Part shown: piece after piece, positions 1-64,000 of the stretch
Layout of the letters: every line of letters begins with the position of its first letter
How positions within the stretch are numbered: position 1 is the stretch's first letter
Notes under the pieces: model-generated
The model's input: the letters and a program-made list of their open reading frames with translations, nothing else
Database searches by the model: none
What the model was told of the DNA's origin: nothing
NCBI GenBank assembly: GCA_010405405.1
Contig: MU004233.1
Coordinates: 1,439,122 to 1,503,121 of the forward strand
Origin: Microthyrium microscopicum
Taxonomy: Eukaryota
Length of the DNA: 64,000 nucleotides
Reading direction: 5' to 3'
Made by a program: the position numbers and the translations under genes

Positions 1-709
1 TCTCGAATTTCTCGTACAATCATCAATCTCGAAGAAGCCGGGTAACTACGGCGTCATTCCCAACATCCATGTATCCGTAAACGTACCCGTGAATGTGCCT
101 GCTACCCGTAGCGTACCAAGTCAAATCCATTGGAATCGTTCCACGTGCAATACCCGAGAGAATGCACCTCTATAATTTAGGTTTCCGCCAAATTCTATCT
201 CAGCCAAAGAACTCAGGCTGTAATTGTATGTTGATCCTTCAGCAATGATAGAATGCCATCTAATGCCCGTGATTTGCATCATGACGGCTTGCAGCCATTA
301 TCAGATCTTATGAAAAATCGACAAGACTCACGACAGTTCAAATACCACGTCTCTGATCCTCCTGAAAATAACAGTGATTTTTCTTCCCCTAAAGGAGTAT
401 GCAAAAAGCAAGCACGCTCCTATCACAGAGTTGGCTTGAGTTAGAACATTGTGAGGCGTCACAGAGCAGAAGCATTAGGTAGAATCTCTTAGAAAACGGA
501 AGTACCCCTCTCCAGATCAGATCATGAGATCAATGTTGTTCCAACTAGTAGTTCTCCAACCCCTTTTATTAAACCTTAGATATAAGTTTTAGCAAATCTC
601 CCACAATTTGCAAATCGTTTCAATCACTCTTCGAAAGAGACTCAAGGGCAGTTCCAACTGAACTACTGTCTTCGCGCTATTGAGTGTTGTCACTCAAACT
701 TATACAGCC

Positions 710-1608
710 ATGTCCTCTAGTCCTGCTCTAGTCACTCCAAGCAAAGCCGACAAGAGGAAGCGCAGATCATCAACCTCTGAGCCTGAAGATTCCCCAATTC
801 CTTCCAGCAAAAAAGCTAAATCTCCAGTGAAAGCAACGCCAACTCTATCTCCGGAAGAACAAGAGGCATATCGAGAATATGCGGAATACCAGGCCACTTG
901 GGTAGACAGGTCAGATATAGAGCAAATGCTTACACCCGTTGACCAGGGCAACAGAACTGATTGGAGTGTATGGATATTTAACAATCAATGTAAACCTAAC
1001 ACTCGTTTCCCACCCACACTTGAAGAGATTCACAGAACTGAGGGTAAGCAAAGCGATACGCTACAAACAATTAGCTGACAAGGAGACACAGCAAAAGATT
1101 TCTACGAACTCAGGCAGGACGAGCTAGATACGCTGCCCCACAAGACATTTCAGACTCGCTACGACCCAAATAAGCCAGGCTGGGCATATTGTCATTTCGA
1201 TGTATTGCGTTTAGTCTATCGGAAGGAGGCTATGTGCGCGGGCGTACATAGGGAAGAGGGTTATGACCCTTCACAGCTTCTTCGCCGGGGAAAAGCTTTA
1301 TATATTAAGCGGTGAGTTTGATCATAATACACGCTGTGATATGGAATATCTAATAGCTATTTAGTCGAAAGAAGATGGCCAAAACTACGCGGTTACCCAA
1401 GTCCCCTAAGGTCTGGCGAAAGGTGAGCGGGAACATTAATCAAGGCCTGAGAAGTCAGAGGCTGCGGTACATGATTCTAGTCTTGTGGCTGAGATTGCGT
1501 GTGGGAAACACAGGAATCGATTTATGCAGGAACAAGAAGGGGAATGAAGTGGATGGTTTGAGAATCGCGGAAAGCGAGGTACTTCATACGGATCACTGGA
1601 TAATGTGA
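710..1608 (+). CDS. Hypothetical protein, paralog A of a tandem pair (3 exons: 710-1043, 1092-1311, 1365-1608; 3' end less certain)
   Basis: ATG at 710; GT..AG introns 1044-1091 and 1312-1364 with branch-like sites; spliced product contains EIHRTEAKDFYELRQDELDTLPHKTFQTRYDPNKPGWAYCHFDVLRLVYRKEAMCAGVHREEGYDPSQLLRRGKALY, closely similar to the gene at 2295-2913. Confidence 0.75.
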
Positions 1609-2294
1609 GAGACCAACTTCATATTCATATTACCTCCATATCGAGAAACTGTCAATTTCAAATCGCAGATGCTTCTATGAGGAGCCTTTTTCCATTCAAG
1701 ACCCAGGGGGGAGCAAAAGCTTGGGCTCATCTCCGTCTTTCGAAGCACTACTCCAATAGACGAGGAGGCATATCGTTCCTGGAAAGTGAAGATGATGAAT
1801 CAAACTGTATCTACTAGAAAGGAGAACTTCCATGAGCTCCACATCAAGATCTTGTGATGTTGCTGCCTGCGGACTGGCCCGAGTTATACTGCAAGCCTCT
1901 GTTACACAACCTTTCCACCATGAGGCCTTATCTCTCACATGCCCTCCAAGAACCTCATCAATTCGTCTGCCCCTCGACGAGGCTTGGAAGAAGCAAAAAA
2001 CTTGACTATTATGGAGCTTGCCAAAGTCACACAAACCCCTCAGAGCTCATGGGCCACCGTTCTCATGCGGAAGATGGGAGGTCCCCAACCTGAGAAGCAT
2101 AAGAAGCTGGTTTCCACCCTCTTTGGAATCTCAATTACATCTTTCTTCGATTCTTTGGGTTCACCATACCTTCCTACATAACTTCGAAGATTAGTGCCTT
2201 AATTGAAGCCTTACAAAACGACTCTGAAGCCAGACTCTCACCATAAAGCATTGCCTCCAACCTACTGACTGTAGGATCAAAACAAACTTGCACA

Positions 2295-2913
2295 ATGTCT
2301 ACCTTTCTAGCTCCCATCACGAACATCCCCCAAAATACCGCTGATTGGCACCAGTGGGTAGCTGCCAACAGGCACATGGACTACAACAACTACACTGGAC
2401 AAAAATATCAAGAGATACATCAATATGACGGTACGTAAACTGACCAGCTCTGAAATTGGTCTAACACTGCCATATAGCCCGACTCTTTTATGGTCTCACA
2501 CAAGCAGAGCTAAACACTCTGCCTCACAAGGAGTTCAGGAGTCGCTTCGACGAACGGCCTGGATGGGCCTATTGCCACTACAGTGTGCTCAACCTGGTCT
2601 ACCGAAAGGAAGCCATGATAGCTGGCGTGCACAGGGCCCAAGGATATGATCCAGCCTTACTATTGAAGCATGGAAAGATTCTATACGACGATTTGTAAGT
2701 AGAACATCATGCCCTCTACTACAACCTGTGAGTTGCTGATTGCTCCTTAGCCGACAACAGGTTGCTCAATTCCCTGAGCTACCACAGGGTCCCAGAGTCC
2801 AGACGAGGCCGTGGGCAGGTAATAGAAAAAGTGTCTTTGGAGATGGGGCTTACAATACATGGCTTGAAACCAATGAGATTCCTCCGAGCCAGACTGTGGT
2901 GTACGACCCGTAA
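2295..2913 (+). CDS. Hypothetical protein, paralog B of a tandem pair (3 exons: 2295-2430, 2478-2694, 2751-2913)
   Basis: ATG at 2295; introns 2431-2477 and 2695-2750; spliced product contains EIHQYDARLFYGLTQAELNTLPHKEFRSRFDERPGWAYCHYSVLNLVYRKEAMIAGVHRAQGYDPALLLKHGKILY; same intron positions and phases as paralog A; TAA at 2911-2913. Confidence 0.8.
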
Positions 2914-3442
2914 TCGCCAAATTTACGGACCATCTTCACAGCAAAAGTGCCGAGTGAGCCCGTTCGCACGCTGCCTGTCAATCAAAAAGAACAATTCGAG
3001 AATAGGATGGGCAAGATAGCGGCCATGGCGAGATATCCAAAGCCATCAAAGCTCCAAATGGCCATGACGATGGTGGGCTTGGTGACGACTTTAGTTAGAG
3101 TACGAATAGCATCATTAACATGCTCGAATGACCCAGACAACGAGAATGACTTTGACATAGTATTATGATTTGTTTCAGATGTTTGTATCAGGTATTTGTT
3201 CCAGCAGGTAGCCGATGAGTAGTGTTAAGTTCGAGTTCAGCGTGGGATATTGTGGAAGATCGATTTGTCGATAGCCTCCATATATCTGTTAGTATAGATA
3301 TCATTACATATATTAAGGGCATCTTCACATAGTTCGGACCTCAAAGCAACTGATCACCATGATCTGTAAATAAGAGTAGCATAGGAGGGCAAAAATAGCA
3401 ACCGCTCGAGAGCGTGCGTATGCGTATTAGTACAACAATATC

Positions 3443-3628
3443 ATGACGGACGAAGAACGCGAGTACTCTGTGAGGCCTGAGCATTCGCGATTCTTCCATG
3501 GTGATGATTATGAAGAGCATTCCGGTTACTGTGATATGAACGAAGAAGAGAGGCAGTTTTGGTATGAGGAACAACTTGCGCTTGAGCGTGAGGAGCTTGC
3601 TGGGCAGGCGAGGATTGTTTATTGTTAG
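3443..3628 (+). CDS. Possible small acidic orphan protein (61 aa)
   Basis: ATG-initiated ORF with biased E/D/Y-rich composition; no recognisable motif. Confidence 0.25.
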   Translation: MTDEEREYSVRPEHSRFFHGDDYEEHSGYCDMNEEERQFWYEEQLALEREELAGQARIVYC

Positions 3629-5154
3629 GAGCGTAGGTGTGACATGGAAGAGTTCAATGGGTGCCACTGGATGGCTACAATTTTGAATGGGCTAGGATGG
3701 TCGATAGAGGTATCGTTATGAAGAGCACGAGGTAAAATTCTATTGATTAGTCCTTGGATAGCTTGATTCTCAAGAAATTTTCTGCCGTATGAATTTGGTT
3801 TTCTCACACATACTTAAAGGCGAGCTTAACAATCCAGACCGTAGCACATGAGAGGATTGATACGGGCGGAAAGACTTGTCTCCAGCCCATCAACAGAACT
3901 ATAGACGTTTTCGTTGGGCCTTTCGAATAATCGTCGCGTTGAATGTACTGGTTCATCATGTCTCTTTAGAGATGACTTGATAGCGCAGCACTCATCTGAA
4001 GTCACAACATTTTACTCAAGCTCTAACATCAATTAGCGGCCACCTTGAGCATTTCAAGAGTTCTCGTATACCTATGAAGTCGATAGATCCCTAATGGAAG
4101 CTGAGATTGTCTAAAAGTTTGCCGACCTTCCGCACAACGTATCAAACAACATGCGAGATCAAGAGATATAAAGCGAAGAAGAAGCTTATGATCACAGCAA
4201 TTGCTCTCACGCTTTGGATGAGACTTGCCGGCTCTTTGGGGATTTGGTCATTCGTTTCCGTGTCGTCTGGCTGTAAACCGAGCATCTGTGTCAGCAGGGC
4301 GCTGCTGTCGGTCGGAAGAGTAGGATCCATGATCTGATGGTGCGAGATTAGTTCAAGGTTTCCAAAATCTCATATACATAAATGTTACTTACAGATGATG
4401 GATTGAATGTTGAGTCTCTTGAAATGATGAAGACTCTGAGTAGCTTTACAATATGAAAATAACATCCGACAAAACTTTGCAGTTGAAGCTACACGAAGCA
4501 GATACTGCATTCTTGGCTAAGCGCCAACATCGCCGCAGCAGTTAGACCACAAGCCAAGCAATTATTCTGTTGATTTTGGATTGTATGCACTGCGCTACCG
4601 CAGTCGAGTAAATCATAAAGTGCGGCTAAGTACCCACCCACTTGTTGATGAGGCGAGACTTCTGTAAAGCCACCTCTTCTTCAACCAATAGAAATGTAGA
4701 GCAACAGATATATATCTACCCATAAGTGGCGGTTTGCAACCGTAGCCCGGCCATCAGTTATGGACGTTTTGGCCTCGCTTTGCATCGAACCATCCACAAA
4801 ACAAGTGCCAATGTGATTGAATATCTCACTATCATCACTATCATCACCATCACACTTTTTCTCTGTTGGTCGAAGAACCAATGATAATCATATCATGTTG
4901 GTCATCCGGTTGGCCATCGTTTCGGGACGTTGTCCGGGGCCTCCAAACTGATATTTCGGGGGGTCATCTTCACAAAGACAGAGATGCTACTTGATCCATT
5001 CAAGACACTCTACTGTGCCGTTTTCATCCTTCGCAGGAGACGAAGCTTTCTCTACGGTCCATATCAGGTGATTGATATCCAGTTCGTGTCATGTCACCCC
5101 TTCTCCAGAATCGGGCAGCCAGGCAAAGGTTATAGTAATTGTGGAATGTCCAGG

Positions 5155-6276
5155 TCATTCTATGTGATGCCCCCAGACGCGATCCAGAAGCCAACGATGC
5201 GCAAATCGTTTCGGCGAAACACATTCAGGCAACCAATAGAACCAATCAGACTTTTCATTTGTTGATAGGCAGTTTGTCATTCGCACAGACTCCCACCAGT
5301 CAGGGTAGAAGCCAGAATGTTCCCAGTCGATCAACCCAACTATAGAGAAGTCACCAGACGGCGAATCATTGACCACAATATTCTCTAAATGCAGGTCTCC
5401 GTGAGTGAAAACTATTTCAGGCTTGTCTGATGGGAGCATTCGGCGGAGGAAGGTAATGGAAACTTCACTACCATAGTTTGGGTCTGAGAATTGGAAGCTT
5501 TCGAACCCTTCGGTATCTGATATTGGCCCCTTATGGTGTCTGAGCTGTCGTCGAAGATCCTTGCATCCTTCACTAGCTGTACCTCCTAGCTCACGTCCAG
5601 AAGATTGAAGTGATCGCAAGTCGATCAGTAGATTGCTTAGTTGTGTTTGGATATGACCTTTTGAAGATGGTGACAAAATTTTCCACACCGATGCTAGAGT
5701 AACACCAGGGTAGTAAGACATGAAAATAAAATGTGTGTTTTGCATCCGTAGTACTCCATAGGGTTTTGGGGCAGGGAAGTCAGGTTTGTGTAATACGAGA
5801 TACTCAAGAGTAGAGTATTCAGTAAGATCTTCGTCATCCGGGATAGTTTTGATGCATATGTCGAGGTTTACTCTGAGCAAAGCTCGCCATGGGGAGGCTG
5901 GAGACCGCCAGGTAACTTCACTCTTGCGAAGGAGCTCGACAAATTGAGGTGATGATATCTTGCTCTGATCTAAGAGGGAAATAACCGTATTTGACAGAGG
6001 GCGAACAATCGTCAACTCAGCACCTTCAAGCAAATCGTCGCGAAAATCTATAACCGGCGGTAGGGGAAAAGTAGATCTATCAGTTTTCTTCTCAGGAGAG
6101 CTTTTGGGAGAAGCTTATGTTTCCACGATAAGCATGAATTCCTGATCGACCGAGGGCAACATACCATCCACGCCTCGTTTGGCTGTTAATCGAGAGGTGT
6201 ATAAGCTCGGGAATTGAGTCAGCAGATCCACCTCTGGACTCTTCTCAAATGCTCTCTGCAGTTTCCTCAAAACCAT
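5155..6276 (-). CDS. Aminoglycoside phosphotransferase (APH)/choline-kinase-like protein
   Basis: Brenner-type motif FTHGDLHLENIVV and GLIDWEHSGFYPDWWE; upstream exon from ATG 6276 (MVLRKLQRAFE...) splices in frame across a GTATGT..AAG intron near 6114-6164. Confidence 0.85.
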
Positions 6277-6861
6277 GGAATTGAATTTGGCAGCTTCACT
6301 ACCGAGAGATTCTGACTGGCTTTTCCTCTTGTGAGAAACATTTCCTGCTTCGAGTCAGTGTGGTGCAGCTGAAGATGAGGTGTAGAACTACCTTTCTCGT
6401 CATCCTGATCTGTGTGAATAGATGGGATTGCCATACCGAGTGCTCTGCTAGGGTGGATTCGGTAAGAAGCCAGTAGTGGAATTGAAGGCAGAGCAGCGGA
6501 CCAAGAAGAGTGTCAATGGAAGCTTTCACGAATCACCGGTCAGTCTCTCCACCAGCATATCCCTGCCAGTCGAACAGGCCCGATTTCAGGTCTAGAAAAC
6601 GAGTAAGATCTGGAATATCTCAGAGACCACTTGATATAAAATGGTGTCAGTACCGTCTTCAAACTACTCTTTGATAAAAGAAAGCATTTTGACCGACCAC
6701 GAACGCGAATTCTAATGGGCTCGTGAAGATAGTAAGTACTGCTTTACCGAGGACTGATATCAAAGATCCAAGACAAGGCAATGCCCATAATGAGAACAAA
6801 GATGCATTAACAACAAAAACTATGCTACATAAAACTTTCATACGACGCTCATTACCATCAA

Positions 6862-9800
6862 TTAAATCATACCCGTAACCCGTCTCACTGTTCTTCTAGC
6901 ACCCTCACCAGCCAACATAACCTGTCCTTCACTTTCCAGTAGCCTCAATGCTTCCAACACTTCCGAGCTCTCAATCTCCGCACTCGCACCATCCGCCAAC
7001 TTCTTTACCACTTCAGATACTCTGACAGCACCAGTGGCACCACCTCTGAGCATATCATCCAACACACCCACAACGCCCTTCTTGAGATCCTCCTTGCGCC
7101 GGCGTTCAGACGCACTGACACCTTCCGTAAGCAGACCCATATCAATGAGACCAGTCCGTTGATCCGTAGCAGCTTGCTTGAGTGCGCTCTTGATCAACCG
7201 CACGGCTTCCATGACATCGGAGCGCTCCACGCTGGTACTGAGACGCATCTTGGCGTGTGCCTCGGCAAGACGCACCATGGACTCGAGTTGACGTGTGGTG
7301 GCGGTGATACGCTTCTCTTGCGAGCGCACGTCTGCGCCAAGCGCGCGCATTTCCACGTAGGCATCAACGAGGGCCTTGGAAGCGCCTTCGGTGAGTTGAG
7401 GGTGGATGTTGGCACGGGCGTATGAGATGTATGCTGTCAGAAATTCAATAGGCTAGAAACGGGATTAGTCTGAGACAAAGGTAATGTGGATGGGAAACGT
7501 ACAAGGATTTCTTCTTTTGAAGCGTTGGCGGGTGTGTCTTCAAGATACATGGAGACCAAATGCTTGGCTAGACGACGATCATTCATTTCGTCGACGCGGT
7601 CGAGGACTAGGTAGACCAGATCGAATCTGGAAAGAAGAGTGGGTGGGAGATCAATGTTTTGAGGGACTGGTAGATTGGGGTTGTACTTGCTGCCAATGGG
7701 ATTGGCGGAAGCGAGAATACTGGTTCGAGCATTGAGAGTTGTGATGATTCCGGCTTTGGCGATAGAAACTGTTTGCTGTTCCATGACTTCGTGGAGTACG
7801 GAACGAGTGGAATCGCTCATCTTGTCAAATTCGTCGATACAGCAGACGCCGCCATCAGACAAGACCAGTGCACCGGACTCAAGGACCAGCTGGCGCGTTT
7901 CTGGGTCGCGGGTGATGTAGGCAGTTAAGCCAACTGCAGAGGAACCCTTGCCACTGGTGTAGATACCACGCGGAGCGATTTGGTGAACGTACTTGAGGAT
8001 TTGCGATTTGGCCGTACTTGGGTCACCGCAAAGTAACACGTTAATATCACCACGATACTTTGGGTTTCCACCCTTCTCAAAAGATTTGTTGGTTCCTCCG
8101 AAAAGTTGAAGCATGATCCCCTTCTTGACATCGTCCAATTCGTAAATGCTCGGAGCTAGAGAGCGCGAAAGAAGATCATACACATCTGGTCGAGCTGCAG
8201 TTGACTTGATTTTGGCTTCCTCCTCTTCACTGATCTTGCGAGTCTCTTGGACATCGCCAGAGACCTGATCTGCCAATTCTTCTTCGATGGTAGACACATC
8301 AATGCCCATTCGTCTCTTGTCGGTCTTTTGTACGTGGACCGCATCAACATAAGTCTTGAACACGTTCTTGACACTACGCTGGCGAGGATTGACACGAACC
8401 TGATTCGCCTTGAAAATACCAGTAACTTCAATGCGATCACCAGCTTTACAAACATCAACAAGTTCATCGTAGACGCAAAGTGAGACTGAGTGAGGAGTTT
8501 GCCCATCTGGAACGTGATCTGGAGTTTCTTGTAGTTTGATGACTTGCTTGTCTGAAAAGGTTGATCGATTGTGAACCATTTGCATACTGTTGGATGAATC
8601 GCAAACTGGGCGTGGACATTTGACTGGCTCTGTAATCTTGCCTCGATCCAAATCTGCTTGAACAGTGTGATTGCAGACAGCGCACTTGAAGAAGGCTTCT
8701 TTCATGTCGGGAATGATTGGTGTTGTACGAATTACAAGACCTTTGACACTGACGAGTTTGTCCAGATCCTGCGGGTTAAGTTCTCGAAGATTGATGGTCT
8801 TCTCGAGTCCAAATGGTCGGACTCGGTAGGTCTTGTCTGCGACCTCGTCGACACGGTTTGGCAAACCCGCAAGGGCTTCTTGTACTCCACCGGCTGGTTG
8901 TCCATTTCCAATGTCGGAGCTGGGCATTGGTGGCAGGGAACTAGAGTCTCGTTGACGTGATGGTTGAGCAGCAGCTTGCTGAGCATTGAAATCTCGAAGA
9001 ATCTCTTGTCGCTCTTCATGGCCTTTTTGTTCTGCGAGCTCAATCATGACATCCTTGATGACTGTATCCACAATTGGAATGATTTCCTCCGGAAAGTTTT
9101 GCATCTGATACCAGAGCTTTCTGGTAGGAGGATATGCTTGCAAATTGCGCATATCCAGATTGAGAGTTGTGACACCAAACTCAAGCATAGCTTTCATCAT
9201 CTCAATGTATTCCTTGTTGCTGCCAGGATGATCTGCGTCGAGGCGACTTCCTTCTTCTAATTCACCGTCCTGAATAAGACGATATTTCTTCTGGAAGTTG
9301 CGAAGATAGTCGCCAAATGCATGCGCAGTGTCTGTGAGAGAGATATTGGTTCCCCAAACGACCATGTCATCACGACCACCAAGCGCTTCAGCGTCTGATG
9401 TACCGGGATTGGCATTGGAGAATGTGGCCGCATCTGAGGCGGAGGGGATTGGCATGCCGTTTGCATCGACCATCAGACGACGACGTCGCTGTGTATTCGA
9501 GTCCCAGAATTCGGATTGAATGTCGCCTCGGCGTTGGCGCGAAGATCCTGTGGTACTGTCCAAGGCATTGCGAACGAATAAAGAACTGCTTGAATGAGGT
9601 CCGTCTGTATGAGGACCTGCCGATGAACTGGGACCATATCGAATTGGCGATGATTCTATGAGAGCAAGTTAGTGCCTAGTTTCCGTAACAGTCTGTTTCA
9701 TTTTACCTCCTGGGTTTAGTCCGCGCGATGCCCGCGGCGTTCTATCGCCATCTGAATTGTTGGTCTGTTGTCGTAGCGGGGAGCTCACGTCTGGCAGACC

Positions 9801-10040
9801 GTTTGTGCCAGAAGGACCACGCTTTGGAGATGAACCGCCGTAAAATAAAGGCGAAGATGAAGCAATACCGCCAGCGGGTTGTCCTCGAGGGGTAGTACTG
9901 GTTTCTTGCGATGCATTGGATGCCTCTGAACGAAGCTGATCATTGGCATTTGAGGAGGGTGTAGCAGCCTGCGAACTGCGGCCTGCTCTACGAGGCGTCG
10001 CAGAATTGCGATTTGAACGACGAGATGATGGAGAAGACAT
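6862..10040 (-). CDS. MCM4: DNA replication licensing factor MCM4 (Cdc54/Cdc21), multi-exon
   Basis: S/T-P-rich N-terminus, IWGTN-like motif (VVWGTNISL), C4 zinc finger (CAVC...CPRPVC), Walker A GDPSTAKSQ, IDEFDKM, arginine finger SRFD, ATTRQLESMVRLAEAHA; KLQETPD..PDGQTPHSV and ATDxRTGLIDM typical of MCM4. Confidence 0.96.
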
Positions 10041-10115
10041 TTTTGCATGAATTGAGGTTGTTGCTTGTAAGAACAAGATCAATGAGTCCAAGGCAAAAGG
10101 AGGGACGATAGCTGA

Positions 10116-10138
10116 GCGCGTCGGGACACGCGACGCGT
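10116..10138. promoter_or_regulatory. Cluster of MCB (MluI cell-cycle box) elements upstream of MCM4
   Basis: GCGCGT at 10116-10121 and overlapping ACGCGA/ACGCGT (CGCGACGCGT, 10129-10138), about 80-100 bp upstream of the MCM4 ATG. Confidence 0.7.
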
Positions 10139-10534
10139 CAAAACACGCTAAAATTCAATCTCCGCCCAATCAGGTTAGCAACCATTTGGAAAGTCAACGT
10201 CTCGCTCCTCTCCAACCACTACTCTGAGCTGACTTCTCGGGCTGCACTCAGGTATTCTTTGTTTTAGAGTCGAAGCTGTGTTCAACCTCATCACATCAAT
10301 TACTGAAATGACCCTTGCGGTTTCCTACATAAGCGCAGCCGCATGCATACATTGAACGCCATCTGATTCCAGAGCATCACAGATATCCAAAGAAGAGCAT
10401 GAGACCAGAAGGTCCATTGCCAGTCTTTGCAATGAACTACATTCATTATCTTCCTTTCGAGCGTTGCTTCGCTAGTATTTATAATCCTCACTCATAGCTT
10501 CGTCCCATCCCGATATGATCCATCCACTATCAAC

Positions 10535-11124
10535 TCATTTTGGCGCGCTCGTCTTTTCCGCAACCAGAGTAATATTCGCAATATTCCTCGGCTGCTTCGT
10601 CACACCATCCCAATACCCAACATAATACACACCATCCGTATCCAGCCACATCACCCATTTCCTACCATCAGGCGCATTGCCATCCTTCACGCCCACCGAT
10701 CCTCCTTGTCCTAGCGTAAACACGCTCCACTCTGTGGGTGTCTGCGGGTCCAGTGTCTCGCCACGTGGATTGTCTAGATCTACGAGCCGCAATAAACCAT
10801 CTTTGCCTGACAGTCCAACCTGATGCGTGTCATCGCCGGGGTGTAAGCTCAAAGTGCCGCTGCCAGAGTAATCGGTGGCGAAGAACTTGCTGGCTACGGA
10901 GGCGGATTCGCGTGTTCCGGTGTATGCTCCGATTTTGCCAGATTTGGCGGAGAGATATTGATTGGAGAGGGTATTGATGTCGCTGGGATTATGTTACATT
11001 AGTAAAGGAATAATAATAGCAAGTGACTGACATACGATTGAGTTTTGATGGTATACCACTGTGCATTTGGCGGAACCGCCGCAGTGGCAAGGCTGAAGAG
11101 CGAGACAAGAATTGTAGCTTTCAT
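10535..11124 (-). CDS. Small secreted hypothetical protein (2 exons)
   Basis: Signal-peptide-like start MKATILVSLFSLATAAVPP at 11124; intron ~10983-11035 (GTATGT..CAG) joins in frame to ORF 10535-10852. Confidence 0.75.
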
Positions 11125-11962
11125 GGTAATTCTTCGGTAAATGATTCTGGCTCTGCTATGGGAAAGTAAAGACAAGTTGATAAGGGAAACTTTATTAGCA
11201 TTACAACAACGTAGGCTCTTCTCACTTTTATGGTCTTCGCAACTCCTCCCCTGCCTGTGCGAGAGGTCGACAAGGTTATGCGCAATGAAGCATCATCAAT
11301 GCCATGCTAAGTGGCACAAGATTCTGGAATTTAATGCTAATCATTTCGTCAATCGGGTAAGGTGGGGAAAGTACAGGCGAGTCAAATAGATTGATTTGAT
11401 ACCAACATTGAGAATTAAGGTAGTGGAATGCCCTTACTTGTCTGCTTAGGAGAGTGGCATTGCAGTGTCATACCCTGAGTTCCTTAATTATGTGTTGATC
11501 TTAATACAACAGTATTGAGCCCTTGCAAGCTGCAACTGGATTTGGTTGATTTCATATCTTTGGTCTTGCAATTTCGTCCTTCTGTTGAGAACGATTTAGC
11601 TAGTCTAGACAAGTTCCGTTGTATCAAACATGAAAAGTAGAATCTTGTTTCAATAAGTAAAACGAAGATCAAAAGTTCGAGTTATTACCATGTGCACCGG
11701 TCCAATAGATATATCCAATATTTGTTGGATGGTCAGCGTCTAGCCGGCTTTGCCCCTGTGAGCACTCGCCGTAGAGAGGTGCAGAATTTGGTTGAAGGGT
11801 ATTTCGTATTAGATATTATGTATTATAAAGATATGTCTATCTGTGTCTATTCGCTGAGATGTAAGCAATAGCAGAACGCTCAAATATTGAAGTTGCTCGA
11901 TTTTCCGCCGAAAGCATCGACATCCTCATCTTCCAATTGATATCGAACCAGATTATAGCCTA

Positions 11963-12298
11963 TTATAGTCCAGACTCAGCAGCGACAATTGACCCAGGTA
12001 TACGTCGTTTTGCAAGTCCAGCCTCAGCAGCAACAATCGAACCAGGAATATGTCTCTTAGCGAGTCCAGCCTCAGCAGCTATCATCGAGCCAGGTATACG
12101 TCGCTTTGCAAGTCCAGCCTCAGCAGCTATCATTGAACCCGGCATATGTCTCTTCGTGAGTCCAGCTTCCGCGGCGATGATTGATCCGGGCATATGACGT
12201 TCTTGAAGTGTACCAGCTGGTCCATTGGTAGATGGGACTGGCGTCGCTAGAGCCGGGAGAAGGGCGGAGAGGCAGATGAGGATGCTCAAGAAACGCAT
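11963..12298 (-). CDS. Secreted Kex2-processed repeat protein (KEP-type peptide precursor), 111 aa
   Basis: Signal peptide MRFLSILICLSALLPALA, propeptide ending LQER, then HMPGSIIAAEAGLT-KR-HMPGSMIAAEAGLA-KR-RIPGSMIAAEAGLA-KR-HIPGSIVAAEAGLA-KR-RIPGSIVAAESGL-stop. Confidence 0.9.
   Translation of the reverse strand: MRFLSILICLSALLPALATPVPSTNGPAGTLQERHMPGSIIAAEAGLTKRHMPGSMIAAEAGLAKRRIPGSMIAAEAGLAKRHIPGSIVAAEAGLAKRRIPGSIVAAESGL
11966..12196 (-). repeat. Coding tandem repeat, 48-bp unit x ~4.8
   Basis: Units differ largely at synonymous positions while the 16-aa period is kept. Confidence 0.95.
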
Positions 12299-14838
12299 GT
12301 TGATTTCAGTGTGGGATCCGAAGAGATTTTGGAAGGGAGTTTGGATTGGTGGAGGCAGACGTGATAGAGTATTGAAGGTTGACAGATATGAAAGAAATGA
12401 GTGACTATAGTTGGATTTGTGATTGATTGAATAGGGTTGATTGATGGTGAGAGGTGTTTTGGAGAGAGTCAAGTATGCATTTCTAGAAAAGTCTTTATCG
12501 TACAAAAGAAAAAGTAAATACTATTGCGGTTTTCTAGAATAATGTCAGGCCTTGGCCCATTTTGATAGAAGCCATCGTTAAGGAGAGACTAATTGCTATT
12601 GGAGGATAGGGGTGTGGCGGAAGCTTTGATGCTTGACACTGCTCAGCAAGATGATCGAACTGAGATTGACGCATATCAGAGCAGGCATGAGATATACTTA
12701 AGTCTCAACCAAAATACCAGTGTATGAAAGATAACGAGTTGATATCATGTCGCCGTTGCAGCTTTAAAGGAGCCTGCAAGTTTAACGTTTATTGATTTCA
12801 AGAATCATCCAGGATCGTGCATATCAAGAAATGGTAGGGGGTCCAAAGGCGCAGATTAGGCGATCTTCAAGTTAGTTCGCATCTAAAGGTAGCACAATAA
12901 GAAATTGCCCATTTAATCACGGCTACCTAATTTGCACTGTATTCTACAAGTAGGTAGAAGTCCAACCTCGCACCAACGGTTTCTAGGTCACAATAGTAGT
13001 AGGGGCGAGATTAGAGGCGCTTATTAAAAAGGGATGCGAAAGTACAAGGTAGAAAAGTGTGCCTGGATTGTGGTACCTGACTTGCAATCAGTCGATCAAT
13101 CCCACCAAATCCAGGGCGCCAACCAGGAAGGCATAAAGTAATTTAAGCTTTCAATAATCAATCAAAAGGCGAAAAAATTGAAACAACAGCCTCTAAGAAA
13201 TGCAGGAAGTTTGACATTATGGAGGGTGCAGATGACCAGTTTTCGGATTTACCGCGAACTAGCGGATCAATTAGCGTAGTTTTTGCCTACTTCGTCTTGG
13301 GATTTGTTGAAGAAGTGACAAGAAGTGACAAGGTCTGAAGAAGAAGCTTTGCCATTCTTAGGATCAAGATGGTGGCCCTCGTGCCGTACCTGGCACGCCT
13401 GGCTACCTGGCCGTCAACTGGTTCCTGGAAATAGTGAACACGATATCGGCATGCATCGGATGATAACCAGTGCGTTGTTACACGAGAGGTTCATGCAGGT
13501 TTGTGAGCTGATTATTGGATGAACCGGCAACAAGGACTTCAAAGAGGTCTTGAAGAGCCCCATGGGCTGCAGGTCCATGACTAAGGTTTGCTTGATGATA
13601 GGAAGGATCAGGAAGCGGGACGATCATACATTGGCCGCGGTCTGGGTTGGAGAAGGTGTTGCGAACTGGCGTGTAATTGAGCACCGAGCGCAAGGCCGAG
13701 ACAAGCGCTGATAAAGGCGAAGAAGAATCGAGAAGGCAACAAGTCGGTAGCAGGGCGCATGAAACAAGATTGGCCATGAGACGAAGCCAGGACGTGGGCA
13801 AAACGGTATGAAAGTGCAGGTTGATCCAATGAAACTGTCGGGATGCACATTCTTTGGGAGAAATTGGTTGGTACTCGAAGTTCGAACAACGCAATTCGCC
13901 CCGTAGTGAACACAAAGGGTCAAGGTGCTGCAGGTGCAAAGCGCAAGAAGTACAAACATGACTTTGGTGGCATCTTCAATCTTAAAGGTTGGAATCGTGA
14001 TTTCCTGTATCGGTTTGGACAAACGCCCGCAGAAAGAAAGAAATCTCCACACATGACACATCTCACAATGATTGAGCCACATATGGCGATGCCCCTGTTG
14101 ACATGTGTGGACAGAGATAGACTAAGCCCGGGTGGTGATAGTGTAGAGAGGGATAGCCATTATTAGCACAAATTCAGCGAAAGGGTGGAGTTTAAAGGTT
14201 GAACTGACAGCGACAAGTCTGAGCAGCCCAGCAAGAAAGCCGCCCAGCCAAAGGCCTGCAACCCAACAACCAAGCCGGCAGCCCTCTTTGAATCTCTGCC
14301 ACTCTGGGTCTCTTGACTGCAAAGTGCAGGCAACCCCTTTGCTTCTTTACTTCCACAATTCACGCCCTCTTGTTGCTGCATCCCTCCTCCATCAGCCGCC
14401 GCTTGTTGCTTGTTGGGTCTCACTGTGACAGAATTCTTTGTCTATCTTCTTCACTGCTGTCAATTGTTGCTCCTTCATATTTCTCTATCAGCTTTGAGTG
14501 GGCTAGAAATACTTTCTTGCGCTACCTTTACGCTGCATTGCTCTTTCCCAATTCCACCATTGTACCTGTCGCGCTCCTGAATTAATAGCCTACCCACCCG
14601 CTCCTGCCTGTTTCCGTCCCGCTTGGGCTGCGACTGCCCAGTGCCGTCGCGCGCTCAGCTCTCATTCCCCAATTTCAATACCACCACCCTCTCAACTTCA
14701 TACAACTCCTTCCTCCTTCCACGTCGCCAATTACTCCTGCTCGTCTTTGTTGTCAGATCAGAACACTATCTCGTGGAATACCTCCTCTACAGTCTGGTAC
14801 ATCTCCACGTCTGATCAAAAGCAGCCGCCAGCTCCTAG

Positions 14839-17442
14839 ATGGCTACAACAATGCTACAAGCCCCCTCCCGAGCCTCAACTTCATCATCCTCTTCCTTCGT
14901 TCCCGTCAGTCGCCAGAACACCATGTCTTCCCACGATGGAACCCGCTCTATGCGCCAATCAAAGCGCTATTCCGTAACTGCTCTCTATCTTTCCATGTCC
15001 GCTAAGGAAAAGGACCTGGAAATCGAGGACGACTTGGCCAAAGGTACTATCCCGCTTCTCAGGTATTCTGTGACTTGGCGCTGACCACTTTGTAATTGAT
15101 AGCTCAGAAAATCCTCCGCGAACTCAAATCCAAAATCTCCTCCCAATCGAAGAAGAATTTCGTCCTGGAAAAGGATGTGCGATATCTAGACTCGCGAATT
15201 GCTCTATTGATTCAAAATCGCATGGCCCTCGAAGAGGTGTGTTATTGACAGCTACCCCTCAACCTATATGATACAGTACTAACATATACCCCAGCGAGAA
15301 GAAGTCGCCAGCCATCTCGAGGATGCCAGTGACATTCAAGAAGGTGCTTTTCCCAACGACGAGAAGACTCAAAAATACGGCAATCTCCTCTTCCTCCTTC
15401 AATCCGAACCCCGTCACATTGCGCATCTATGTCGCCTAGTCTCCATGGCCGAGATCGATTCTCTACTCCAAACCGTCATGTTCACAATTTACGGCAACCA
15501 ATATGAGAGCAGAGAAGAGCATCTGCTTCTTACCATGTTTCAGGTACCTATATTACCACTTATATTGTAGAGTTGACGCTAAGATGATCCTGCAGTCCGT
15601 CCTTACTTTTCAGTTTGATAATACTCCCGAATATTCGTCTTTGTTGCGGGCAAATACCCCTGTCTCCCGAATGATGACCACTTATACACGTCGAGGACCT
15701 GGTCAAAGTTATCTCAAGGTTGTGCTTCAAGAGCGCATCAACCATGTTGTTCAGATGAAAGACCTCGATCTGGAAATCAACCCCCTGAAGGTTTACGAGA
15801 AAATGGTCAAGGATTATGAGACCGTCCACGGAGAGCTACCTGCCAACATGCCACGGAGTGTTACCGCTGAAGAAGCTGCACAAAATCGATCAGTTCAAAT
15901 AGTGATTGAACCAAGATTGAATGCATTGATGGATATTGGTAATTTATTCTTGGATACCATTATCGCTGGACTGGAAGAGGTGCCATATGGCATTCGATGG
16001 ATCTGCAAACAGATTCGTAGCTTGTCAAGGCGAAAGTACCCAGATGCCCAGGATCAGACAATTTGCACACTTATTGGTGGCTTCTTCTTTCTTCGTTTCA
16101 TCAATCCTGCCATTGTTACACCTCGATCTTACATGCTCATCGAGGACCTCCCTGGTGACAATCCTCGAAGAACCTTGACCTATGTACGTTGATCATTTCA
16201 TTTTATTTCAAAGCTAACATTCGGATCAGATCGCGAAAATGTTGCAAAATCTCGCCAACAAACCCTCGTACGCCAAGGAGCCGTACATGGTCAAGTTGCA
16301 ACCCTTTATTCATATGAACAAGGATCGGATTAACAAGTTCATGCTTGATTTGTGCGAGGTCCAGGATTTCTACGAAAGCCTAGAAATGGATAATTACGTC
16401 GCACTATCAAAGCGTGATCTGGATCTTTCAATCACTCTCAACGAAATTTATGGCATGCATACGCTCTTGGAAAAACACAACAATGAGCTCTCAAGGGTTG
16501 ATAGCGGCCATCTCGCAGTGTTGTTGCACGAACTCGGGCCTGCGCCTGCTCAATTGCCACGGAAGGAAAATAGGGCGGTCACTCTACCACTTTTCAGCAA
16601 ATGGGAATCCCAATTGGATGATCTCACAGCCGCGCTGGATATCACCCAAGATGAAATCTTTTTCATGGAAGCCAAATCAACATTTGTGGTGATCATTCGA
16701 TCATTACCTCCCAACACATCGGTTACAAGACGACCCTTGCGGTTGGACAGGATAGCTGAAGCTGCGGCGACAACCAAGAATGATAGCGTTATGGTTAAGA
16801 AGGGTATCCGTTCACTGGAATTGCTTCACCAACTTCAAGACATGGGAGTCATTGACAAAGATGATGGCTATGCCACACTTCGAGATGAGATTGAGCAGGA
16901 ACTTGTTCATCTTGGATCCATGCGAGAAAAGGTACTCGAAGAAACTGGAAAGCTCAATGAGGTTTTCAGCACCATTCGTGATCACAATCAATACCTTGTG
17001 AGCCAACTGGAGACTTATAAGTCATATCTTCACAATGTGCGGAGTCAAGCAGAAGGCAAAAGCCGAAAGCAACAAAAACATCAAGTTTTGGGACCGTATA
17101 AGTTCACGCATGCCCAACTTGAACGCGAAGGAGTCATTCAAAAGAGCAATGTTCCCGAAAACAGGAGAGCCAACATCTTCTTCAACTTTACCAGTCCGCT
17201 ACCTGGTACCTTTGTCATTTCTCTTCACTACAAGGGTAAGTTTTCATCAAACTTGCTCACACATGTCTAACCATAAAATAGGCCGAAACCGAGGTTTACT
17301 TGAACTCGACCTCAAACTCGACGACTTGCTTGAAATGCAAAAAGACAACCAAGAAGACCTGGATCTGGAATACGTTCAATTCAACGTCACCAAAGTTCTC
17401 AATCTCCTGAACCGCCGATTTGCCCGTAAGAAAGGATGGTGA
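14839..17442 (+). CDS. Ras GTPase-activating protein with RasGAP and RasGAP_C domains (S. pombe gap1/Aspergillus GapA type), multi-exon
   Basis: [31 protein letters not shown] (RasGAP FLR motif), [10 protein letters not shown]-terminal [26 protein letters not shown]; canonical introns. Confidence 0.92.
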
Positions 17443-18544
17443 GCAAAAAATATCATTCCTCAAAACACACATCCTCATAATATTATTACTCATCATAATT
17501 AACCGGGCAAATCCGAGCACACATGGAGCGTTTGATTTTAACTTGATTGAATAATAGGCCCGAACCAGAAAGACGACCTTCTCGTATGTCATCATTTCTC
17601 CGGAGGAAGTTGACTATTCTCCAACAGCATCGAAGACGGAAATCCTTGATTGTTTTCGGTGGCGATGGCTAACTTCTGGCCCAATACAGGACGAGCGTCG
17701 TTGTTTTCTTCATTGCCCAATCTGGCTGTCTGGCGGCATTTTTCTCGATTCAGTTCCGGCGACAGGTCTTTGGTTTCATGATACCTCATTGGATTGATTT
17801 TTTTGCGATTTTATACGGACCCATAGCAAGCAACCGCCATAAAGCATGGCATTATCAGTCATTTTCGACATTAACTTCGTTGTAATACTCAGCTGCAACA
17901 AGTCATTTGCAAGCTGCTTTTCTATCTTCAGTTTTCAGTGTTTTTTTCTGGATGGCGACATTTTGACCTGCCGGACAGGTTCTTTATGAATGATCAGTCA
18001 TCAAAAGCTTTGCGCATACTTGTCTGATTTGATCAGGCCGGTGAGATATAGAGGCACAATACCCTGCAGAAGCCTAGCAATGCTATCAAGACCAAACCTT
18101 CTATCTTTTTCTTTTTATTCTCTTACCCCAAAGGAGCGGCCTTGACGACAAGTTTTTGACACGATATTCTCCTTTGGCGGCATAAACATTTTTATTTGGG
18201 AGATGAATCTCTCAAACGACTTGGAGCGCCTTGTTCTTCCGAGTCTTCTTTTGTTTTGAACCCTTTTATCTCTTCGACTACCTTGGACAACATCTTGGGC
18301 CCCTTTCTTTCATCTTGACCTACTACTTCTCAAACTGGGCTGGTGGAAACATGGGAGATGGAATTGAACGACTGTGACGTATTTGAGTGAGATGATGGAT
18401 TATGGAATGGGAAAGAGTAAGATAAGGCTAGGATACTCTATTGTATGAAAGCAAGTAATGTCATTGGTATTAACAACCCATCAAACTCAATCCTCTCTCC
18501 TCCTGATATCTATATCTACACTTCTTACCAACAGCCTTAACATC

Positions 18545-19381
18545 TTACAAGTCGTGTGTCGCATCAATCTCTGTGCTAGACTCATCGTACACTGTATTCC
18601 ACTCCAATTGTCCCCACTTGTCCGGCTGCTCCACTGCCTCTACCCAGTACTTCATCGCCAGCACACATTGCGCCGCCCATCTCTCCTCACTAACCCTCCC
18701 CACCCCCGTCGCCAACGGCGTCATCAATATCGAATCTATTCTCTCCCCTTCCCTCGCCTGCCGATTATGCACATCAATTGCACATAGCAACGCCCACACA
18801 CACTCAAACACCACCTCTCGATCCCACAGCACGCGTCTGGGCACACGCATCGTTGGACACAGTGCAATATATTTACATTCATGTTTATGACCCGATCCAT
18901 CCTCCTGCTGACCTACGCCATCTCTCTCAACATCGACTTCAACCACGCCAGCTCGTCCCCCATCATCTGAGCTGTTCTCGGCTCTTTTGAGATCCCACCA
19001 CTCTGCATCCCGTCTCACATCAACGACCGTACAACTCCCCGGCGGCGCATAACCCCTCCAAGTCTCATACAGCCTTGATTGCACTTTGCGCGTTGTCCAG
19101 CCGTAGCCTGCGCGTGGGTTGGGGCTGAGGAGGATGGAGATTGCGTCGTCAAAGGCGCCGTCCATGAATCCGTAAGAGTTGGCGGGGGAGACGATTGCGT
19201 CGTATGTTACGGTAGCCGGGAGGCGCGCGAGGGAGGAGGTGTGGACGGTGATGTTGGTTTTGGAGTTGAGTGCTGGGTAATACTTTTTGATGGCGGATTT
19301 GAAGGCGGTGGCGTTGGAAGCGAAGCGAGTTAGAAGGTGAATTCTTGGGAGGGTTGTTGCAGAGGTGGATGAAGATGACAT
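18545..19381 (-). CDS. Macro-domain protein (ADP-ribose-binding/processing family)
   Basis: DAIVSPANSYGFMDGAFDDAIS macro motif, CPTMRVP and TPLATGVG glycine loop. Confidence 0.85.
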   Translation of the reverse strand: MSSSSTSATTLPRIHLLTRFASNATAFKSAIKKYYPALNSKTNITVHTSSLARLPATVTYDAIVSPANSYGFMDGAFDDAISILLSPNPRAGYGWTTRKVQSRLYETWRGYAPPGSCTVVDVRRDAEWWDLKRAENSSDDGGRAGVVEVDVERDGVGQQEDGSGHKHECKYIALCPTMRVPRRVLWDREVVFECVWALLCAIDVHNRQAREGERIDSILMTPLATGVGRVSEERWAAQCVLAMKYWVEAVEQPDKWGQLEWNTVYDESSTEIDATHDL

Positions 19382-19853
19382 TTTTGTGGTGGTAGTGGTG
19401 GTGAAGATTTTGGGAGTTGTGGTGTATGAAGGAGATTGTATGCTGTGTGTTTACCCAACAGAAGGAAGCGAGGTTGATGTGGTTTTATATGTGAATTTGC
19501 ACTAATATAATGCATAAACTGGCCTTGTGCATAAAAGCTGTGGCCTATCACCTACGGTTGTATAAAAGCTGTAGCCTGCGGGTTGTTTGGTGGAGATGGT
19601 TGGTCGAATCATCTTCAAATTCAAAGGTGTGGAGGATAAATCTGCAGCCTAATGCAGGATACCTACTCATACTCTGTACGTACCCTGTCGTATTTAGAAC
19701 TTGATGTACTTAGAACTTGATGTACTCAGGTAGGTATATGAATGACTGATTATTTTCGTTACTTGAAGTCAAGAATTACTCAGTGTGAGGTCGCATCAAT
19801 CCATTTCGCCTAATAGCGAATGCCTTAGCAGCTATTCCCTCTAAATTTCCCAA

Positions 19854-21643
19854 CTATCCGTCCACAATACGGCCCGTTGGAGTTGTTGTGGTCACTCCAG
19901 TCCTTACCCTCTCTCCCTCATTCACCATGAACTCCTCAAAGTCATGCTCATCGACGTCCGAATCCACCCCAGCCAACTCCACGTCCGTATCGTGTTCTCC
20001 CAACGGTGAGACTTCAAAGTTATTCGCATTAGCAGAACGAGTAGCATCACTACCACGCCAGCGATCGTTATGTTCCTGCGTTTCCATCTCGATCTGTGAC
20101 TTTTGGCTCTTGCTCGACTGATTTGTATGCAAAGTCGACCGGTTTGCCGTCGAAAGATTGTTGTTCGTTGAAGATGCTGACATGTGCGATCGAAATGCAG
20201 ACCAGCGGAAGTGACTGGTAAGTGGATCGAGTTTGCTGCCCGTTTTTCTGAGAAAGTCGACGAAAAGAGGACGCGAGGTGGTGATGCTGGATCCGATAAT
20301 GTACGCTGCCATCTCACCAGTCGTGCTGCTGACATAAGCCTCTTCGCGGAGAGCTGTGCGATAAGTACAGGTTAGTGGATTAAGGAAGTGAAAGTGGACA
20401 GAGTTGTAGTGCTTACAGGTGCCTTGGTTGCCCCCTTCGGTACTACCCACTATGTAGTATATCTTCAATGCCGAGCATACGCATCCCCTAGATATCGCTG
20501 TTAGCTTTGGGCTCCCGTTTTGTTTTGCGGTTTATCTTACATGGTTGAGAAGCAGAGAAAGATGATCACTGTTGCCTTTTGTTTCCGATCTAGTGTTGTT
20601 TGCATGAGCATTGGAATGGGAAGAATGGACAATGCAACATCGATAGCTAACGTTGAGTCTGGTGCGACGGAGGATGTCTTGTTAGAAGCATTTTGTGTAA
20701 AGAATTGGACTGGCTTACAGCTTGGAAGGTAGATGATCTGCCAAACGAACACCTGGAGACTTATTTTTGGGCTTCCTTTACAACTTTCATAGAATATTAA
20801 ATCTGTTCTTAATTAGCGCTTTGATCCAATGCTGTTTTCTGTGATGTGACAAATCTTAATTTTGTCAACAGAGAGACAACGAACCTATTGCATTATGTGG
20901 AGAACCGCATGTTATCAAGCAGAACACAATAGCGTTTAGATTGACTAATGTCGAGAAAATCATTGCAACATAAACCACGAAACGGGCACCTTTCTTGTTC
21001 AATACCTTGATATCACATATTAGTATTTATGTATGTGGGAGTAGCAAGATTGACAGTTCAGTCTTACCCTGAGAAAAAATGACCCTATCGAAAGTTTCAA
21101 CAACAGATTTGTGACGAATATCAACATGGTAGAGGTGATGTAGAGCTAAAAGATGTGTCTCAGTATCAGCTCTTATGAAATGGGATATCTTACATCTGGG
21201 ACTTGCTTGAAATGTTGTAGTATTCGACCGGAGAGTAGCCAATATCCAAATGGAAGGAAACAGCCGCATAGTGCAGTGAATGTAAGCTTTTGAAAAAAGT
21301 CAGTAAAGTAGATATCAGCCTGATAGCACACAGAATGACTTACCAATGCAGCTGCCATAAAATAGTCTTCTACAATGAAGTTAGAAAGAACTAGAGTCTA
21401 GTTTGCATGACTGAATTTCATAGTCAAAGAGCAATTTTGGCAGGAATACGTACCCATTGCGGAGACCCTCTTCAAATATCTTATCTTGACATATACTCGT
21501 ACCATGAAGAAGAGCCATGAGAAGATTAACAATATCAGAATTACCTTTGGAGTGATATAGTCAAACAATTTTGTAGGTTGAGGAGTAAAGGTAAGCCCAA
21601 CAGTGGTTGATCCAAAGGTGGCCGAATAGGCGCGTCGATTCAT
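19854..21643 (-). CDS. PTH11-like / fungal rhodopsin-domain integral membrane protein, many small exons (boundaries approximate)
   Basis: Exon translations FFMVRVYVK, LLLKLSIGSFFLR, CLITCGSP, IDVALSILPIPMLMQTTLDRKQKATVIIFL, IIGSSITTSRPLF followed by a polar cytoplasmic tail. Confidence 0.72.
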
Positions 21644-22643
21644 CTTGAGAGCAAACGATACTTGCGCGATAGATATACTTGTGAAGTGTTTTTCTACGTA
21701 TTCGGTGTGTAGATATCTCACTTGATGAGCGTGGTGTTGTACGGGGTAGTGGAAGAAGTAGTAAAGAAGCATCTTCGCTAGGAGAATGTTAATGGTAAGC
21801 TTCAATGCCGTTTAGCCTTCCCCTGAATCGGTACCAGACTTTGATTCCCCTTCGCAGCAGTCCAATGGAAGCTTCAAATGAGTGGATAGGGGCTAGATTT
21901 CTCAGGTTGGTGAGCTTCGAAGCTTCTCCGCAACTTTGAGTAATCAACAACACCATATTCTCGACTACGGTATCCAGTACCATACTTGTGTTTTAAACTT
22001 CAACTTCAAATTCCCAACAAACCTCTTCTAGCCAGCAACGCAAGCTGTAGACCAGCACAATACAACAAAAGTATGCTTTGAACTGTTAATATTCCAAGTC
22101 TTACAACAAGCTATTTGGAGATTTCTGGGACATTATTGCCCATTAGCCCCATCTTCCCAGTTCTTGACGATCAATCTCCGAGTTATTACTTGTTTTCTGC
22201 AGAACTCAGCTTCGATGTACTCTACCTTGTCAATATCGCAGTGAGTGCTTTGTTGTTTCAGCCTTGCGATGCGTCATAACCTTATGACCGGCATTGACCG
22301 AGGTGGCTTTGTTGAAGTGTTCTAATTGGTTGCCAGTCATCCGCCTCCAAAGATGCCTTGACAACTCATCCAACTTCAACTCCCATCGTCTACTTCTACA
22401 ACACCATATCTAAATCTTATACTTTGTTTTTCGACTCATTCTGCTGCCAGCTCATGTACTTGACACTTCTGCATTAATACCACGAAAGCCCACTTTCAAT
22501 CCACTCTACTGCCTCGCTGAACTAACAGAACACCACAATTACCCCTCAGCCTCGGCCGGCCTCACCCATTGAACGTCCCGATAAGCTCCCATAACAGCTT
22601 CACCAGTCCATCAAGATTGCTTGAAACTCTATCACAAGTGACC

Positions 22644-23137
22644 ATGTCCAACTCTATTACAATTCCGTCCTCGTTCCGAAAACCATCTTCTCCTACCACG
22701 CCTTCGTCTTTTGCTAGCTCCAACCTCAGCCCCTCGTCATATACGCCCTCTGAGTCCCGTCTGTCCAAAGAAGCCAAGGGCAAAGGCAAGCAAGATGCTG
22801 CTCTAGAGGAGCGTGAGCGTTGGGCTTCAAGCCCGTTCCGACGGCGGCAAAGTCTTATGGGCAAGGAGTTGGAGCGGAGTGAGCATATAGTTGTTGATGT
22901 GGGCAGCCCGGAAGCCCCGCAGCTGGTGAGTTGATAATCTCACGGTATTGGGACAAAAGCTAATCAGATGTCTAGATCTCGTGCGTGAAGAGCTCACAGG
23001 GCTTTGACTGGAACCGCTCCATTTTCCTACCACGATATTTGACCGGTGACGATGGCGGGTTGGAGCATCGACAGGAACCCATTGAGGATGTGGTAGTGAC
23101 TGATGAAGAAGCCCAAAAGTGGCTGCCACAGTGGTAG
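22644..23137 (+). CDS. Small conserved-looking fungal hypothetical protein (2 exons)
   Basis: Ser-rich start, RRRQSLM, then intron GTGAGT..CTAATC..TAG (~22926-22975) joining in frame to ISCVKSSQGFDWNRSIFLP...EEAQKWLPQW-stop. Confidence 0.7.
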
Positions 23138-23255
23138 TTGCTTTGCAGGACGGTGTTTGGGAAACGCCGGGTTTGCTCTTGCGTAGTGTACGCTTAGCCA
23201 GCCTGGCTGTATGATATTTCTTTGATGCATTACGATGAACGGTGAATTATTTTGC

Positions 23256-23354
23256 TCGGATCAAGCTTGGATGGCGTTGGGTTCATGGTCGGATCAAGCT
23301 TGGATGGCGTTGGGTTCATGGTCGGATCAAGCTTGGATGGCGTTGGGTTCATGG
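23256..23354. repeat. Perfect minisatellite, 33 bp x 3 (tcggatcaagcttggatggcgttgggttcatgg)
   Basis: Three identical consecutive copies read directly from the sequence. Confidence 0.95.
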
Positions 23355-24333
23355 ATCACGGAAGGAGCATGTTCCTTAGATGGCTCTGATATACGCTCTC
23401 ACAGGCTCGGTTTGCTTTTTCGGTTTGTTTGAGAATATCACATACTTCGCTCTTACTCGTGCTCATGCTCGTGCTCATGCAGTCATGGGGCACGTACTGT
23501 AGACAAAAAGTGCTGCTTTGCCAATGACGATGGACTGTGAAGGAGAGAATCAAGATAATTGCTGCTCCTTTCCAATGTCTTGTCTCATCAATGACGCTAC
23601 ACATCGAGAACTATCTTTCTTGCCCTTTAACTATTCTTAGCATCGATAGCCCGTTGAATTCTTCCCTACCCGATGCAAAGGAGAGCACTCAACTAACTAT
23701 CGTAGCTATTGGTAGCTTTCATACTCGATTGAAATTCTTAGTTTACTTCGTTCAACAGTTGGCAATGGTGAACGGGCCGTGAAATCAAGCCATGCAAACC
23801 CGAAGCCTGAGCGTCGTTCGTATATCAAACCAGAATGATGTGGCCATCTCTCGTTTACAATGCAATCACATTGAACAACATGGGTTATAAAATAGTGTTA
23901 CAGGATGCTGGTTCTTCTGAATATCAGAAACCACAAACTTCCACAGCAGCAATCCGATCTGGCATCATTCCAACTATCAACTATCATATCGTCTAACTAA
24001 TTTAGACTGAAGGTCCGTACTCCATCTGCTCTTCCATGAATCTTGCTACAGACTAGCTTGCTTCGGTGGACTGCAATACTTCCCATACACTTTGATATCT
24101 CTCCTCTTTCTAGATCAAGAGGCTGTACTCTGCTTCACATCAGAGCAGATGATAGACAGCGAGGTTCATGGGGGCACTTCGCTTACGCTGTCTATGCGCT
24201 GATTGACTGTAATTTGAGTACGACAAACTAATATTACAGCAGACAATCCGTTTAAAATCCTCACATCAACCCAGCTTTACCCCATAGTACCCTCACTCAA
24301 GTTTCGCTTCAAAGCCCAAATCCAGCCGAAAAG

Positions 24334-24540
24334 ATGGCTGCCGATCCGCCAGAGATACCTGAGGAAGTCCTAGAATTCATCAAGGAAAATGAAGCCACTT
24401 TGACACCTAGTGAAATAATTTTCGATATGATGATGAAGTATGGCATGAAATACGATCTCCGTTTCATCACAGAGGAACGACTTGCGCAAGAAATCAAATT
24501 GATCCGCGAAAATCCAAGTAGAGCAGGAATGAGTACTTGA
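24334..24540 (+). CDS. Small hypothetical protein (68 aa), distant paralog of 25611-25916
   Basis: ATG in aaagATGG context; ungapped 53-aa similarity to the downstream small ORF. Confidence 0.6.
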   Translation: MAADPPEIPEEVLEFIKENEATLTPSEIIFDMMMKYGMKYDLRFITEERLAQEIKLIRENPSRAGMST

Positions 24541-25610
24541 AGAATAGGTACGAATAAGCAATGTCGATATTCATGCGAAAACTAACAGCTAATGGCAAGC
24601 CAGGTACCTCAAAGATATCGTGTTGATTGTCCGCATAGAGAGAAGGGTATTGGTATCGTCTCGTTGATCGAGAGACCAAATTTGTTGTTGCTAGGAAAGT
24701 TTTTAGTTTGACATTTACCTTTGTTTACAGCGAGGAGTTCTACGGGGTCATCTTACATCTGCCTGAGTTTGATGGTGGATGTTACACTGGCATGATAGAT
24801 GCAATTCTGATACCCAGTTATCTATGATTTTACAATGTTTACTGGTAGTTATAAACTGGTGATGGTGAGAAATGAACATGCCGTTTCTTTAATTCCTTCC
24901 TGTTATTTTGGCAATGATATCCAGGAACCGTGCAGTAGCTCTCGTTCAACGATTATGACATCGTTGATAAACATGGCAATCATCACTGAGAGTCTGCCAC
25001 TTGTTGTCCATACGCTGGGAACAGCACTCATGCTTTGGACTGAGTTTACCGCCAGGCTAGCATGGGCTTTGGCGGTATTCTAATGTGGTACTGGCTCTAT
25101 ATCATGGATCGTCACTGGCAGTGTATACCTGATATGTTGTCATGATAATCTCGTCATGTCTTCAGCCGGCTTAGACTTTCCAAATTCTGGGAGAATTCGG
25201 GAAAGTGCTTTCAACATAATGCAGAGGTTCTTTCCTTATATATAGACGGTACCCTCTGGGCATGAACCGAATCCTCCGTTGCCCGATACATTATGTCAAC
25301 AACATCAAGCATCGTTACCAAATCATCATGTCAGAAGACTTAAAACCATTGCACTACTTTACTCTTAGCGCCTTAGTAGTCGTAAATACGCACCGTAGGC
25401 CTTCGGTGCCCTTCATCCTCAGCAGATCAATAAAAGCCTACAGACAACCGATCCCAACTGGTAAATTGTCCATCAACCTGGTTTTTGTCACCCCAATGAA
25501 AAAGAACTGATATGCTCCAAGGCATTAACCAACCAACTTCCAACTCCTCAACCACAAACGGTCACTCGAACGGTCACACGAACGGGCACACGAACGGTCA
25601 CACTTCAAGG

Positions 25611-25916
25611 ATGGCAACGCAAAGCCGAATCATACCTGACGGGGCCAAGAAGATCATTGAAAAATGGTACAAAACGAATATCCCCGAGGGAATTATTGGT
25701 TTCGTCTTGACCGAGTATCCTGAACTCACTTGGCTCGCTGAAGGGGAATGTCATTGGATCAAGAAGGAGATGAAAGTGCTGCGAGAAAGAGACGATGCCG
25801 AAGCAGCGCTTCTGGCGGAAGCTGACAAGGAAAATGAAGCCGAGAAGGGAAATCAAGCTGACAAGCAAGATCAAGCTGACATGGAAAATCAAGCTGACAA
25901 GGAAAAGGAATCTTGA
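25611..25916 (+). CDS. Small hypothetical protein (101 aa; may start at 25512) with C-terminal 6-aa repeats
   Basis: MATQSRIIPDGAKKIIEKWYKT...; five 18-bp units at 25821-25910 encode ADKENE/AEKGNQ/ADKQDQ/ADMENQ/ADKEKE; four 12-bp NGH[ST]-encoding units lie just upstream. Confidence 0.6.
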   Translation: MATQSRIIPDGAKKIIEKWYKTNIPEGIIGFVLTEYPELTWLAEGECHWIKKEMKVLRERDDAEAALLAEADKENEAEKGNQADKQDQADMENQADKEKES

Positions 25917-26339
25917 GTCGCTTTGGACAACTAAGGAGGTGTGTTGGTATTATTTTCATTGATCGAGAGCCTAGTGTTGAGATTGCTTGGAAATGAGTTC
26001 CAGACGTTCTTTACTTCACAATGGAAGATGAGAGATCACGGGCCCAGTAAGTTCTACCTGATACTCTCTTTGGGAATGATTGGTATTGGAGTGAAAAGAA
26101 GTTATAGTCTTAGCCTGATAACCTAGATTTCTATAGGAGTAATTCGTCCCAAATCGTATTGGCCTTCTGAGCTCTGCACGCTGAATCGGGCCGCTATCTT
26201 TTTCCCTTCATGCATGTCTACCTTGGTATGCCTTACTTGATATTGTTGTCACACCTTGCGAGCACTACCGCGTCGTCTAGACAGTATCTTCATCTCTGCG
26301 ACAGACACTTCTACTACCCTAGTGGTAGCATCTTTTACC

Positions 26340-27378
26340 AGGTCTGTTGCCGGCTTTGGGTTTTCAGTCGGGGACAGCATCGCAGGTATCAACCTGATAA
26401 AAGACCTAATCAAATCACTTGAGATGGAGCTGGTCCAGGCCAAGGATACAGAGATCTGATCCGGGAGCTTTACGTTCTTGAGCGAGCGCCGATAGAAGTA
26501 AAACAACTGGATGTCCATGAGTCGCTTCAGTTCGATAAGAGTACGATCGAGCAGGCAGCATGCCAGAGCCAGGAGGTTATTTCAGCCTTTCTTGGGAAGA
26601 TTGAGAAGTATAACCACTCTTTGCGACTTTGTGGCTCTGGAAGCACCCTCAAAGATTCTCTCAAGAAGATGCAATGGTCGTTGAACAAGAAGGACGATAT
26701 CAAGGAGTTTCAGGCTCGAGGAGCTGCCCATTCGTCCGCGTTGGTCTGTCTGCTAAGTGCTTTACAGATGTGAGTTCTCATTGAATCTGCTTGGATACCA
26801 GTGCCTATGAGGCAAAACCAACTGAAAGTGTAGGAAATCGATAAGCCTTCAACCTGGCGCTAGCACAGCGGCATCTGCAACACAGTGTAACGCCATATTA
26901 AGTCTTACTCGGACAGTATCTCAAAGTTTCGCCAAGCTACACTCAGTGGTGGAAAGTATAGTGACAACCTTCAATGCTTCCAAGATCTCAAAGTTGTCAT
27001 CACTGGAACCGAAGAAGTCAGCCTGCGAAGCTTCGCATTATTGACAGACATGCAGCGACAACTTCCTCCACAAGTTCATCTCCTAGTAGTCTATCTTACC
27101 GACGCTTGTGGTGCATTTGCTACTTTGTCATTGGACTTGATCGATTCATGGGTTGATTTTGACTCGGCGCTGGAAAATCGATTCAGGAATATGTGTTCAG
27201 GAAAGATTCTGCGGAGGGAGTACGTTCTGGACAATCCCTCGACCAAGGCTCCCCCAAGCCCAGACATTCCCTGGAGTCCAAATTGCCCCGTGGTACTAGA
27301 TTGAACATGGACATGGTTTTTGGCGTTCTCGCAGTAGACAAGGAAGACATTACCTTCCAAAGAAGAATAGACTTCTAA
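26340..27378 (+). pseudogene. Probable pseudogene: fungal STAND-associated N-terminal helical (HeLo-like) domain plus ubiquitin-like domain
   Basis: GFGFSVGDSIAGINLIKDLIKSL continues after a frameshift near 26421 as DGAGPGQGYRDLIRELYVLERA...KMQWSLNKKDDIKEF; expected ATG reads AGG (26340); later LPPQV..VYLTDACG..LDLIDSWVDFDSALENRF..KILRREYVL with another frameshift before LPRGTRLNMDMVF. Confidence 0.7.
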
Positions 27379-27547
27379 AAAGACTTCACAAGGTGATGTA
27401 TTCATATCAAAAGATCGAGTCCACTACTCCCCCCTCCACCTGAATAGGTATTCAAGTGGTATACTAGCTTATAGCTCTTCCATTCTGTTGGCATTGCCAT
27501 AGGCTCCCACAATCTCATATAGGACCCCTTCGCGTTTCTGCATATCG

Positions 27548-28810
27548 TTAGCATGAAGTATATGGAGTTTTCGTCTGCACAAGAGTTTTCATTACCTTGC
27601 CATGATTATAGACCAAACGGATTTCGGGTCGAGGAATATCATTTTCTGAGGTAATAGTTCTTAATGTGAAGCTCCAGTCATTCGCAGTATGTTTGACTGG
27701 GGCCTCTGTATCTCCCATCATGTCCAGGATCTTATTCAGTTGGGAGCGATGAAAGCTGAAGTCCTGGGGCACTCGACGCATGCCTCCAGTCTGATCACGA
27801 AGCTGCTGATGCATTTGTGCTTCAACCTGAGCTATGTCAGTATAAATTAAAGCTTAGCAGAGGGTTGCCCAAGCCAACACACGTAACGAGAGCCAATTAT
27901 GACTTGCATGGCGATCCATTCGAGCATACTATGGTGGCCGTTCCATGTAATGTAAAGCTCGCCAAGTAACTCAAGTATTATAGATCGTTGTCATGAAGTG
28001 CGTTTTGATACAGGAAGAACTTAAACTTCGAAGAGTTCCCGGCTCTAGTGCGGCATCCAGCGTTGCTAACGGCGTGTATTCGGGGTGAGAGATCACTTCA
28101 GCTGCTAGCTCTGCTCTACTTGGTCTCATTCACTCAAAATAGCCGGCGGCAAAATACCATGTGGACTGAAAGCCTTGCTTGAATGAAAATATCTCAGCTG
28201 GGTATATGTTGCACTCCAAGTGTTCGACAGGAAAACGCTGCACAACCTGAGTAATGGAAGCCAATGAGTTATTCTTTTCCATTTCAAGCTCTTTGGCGTC
28301 CAGAATGAAGTTGATCCATGACACATTTGGGAAATACTCGTGGATAGCATGGATATGACCAAAATTCGCGGTATGGCAGTGCTCAAACCAGGTGCTGTAG
28401 TTTGGAATTTGCAGGCGAGTGATTAGCTTTGCGTTAAAACGCGCCAGAGAGATTCGAGTATCACTGGAGTGATGAATGCCAGCCTCTATTTGTAGCCAGT
28501 TGGTCCGTGAAATTCGTAGCCAGTTGTCCGGTGTGATCTCAAAAGCGTTGTACTTCCATATCATGTGCTGAGCTTGTTGATAGAATAGTCGACAGGTAGC
28601 AAGGATTGATAAATGCACGTTGCGTTGTCTCTTAGCCACGTGCATGCTCAATCCATTGTTCTTCGGATAACTCTCCTTGGAAACGTGTATACGGATGAGT
28701 TGATTTGCAGGAGCGACTAGCAGGTGATGGAAAATCATTTCTCGCAGCTCCACCGGCAGTTTATACTGCAAATAGGAGATGCCATCGTTGGAGATTTAAG
28801 TATTGGCCAT
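27548..28810 (-). pseudogene. Probable pseudogene of an F-box-like (LPxELRxxI) fungal protein
   Basis: KLPVELREMIFHHLL and LSILATCRLFYQQAQHMIWKYNAF motifs; the in-frame ATG at 28810 is followed by TAA at codon 5 (28796-28798); a further stop at 28130 is followed by coding-like sequence. Confidence 0.5.
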
Positions 28811-29476
28811 AACGACGGAAAGGTGGCAAGAGAGACCAAACGTAATGAGAGCGACCGACTGTACTTGGAGAGAGCGGATGTGATGGGAGAAACTGAATGT
28901 GATGAAGGTGATCGAGGGCAAGGGGGACGATAGATTGTAGTGGGAGGGATAGGTCGTGCTGATCTCGGATAATTTCCCGTTGTTGATGGCGGAATTGCTG
29001 TTGTTGATGGCGAAACTGCCTGGGATAGGTGTTAATACTTCTCTACTCATCGGTCACATCTAATTTTTTTGGGGGTCATAGCAGCCAGTCGTATAGTTGA
29101 CTTCTGCTTTCGAGGTTTTGGATAAATTTTGTGAAGCTGCTAGGAATTTCCCGAGAACGATGGGAGAAGTGAATTACGTTTATGAAATGCAGTTTAGACC
29201 GGCGCCTTTGATGGGCTCATGGCACTGAGAAATCAAAGTCACAGAGAGAGATCGGAAATGTGGTTTGCGTTGGGTATAGAGCACGGGAAGTGAGTACCCC
29301 TAACCCAAAAGTCGACTTCATTTGAAAGCACTTGATATATATAGCACAAAGTTTGCGTGTAATAATGGAAACATCAAACGCAATAAAACACTTGCAACAA
29401 AAAACTCGCAATTTGAAACGTTCGCGATAAACCACACGCAGTAAATCACTCGCAATGGAAAACGACAAACAAAATC

Positions 29477-30253
29477 CTACAAAAAGCCTTGACCAAATCC
29501 AGACCTCATACCGAGTCCTCCTGAGCTGGGCCCTCGAACGATAGACCCAGAATCAGATTCGGACCCATCATCCGACTCATCGTCAGATATGTCTTCTCGA
29601 CTGGGTTGCCAGTCATCCTCCTCTTCCTCTTCATCCTCTTCAGCGTTAGCGGAAGAAGAAGAAGTTAATGATGGTACGGCATGGACAATTTGCGGCGCGG
29701 GCATCTGTCCGATTGGTGTATTTGCGACAGTTTGTTGTCTTGGTATTGAAGTTGCACTTGGAGTCAAAAAGGGTTGCGGTGAGGGCGCACCAGATCTTCT
29801 TGATCTTTGAAGAGCAGCAACACGTGCTGTTGTTGCTGTTACTGGTGATGGTGGTGGCGATGGCCAGGGCGAGTCAGCTCTTGTGGTTGGTGCTGGTGTT
29901 GATGGTAGAAACGGGAAGTTGAAGACACGCCTTCCGGAAGGCTCGTGATGCGCTGCCGTAGCAGCAGTCGCCATCGTTCTAGCTGCTGCTATAATTGCTA
30001 CGTGGAGCGGGGTTGGCGTAACCATCGTTCCTGGATTTGGCGCTGCACGCCGCCGAGGATTGAAGAGGTTTCCTTCGCCAGGGACCCTCGCTACCCGAGT
30101 GGGTAGTCCAGGGGCGAGAGGTGTCACCCAGTTGGCAAGTGTTGCCTGCTGGGATGCCACTCGTTGACGGCGAAGGGGTCTGAGGGGGCGCGGGCTATCC
30201 CGTCCGCCCCGAAGGGGAACCATCCCTGGGACGCGAGGACAGAGCGGGCGCAT
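29477..30253 (-). CDS. Low-complexity Pro/Ala/Thr/Arg-rich hypothetical protein with acidic C-terminal tract
   Basis: 258-aa ATG-initiated ORF; EEDEEEEEDD tract; no recognisable domain. Confidence 0.45.
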   Translation of the reverse strand: MRPLCPRVPGMVPLRGGRDSPRPLRPLRRQRVASQQATLANWVTPLAPGLPTRVARVPGEGNLFNPRRRAAPNPGTMVTPTPLHVAIIAAARTMATAATAAHHEPSGRRVFNFPFLPSTPAPTTRADSPWPSPPPSPVTATTARVAALQRSRRSGAPSPQPFLTPSATSIPRQQTVANTPIGQMPAPQIVHAVPSLTSSSSANAEEDEEEEEDDWQPSREDISDDESDDGSESDSGSIVRGPSSGGLGMRSGFGQGFL

Positions 30254-32018
30254 CCTAATAGAGAAAGTTCTTTTGCGGTTGGTGGTGGAGGTGGTGGTTG
30301 TTGAAGTTTTTGGTAATGGTTGATGCTTTTACGCTGCGACAAGCGACGATGGGGGGCAACTGGTTGATTTGGAAGCTGGGTTGGAAAATTTGGTTGGTAA
30401 AATCTGTGTTGGGGAATAACTTTGGGCCTACTGTGTAAAATTGTTGTTTGTGCCAGAGGCCGGTCTGTAAATTATTGGGGGGAACGCATTACTTTATAGG
30501 CAAGAGCTGGTGCACACATCACGTCTGTGGAATCCGGTAGAGCATCGGCGCTGAACTCAAATAGGCAGGTATGTTCATCAGGTATGCGCGTGGTTGTGAT
30601 CTGGTACGGTAGGTTGGTATATGACTGTCTCTGGCGGTGGTCGACCATAGCTGAGAATCTCACGATGATTTTTAGCATTGAATTTCCACCATGCTGCTGG
30701 GGCAGTACAAGCACTGGTGGTGGTTTCTTGGAGCAAGAATTCCGCCGAAATGCACATGAATTATACTTGAGTTCGATGAGCATGATCAGTTTATCTGGAA
30801 GTTTTATGACACTTTGATGTTGGGTGTTGATCTGAATGCATGGTGAGTAAGAGTAGGAGGTAGTCAACTGGGCGATAAAATAAGTGGCACGCTCTCATCA
30901 AGTATGATGTCTGCCATCTAGTACGCTTTATGCCAAGGTATATTATCTTCTTTTCAAAGTGGATGACACTCGATTCCCCATCAAATGCGTTGGGATTTAA
31001 AGTAGCTTTTCTTTAAGAGTTGCTATAGAAGACATCATATTTGATGGGAGCGCGCCATTGATTCTGTCACCCGGTTGGTAGCCAGTGCACCTAGTACGAC
31101 GTATAAATCTATGGTTCCAAACTTCCAAGGTCCGGTTTGGTCGACGTGACGACATTTTCTGAACACTGTGGATTTTTTGCTGTAATAAATGCAACACGAC
31201 TAAAAAACCGACAAGGAAAACATTGTCCTCGGTGGGAAGTAGAAAATTGGCGTACGAACTACCTGGAGTTGAAAGACATGAAGTTAGGATAAGGCTGAAA
31301 GCAAGGCTGAGACAGCGATACTTTTTGCAGTACAAGCCCATTAATGATAGCGCTATATCATTTCTGCGGCGTTATAAGCTTTGCTGGCCCTATTTTCCAT
31401 CATGACATTAAGTCTCTAAATTGATTCCCTTCTGTTTTTCTACAGTATCGACAAGCTCGAAGCCTTCATTTGTCTCGATGACCACCAATGTTTGTTTACA
31501 GCGTGGCAATCTGGTTGGCAAAGGTGCGCAAGGGGCTTAACGTACCAGAACTACTAAACAATGCAAGAAAGCCTGACACTTGTTTCTGGACCGCTATCAG
31601 CACGATCTGTGTAACGGGTAGGCTAGATACACCAGCTTTTGGCCTTACCGTAGACAAGTGTTATGCTGAAATTAATGTTGCAGAAAATAGGGGGGCCGTA
31701 AATACACGAGCCATGGTTGCCATGTGGTTGTGCAGTTGCAGGGATGTGTCTGTTGGTTGTGCTTGCCATTTGCTGTGGTACTGCAGCTCATCCTAACCAC
31801 CACCTGCATCCCCAAACCCGCCCAACGATCTCCCTCTCCACCAACATACCGGTTGCCATATTCTTACCGCCAAACAATTGCTACCACGGTACACTCTATC
31901 ACTCGCCGCTTCCTTTTTTCGGCCCGTTAGATTTGTATATGGCTGCACGCTTCGCAAGGCTAGCTCGAGACCCCTCCATTTCCACCGCATTGATCATCAA
32001 CAACTAAATCTCACAACA

Positions 32019-33235
32019 ATGGCTTTCCTTTTCCCCAGAAACAAGCAAAAGACTACAGTCGAAATAGTTCGAAGCGCAAAAGAATCCCTTCAGAAGCTGT
32101 CTTCGGTAGAACAGCTACCTTCAGCCGTAAGATCTTCCCTTACCATGTTTACATCTCGCTAACAAATCCCAAGCAAGATGAAGCACTATCACAAAAGCTG
32201 GCACAAATGAAACTGATTCTCCAAGGGACACAAGGTCCGTAGTCATTTCCTCTCAAGCTACTATCCATGCTAATAAATTGTATAGAAACAGAAGTCAGCC
32301 CCGAACAAGTCTTTCAACTCATCAACCTCCTCCTCTCCGAAGATCTCCTCTACCTCCTCGCCACAAACATACACAAAATCCCCTTTGAAGCTCGCAAAGA
32401 CACTCAAGCAATATTCTCCAACGCTTTCCGCTACAAATCTTCTGGCCAAGCAGAGCCCACCGCCCTACACTATGTCCTCACGCACCGTCCGCAAATCATC
32501 ACCGCCCTCTGCCACGGCTACGACCGTCGCGAGTCCGCCATGCCATGTGGTGGCGTCCTCCGCGAAGCACTAAAGTACGACGCCATCGCTGCTCTTATTC
32601 TCTATGACGAACCCACACCTGATGGACAGCCACGAAATCTTGCGGAAGTCGATACAACAGCGCCCGCGAGTGGAAAGGGTGTTTTCTGGCTATTCTTTGA
32701 CTGGATCGTCAAATCGAGCTTCGAAGTCTGCGCAGACGCATTCAGCACCTTCCGCGAAATCTTAACAAAACACAAAGCCCTCGTCGCCACCTACCTCGAA
32801 ACCAACTTCACCGAATTCTTCACACTATACAACCGCGCGCTCATCCAATCAGACAACTACGTGACAAAGCGGCAATCCATCAAACTTCTCGGCGAGCTCC
32901 TACTAGATCGCGCAAACTACAGTGTAATGACGGCATACGTCGACAGCGCGGAACATTTGAAATTATGCATGAAGTTACTACTCGACGACCGGCGGATGAT
33001 CAACTACGAAGGTTTCCACGTTTTCAAAGTGTTTGTGGCGAACCCAAATAAAAGTTATGCAGTGCAGAGAATGTTGGTGAATAATCGCGAGCGGCTATTG
33101 AGGTTTTTGCCAGGTTTTCTGAACGATCGGACGGATGATGATCAGTTTATGGATGAGCGGTCTTTCTTGATTCGGCAGATTGAGTTACTGCCGCAGGCAA
33201 ATTCAGAGGCAATGGCAGGGAATCCAGACTCATAG
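32019..33235 (+). CDS. hymA: Mo25/Hym1/HymA scaffold protein (3 exons)
   Basis: MAFLFPRNKQK start, FEARKDTQAIFS, DAFSTFREILTKHK, NYVTKRQSIKLLGELLLDRANY, EGFHVFKVFVANPNK. Confidence 0.95.
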
Positions 33236-33691
33236 GAACGGAAAGGCGACGAGTTTGGCTACGGGTTGGCGAACATTCGAAACGGGTTAGTCTACCAGCA
33301 GCGGAGCCCATAGATTTGGGCGATCCGAGTAGGTGGAATTGGACTTTCACTGTCATACTGAATCTCCTTTGTATAGTCTCATTTTTTGGTAGCGGTAGCA
33401 TAGCATTGGCATGGTTTTGGTACCAAATTCACAAGAGCTCAGTTCTGATTTTACTCTATTTTCTTCACAATGTCTGATGTTGCATCCTCTTAAAGGCTAT
33501 CGCCTTACGCTGGCAATATATTGTAAGCGCATTGGATGGCTTCCATTGCGTTGATGATATGATTTCATTCAGGTTAACAATACGAGTACATATATATACG
33601 CCATTCCCCAGCCTTGTAGATTGGCCAAAACGCCTGCCCGGAAAAATCACCGCTAATGCGCCCCTTTTGATTCCACAAATATGGAGTAGTC

Positions 33692-35746
33692 TCAATCAAC
33701 CTTGATTGAATCATAAATTTTCAGTACAAATAGCCAACTCGCCAAGAAACCGATCGTGCCTGGAAATTTATCAGTCAAATATCCTGTCGCATTTTAAAGC
33801 AACTTACCAGTCAAGACGAATACTAATACACTCATCAGCGCGCTATATCCCAAATATAGTACACCACTCGTCCAGCTTGCAAAGCTTAGACTACGCACCC
33901 AGTGGAAAAGTGCATATACGAAGACGTAGGCGCCTGTTGCGCCTGCACTGTAAAAGGCTCGCCAATGCCTGAGATATATTAGTATGAGCGATAGGAAAAG
34001 GGAAGGATAGACTTACCAGTTGTAGTTCTCAGCGCACAGCATAAAATACACCATAAGTACTGTCACTGCTGCGCACATCATGACCATCAACCCGAAGCAT
34101 AGAAACAAGAAACCAAACATGTAGTAGAAACGTCCGCTCCACAGACTGCTTAGGATGAAGCTAAGCTCCACGGAAATGGCAGTGAAAGGTAGTACACCAG
34201 CGACTAGTATTGCGGGTATTGGCTTCATCCAGCCTATTGGAGGTGGTATCTGGCGCGGTATAGCATTTGTGCGAGTTGGCGCGCGAATAGCTTCTGATCG
34301 GAATCCTAACCAGCTGCCCGCCAGCGATAGAGGAAGTGAAATCACGAACCAGATGAGTACTAGCACAAGCATAGTCCCAAAAGGTACAGCACCTGACGCT
34401 CCACGCGCCCAGACAAAGAGATTGAGGAAGAAGAATACCGCAAAGACGAACAATGGCAAACACATGGGCGTGTACATGAACAGTCTGCGCCATCCCTCGC
34501 CGTTCAAGAACTTGTAAACACGGGCGCTGACATATCCATTGGCAAACCCGAAAACGGTATAAAACAATATCATGACTGTTCCCAGACTGCCACGATTCGA
34601 GGGGCTCAAAAAGCCAAATAGCGCAAAAGCGATCGTGAATCCCGTCATAAGGAACAACTGTACGCCATTGCCGACCAACACCGCCAGCGGAAGCGGGTAC
34701 CGTGGTGGTCTAAAAACATCCGCGTGCACCAGTTTCCAGCCGCTGTCTTCTGCGAGCCCATCGTCGTCGTGGATGCCGGTGCCGGCGTAGTCTTCGAGCG
34801 CGATATCTTGGTCCAAGCGGTTGTAGCGCGCGATATCTTTGCGGAGGGTGCGTAGAAGGATGGTGGAAACCATGCCGACGAGCAGGCAGACTATCACCGC
34901 AGAATTGATGAGCCAGAACCAGTGGATCTTTGGATCATAGACATGTAGGTATTTGTCCCAGCGGGTGGCGAACGGCGTGTCAGAGCGTTCCCAGACTACG
35001 CTGTAGGTCCAGGCGACTTTGGTATCTTGGTCCTCGGAAAGTTGGAGGGCTGGGCTGTCTTGTGAGCCGCATGATGCTTGCGTGCCGGTGACGACGGTGT
35101 CAGCGCGGGAGTAGGGAGCTACGCGGAAGCCGACGACTCGGTATTCGTTGCTCGCAGCCTCGTGGTACTCGACGTGGATCTCGTAGTGGTTATGAAGAAT
35201 TGGTTTACCAGTGTCCGTGTTGATCTGGCCGAGAGGGAACCCCGGAAGGGTGAAGATGTCGCCGGTTGCCATATCTTCATTTTGCATGCCTGCTGGCAGT
35301 CCGTCTACAAGCCAATTATATATGTAATTCATCAATATTCGTTGATTTACAACAGTTGAATCGGCCGGTGGGAATGTGACAGGTTCTGCTTCGGCACATA
35401 CTGCGGCGCATTGGACATTTTGTCGCATGCGCAATGCGAAGGGAGATGTAAATATTCGGTCGCCGAAAAGGATACTGCCGAGCGATTCAGCTACTTGCTT
35501 AGGGCCATCGCTTGGCTGACAGAAATGGAATTCGGAACTGTAATAATCGAAGGAATATACGGATTGGACGTTGGGATTGTTGTCGGTTTCCGAAGGCGTG
35601 AGATGGTTTACGTATAAGGGGACGACGTCACCGTCGGTATAGGAGGTAGGCGACACGCCGGGAAGATAGAAAGCATTTGATGATGTAGAGAGGAGCAGTA
35701 AAAAGTTTAGAGCGCTTAGAGCACTAAATCGCGGCCGTGGTAGCAT
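33692..35746 (-). CDS. EMP70: Transmembrane 9 superfamily (nonaspanin, EMP70/TMN) protein (3 exons)
   Basis: Signal peptide + FYLPGVSP, ESLGSILFGDRI, RWDKYL..IHWFWLINS, SGWKLVHADVFRPP, CAENYNW; last exons give HWRAF...GTIGFLASWLFVLKIYDSIKVD-stop (TGA 33692-33694). Confidence 0.95.
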
Positions 35747-36292
35747 CGTGAGATGTGTGGTTTGCGAGGAGAAGTGTAGCCTGGAAAGGAAAGGTGGCAG
35801 CTAAGGGGAGCTCATCTCAGGAGAAAATCGCTAGGCTCTGCGGTGAATGGAGGGAGAGTTACGGCAAGTATTGAACTGCTGAAGATATCTGGAGCGTCAA
35901 GTCAAAGCAGTACAGCAAATATGCGTTGGTGATAGATGCAGGTCAGAACCAAAGTGGTTGTCTTTTCTGTTCAAGGTCCAGCTTTAGAGCTGCAGGGGTC
36001 GGCGTTTGTGCAGGCATTGGGCCAAGTTGGCTGGTCACTGGTTAGCCCTGCCTCAGATCAAAATCCGTTCAGATCATCATCATATTCTTTGTTTAATGTT
36101 CTTTGTCTTTTTATACCTGCAAATAAGGAGTCAAATGGTTATTGAGAAAACCATTTTTCATTGTTTAAATCAGCCAAAACTAGAGTTGCAAATTCAAAGA
36201 ACCAATCATTATGCAAGTTCCATATGTACAAGCACTAAGTCCTGAACTCCAAAGCTACCGAGTGAAAACATAGCAATAGACTCCGACATAAA

Positions 36293-37247
36293 TTATACTT
36301 CCATGGATAGGAATATCCAGCGTTCGCTGATCATATCATCATGATCTGTCCAGTCTGCCAATGTCGAAAGTTCGAAGCCAGCCCATCCAAAGTCATGTAT
36401 CATCGCTTTGGATTCGCCTTCCAAATATCGATCCAAGCAAATGACTGCCTCAGAGCAATCGATTCCAGCAACATCACAAAGTTCAAGGAGGGCCATGAGA
36501 CTGTGCAAGATTAGTTCACGTGTGTCTCCATTTTCGCTGTCAGAACTTACCCAGGCTTCAAATCAGTCCCAAAAGCATGCCGATCAAAGAAGACAAACAA
36601 GCCCTTTGTTCCATTCTTGTCGGCAATGAACCCACGAAATCTTGCTCCACTAACATAGTCCCAGAGCTCAAAGAAGCTGCTAACACAGCCTCTCGAAGAC
36701 ATCGCGGGTGATAGCATGTAGGAGTCGTTCGAATCCATCGAGCCATTAGAGCCATCTAATTGCATAGCTGGCAAGTAGGCGCCGCCGCCCATCTTGCCAT
36801 CTGTTTGCGCATCCAACACAAGTGAGTCGTGCAAAGCCGCCCGCCCCTCACCAAGAAAGGCAGCTTTCAGAGTCTCACAGCAGAATCTCTCACATTCGCT
36901 TCGGATGTAATGCGCGGCCGCCCCTAGGCGCGTGGAACTGACGGCGTACGCGGCCAGAGGGGGGCTTTCGGGTGGTCCATGGTCGTTTCCCTACAAAAGA
37001 GCTGGTCAGTATGGAGGGGCATAGGATGAGATGATGAAAAGGTCTTTACGAGGGTAGACTTACGACCTCAGGAATACCACTCGGGCCCGCCAGCGCCGGT
37101 AGTGGAGTAATGGAAGCTGGATAGAGCCATAGAAGAAGCGTTGACAACGTAGCAGCTGGCACGGAGGCTGGTTGTAGTATTATACCCATTCTCGTGGGCA
37201 TAATTATTATTACTACTACTTCTGGAATGGGATTTGGTTATCGCCAT
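36293..37247 (-). CDS. OAZ1: Ornithine decarboxylase antizyme, translated through a programmed +1 ribosomal frameshift; introns 36991-37063 and 36501-36550
   Basis: ORF1 (37247-37068, 59 aa) ends GAGGPEWYS-TGA; the +1 frame GAG GTC splices to GNDHGPPESPPLAA...ECERFCCETLKAAFLGE...FELWDYVSGARFRGF...GLMALLELCD...CLDR...HDFGWAGFEL...WIFLSMEV, a typical fungal antizyme. Confidence 0.93.
37064..37079 (-). promoter_or_regulatory. Antizyme +1 frameshift site TGG-TAT-TCC-TGA-G
   Basis: UCC-UGA shift site as established for antizyme mRNAs; skipping the U of UGA restores the ORF2 frame after splicing. Confidence 0.9.
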
Positions 37248-37778
37248 TGCTTGGAAGAGCCAGGGTTGCTGTGGATTCTGGTATGCGGGGGTTGGTGGTT
37301 TTGGATTGGAGGCGGTGGATGCTTCGGCTGAAGCAGAAATTGGTGAGCTGGCTTTGGGTTTATGTTTTTCAGAGATTTGTAGACTGGTTAAAGGCAGACT
37401 TGGAATCAGACGACAGACTGGATGATTTCCAGACCGACGTTGCAAACGAAGTTGTGATTGTTGGGAAACTGTGGGGAAGATTGGAGGATGAAGTGGCCAA
37501 AGGATGGCAAAGGGTCCACCAAGCCACTAACTGCCTTTGGAAGGTCGAGCCGACCACCACCACAACGACCTTCCCAAAGAGGTAATGCAATATTTCCTAA
37601 TTAGGACTTCTTACAAACACGTACACTGCCGTCGTTTTCGCGCTCACCACGCTATAATTACTAGCAAATACCTGTTCAAGCCAGTATACTAAGGCTCGAT
37701 AACTCAGCTGAGGACACAGTTGGTTGTAAGTTAGGTATTTCTGCCTCGAGTACAATCTGCAATACGTTATATGCAGCT

Positions 37779-40700
37779 TTATACAAGGGGTGAAGATAGT
37801 GCTGCCAAGGACGGTCTACCTGGCACCTCCATCTCCATCGCCATCCTCGCCAAATCAGTAGGTCTTCTTTGAAGAGCAAACATCTTTGGCTGGCGGTCCA
37901 TGCCCGACAACATCTCCAAGGACCCCTCATGATCCCCAACATGGCCTTGCTCTCCCACTGAATCCTGGCCTGCATTAGAGACCAAGGTATCAGTCGACGC
38001 ATGTGGCCGATAATGAGCTGGTAGAATATCCAGTGACTTCATAGACAACGATGCTCCAAGAAGTTCTAGATCCAGAGATTTGATTACGCTATTGCGTAAC
38101 TCGCTGAGTGATTCGAGCTTTCTTGTTTCTGGTGCATCCACTCCTAATAGTTCGCGACATCTGTTTTCAGCCCATGATATCATATCGCCTAGTATTCGCA
38201 TGCCTGTTTCAGAGTGGTTTCCAGACTTTTTGAGTTCAAGCATTATTCGAATCTTTGATTCCACAGCCTTAAATGCGATACCGAAGCGATCTTTGTGCTT
38301 CTCCTTGAAGAGCTCAAACAACGATTTGTAGAGCTCCTGGTAGTGTGTAGCTGCTGCAAAATCACCGAGCCTGAGTGAAGTCAAGCTTCGGTGTAGAAAG
38401 AATGCATATATTGACCAGTTCCCTTGAACGATAATTGGCTCGCCCATTGGCCTATCTACTGGGTCTTCGTCTTCGTCTTCAGCTTCATCCCAGGTTGCCA
38501 GATGATGACGTTGAGGTGTGTCTTTCTTCTTCAACCTGTTGCATACCTCCTGGGCCAAGGAAGCATACGTGTGCTTGCTGTCGAGAGGAGGCTCAGTGAT
38601 CTCCTCTAACCCAGTTCCAAAACAGTTCAGCAGATCAAGCATGATGCTAGTGGATGTCTCTACCATTTCAATATCGTCTATTGAATGACGGAAAACCAGT
38701 CGATTATTCAACTCCAGCGCGTTGGGATTTTCCAGTTGCGAGATAACTCGTTCAGCTTCCCTAGGATCTCGCAGTCCAACGTTTATCAAGTTCGCGAGAT
38801 CCCTAACCCAGGCGCGCTTATTGGCGACGGTCATCACATCACGATCTTTGACCATGTCGACAATCTTTCGAGTCAATTCGACTGCTTCAGTGAAGCGCTT
38901 TTGGGCTACCAGAATTTGGCGGAGACAAGTGAGCATTTCAATGTCAAAGTTGCGCACTGTGATGTCTTTCGTTGCATTGATGCACTCTTTAATCGACTTC
39001 TCTGCCAGGTCAAGATCGCCTTTCTTCAGAAGTAGTTCGCAATACCAGTATTTCCATTCCCAATAAGTCCAGTGTTCCGGATTCTTCCTGCTCTCGCAAA
39101 TACGTAGACCTTGGAGATGTGTCTCGATAGCTTCTTCAATTTTCGATTGCTTCATCAACGAATTGCGCAGTTGGCCCAGCATATACAAATCGCTGTCTTC
39201 TCTGGGCGGATAGTCTCTGGTGTTTTTGATACACTCACGAATCAGGTCCTCAGCTTCCACATACTTGCCCTGGTCTTGAAGCAGCTCAGCAAGCTCTTGT
39301 TGTGTGGCAAAGTATGTAAAGTTCTCTTTTCCAAGCTCCTTTTCGACCAGATAGAGAAGCTCAGTGACCATGTTGCCTTTTTGACCAACATGATCTGTCA
39401 TTGAATTTGCGAGAATCCACATCCGCCAGTTCCACTTCGTACTGCCTTGCTTCACATCCTTACTCTTAGTACCAGCTTTGCAAACACGCTCGAGAATTTT
39501 CGCAGACTCCTCGAGTGTCTCTGGCTCATCCAGCTCCCAAAGACTGATCGCAAGTTCAAGAGCATATTGCTCCCATAAGGAATTCGCCTCCTCCCACATA
39601 CTCCACTCTGTATCATCATCGTCATCCCTCTCTTCAAGATCAGTTGGTTTTCGTCCGGCTCTCTCCTCTTCAGCCATCATAGCCTCAAGCTTATTGTAAC
39701 ATTCGCGTGTTACTCTCGCAACTTCTTCATATTTGTACGTGTCCACTCCCATAGATATACCCACCAACAGCACCTCCAGATACTCTAGGCTTTCTGAACC
39801 ATACTTTTCCGCAAAGTGCTTCTCCAAACTCTGACCACGCTCAAAAGCGCCGAGATGATTCCCGACAAACGCCATATCGTTCAATATCCGCTCTGCCACC
39901 CACCCATGTATCCTTGACTTTAGCACGCCCGGCCTTGCATCACAGACTCGGAGCAGCCATTCATATATCACCAGCGCTCGATCAAAGAGATTCGCATCAG
40001 TCAAAAACAATCCGAGACATAGTTCCGCGCACGCCACGTCCTTGTCAATATTGGGCATGAGAGTTGGCGCCGGTGGTAGGGCGTCTGTATCATCGCCCAT
40101 GTAGCCAATCAGACGGCGCTCATATTGTGATAGGTGCTGGAGGAAGGCGTTTTTGCGAGCAACGGGGATACGGAAAGTGAGTCCAAGAAGCCAGGTAGTA
40201 ACGTGGTATTCTGCGCAGTTCTGAGCCATGATCGCGCTGAATGTGCGGAAGGCTGTTTGGCGAGCGGTGGGATCTGTGGGGCGGAGACGGAGCCAGTCGC
40301 TCACGAGAGGATGGAGGGCAAGTTGGAGATTGCCTTGTGTGGAGGTTTTGCTGCTGTTCGCAGACTTGAGCTTTGGCTTGGTAGCTGTGGTGTTGGGAGT
40401 TGAGGAATCGTCCGAGGTCGTTGTGCGTGAGAAGCCGGTGATCAGGGAGAGTTTGCGGAGACGCATGGCCCAGTCGCGAAATTTCTTGCTGCTCCAGGTA
40501 CCGGAGGAGTCTTGGAAGAGCGTGAACCATGGAGGGTGGAGGGTGGGATCTGGGTTTCGGAGGAGGTATATGCGGAAGAGATCTTCTGGTATGCTTTCAG
40601 GGTGGAAGAAACCTAGCACACTGAGGAATTCGACAATCTTCTTGCCATCATCTGTTTCTAGCGGTAGTCGTGACAATGACAACTCCCATGTGGAAAATAC

Positions 40701-41951
40701 GGATTTGGCGTGCTCTCGTTGACTCTCTTTGGCTAGATCTAGATATTCCCACACAGCTGGTGTACTTTCCAATATATCAGTGGTTTCTTGTTCGAAGAAC
40801 TCGAGAAACTCATCAAGACCGATTTCTCCGTCGCTGTCGTGTATGTAAGCACCAGCTTGATCGATAGCTAGAGGTAAATATCCGAGCCTTCTGATGATGT
40901 CTTTGCCATTTGATAGATTATCTGGGGTTTCTTCCACTCCAGTTACATCGAACAGAAGATCTAAACCTTCGATTTCCAGCATACCATCAACCTTGATCTG
41001 TTTACCCAGTCGCCATGTATCTGGATCCCGGGTAGTGAACAATATTCGTCCTTGATCTGCAGCAGGGAAATACTCATGAACATTGCGGAATTGCTCAGGC
41101 TCGTCGTAATTGTCAAACACGAGTAGAAAAGACTCGCTCCAACTCTCCAAGACGCGCTTAACAAATTGTGCTCTTGCCTCATTGTCGATGAGGATCTGGC
41201 CTGGCTCTTTGAAAAGCTCCGCCAAATTGGCGAGGCTTTTGACCAACGAGCTTTCGGACGTGGCGTTTAACCACATCACTGCCTTGTATCTCTCCCGTCT
41301 CCAAGCACGATGGCAGTATTCAAGCGCGGTTTGTGTCTTTCCCTGACCGCCCATGCCCTGAAGAACAATAACTGGCGCCGTATGACCGGTGGCAGGCTCG
41401 TCCATAGAGGCGGAGAGCTCATTCAGCAAAGCCTCGCGCCCGACAAAGTGCGATACTTTCTTGTAGGGTATTCGGAATAGTTTACGCCCTTCAAGATGCC
41501 GGCCAGTACCTCCACTAGACGTCAAAGCTGCCACACTCATCCGCGCAGTCAAGTAGCCAGTAAGATAGATGACATCGCTCTGCAATTCTTCGCTAAGCTT
41601 CTCGACTTTTCGATCCTTGCCCAAGCTACGCACCGCAGCGACGAGTTTGGTGGTCGTGCTATCATCATCCTTGGGGAGATATTTGTCGATGATTTCATCT
41701 AAACTTTCCATGCGTCGTTTGAGACCAATGAGAAAATTCGAAAGCTCGGTGGCCGCATCGCTGTCGTTCTGCAGCCGGACCAGTGACTTGATGACCAGAT
41801 CCAGTCGATCGCCGGCATCTCGAAGCGTTGATGGAAGTTCGACTTGAGCGCTGGTGAAGAGACGAATGCGATGTCCGATTTTAAAGCCTATTTCAATCAG
41901 CTGTGCAAAGGAGCTTGCTATGCCCACAGCCGTTATGGGATCCAACACCAT
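37779..41951 (-). CDS. Fungal NLR-like STAND protein: N-terminal SesA/HeLo-like domain, NB-ARC, TPR-like repeats (intronless, 1390 aa)
   Basis: MVLDPITAVGIASSFAQLIEIG N-terminus; HFVGRE, Walker A GMGGQGKT, Walker B LLVFDNYD, ILFTTRD, GYLPLAIDQAGAYI, LHPLV (MHD-like); C-terminal QGKYVEAEDL/KGDLDLAEK/QKRFTEAVEL helical repeats. Confidence 0.9.
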   Translation of the reverse strand: MVLDPITAVGIASSFAQLIEIGFKIGHRIRLFTSAQVELPSTLRDAGDRLDLVIKSLVRLQNDSDAATELSNFLIGLKRRMESLDEIIDKYLPKDDDSTTTKLVAAVRSLGKDRKVEKLSEELQSDVIYLTGYLTARMSVAALTSSGGTGRHLEGRKLFRIPYKKVSHFVGREALLNELSASMDEPATGHTAPVIVLQGMGGQGKTQTALEYCHRAWRRERYKAVMWLNATSESSLVKSLANLAELFKEPGQILIDNEARAQFVKRVLESWSESFLLVFDNYDEPEQFRNVHEYFPAADQGRILFTTRDPDTWRLGKQIKVDGMLEIEGLDLLFDVTGVEETPDNLSNGKDIIRRLGYLPLAIDQAGAYIHDSDGEIGLDEFLEFFEQETTDILESTPAVWEYLDLAKESQREHAKSVFSTWELSLSRLPLETDDGKKIVEFLSVLGFFHPESIPEDLFRIYLLRNPDPTLHPPWFTLFQDSSGTWSSKKFRDWAMRLRKLSLITGFSRTTTSDDSSTPNTTATKPKLKSANSSKTSTQGNLQLALHPLVSDWLRLRPTDPTARQTAFRTFSAIMAQNCAEYHVTTWLLGLTFRIPVARKNAFLQHLSQYERRLIGYMGDDTDALPPAPTLMPNIDKDVACAELCLGLFLTDANLFDRALVIYEWLLRVCDARPGVLKSRIHGWVAERILNDMAFVGNHLGAFERGQSLEKHFAEKYGSESLEYLEVLLVGISMGVDTYKYEEVARVTRECYNKLEAMMAEEERAGRKPTDLEERDDDDDTEWSMWEEANSLWEQYALELAISLWELDEPETLEESAKILERVCKAGTKSKDVKQGSTKWNWRMWILANSMTDHVGQKGNMVTELLYLVEKELGKENFTYFATQQELAELLQDQGKYVEAEDLIRECIKNTRDYPPREDSDLYMLGQLRNSLMKQSKIEEAIETHLQGLRICESRKNPEHWTYWEWKYWYCELLLKKGDLDLAEKSIKECINATKDITVRNFDIEMLTCLRQILVAQKRFTEAVELTRKIVDMVKDRDVMTVANKRAWVRDLANLINVGLRDPREAERVISQLENPNALELNNRLVFRHSIDDIEMVETSTSIMLDLLNCFGTGLEEITEPPLDSKHTYASLAQEVCNRLKKKDTPQRHHLATWDEAEDEDEDPVDRPMGEPIIVQGNWSIYAFFLHRSLTSLRLGDFAAATHYQELYKSLFELFKEKHKDRFGIAFKAVESKIRIMLELKKSGNHSETGMRILGDMISWAENRCRELLGVDAPETRKLESLSELRNSVIKSLDLELLGASLSMKSLDILPAHYRPHASTDTLVSNAGQDSVGEQGHVGDHEGSLEMLSGMDRQPKMFALQRRPTDLARMAMEMEVPGRPSLAALSSPLV

Positions 41952-42961
41952 TTTGGAGGCCGTTCACTGAATGATGCAGTCAGTACTCTGCTGCTCCTTG
42001 CAGGAAGCGTAGAGAGCCAGTCGATAAGCGATCGTATGCGCTCTGGTTTGTAATGAAGGTTCCTTGGGCCTTGTTAATATATGGCAGGTTATCAACGTAT
42101 CCATGCTCTTTTTAACATTTCGTTCCTGAACCCGTACTTTTCTTGCGCTTTGCAGGTTGAAGGTGATGTTGGGCGTTTGCTGTCGTTGACGTTCCCCAAA
42201 TCTGCTCCCTGAAAGTGGCGTTCTTTAGCACCAATCTATATTTATCCCATTCGTTCAACCAATAGTATTCCTTGCACATTTGATATGCATGCAAGCATTT
42301 GATGTGTAGAGATCGGAAGAAGATCAATATGTTCTTCATGATCATAAAATTTGATGTCTGATCTGTTTGAGAACTACTTTGATGGTAAATAAAGGTTGTC
42401 AAAAGTTTCTAGATGTTAGACCACAAAACTATAGGACGTAAAGTCTATCCGTGTTTCATATATTGTCTCGTTAGGCTTCCATCTCATGGAATATGTTTAG
42501 CTATATATGACTAGAAGTTATTCTCTTAGTAAACTATGGACAAGATTGAGCCATTCAAGTCTTCCTGAGGACCCCAGCCAGGGGATTAACGCGATAGTGA
42601 AGATACATCAAACTTCTAGATCCAATCAAAAAAAGCATGTAAAAACAGAAATCCATAATGTCACCAAAACACATCCATAAGACATGAAAGCTCATCACAA
42701 TTGAGGAAATACTTTATCCAATCCAGTACTTCAAAAAAAGAGAAACCAAGTTCTCCAAAGGGCAAAAAACTACTTTCCGCTACCCCTTCCAAAGGCAGCG
42801 TGCCAACAGTGAAATCATAGACACATACAACAAACCAGAAGCTCAGCTCCGGATGCACCGTCCGATATTCTTAAATGTGTTGGACCATAGGACAACTCAC
42901 CCCCCACATGTTGTGGGAGGTTGGTTAGAATTAAACGTGCGAGTAAAACGCGACCCATTTA

Positions 42962-43043
42962 TCTGCTGCCAGGGATCGAACCTGGGACCTGCTCACCTCG
43001 CTCAGTGGGTGGCGACTGGGGAAGACCACTGGACTAGGGAGGG
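42962..43043 (-). ncRNA. tRNA-like Pol III-type element (tRNA pseudogene, SINE head or other structured RNA)
   Basis: Minus strand has A-box-like TAGTCCAGTGGT and a perfect T-arm CCAGG-TTCGATC-CCTGG preceded by variable-loop-like AGGTC; canonical acceptor and anticodon stems do not form. Confidence 0.5.
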
Positions 43044-43368
43044 TTACTCATTCAGCAAATTGCACGGCTGAAATTTGCGGTGGGGCGTAGATATGGTGAA
43101 GGCTGGCATGACGTATGCTGTGGTGCTATTGCTCTGTGTCGGGTTTGGAGCGGGAGCGCGGTAGATGGGGAGCACCGCACCATAGAGGAGAGATCTTGAA
43201 GACATAAAGATGAAATAAGTAACAGAGGAGGGCTTGATGAGAAGGTGGATCAGAAGAAAGATGGTGATATGGTGATAGGGTCCCAAAGACACAGAATAGT
43301 AAGAAGTAATGAAAACCAAAAATAAAAATAAAACAATGGGGTATTTGAAGGTCGTAAAACATAAACAG

Positions 43369-44535
<1,167 letters not shown>

Positions 44536-44717
44536 GTTTGTTGGTGATAGTCCCAAGGTAGGATGTGTAAACGATCGAACTTTTTTTGGGAGAGGGGAAG
44601 TTAAAGATGAGTGGGCGGTGATAACCGCAACGTGGCTAGCTAAATCCGGCGGTAGTGACAAGGATCATCAACCACGTTTAGCGCGCTTTTGAGCCTCCTG
44701 AATATCTCGAAACTCAA

Positions 44718-46078
44718 ATGGTGAAAGTCTTCTCAACACCCAAACCATCTCATATCATTATGGCGCCGAAGAGCAAAGCCGGTACCAAACGGTCTGCTCG
44801 TGTTGATATTTCGCCGCCAGCCGTGAAAAGAAAGCGCGCCAACGAAGAACCAACGTACCGCGAAGAGTCTGGTTTCGAGGAGAAGGAGAAGAAGGCCAAA
44901 ACACCTGCCAAGCGTCAAAGCAAGAAGGTCAAAGTAGAAGATTTGATGCCTTTAGCTGTAAGAACTATAGGATCGAAGATCTTGGTGGGAGCTCATATTA
45001 GTGGTGCTGGAGGTAAGACATTCGAGATTTCTATTAAAGCTTGAATCTAACATAAGCAGGCGTGCATAATGCAATAGTCAACAGCGTACATATCGGAGGC
45101 AATGCGTTCTCACTGTTCATGAAGTCACAACGAAAATGGGCATTCGCACCACTTTCCAACGAGGTTGAAGTCAGCTTTGCATCAGCTTGCAAGGAGCATC
45201 AATATGGCGCTCCTCATCATGAAATCCCTCCAATTGTCCCTCATGGCTCTTATCTTGTTAATCTGGCGCATACTGAAGCAAGCCGCGCAAAACAAGCCTA
45301 CGACCACTTTCTGGACGATCTCTCTCGATGTCATAAGTTGGGTATTCGACTATACAACTTCCATCCTGGAAACGCTGTTGGAGCCGAGTCTCGATCAGAA
45401 GCAATCAGCCATATTGCAAAACAACTCAACAAAGCCCATAATGATGAGTCATCGGGAAAAGTCATCACGCTCTTGGAGACTATGGCCGCATTCGGTGGGA
45501 ACACGATTGGTACAACCTTTGAAGAGCTAGCAGAGATCATTGAGCAAATTGATGACAAGAATCGTGTTGGCGTCTGTCTTGATACCTGCCACATTTTTGC
45601 CGCTGGCTATGATCTTCGGACTCCTGAATCATACAAGGACACCATGGATAGATTTGAGTCAACGATCGGATTGAGATACCTCAAGGCCTTCCACATCAAT
45701 GATTCCAAGGCTCCATTGAACAGTGGGCGAGACTTACACGCCAATATCGGCACTGGATTTTTGGGACTGAAATCCTTCTGGAATGTTGTGAATGACACAA
45801 GGCTGTGGGGGCTACCATTGATCTTAGAAACACCCATTGATCGCAAGAACAAAGACGGTAAAAACGAAGAAGATAAGAGTGTCTGGGCTGGAGAAATCAA
45901 ACTCCTGGAGAGCCTGGTAGGGATGGATCCGGAGGGTGCAGAATTTGAAAAATTGTCGACAGAACTGCAATCTCAAGGCAAGGCTGAGCGTGAGCGCGTC
46001 CAGGCGCAAGTGGATAAACGCAAGCCAAAGGGCAAGAAGAAGAAAAAGAATGCATCGACCGATGAGGAATCGGAATAA
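44718..46078 (+). CDS. APN1: AP endonuclease Apn1 (endonuclease IV family), 2 exons; start may be 44760
   Basis: GAHISGAGG, HGSYLVN, YNFHPG, LLETMA, GVCLDTCHIFAAGYD, HINDSK, RDLHANIG, LILETP; basic NLS-like C-terminal tail. Confidence 0.95.
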
Positions 46079-46719
46079 AGACCAAGTAGGTGGATGAAAG
46101 ACCGTGTGTCTGTTGGGTCAGCAGCGACGTTGTATTACTTACTACTTCTGAGCAAGGAACATATGTACCATATTAGATATGAAGCGAAGGGCCATCCATA
46201 CACTAATTGTTCTCGTCTGGGCGATGAATGCTAAGAAGCCCAAAATGTGCTTTCAAACACTCGGATAGACCGGTCACCAAAGACCGATGCCTTCGCCTGA
46301 TAGTGCTAGTAGTAACGATGCTGCATAAACTCTAATCACAAAACCTGGAAAAGCTGTCAGGTACGCATTGTTTAGGCCAATAACAACGGCAATACTGTAA
46401 TCGCTTGTGGTCTTTGGGAGAATAAGTCTGGGTTGGATGCTGCAAGTGCGGTGATAGTCGGAAAGTCCGTGACATGCCTGCTGTTAATTCGAGCTAGCGC
46501 CATGTGTCTTGTAACTTCGACCCATTATTCAACACATCCGTGATCTCGTACCGAATTTCCGAAAGATCTTTACCATCATCATATTTAGCCCACCATTCAT
46601 CGCCTATCCTTTCTACGCGATCTGATCGACCAACCAAGCGCTCTACGCCTGCTTTCCGCCCCTATCTGACGCGATCCCCCCCGACACGCCATCGGTCCTC
46701 CTCCAGCGCTTGATCCACC

Positions 46720-48471
46720 ATGGATCCAAACTTCGGCATGTATAACAACGGTCAGCAATGGAATGCGCAGGCGCAAAACATGCATCAGCAACAGCAACAA
46801 CAGCACCCACAGCAGCACCAACAGCAGCCGCAACAACATGGCCAAATGCCCCAGCAGTTTGCGCCTCAGTTCCAACAACAGGCCTCATTCGGCGGTGGTC
46901 CCGCGCACCATCCCAGTGCGGCTTTTCAGATGCAACAGGCACAACATCTTGCGATGCAGCAACAGCAACAGCACGCAGTCCAGCAACAACAGCAACAACA
47001 GCATGCCGCCCAGCAGCAACAGATGCAGCAACAGAGATGGAATGGCATGCACCCTGGGCAGCAGTTCCATCCCCAGATGAATGCTCAAGGCCATCCAGGC
47101 GGTATGATGCAAAGTCCTGGAGGTATGATGCAGCACCCTCAGCAAATGATGGGCCAACATCCAAATCCCCAACAGATGCAGCAATTGCAACAAGCGCAAG
47201 CCCAGGCGCAGGCTCATGCTCAGGCGCAAGCTCAAGCGCAAGCCCAGGCTCAGGCGCAGGCACAAGCCCAAGCTCAAAAAAGACCTTCGCTGGGACCTGG
47301 TATATATAAATCACTTCCTCCATCTGGATAGACCGCTAACATGTATTTGTACTGCAGGAACTCCTCAACAGGCTCACGCGATGTCGCATCCCCCAAGCGA
47401 CCAAAACCAACAACAGTACTACTCTAATGCGCCAGCATCGGAAAATACGCAATCGTCTTCAATGTCAAATTCTCGACAACAAACACCCACCAGGAATGCC
47501 TCTCCGTATGGAAGTGGAACTCCACATAACCAGCCAGCTGCGCCTACAAGCCAGCCCCAGCCTTCTACAAATCCTCTTTCAAACTCGAGACAAGCATCAC
47601 AATCGAATACTCCGCAACAACAAACCCCGACTTCTGCAAAAGCGCCTCCTTTGATGACCAAAAATCCTGCCACACCGGCTCAGTTAGTAGAACGTGTCGC
47701 GTTTATATTACCACTCAACACGATGTTGCTGAAAAAAGCTCAGGCTTTACAAGCGGAGGGAAAAGGCTGCTCGATGCATCAGATGAATCCAACGGAGCTG
47801 GCCAACCCGCCAGAGAAGGTCAAAGACTACGTTACGTATGTATTGGCAGATATTGCACTTAGCATACGCTAATCTACTCCAGGCTTATGCTCTGTTTGCA
47901 GTCTAACCTTCAATATATGTCTACATTTACCAACCCAGCGGCATCCCCCATACCCGGTCCGTCCCTCATGGTATGCACAGTGCAGGATTCAGAGCTATCC
48001 GAAAAGTATACCAAACTGCAGAGTCTGTTTCCGGGTTGGAAAGGTTTACCACCAGGTAAGTGCTCATTGGACAAATCCCTCACCATTTAGATCTGTCGCC
48101 CCTATGCAAATACACGCCGCTGACGTTTGATAGGACACAAATCATCCATGATGAGCCCCAAACAAGGCCAAAATCAACAACGGCCGGGGAGCCAAAGCTC
48201 TGCCCACCCACAAACCCAAGTGACGCCCCAACAAGAACAAGCGCAACTAGTCCAGCAGCAACAGCAACACGTCAATATGGCTCAACAACATCAACAGCAA
48301 TCTCCACATCCCAACGGAGCACAATTGCAGCCAAACAATCAAGCGCTTATGGCGCAACGTCAGTATCAAATGCAACAGCTACAGCAGCAGCACCAACAAA
48401 TGCAACAACAGCAAAGTATGCAAAATCCGCAGTTTTTCCAGCAACAACCGATTCAAGGCCCGCCTATGTAG
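46720..48471 (+). CDS. Gln-rich nuclear protein with a possible SS18/SSXT (Snf11-like) helical domain, multi-exon
   Basis: Poly-Q and (QA)n tracts; spliced segment ERVAFILPLNTMLLKKAQALQAEGKG...DYVTLMLCLQSNLQYMSTF resembles the SSXT pattern (L..N..L....Q..GK...Y...L..NL.Y). Confidence 0.7.
47191..47277 (+). repeat. Coding (Gln-Ala)n hexanucleotide repeat
   Basis: CAR-GCN units encoding QAQAQAQAHAQAQAQAQAQAQAQAQAQAQ. Confidence 0.9.
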
Positions 48472-49661
48472 AACATATCCAATGAGTCGCCGAGTTTCGA
48501 TCAATCGATGGATTCTACATACTCGTCACATTCTTCTTCTTCTGATGACTGGCGTGATAGGCCAACGAAATATCCGCCGCCATATGACCCGCCTGTATGG
48601 AATATGCCTGACTAGTCGTCAGGTGCTCGGCGGCGATATTCAGAAGAAAGAGCAGTGTCCCCGCTCACTGTTATTTTCGGACCAGTCTAATTCCCAGACC
48701 GGCCCAGTCATTGTCCCACTTGAACCGAAAGGACTCTTTGGCTGTGCAGATGAGACCCTGCACAAGCTTTGGGTCGCTGTATGGAGAGAACCATCTCTCC
48801 GACACTGTGCCAAGTCCGAATACACGAGATGGGCTCACACCACTTGTACCAAAATGGAGAGTTGTAATAATGAGAGCGTTCTGTCCAATTATGTACACAG
48901 CATGGGACATTACTTCGACGCGCCTGCAGTGAACATGAACCAAGTTACAACCTTTGATTCATGCGGGCTCTTCATATTGAGGCGGTGGAGAGGTGAACGA
49001 GCCATGTATATTATAAGTCTGTACGAACATCCATGAATATCATTCCAGAGCCATTCATTGATAATCCTCATGTTAGGATATGCGATGCCAGACATCAACT
49101 GCCAAGTTCTCTCCGCGTTGATTGCAAGCTTGATCTCGTCAATATTTCGTCAATTGTCTCATGGTCATATAGTTCGTCTTCATACCTAGTCGTTGTCTCC
49201 ATGGCTTTGCCGGCTGTGTCAATCCGTCGTTCGACAAACCGCGATGAGCTACATACACGAAAGTGCCTTCGTCTTTGTCTTATTCTCCGCCAGTACTGGC
49301 TACATCTGATGGTTATGTCTAACACCGCATGGGGTCACGTACTCTGCTGTAATCGATATATGCTACTCAACATCGAGTTCGCACAATTCTGGCACAATTC
49401 TGCCCGGACCGGTTCACAACCGGTTTTAAACCAGTCCTTCTCCATCGCCTTCAAAGGTTACTTGTCACCTGACTGTAAGGCGCACTAATCGTGCAAAGTT
49501 TTATCCACAACCCTCGATGCCTGTGGTGTTTACTTCGCTCTCCAACGCGTTTCCTTTGCCAACATCCATCGCGTCCTTTTCAACTCCGGTATTTGATCAA
49601 TTTTGGTCATTTCTGCATCTCGAGTCTACTTCAGCTTATTTTAGCAACCTCAGGTCTCAAA

Positions 49662-50810
49662 ATGTACGCGCCTCGCAGTCAACAACCACCAGCAGCCCGG
49701 TCCGAGACCAGCTCAGAACAAGAGCTGGGAAAGCTTTACTACAACTATAACCTGGATGCTTATGCCTACAATGACAAAGCACACGGCGATGTGTGGATGC
49801 GCATTCGCGTTTCTGGCCGCGAGCCCGAGCGTGTATCAGCCCGCTCCGGAAACACTCAGCTTACAATAGACGAACTCATGCTATCTGGTCCAGACTTTGG
49901 TATAGGTGGGGACACCTTGGGCTTGTGGGTGGGTGTCTCGCCTGTTGACGCACACTTGCATCGCTCAAAGGAAGGCAACGCGAAGCCATGCGCCAAGAAG
50001 TATTCAGTGAATCAGTGGATCAATGTGCAGTCTCCCGATTTCAATACTCTATCTCACGATCCAAACGCGAGACCTGTAGTCGCCGGCTGGTACCATGAGA
50101 TGCTACAGTTTCGCAAGCTCCTGCATCCCAACAGCAATGGGGTTTCCATGGCTGTGAGCGTGGGTGCCGAGGAAGTGTTCTTTGCTCCCCAATACCGTGA
50201 CGATCATGTCACCGGTCTTCCTAGCCGCAGGGCGGCGTGGAACGGCTTGGTGAAAAGTGCGTTGAGGCAACGCGGTCGGACAGCCAATGGACGAGATGCA
50301 GGCCGTACCACACTTAATGACCTAGAAGGTCTGGCAGATGAAGTTGCGGAACAGACGAACGACGAGGAAGACGACAACGAGGGTGAGGGTCAGACAGCCA
50401 TGTCTGACGCAGACAGTCGGCTAGATTTCACATCTATACGCCACCAGAACACCTCGCGTTCATACTCTCGAGAGTCTCGACGGAGCCACCACCAATTAAC
50501 ATCCAATGTTTCCCGTGATACGGTTCGACCTACGGGCGGTAGAGCAGGCACTGGAGGAAGCACATCAAGTGGAGCGGAAAGCAGAGTCGCGAGTGAATAT
50601 GCTACTCAGTCTCGCATGATCAGGGAGGAAAGACTCATCGCCCATGCTGATCGCCAGACTGGTGCTATGTCAAACGGCGACGAAGACAGAGAAGAAGAAG
50701 AGGAGAACGAAACAGAGGTGGTCATTCACATTTCATCCAAGTCTGTTGGCAAAATCTCCATTGTCAACTCGAGCAGCACAAAAACCAACTTCAAGATCAC
50801 GTTGGAGTAG
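49662..50810 (+). CDS. Hypothetical protein, tandem family copy 1 (382 aa, intronless)
   Basis: MYAPR start, LGKLYYNYNLDAY, LWVGVSP, EVFFAPQYRDD, GRTTLNDL, acidic then Arg/Ser-rich tracts, VSRDTV, IHISS. Confidence 0.85.
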   Translation: MYAPRSQQPPAARSETSSEQELGKLYYNYNLDAYAYNDKAHGDVWMRIRVSGREPERVSARSGNTQLTIDELMLSGPDFGIGGDTLGLWVGVSPVDAHLHRSKEGNAKPCAKKYSVNQWINVQSPDFNTLSHDPNARPVVAGWYHEMLQFRKLLHPNSNGVSMAVSVGAEEVFFAPQYRDDHVTGLPSRRAAWNGLVKSALRQRGRTANGRDAGRTTLNDLEGLADEVAEQTNDEEDDNEGEGQTAMSDADSRLDFTSIRHQNTSRSYSRESRRSHHQLTSNVSRDTVRPTGGRAGTGGSTSSGAESRVASEYATQSRMIREERLIAHADRQTGAMSNGDEDREEEEENETEVVIHISSKSVGKISIVNSSSTKTNFKITLE

Positions 50811-51565
50811 ATTCCGACTCGGTATCAGTCTCCTCGTGATGGACTCAGGTTTACTCTGTATAGGAACATCTTTTGTAAACGAAACCTGAATAGTCCATCC
50901 TGAATGCCAACGATTGACTTCATGATATATCTTCTCTACACTGACATTATCCACTGAGTACTGTCTGTTATGCCAAGGGAATCGTTAAATCTGTATTTTC
51001 ACTGCACTAAATTATCGTCAGTTTATTGCCTTATCAGAATGCTGACCTTCAAACATGACGACAGGAAGAAGGGCATGCTCTCATTATTTCTTTAACTATT
51101 TCATTCCTGTGTCGCCGTTGTCTTCGAACGCGCAACCGACAGACAACGAGAACGGCACGCCTACAGCAGCTTCTTCAGAAGATGCGATGGTAGTAGACGC
51201 TGCCTCCATAGCAGGGCGCCTTTTAGATGCTCAACCCGATAACGCTTTCACTTCTTTCGCTCTCAGTGTGGAAATTGCTCTGCATGAGTTTTCGAGTTGG
51301 TGACCGGCGTGTATGGACTTCATGGGGTGCCTACAGTAGGTACTAGAAAATCCGACTGAAGTACGCCACAATCCATTGCTTTTTCTATGGATCCTCATGA
51401 CTGGACGCGTCGCATAAAGGTATTTCCAAATCAATTCAACGACCACAATCATTGATCCATTTTCCTCTACCTCAAGACGGTGTATAACAATAAACACATT
51501 TACTCCTAGCACACCTAAAACACCAGTCGGCGCTGGAGATTGCAAATACTGGATCCTGCTATATC

Positions 51566-52987
51566 ATGTACGCGACTCGGTCCCCGCAGCAAGCGCAATT
51601 TAGACCTTCTGAACAACCAGACTTTGGCTCGCGACGGCAAGAGGCAGCGCTGGATTTTTCAAAATTATTCTACAACACCAACCTGGATGCATACAGGTGT
51701 GAGCAGAAGCCTCCTGGTGATGTCTGGCTCCGAGTTCGCCACGTAGGTAGACCTGATACCAATACCAACAAAACGATTCGAGACTACACGGCGCCTGCCC
51801 GTATAACTCCGACGCGCGCCGAACTTAATCTAGACAACACTGATGATCGATCGCGAGTATTATGGATTGGCATGTCGCCAGCAAGAGCCAAGGACCACAG
51901 CGCGCGATACTGGTGTCCAATCGAAAAGATTCATGTCAAACGATACAAACTCTCTGCTAATGAGTCACTGGAGTCGCGGATCAGGGATAAACCACACGAA
52001 ACCAACATACTGGATCCATGTAGCAAAGTGCTTCGGGTTGTGGCAACATTCACAGAATCGACCAAATCAGTGATATTTCGGGCTTTAGTAGAGCCGGACG
52101 CGGATGGTGTTTGCTGTGCTTTGAGGCTTTCGCTTGACGAGGTTTTCTTTGCGCCGGAATACCGCGACGATACAATTTCGAAGCTGGAGAAGCGCTCTGT
52201 TGTTTGGAAGCAGCTGGTCAACGCGGCAACACAACGATATGGCGGGCGAGTGGTGGCTGAGACGTTGGAGCGGCCTATTGTGGCTCTGGAGAAGCCGTCA
52301 CTCACCAGGAGAGCAGGGGAATATTTAACACTAGACGATTTCACGAATGTTTTGACTCCGCAGACCGAACATGATGAGTTCGCGGTAAAAAATACTGATA
52401 CCGAGGATGAAGACTATATTGAAGACGAAGACGATGAAGACGAGGAGGAACAGGCAGAAGATGAACAAGAGCAGGAGGCAGAAGGCGAACTCGAGTACAG
52501 TGCGATAGCACGACGTTTTAGTTCAGCTCGGAAACAAAAGTCGGCTTCGTCGTCCCGACTATTGCATAGCCCAAAGGTTTCCCGAGATGCTGTCAGCAAA
52601 AGAACCAGCAGAGAACGGAGGGTAACTAAAGAGCTTGGCCAAACCGGTGGAGGAAGCAGATCAAAGGGCTCACGGGGTGCCAGTACGGCAAGTCATCGCG
52701 AGAGCCTTCGCTCACTTCGTAGTCCTATGGACGAGCCCAGCGCCAGCCGTGAAAGAGAGGCCCAAGCAGAAGGACCTAACCGATCAGAAGTCCTGCAAGG
52801 TGATCATGGCGCCAATGGCACGATTGACCAAGAAACTACGGACGAACACCGTGAAGAAGCTGATATACAGGTACATGTCTCGGTCGGCGGCTCTTTGCTT
52901 ACTATCAGAGATGTGGAGTTTTTGATTCCGAGATATAATGGCGCTTCGACTGGGAGAAGACCAAGAATCAAGCTCACACATGATTGA
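51566..52987 (+). CDS. Hypothetical protein, tandem family copy 2 (473 aa, intronless)
   Basis: MYATR start, FSKLFYNTNLDAY, LWIGMSP, EVFFAPEYRDD, acidic tract, KVSRDAV, VHVSV. Confidence 0.88.
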   Translation: MYATRSPQQAQFRPSEQPDFGSRRQEAALDFSKLFYNTNLDAYRCEQKPPGDVWLRVRHVGRPDTNTNKTIRDYTAPARITPTRAELNLDNTDDRSRVLWIGMSPARAKDHSARYWCPIEKIHVKRYKLSANESLESRIRDKPHETNILDPCSKVLRVVATFTESTKSVIFRALVEPDADGVCCALRLSLDEVFFAPEYRDDTISKLEKRSVVWKQLVNAATQRYGGRVVAETLERPIVALEKPSLTRRAGEYLTLDDFTNVLTPQTEHDEFAVKNTDTEDEDYIEDEDDEDEEEQAEDEQEQEAEGELEYSAIARRFSSARKQKSASSSRLLHSPKVSRDAVSKRTSRERRVTKELGQTGGGSRSKGSRGASTASHRESLRSLRSPMDEPSASREREAQAEGPNRSEVLQGDHGANGTIDQETTDEHREEADIQVHVSVGGSLLTIRDVEFLIPRYNGASTGRRPRIKLTHD

Positions 52988-53431
52988 TTTCGAGGACGCG
53001 AGTTAGGCAAGACCGCCCACAGGACAACAAGATAGATGGGGCTCGTTGACGGCTTCTGCTTATAAGCTTTGTCTTCTTTCCTCCCATCTTCTCCGATACT
53101 ATCACGCAGTCAATATTCTCAGGCACGGTATGACCAACATATGATCCTCTTGTTTCTAGCCATAAGTTCCAAAGTGTGAGACTAAATCGTTATCAAGTTC
53201 TATTTCCATCTATCGCCTCTGTCAATATGATCACTTTCGATACTTATGCACCGGCCTACTAAGGCAAACGAGTCGCAAACTCGCCGCGTACAGCTAATAA
53301 AAGGGTTTACTTTTTGAGGAACTTGAAACAAATGACGGAGCGGACCCATTGCTCCATCTCATGTGGTTACTCAAAGTATCTAATATTGCTAAACTCACGT
53401 TCAATGGCTCTTTTAGGCATATATTTCGCCA

Positions 53432-53651
53432 TCACGAGTATATAGAGGACGAGGAAAAGCAGGAAGAATCCGAAAGTGAGCAAACCGGTGCCTCCACGAG
53501 ACGTAGCCGGCGACATTCTACATCTATCAGCCCACACAATATCCCAAGGTCAGAATCTCGTCGAAACACCCGCGGAATGGCACGTAGCGTGGCCCGCGGT
53601 GCTGTTCAGAAGACTGCTACCGGTCCATCATTCATTCAATCGGCTTCGTGA
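53432..53651 (+). pseudogene. Possible truncated remnant of the tandem family (acidic/basic region only)
   Basis: EYIEDEEKQEESESEQ then Arg/Ser-rich stretch and VARGAVQK, matching DYIEDED (copy 2), VARDAIQK (copy 3) and VARKAIQK (copy 4); N-terminal domain absent. Confidence 0.45.
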
Positions 53652-54104
53652 TATCCCTATTGTCAGATTTTGGCTGCGCAACCATAGTCACTTCAATCTC
53701 TGTTCAGGCTTTGGCTTCGGCAAGGAGAATGCGATGGCCGTGTGCCGACCGATGGGTCGAGGAAATACATGGGCTGCCAGGCTGCTTCTCGAGTGTTTGG
53801 CCTCCATTCAAAAGTCTAGAAATGTCGATTATTCATCGGACGTGCTGAAAAGTCAAGCATCTTCTCATTATCGAGTGCGGTGGGAGCGTGCCATTTAAAT
53901 ATTTTGTCGACCGGTTGGGAAGCTTGAATGGGAAAGGGGTACTAAAAGTGGGTACGCCACATCAAATTTGCTTGTCCCGTACCGCGTACAACCTCTCGCG
54001 TACACCATCTCCCTCTGATACTCTTGCTTTGCATTTACATCCATATCCTCGACACGACATTCTTCCATTAGTTGCCATCCCTTGCAAGAGCTCGAGTTAC
54101 TGCA

Positions 54105-55493
54105 ATGTACGCACCACGCATTCCAGGTCTACCCGCTACCTCACAGCGCAAGACAAATCTAACAACAGAGGAGTCTCCAAATCTCTCAAAATTATTCTAC
54201 AATTTCAATCTTGACGGCTACGCGTATCCAAAGGCGCCCGGCCATGAATGGATCCTAGTACGTCGAATAGGCCGTACGACCATCGATCCGCCGAAGGACA
54301 AGCCCGAATATGCGCTCTGGGTTGGAATGTCGCCCACGTTTGCGGCAGAGCATGCTTATGAACAAATGGTCCCCGGATCAGGAGGAAACAGGCGCAAGTT
54401 CAATATTAAACCTACCGGCAGAGGGGCATTGGAAGAGAAGTTACGCGAAAAGCCGGATGAGATTGTGGTTCTCGATCACGACCCACTCGCTGCAAAGGTA
54501 GTGGTGGGTCCATTCAAGAAGGGGGGACAGCTGCAGTATCGCAAGCTAGCCAACCCTACCGGCCCTGGGGGTCTATGCGAAGCTCTCACTGTGCATGCGT
54601 CTGAGGTTTTCTTTGCGCCTGAGTATCGAGACGACACGATTCGAAGACAAGATGGACGACCAGTAGTATGGAATGGCAAGGTCAAGGAGATATTGAACCA
54701 AGGTCGTCCGGATTGTCCTCCCACGCTGTCAGCTAGACAGAATGCTGGGCGTATTACGCTAAAGGATCTGGATTGCAGGGACAGTGAAGAGGAGGAGGGT
54801 GTTGACGATGCGGATGAAGGTTTTGAACACGCGAACGAGGTTACGGAGGAGGAAATCCCTCAGGATCGACGTTCTTCCGCTGCAGATAGCGAATATGAAG
54901 GGCTCGAAAATACAGAACATGAAGAAGAAAGTCTCCACCCGGATTCCGAAGGATTTGAGAGCAGAGAGTTTGAGACTGAAGAAGAGCCTAACAATCCAGT
55001 CCGACAAAATAGTCATGGTTTCCGCACGCCAGCTCGCAGAAGAACAGAGGTTTCCGCATCTCAAGCGCTACGACGCAGCGGACGTCATCCCAAGGTGGCC
55101 CGGGATGCTATTCAAAAGGCGTCAAGCAGCGCAGGTAAAAGAAAATCTGACAGACCAACCTTTCGTGGCCGAGCAAACAGAGATACCGAGATGCTCGAAC
55201 CTGTCATCACGACATCCAGTACAAGACGTGGCAGAGGACCTGGCAGATTATCTGGCAGTAAAAGCGATCAAAGAGGTAGTCAGCATGCAAATCAGCAGTC
55301 CATCACTAGCACCATGGCCGAGGGGGAAGCAGATGCAACCGCATCTAACACTCAGACTGATGAGGGACAAGAGCTATCGATTCATATTTCTTCGGAGGGA
55401 CCCGTCATCAACACTCCTCACTGGACGGCAACAATCGTTCGATCTGGTACTGACGCTGACGGCAAGAAGCCTCATTTCAGGATTACCTATTGA
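54105..55493 (+). CDS. Hypothetical protein, tandem family copy 3 (462 aa, intronless)
   Basis: MYAPR start, LSKLFYNFNLDGY, LWVGMSP, EVFFAPEYRDD, GRITLKDL, KVARDAIQK, IHISSEGPVINTPHWTATI. Confidence 0.88.
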   Translation: MYAPRIPGLPATSQRKTNLTTEESPNLSKLFYNFNLDGYAYPKAPGHEWILVRRIGRTTIDPPKDKPEYALWVGMSPTFAAEHAYEQMVPGSGGNRRKFNIKPTGRGALEEKLREKPDEIVVLDHDPLAAKVVVGPFKKGGQLQYRKLANPTGPGGLCEALTVHASEVFFAPEYRDDTIRRQDGRPVVWNGKVKEILNQGRPDCPPTLSARQNAGRITLKDLDCRDSEEEEGVDDADEGFEHANEVTEEEIPQDRRSSAADSEYEGLENTEHEEESLHPDSEGFESREFETEEEPNNPVRQNSHGFRTPARRRTEVSASQALRRSGRHPKVARDAIQKASSSAGKRKSDRPTFRGRANRDTEMLEPVITTSSTRRGRGPGRLSGSKSDQRGSQHANQQSITSTMAEGEADATASNTQTDEGQELSIHISSEGPVINTPHWTATIVRSGTDADGKKPHFRITY

Positions 55494-56413
55494 TGCCAAA
55501 AGGAAATAACTTCAATTTTCATGTATTCTAAACAGAGCCCGCGAGTAAATAAAGAGTCAAATGATGTTTTGACCATGAGATGCGATAGTAGATATCGTAG
55601 TCGATGGCAAAGATCGCACGCCATGGAAGCCAGACAAAATGTTTGCCAGTCTGATTAACGCTCAAATTCCAGACAATAAAATCGGTAGCCAACATCAAAA
55701 GACTGAATTTATCAAGGAGATCTGTATTCAATGATGCATCATAAAGAAGCGCTAGTATCTGCCTGACGCTGTATGACTGTAGACTACAGATACCAACCAT
55801 TGCACCATCGAATGCAGAGAAGCTGTCGCCATATAACCTTCGCTGCTATAACATCTTGATTCCAGCTTTGTTCGAAGAATAAAACAATAGAAATAACACT
55901 TAAGCTATTGCAGTTAGGTATTTGTGCCAGCCAGCACATATCATGGCCGGCTCAAAATGAGAAATGCTCCTGCTTGCTGCCAGGTCCATGAACGAGTCTT
56001 TTTTCGTAACTAAGTCAAACCCCCTTTGGATTTCTACTAAACAGTATGTGGTAACGGTTTTGATTGATACAGAGGGTGCTGATTGGAAGTGTGGCTTCCC
56101 CTTTTTGAAGGTCAACACCAAAAAAATCGCATCTAAGTCCATATGCTCAGCACGTGCTATACAGACTTGTCCAGATACTCAGTAAGTTCACAGTCAATGT
56201 TTTGGTCCGAGCGCGTCTTTGACCTACTTGCAATCGCCATTCTATTCTGCCACTCCCCGTTGCCTTTCATCACCACCACCACCATCATCGCCCTTCTCCA
56301 TCACTACTTCATATCGCCAACTGCGATAACAAACAGTCCGAGAGCAAAGCGCTATCATTTCCTCGACGCTACCTTGCCGCACCACGCATCATCCGCATAC
56401 CCTCATTGACAAC

Positions 56414-57610
56414 ATGTACGGTACTCGCCAGTCCACCGATCAGCCTGGCTCGCGACGAAACCAACCTACCATTCCTGACCTACCGAAATACTTCTACAAT
56501 CTCAATCTAGATGCGTATGCGTGCCCAGAAAAGCCGCCAGGGGATGTTCTGCTTCGAGTTCAGCGTTTTGGTCAGGCTCAGAAACAGCGTCCTTTGAGAA
56601 GCTGCGCGCCATCCCTTACCATTTCACCTTCTCCTGCCGAGCTCGACTACGCCGGCGCCGGTGAAGAAACCTTAGGTCTATGGGTTGGAATGACGCCTAG
56701 CAACGCAAAATCTCTCGGTAACATACGCCAGCAACGAGATAATTCGGCTCAAGGTGCTCTGACACCACTGATTCGTGATGATCCAGCCAGTATCTCCATT
56801 GTCCCCCGAGATCCTCAAGCTTTTCGAGTAGTGGTCTCCTTCAAAGAAAACGCGATTCGGTTCCACGCTCTCGTCGATCCCAACTCAAACAATCTCTGCG
56901 AGGCGATTCTTGTAACTCGCGCGGAGGTGTTCTTTGCGCCTGAGTATCGAGACGACATGACAACAACCTGGGTGAGACGCAAGATTACATGGCATGAGCG
57001 GCTGTCCGCTGCAATAACGTTAGTGCGAGCTTGGCGGCTAATAGGAATGCGCGACCCTGGCCGAAGAACACTGGACAGCTTGGATGGTGGTAGTCAAGAT
57101 GAGGATGACTTTGAAGATGCGCCCGACTATCTGGAAGATGAAGATGAAGGCGATCACGGACAGCAACATCTTGGTCGTCCCACAGACGAGGAAGACACGG
57201 ATTATCTTGACAATGAGGATGAAGATGACGAATTTGAAGGCCAGCCAATCCGTAGAAACCGCCTCACGTCTAGACGGTTTCTCAATTCAAGATCTCTGCC
57301 TGGACGAAGTCGAACGTCGACCAAAGTTGCGAGAAAGGCCATCCAAAAATCAACAAGTGCAAGTCGTAGAGGTAGTCGTCATGAAGCTCGGCTCGCAACT
57401 CGCAGCAGAGCCGCCGAGAACGTCATTGAGCTGGACGATCGATTTGTCGACAATGAGAATGACCACGTTGAGGATTTAGTGGAGAGTGAGGAGAAGGATA
57501 TTCAGCTTCAAATGTCAGAAGAAGGTCCTGTCATCACCACCAAAGACTGGACAATCACAGTTACTCGAAACAAGACGGGCAAAAAGGCTAACTTAAAGGT
57601 CATTGTTTAG
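56414..57610 (+). CDS. Hypothetical protein, tandem family copy 4 (398 aa, intronless)
   Basis: MYGTR start, LPKYFYNLNLDAY, LWVGMTP, EVFFAPEYRDD, GRRTLDSL, KVARKAIQK, LQMSEEGPVITTKDWTITV. Confidence 0.88.
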   Translation: MYGTRQSTDQPGSRRNQPTIPDLPKYFYNLNLDAYACPEKPPGDVLLRVQRFGQAQKQRPLRSCAPSLTISPSPAELDYAGAGEETLGLWVGMTPSNAKSLGNIRQQRDNSAQGALTPLIRDDPASISIVPRDPQAFRVVVSFKENAIRFHALVDPNSNNLCEAILVTRAEVFFAPEYRDDMTTTWVRRKITWHERLSAAITLVRAWRLIGMRDPGRRTLDSLDGGSQDEDDFEDAPDYLEDEDEGDHGQQHLGRPTDEEDTDYLDNEDEDDEFEGQPIRRNRLTSRRFLNSRSLPGRSRTSTKVARKAIQKSTSASRRGSRHEARLATRSRAAENVIELDDRFVDNENDHVEDLVESEEKDIQLQMSEEGPVITTKDWTITVTRNKTGKKANLKVIV

Positions 57611-59329
57611 TCCTTTGTTGCAGGCAGGGATAGAATAACAGGATGCTGATGCTACACAGGGTCAAACAGTAATCTGTCAGTTGTTGCTACTTTAAAGTAA
57701 TTGAATAAAGTCAGAAGTTTTGGTTTGGAAGAGAACACTTTGTGATATCATCTGATGTTCTCACTGGCGTTTTGACATAATAAGCCTGAAGGCTGAAATC
57801 CCAACGCTAAGACCTTGCATAAGGCAGGAACTTGCTTTAATATCAGATGGGCGTTAGTGGCGCTTGTACATTATTTTAACGACAGTAACGGCTCCCGTTA
57901 TTAGAGTGTATTTGAGACTTGTACAGAGTTTTACCTTTATGTCTTGATCGCATTGATAAGCTAATTATTTCTTCTCGCTGCATATTAGGCAAGATTTTTG
58001 TAAAGCCAGCTAGAAACTCGAAATATATAAGGCGTCGACAATGAATCTTAGATGACTAAAACCATTTTCAGCTATAGCTATATAAGCACGTACGAAACTT
58101 TTTAGGAAACTTAGATGAATCTCGACTTACTTTTTCAATCTCTTTTCTTCAACTTCTCTTTTCTTCAACTTGTCTGCTTCAACCTCTCCCACTCTTCAAT
58201 ATCATGGCAGAAAGTCGCAAAAACCAAGTACTGGAAACGATCCGCCAGCTCGCTCTACAACTCATAGCGATGGCCCTTCTGCCTCTTCTACTTCAATGCT
58301 AGAAGAAAATTCGACTAAAAGGTTCGTTGGTAACCGTTGCTCCTCTCTGTTTTGGAAGCCCCCCTCGCCGACATAAAACGGTCAAAAGTCCATCGAGTGC
58401 GATGGGAGCTTTAGTATATCTTATTGATTAGGGGATGTGATGGCAGTTATCCCATTTGATGGCAAACTGTGACATACGTCGTCCAGCTGTGAAAAATCGA
58501 CATTGGAGTTGAAGTTTTGTACGTAGTCAACGACTCAAGGTAACCTTGTACGGTAATCGAAGCAAGACGTGGCAGGGATATTGCTATACGCTAGCGTCAG
58601 CCTAATGGCACGGCAAGGAAACCAATTGATCGAATCAATTCGATCGCTATAATTAGACTGCATTGGTCTCGACTGCAGGTACCGCTTCATTAATTACAAG
58701 GCTGAAGAACCTGATACGTTAACGTCGAGCTCCTTGCCATTCAAACGTTCCACAAGAACCATGGCGCAATCCCATCGAGTGTGATGTATCCCATCGTAGC
58801 ATGTCGTGAATGAGTGCTGCTTTAGTTCCCAGCCCATTCGATGGGTGTAGGTGGTTTGCAAATTAAATACATCATCGGGCACCTAAAAACAAAGCATAGT
58901 GAAGATTAGGCTTCGCGTCTTTCTGCAGGGCGGCATTATTTTGTCCATCGGTTGTTTAACTTTCGAAGTTTAGCGTATGGTAGGATTGATTTGCTGCAAC
59001 CCAGACCGGCATGTCCAGAAATTTCCCTGTCGAAAATCATCTATATTAAGCAGTAAGATGACCCAATGGAGGCTGATGCCAGTAATGTGTGTCACTGGGT
59101 AGTACAAAGCCAATGGAAACTAGACTACCAATCTGAGTTTAGTCTTCACAACGTGCAACTTCACTTTGAAAACCATAATAAGTACCGCGTCTTCCCAAGT
59201 TCTAAGAATGATTTGACATATGAAGCACAACTTCAAATTCTCTACCTCGCCAAACTCTTTTTTGCCTAATCCGCCGACAGAAATACCTTTGAAGGTCGTC
59301 TCCACGTACTGAAATCAACTGCAAACAAA

Positions 59330-59941
59330 ATGAGATACTTCCTTACAGTGTCTCTTGTTCCACTTCTTTCATTTTTAGCAGTCGCAGCGCCAACAGCTCC
59401 AATTGTCACGCCAGTCCCTCTGTATCCTGGACAGTGTACAGGCTTTCCCAATTGGCAACGATCACCGGACGATATTACTGGAAGCTTCTATCTTACTCTC
59501 GATCAAGTTGACGACTCCAGCCTCAATGGATTGAGGAACAGCATCTCCGCCATCACTGGACCTGGTGGGCAAGGCTCCCGCGTCACATTCACTACCGAAA
59601 GAGACCTGGCTTTACCAGTCATGGCTTGTAAAAAGGGCGTCGTTGCCGAGAACTACGGCAGCGCTCCCTCACCAGTCACTTTCGAGGGAATTGGAACCAG
59701 TTACCAGGCTTACTACTCTACTGCCGGAGTCAACCTTCAAATTTACACCCACGAGATTGGTGGCGTTCAACAGGACGGCACTTTCATTGGAGTCAACAAT
59801 ATCACGACGTGGGGTTTGACGCTACAGAGTGGTACGATTGAGAACACCTACGACTATTACACAGCGAGACTACTAGGACCTGATAGCGGACCTCTTGGGG
59901 CAAGAGAAGTTACTGGCTTCGTTAAGCCAGTTGGACTGTGA
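59330..59941 (+). CDS. Secreted hypothetical protein (203 aa, beta-rich, 2 Cys)
   Basis: Signal peptide MRYFLTVSLVPLLSFLAVAAP; G/T/Y-rich mature region; intronless ORF. Confidence 0.75.
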   Translation: MRYFLTVSLVPLLSFLAVAAPTAPIVTPVPLYPGQCTGFPNWQRSPDDITGSFYLTLDQVDDSSLNGLRNSISAITGPGGQGSRVTFTTERDLALPVMACKKGVVAENYGSAPSPVTFEGIGTSYQAYYSTAGVNLQIYTHEIGGVQQDGTFIGVNNITTWGLTLQSGTIENTYDYYTARLLGPDSGPLGAREVTGFVKPVGL

Positions 59942-60264
59942 TTGCAAAGGCTTCTCAAGGAATTGGGGGAATGAGCCGGCCACGTTTGATTTAGTAATGT
60001 TAGAGAAAAGCTCAGTTATTATCTATGTCATCGCTTGATTCAAGACGGTACTCAACGTCGAATTGTATGAAGTGCGTCTGGGCTTTGTCGGCGACTGTGC
60101 GCCTTGTAAAGTCACATAGGAAGCAGTGTTTATATTTAGAGATCTTAATACAACCGGATTCAGTCAGCATCTCAAACAGTCGTGAAATCGTAGAGTACCG
60201 TCTCATTTCCTATAGTTTTGTGAACAAATGAACAGCATTACATAAAGAGCTTCATGTAATCGAC

Positions 60265-61191
60265 CTAGGCCAATTTTTTGACCATCATAAGCACACCTGA
60301 AAGGTTTCCCTGGATATATTCTGCTCCCTTCTCAACGCCTCCTTCTTGCAGCAGTCGCTCGAGCTCTCTTCTCTGAATCTTGACGACGTCTCGCTCGGTA
60401 CCAACGTCCTCTGGATGAGCTTCGCGCCAGCGTACCACGGGACTCAAAGTGCCTGCCATGATCTCGATCGTATTCATGTCCAGTTTCTGATCGCCAGCGT
60501 AGAAGTCAGTAGGATTGGAACCATCCCACTCGAGGCGGAAAAACGTATTTTTGTCTAGTACCGAAACAGGCTTGTCCAGTGTCCATGGTAAGGGAAGCTC
60601 CCGGTACAGGTCGCGCGCCAGCAAATTCCCTGGAGATATGTATGGTACGAGATGACGCTCCTCATGTTCTTTGAGAAATTTCTCGATTGCGGCGGCGTTA
60701 GGGACATCCGGGTGAACACTGAAAGAACCGGGACACCACAGCGCAATAGTGCCTCCTGGCTTCAAAATCTCCGCAGCACGGGGCCAAAAGGCAGACATAT
60801 CAATCCAATGAGCTGCTGATGCAACTGTGATCAGATCAATGCATGAGGCTGCAATTGATGGCGATAAGTTGTCTCCTAGTCCTTCGCCAGTGGACACTTC
60901 GTAACGGATAGGCTCATCCGCTTTCGCTGCTCCTCCCAGAGAACGAGCAGTCTCAATCATGCCTTCGGATGGATCAATACCAATGGCATAATCAAATTGA
61001 GGCGCTAATGCCGCGGCAACGGCCCCAGGCCCACAGCCGACATCTAGCAATGTACCAAGCTCCCCGCCAGTGGAGAAATGGTAGTCTATAACAGCTTTGT
61101 ACAGGTTCGGATGGTAGCCTCTACGGCCTTGGGAGTACTTCTTGCCTTCATCCTTTTTATAGGCTGCAAAGGTTGTGTCTTTGGAAGACAT
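60265..61191 (-). CDS. Class I SAM-dependent methyltransferase (Tmt1/Crg1 trans-aconitate methyltransferase-like)
   Basis: YSQGRRGY, LLDVGCGPG, GIDPSEGMI, DLITVASAAHW, LKPGGTIALW; first ATG at 61191. Confidence 0.9.
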   Translation of the reverse strand: MSSKDTTFAAYKKDEGKKYSQGRRGYHPNLYKAVIDYHFSTGGELGTLLDVGCGPGAVAAALAPQFDYAIGIDPSEGMIETARSLGGAAKADEPIRYEVSTGEGLGDNLSPSIAASCIDLITVASAAHWIDMSAFWPRAAEILKPGGTIALWCPGSFSVHPDVPNAAAIEKFLKEHEERHLVPYISPGNLLARDLYRELPLPWTLDKPVSVLDKNTFFRLEWDGSNPTDFYAGDQKLDMNTIEIMAGTLSPVVRWREAHPEDVGTERDVVKIQRRELERLLQEGGVEKGAEYIQGNLSGVLMMVKKLA

Positions 61192-62000
61192 AATATCGTT
61201 GGTTTTGCCAGTCACTATTCCCTTTCACGTCCCGACAAACTCTGGATCAATTAGTCAACTATCGTGCTTCGAGCTATTCTGCCACATACTCTATCATATG
61301 AGATATCAAGAGCTCAAATTCCAGAACTTAACGCGTACGCCAGGTCTGCTCTTGGCTGTCCTCTGATGATGCGATTCTAGTTTCTGTCGTAAGTTTCAAT
61401 GAAGAGGTCGAAGGTCACTGATGGATGGTAGTACGACTTTATCAATTATCATGGACTGGAGTTGACATTTCAGATTCAATAGATCAAGACTTTGAGTAGC
61501 TGCGTGAGGCTTCCAACAGTAGCAAGAGAAGTCGCGGTCTTAAGCAGGCACGTCCTAATTATGGTTGCACTTTCTCGTATTACCTGCACACAAACCCTAG
61601 GTACTCAAAAAGCAGTCGTATTGGCTGTCCGGTCAAGCAACTGCAGCTGCCAAGTAGCTCAAATAAGGTCCCTGATCGCATTAATGCGCAATGACGATCA
61701 TGTTCGAGCTGCACTTGTTTATGATCTATTACTCGCCTGGAGAGCTGGGTAATATTGTTCATGACCGATAATCCATCTGATCTTTCCAGAACACAGTCTG
61801 AAAGCCGCTACAAGTTTGTTGAATCTAGCCCGCTATTGCCCGTTATACGACAAGTTGCTTCCTGCCTACCTGGGTATGCATCGAAAGACATCTGCCAGAT
61901 GACATATCTCCAATACTTATTGCCAGCACGATCACTCGTATCCATCAGGCTTTGTGCGATTTCTGCGCTCAACTATCATTCTCATTTCTAACGTCTGGCA

Positions 62001-64000
62001 TTAACTGCTAAATTGTGGTTTCCCATCAGTATCTTCACTAAGTCGAGCTCTGGTAGCTTTGGCCACCTCCAAGATATCATCTCTCGTACTGTTCATTCCG
62101 ATCCTTTGATATATCTTCTCATCCAAAGAGCAGAGCAGAACAGAAAGACTCGAAGATTTCCATATTCGATTAGAAGCGCCGGGCGGACTCTTAATCAGGA
62201 GCAGAACGAAGAATACATAAGAGAGGACCGTCAGAACAGCCAGATACGATAGCCATGGCCTGGATTTTGTTAGTATAATGCGATCGAAGTTAATATGCCT
62301 GAAAGACCATTTGGTCTCCTGGTGCTGAACAGGCCAAACACCCATCGTATTCGGTAGCACCCATCGTACTATATGGTAGCCATCGAGTGTGGTGGATGAT
62401 GTGATTGTTTCAGTCCCATTGGATTTTGTCAGGAAATATGACTTGACAAGGAGAATTCTTACCACTGAACACGAAGACATGTAGTATCAAATGATACCGC
62501 ACCCTGCTGGTACTCTGCAAGGCCCCCATTCCCAGTCTGACGAATTGTCGCCGTCATAATCTCCGATAGATTTCCCATGAACATATTAAAGGAATGGAGA
62601 TTCGCTGTACCATTTTGCCATAGATTCAGAGCAGGTATCAAGCCCACTGGAGCCGCACCCGATGTATCAACTTCCAGTTTGCCTAGAACGCGACCGAGCT
62701 CTCCGGCGATTGAGTCAGCGGACTGGCGACCGAATCCCCAGACACAATCCTGCGGGAAGAATCTGGTAGGCCCAGTCTGGTTTTTAAACACTGGCCCAAA
62801 GTAGTTTGGAGCGCTATCCACATTTTCGAATGACACTTCTTTTAGGCCTGGGCCCGCCTCGTTTTGTGCGTCGCAGGATTGCCATTTCCCGTCACGAATT
62901 GTCTGGTTGCTTGCTAGAATAAATGATTCCGGATCCTGTTGCTGGCCGATGTAGAATAATTGGTTGTATCCCATTGGCTTCGTCGACAGTGTGGTCTCTG
63001 TCAAAACATTCCTTTCCATACTGGCAGATTTCTCGACAACACAAGGGAATAATCGACAAGTAAAAGCCGCGGCTGTCTGATTTGAGGCCCCAGTTGTGGC
63101 ATTGCTCTTGGCTGCTAACAGCGTGAACATGGTATCGTTCCTGCTAGGAAGCAAAGATGTGTAGAACCATCTCTCTCTTCCAACCCATATAAGAGTTTTG
63201 TTTGATTGATCTGTTATAGTCCAATTCACTGGGGACGAACCGGGTACAATAGACAATCTGTCAGATGAGTCTTCACAGGCGTGGCACATCCCAACAGTCT
63301 GAAATCTTGGGAATGTGCAGTTTCCCGAGCTACAGTCAACTGTAAGGAGGCTCGGAATCCTGGGAGGTGGGCTATAGCTAGCAGTATTGATAGCGACCGC
63401 CATGGGAGGATGTATCGAACTTTCGCCAGCTGCAATGTGCCCTCCATTTATAATATACTCAGACGTTCGAGGTAGTCTGGACGCATGTCCGATATAAGTT
63501 TGGGGACAGTCCACGTTCTGGACGACTTGTTGAACGAATGGATCAGCAATGAAGGCGATTATCGTTAACAGCGCCGCAAACTTAGCGAGGTACTTGAAAA
63601 CATTGCTAGAAGGAATGAGCATAGATATGGTAGTTGTGGCTCACTTAACATACTCTTTCCATGACGAACCTGACGGTGCCCATCGTGGATTAAACACGAA
63701 TTGGAATGAACCCCATGCACTCCGACTGGCACTATCATAGTCCTCCATGTCGATAAGCCTTTGCTCATGTGATTTGGCGGCTTGCCATTTCAGCTGGCTG
63801 ATGCCTTTGCACAATTTAGTGGGACATCCTATTTCAATCGCTCAAAAACTCAAGGTACCTTCGGATAATGGCAAAGCCACGCCAGCTTTCAGCATTGCGG
63901 TAAAAACGGCGATCAATGCGTTTATAGAGATGCTGAATGGCCATTGCGGCAGTGGCTTTCCCTCATGCAGCTTAAGAGTTATGATAATCGCAGCGAGTGA
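62001..64000 (-). CDS. DUF3176-type fungal membrane protein, multi-exon, 5' end outside the window
   Basis: Minus-strand translation near the window end QWPFSISINALIAVFTAMLKA...ISQLKW...YDSASRSAWGS; DPFVQQVV, CSSGNCTFP, TTCLRVQW, WKSSSLSVL. Confidence 0.8.

Follow-up and report, generated by a model that had tools for sequence, protein, structure and literature searches.

The window analysed, a stretch of 64,000 nucleotides, carries four ORFs on the same (+) strand (ORF list; standard code, ATG starts), whose starts lie 1904, 2539, and 2309 bases apart:

49662..50810, + strand: copy 1 (P0006), single-exon CDS of 382 aa, with a protein of the same length on record and an unbroken RNA contig
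51566..52987, + strand: copy 2 (P0007), single-exon CDS of 473 aa, from the ORF list, the recorded protein and an RNA contig
54105..55493, + strand: copy 3 (P0001), single-exon CDS of 462 aa, with an RNA contig
56414..57610, + strand: copy 4 (P0002), single-exon CDS of 398 aa, with a recorded protein and its own RNA contig, free of joints

Copy 3 corresponds to a recorded 462-aa protein with 100% identity and coverage, and the likeness among the copies is far above chance, since copy 3 retrieved copy 4 at E 1.5e-22 in a search of 5.8 billion proteins. The alignment of the four copies (A1, 516 columns) contained 46 invariant columns, 40 of them within residues 1–218 of copy 1. When 1345 six-frame fragments of the window were searched with a profile built from the four N-terminal domains, the four ORFs and nothing else were recovered, and the next best fragment had an E of 0.48. 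The ORF list and the alignment confirmed what the earlier note had described, that is, tandem same-strand ORFs about 1.9–2.5 kb apart with a common N-terminal domain of about 200 aa, and the motifs that it listed were all found in the alignment: MY[AG][PT]R, K[LY][FY]YNxNLD[AG]Y, G[DH][VE][WL], and LW[VI]G[MV][ST]P, as well as [FY][RH]xLxxP, EVFFAP[EQ]YRDD, R...W, the TL.[DS][LF] end, and V[SA]R[DK][AT][VI]. The motif given there as DP..VV was also present, though with another spacing (four residues between DP and VV in three copies, DP-x4-VV, and six in copy 2, DP-x6-VV), and G..TL was found with one additional residue inside it in copy 2. The nearest named relatives of the four proteins are those of the dothideomycete Microthyrium microscopicum.

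The conserved N-terminal domains are located as follows:

49662..50330, + strand: N-terminal conserved domain of copy 1 (alignment A2; profile match over residues 1-228, E 2.9e-97)
51566..52348, + strand: N-terminal conserved domain of copy 2 (alignment A2; profile match)
54105..54776, + strand: N-terminal conserved domain of copy 3 (modelled alone as mf55fd75f07fd, pLDDT 78.8, pTM 0.74)
56414..57088, + strand: N-terminal conserved domain of copy 4 (full-length model, pLDDT 73-97 in 10-residue blocks over residues 21-210)

Amino-acid identity among the copies was 34–42% in this domain, compared with 19–33% in the linker and 18–33% in the tail. The N-terminal part is a globular domain of about 190–200 residues, for which the copy 3 model showed strands at residues 49–55, 68–76, 130–134, 145–149, and 158–163 and a helix at 182–198; the full-length model of copy 4 had an overall mean pLDDT of 69.6 and a pTM of 0.56. 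Residues conserved throughout the family (copy 3 numbering) are Y39, W72, G74, D126, R131, C158, E167, E173, R175, D177, R185, and W189, and the conserved aromatics of the domain are Y39, W72, F169, F170, and W189. Conserved charged residues are dense across the family and are accompanied by a Cys (53 of 57 aligned members), replaced by Ser in copy 1. No family-wide conserved His was found in the 57 aligned members, and the G[DH] position is occupied by Asp in three of the four copies.

Following this domain, a disordered linker of about 150 residues presents charge blocks in the order acidic-basic-acidic, kept in all five paralogs while the sequence drifts. The net charge per 30 aa falls to -18 and then rises to +9, a profile that bears out the acidic tract followed by a basic one reported earlier. 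A K-V-[SA]-R-[DK]-A motif within the linker is also conserved, and in copy 4 residues 217–360 were modelled with pLDDT below 50. The proteins end in a beta module of about 35 aa, detected in each copy with a tail profile built from alignment columns 456–516:

50673..50807, + strand: C-terminal beta module of copy 1 (residues 338-382; tail profile E 4.1e-15)
52802..52984, + strand: C-terminal beta module of copy 2 (residues 413-473; tail profile E 1.3e-29)
55320..55490, + strand: C-terminal beta module of copy 3 (residues 406-462; tail profile E 2.1e-31)
57461..57607, + strand: C-terminal beta module of copy 4 (residues 350-398; tail profile E 3.2e-24)

The short C-terminal beta-type segment proposed from the sequence was matched by three predicted strands in the full-length model of copy 4 (364–368, 371–375, and 380–382, pLDDT 70–77). 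Beyond the four copies, the tail profile matched only P0020 among 151 family proteins (E 5.8e-15; next 0.023). P0020 is a fifth paralog, located outside the window. A search for relatives of the tail (copy 3 residues 330–462), limited by its word index and covering proteins of 254–809 aa, returned the query alone. Docking of the module (residues 352–398) on the N-terminal domain (20–215) of copy 4 scored 0.00 in two runs, performed without controls, and speaks neither for nor against binding.

RNA contigs were found along the whole array:

48132..55898, strand not assigned: unbroken RNA-contig stretch (record 3, 9137 nt) including copies 1-3 and their spacers, with no joint
56233..57661, strand not assigned: second RNA-contig stretch (record 4, 1432 nt) including copy 4 with 181 nt upstream and 51 nt downstream

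All eight RNA contig pieces placed on the window were at least 99% alike to it. They come from one run (X1), whose type is on record only as a guess ("RNA?") and which we treated as spliced RNA because of its nine intron-type joints (GT..AG or CT..AC); these lie in the neighbouring genes (19.9 kb), and none falls inside the four ORFs. The description of the array as intronless genes amid intron-bearing neighbours was thus borne out by spliced-RNA contigs. Such contigs indicate presence and splicing, and not level, strand, or transcript ends, and one contig continues through the spacers of copies 1 to 3, so separate transcripts for these three copies are not implied. A lack of transcription, which the earlier note had named, together with dN/dS near 1, as an argument against its own reading, was not observed, as RNA contigs cover all four ORFs. 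The correlation of RSCU with neighbouring housekeeping exons was 0.11–0.53 for the four copies versus 0.45–0.80 for the comparison genes, six of which also belong to the reference; weak expression or a skewed tail composition may explain the low values.

Between copies, synonymous sites were saturated (pS 0.71–0.89), whereas pN in the domain was 0.41–0.50, indicating old duplicates kept under constraint. Since most pairs have reached or passed saturation in pS, dN/dS is not estimable; nevertheless, the saturated pS, the lower pN, the intact frames, and the transcription agree with the claim of old duplications under purifying selection, as regards both age and constraint. In a tree of 134 rows, the four copies grouped together as a single clade (SH-aLRT 93), whose end branches measured 0.84–1.15 changes per column and which included no sequence from any other species; the array is therefore one lineage-specific clade.

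The search for a known family or fold gave no match. None of the four window proteins was above the Pfam gathering cut-off, none of 58 relatives had any Pfam family at E<=0.001, and no weak match was recurrent, with no family appearing in more than two of 57 members at E<=10. Profile comparison with PDB (177635 distinct sequences) gave a designed protein as the best match, at E 0.095, and Foldseek on the models yielded no match at E<=0.001, so the domain stands as unrecognised, as had been proposed. Sub-threshold Foldseek rows were mostly small barrels of the SH3-like KOW/Tudor type, including the Tudor-like PipX, the KOW domains of the Mtr4/Ski2 arch and of NusG, KOW-type ribosomal proteins, and chromo, Tudor, and agenet domains. 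In copy 2, the acidic tract gave weak matches to YL1 (E 0.002, 18.7 bits) and DNA_pol_phi (E 0.0073); both scores fall under the Pfam cut-offs (29.2 and 27.6 bits), the matched sequence is of low complexity, and no other copy gave them, so that this likeness is compositional and not due to homology. Literature searches under the relatives' locus tags, the motif strings, and the species name returned nothing on these genes in the texts that they cover, while the supplements of genome papers may list family expansions. The word new, where used below, refers to an undescribed family and does not imply the demonstration of a new biological system.

Relatives of the domain were found in 205 representative clusters at E<=0.001, 72 of them at <=1e-10. 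Named members belong to Microthyrium, Westerdykella, Stemphylium, Cyphellophora, Chrysothrix, and Pyricularia, from four ascomycete classes, and among named records the family appears to be restricted to Pezizomycotina. Lineage specificity, as claimed before, holds for the array subclade and its tail architecture, but not for the domain itself, which is spread over these four classes. Proteins annotated as hypothetical or uncharacterized in Westerdykella ornata (EI97DRAFT_477459) and Cyphellophora europaea (HMPREF1541_07965) have the N-terminal domain and its motifs in common with the array. In contrast, the tails of other family members are unlike those of the array, two subfamilies (18 and 17 representatives) having their own shared C-terminal modules, and the linker-plus-beta-module tail of the array is common to P0020 only. 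According to protein records, the species of the array contains at least seven copies of the domain; two of those outside the array, P0008 and P0023, form another adjacent pair, as their locus tags are consecutive. The metagenomic member P0021 was found on its own two contigs only, single-copy and single-exon on each, and no second family domain was detected beside it in loci of 7.8 and 15.7 kb. A metagenome scan with alignment A2 produced 179 pattern matches, none of them confirmed, and a further protein search with alignment A3 gave nine matches with no informative names.

The results show an old tandem array of four paralogous, transcribed, single-exon genes, kept under constraint, that encode modular proteins with an uncharacterised domain in a filamentous ascomycete; the explanation as a whole, with the function proposed below, is given about an even chance. 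Fungal genomes commonly contain lineage-specific arrays of genes that are uncharacterised. Regarding function, we tentatively propose that the proteins could be soluble intracellular binding or scaffold proteins. In this view, the conserved aromatic and charged residues of the small beta-rich N-terminal domain would contact a ligand, which may be a peptide, nucleic acid, or chromatin, whereas contact with nucleic acid or self-association would be the task of the charged linker together with the C-terminal module. Once duplicated, the paralogs would have come to differ in specificity. No 19-residue window with more than 12 hydrophobic residues was found, which indicates that there is neither a signal peptide nor a membrane span. 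The nuclear or chromatin association suggested earlier was deduced from the charge-block linker, a layout that resembles many nuclear and nucleolar proteins, and did not gain support: a crude regular-expression scan of the window copies for classical NLS motifs gave no match in their linkers or tails, the sole match (K[KR]x[KR], residue 125 of copy 2) lying inside the globular domain, and only copy 3 and P0020 had AT-hook-like RG motifs in their basic tracts. A bolder version, which we regard as rather improbable, is that the N-terminal module represents a new fold of a class specific to Pezizomycotina (reader or enzyme), the array being a diversifying expansion and the linker and beta module a self-associating or signalling tail; if true, this would be a fungal system without a described counterpart.

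The charged conserved residues and the near-invariant Cys would fit an enzyme equally well. Its domain would have a new or unrecognisably diverged fold, its active site would be made up of the near-invariant polar residues (the E-V-F-F-x-P-E-Y-R-D-D stretch, Cys158, Asp126, Arg131, and Arg185), and targeting or regulation would fall to the tails. An Atlas look-up pointed in this direction, with clusters of the ADP-ribosyltransferase type (Tox-ART-HYD1, Arr-ms, PARP) at 0.82; however, this value is under the required 0.9, as were the best scores of the two look-ups (0.84 and 0.85), and the lead did not recur with the second member, P0021. No ART chains appeared among the weak structural rows, which does not in itself exclude that family, and those rows showed no consistent class of enzyme fold. 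As the family also lacks a conserved His, keeps Asp at G[DH] in three copies only, and tolerates Ser instead of the conserved Cys in copy 1, we consider an enzyme fairly unlikely. The low RSCU correlation with housekeeping neighbours could in turn be read as decay, the ORFs being non-functional duplicates with residual conservation. This possibility is already close to refuted, since the four frames (382–473 codons) are intact despite the saturated synonymous sites, the motif conservation agrees with the family-wide pattern, and RNA contigs cover all four.

The array could also be a conflict locus, serving allorecognition, defence, or drive, in which the paralogs evolve fast under diversifying selection and perhaps act with an upstream NLR. 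An NLR-type ORF with SesA, NB-ARC, and TPR domains is in fact located at 37779-41963, 8 kb upstream of the array, and the lineage-specific clade with its long end branches, the second adjacent pair in the same species, and the short beta-strand pattern of the C-terminal module would all fit such a locus. Nevertheless, three unrelated genes separate the NLR from the array. In NLR-associated amyloid motifs (HET-s, sigma, PP), a short motif is common to the effector C-terminus and the N-terminus of the adjacent NLR; here, the nearby NLR begins with a SesA domain instead of a short motif matching the tails, so pairing of this type is not suggested. The duplicates are ancient, and pN below a saturated pS reflects constraint and cannot reveal positive selection, while P0021, on unrelated metagenomic contigs, is single-copy within its loci. 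PADLOC, which covers prokaryotic systems and is thus a weak test for a fungus, gave one match ("E2", E 0.0044, 14.7 bits) in one of seven proteins. The conflict system put forward earlier hence found neither direct support nor a meaningful PADLOC match, and we judge it improbable. Much less credible still is local amplification of a captured mobile-element or viral gene, as had also been suggested. Absent introns amid intron-bearing neighbours, the several further copies of the domain in the species, and the single-exon P0021 would fit capture, but repeats within 46000-60000 consisted of coding motifs and low-complexity tracts only, with no terminal inverted or long terminal repeats, and Pfam revealed no transposase, integrase, or reverse-transcriptase domains in the window proteins or their relatives. 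Furthermore, BFVD structures gave no matches at E<=0.001, PHROG only two (E 0.0039) in one of seven proteins, GC (0.51–0.53) and GC3 (0.46–0.54) were like those of neighbouring genes, and the RIP indices were unremarkable by the usual thresholds (TpA/ApT 0.54–0.70; (CpA+TpG)/(ApC+GpT) 1.14–1.25). The four genes, the fifth paralog, and the second pair constitute a natural diverged series that could be used to map important residues.

Calling of open reading frames (standard code, ATG starts) placed four same-strand genes in tandem in this DNA from a filamentous ascomycete. The gene content of the window also includes MCM, EMP70, Mo25, rRNA adenine dimethylase, an AP-endonuclease-type TIM barrel and a SesA-NB-ARC-TPR NLR-type ORF. 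The array and the neighbours discussed here are the following:

37779–41963, − strand, NLR-type gene: single 1394-aa ORF with a SesA N-terminal domain, NB-ARC NTPase and TPR repeats
46643–48471, + strand, glutamine-rich gene with CAG/CAA and CAAGCG-type repeats
49662–50810, + strand, copy 1, ORF of 382 aa
51566–52987, + strand, copy 2, ORF of 473 aa
54105–55493, + strand, copy 3, ORF of 462 aa
56414–57610, + strand, copy 4, ORF of 398 aa
59330–59941, + strand, ORF of 203 aa with a hydrophobic N-terminus resembling a signal peptide and no Pfam match

The four-ORF array described in the earlier note was confirmed, with all the listed motifs present and two small corrections. The aligned copies showed full-length identities of 29–37%, and 40 of the 46 invariant alignment columns fell within residues 1–218 of copy 1. 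With copy 3 as the query, copy 4 was retrieved from a database of 5.8 billion proteins at E = 1.5e-22, and a profile built from the N-terminal domains of all four copies and searched against 1345 six-frame fragments of the window detected copies 1–4 only (next E = 0.48). Database proteins of exactly 382, 473, 462 and 398 aa are recorded as the window's own, indicating that gene callers likewise read the copies as single-exon genes.

The search for a known family or fold gave no Pfam match above cut-off for any of the four copies (0/4), with only sub-threshold YL1 and DNA_pol_phi matches in the acidic tract of copy 2. None of 58 relatives matched any Pfam family at E ≤ 0.001, and at E ≤ 10 no family recurred in more than two of 57 members. 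The best match among PDB sequences was a designed protein (E = 0.095), PADLOC returned an isolated marginal match in one of seven proteins, and Foldseek comparison of both structural models with the PDB gave no match at E ≤ 0.001. The domain, already called unrecognised from its sequence, was thus left without a Pfam family, PDB sequence relative or significant fold match; its family is undescribed and seems well suited to an entry of its own.

Searched against 1.84 billion representatives, the profile recovered 205 proteins at E ≤ 0.001, 72 of them at ≤ 1e-10 and five at ≤ 1e-30. Matched family proteins were 120–982 aa long, with the domain at varying positions, and it was present in all 151 family proteins examined. 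Within Pezizomycotina, the named members represent six genera and four classes (Microthyrium, Westerdykella and Stemphylium in one class; Cyphellophora, Chrysothrix and Pyricularia in one each), the nearest being "hypothetical proteins" of Microthyrium microscopicum. One subfamily of 18 members and another of 17 each have a common C-terminal module of their own. The tail of the window copies recurred only in P0020 (tail profile E = 5.8e-15; next among the 151, 0.023), and a word-based search with this tail found nothing further. P0020, a fifth paralog of 524 aa encoded outside the window, starts in the same way as the window copies, carries their linker motif and C-terminal module, and is recorded on a contig equal in length to theirs. 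In the tree, built on 134 of the 151 proteins after leaving out 17 that covered fewer than 150 profile positions, copies 1–4 formed one clade (SH-aLRT 93; inner order unresolved, end branches 0.84–1.15), with P0008 and P0023 as closest neighbours (support 82) and P0020 on a long branch of uncertain placement. The consecutive locus tags of P0008 and P0023, from the same named species, make these a second pair of neighbouring family members; both lie outside the window, and their tails differ from those of the window copies. On an unrelated metagenomic contig, one further member occurs as a single copy and is likewise a single-exon gene.

Within the N-terminal domain, copy pairs showed pN of 0.41–0.50 and pS of 0.71–0.89 (Nei-Gojobori), the latter saturated, so that a dN/dS ratio is not estimable. 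Amino-acid identity among copies was 34–42% in the domain, 19–33% in the linker and 18–33% in the tail, and motif conservation mirrored the family-wide pattern, which, together with intact frames of 382–473 codons, shows long-term purifying selection. The proposal of old duplications under such selection is supported. DNA repeats in 46000–60000 were confined to the three strongest coding motifs and low-complexity tracts. Separately, copy 3 (54603–54639) and copy 4 (56924–56960) share 95% identity over the 37 bases coding for EVFFAPEYRDD, although their synonymous sites elsewhere are near saturation (pS 0.71); this could reflect a small gene-conversion tract or nucleotide-level constraint. The G[DH] motif carries His in copy 3 and the relatives P0003–P0005 and Asp in copies 1, 2 and 4, and in copy 1 Ser takes the place of the Cys that is near-invariant in the family, substitutions that may denote functional divergence among the paralogs.

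The model of the copy 3 N-terminal domain (57-row alignment; pLDDT 78.8, pTM 0.74) has five strands, the second and third of which are separated by a variable insertion, plus a long C-terminal helix. In the full-length model of copy 4, 10-residue blocks of residues 21–210 averaged pLDDT 73–97, residues 217–360 fell below 50 and three C-terminal strands reached 70–77. The proteins are soluble and have no hydrophobic span. Their globular domain is conserved and is joined to a small beta module by a disordered linker of acidic-basic-acidic charge, in which the motif K-V-[SA]-R-[DK]-A is conserved.

The charge blocks, a weak barrel likeness and, in copy 3 and P0020, motifs of the RG or AT-hook-like kind tentatively suggest that the proteins act in binding or as scaffolds, perhaps on nucleic acid or chromatin. 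An enzymatic N-terminal domain, to which the conserved R-D-D, Glu and Cys residues would point, is a slightly less probable alternative. The case for a conflict locus is circumstantial: the copies form a lineage-specific clade with long branches and the NLR-type gene lies about 8 kb upstream, but three unrelated genes stand between it and the array. Capture from a mobile element or virus, also proposed in the earlier note, found no supporting evidence, as 46000–60000 contained no terminal repeats, Foldseek against BFVD gave no match at E ≤ 0.001, PHROGs yielded isolated marginal matches in one of seven proteins, and the GC, GC3 and RIP indices of the copies were similar to those of their neighbours. 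The nuclear, conflict and mobile-element readings of the array remain speculation.

RNA evidence came from contigs of the public run X1, which contains 94% of the region's sampled words and whose kind is recorded only as a guess. On 44000–63900, these contigs showed nine joints of 47–203 bases, each bounded by GT..AG or CT..AC and each falling in a neighbouring gene, from which we infer that the run derives from spliced RNA; they report presence and splicing, not level, strand or ends. One contig spans 48132–55898 without a joint, covering copies 1–3 and their spacers, and a second spans 56233–57661, covering copy 4 and short flanks, which shows that the four genes are present in RNA, unspliced. 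The passage of one contig through the spacers is compatible with both separate and shared transcripts. Three GT..AG introns (47298–47357, 47835–47883 and 48053–48132) were found in the glutamine-rich gene, whose contig continues unbroken into copies 1–3, which suggests that transcripts read through or overlap, or simply that neighbours were joined in assembly. The 203-aa ORF sits where RNA contig depth is high. Finally, an RNA contig has a CT..AC joint of 59 bases at 58071–58131, in the interval that separates copy 4 from the following + strand gene, showing that a transcript of the minus strand is spliced there.
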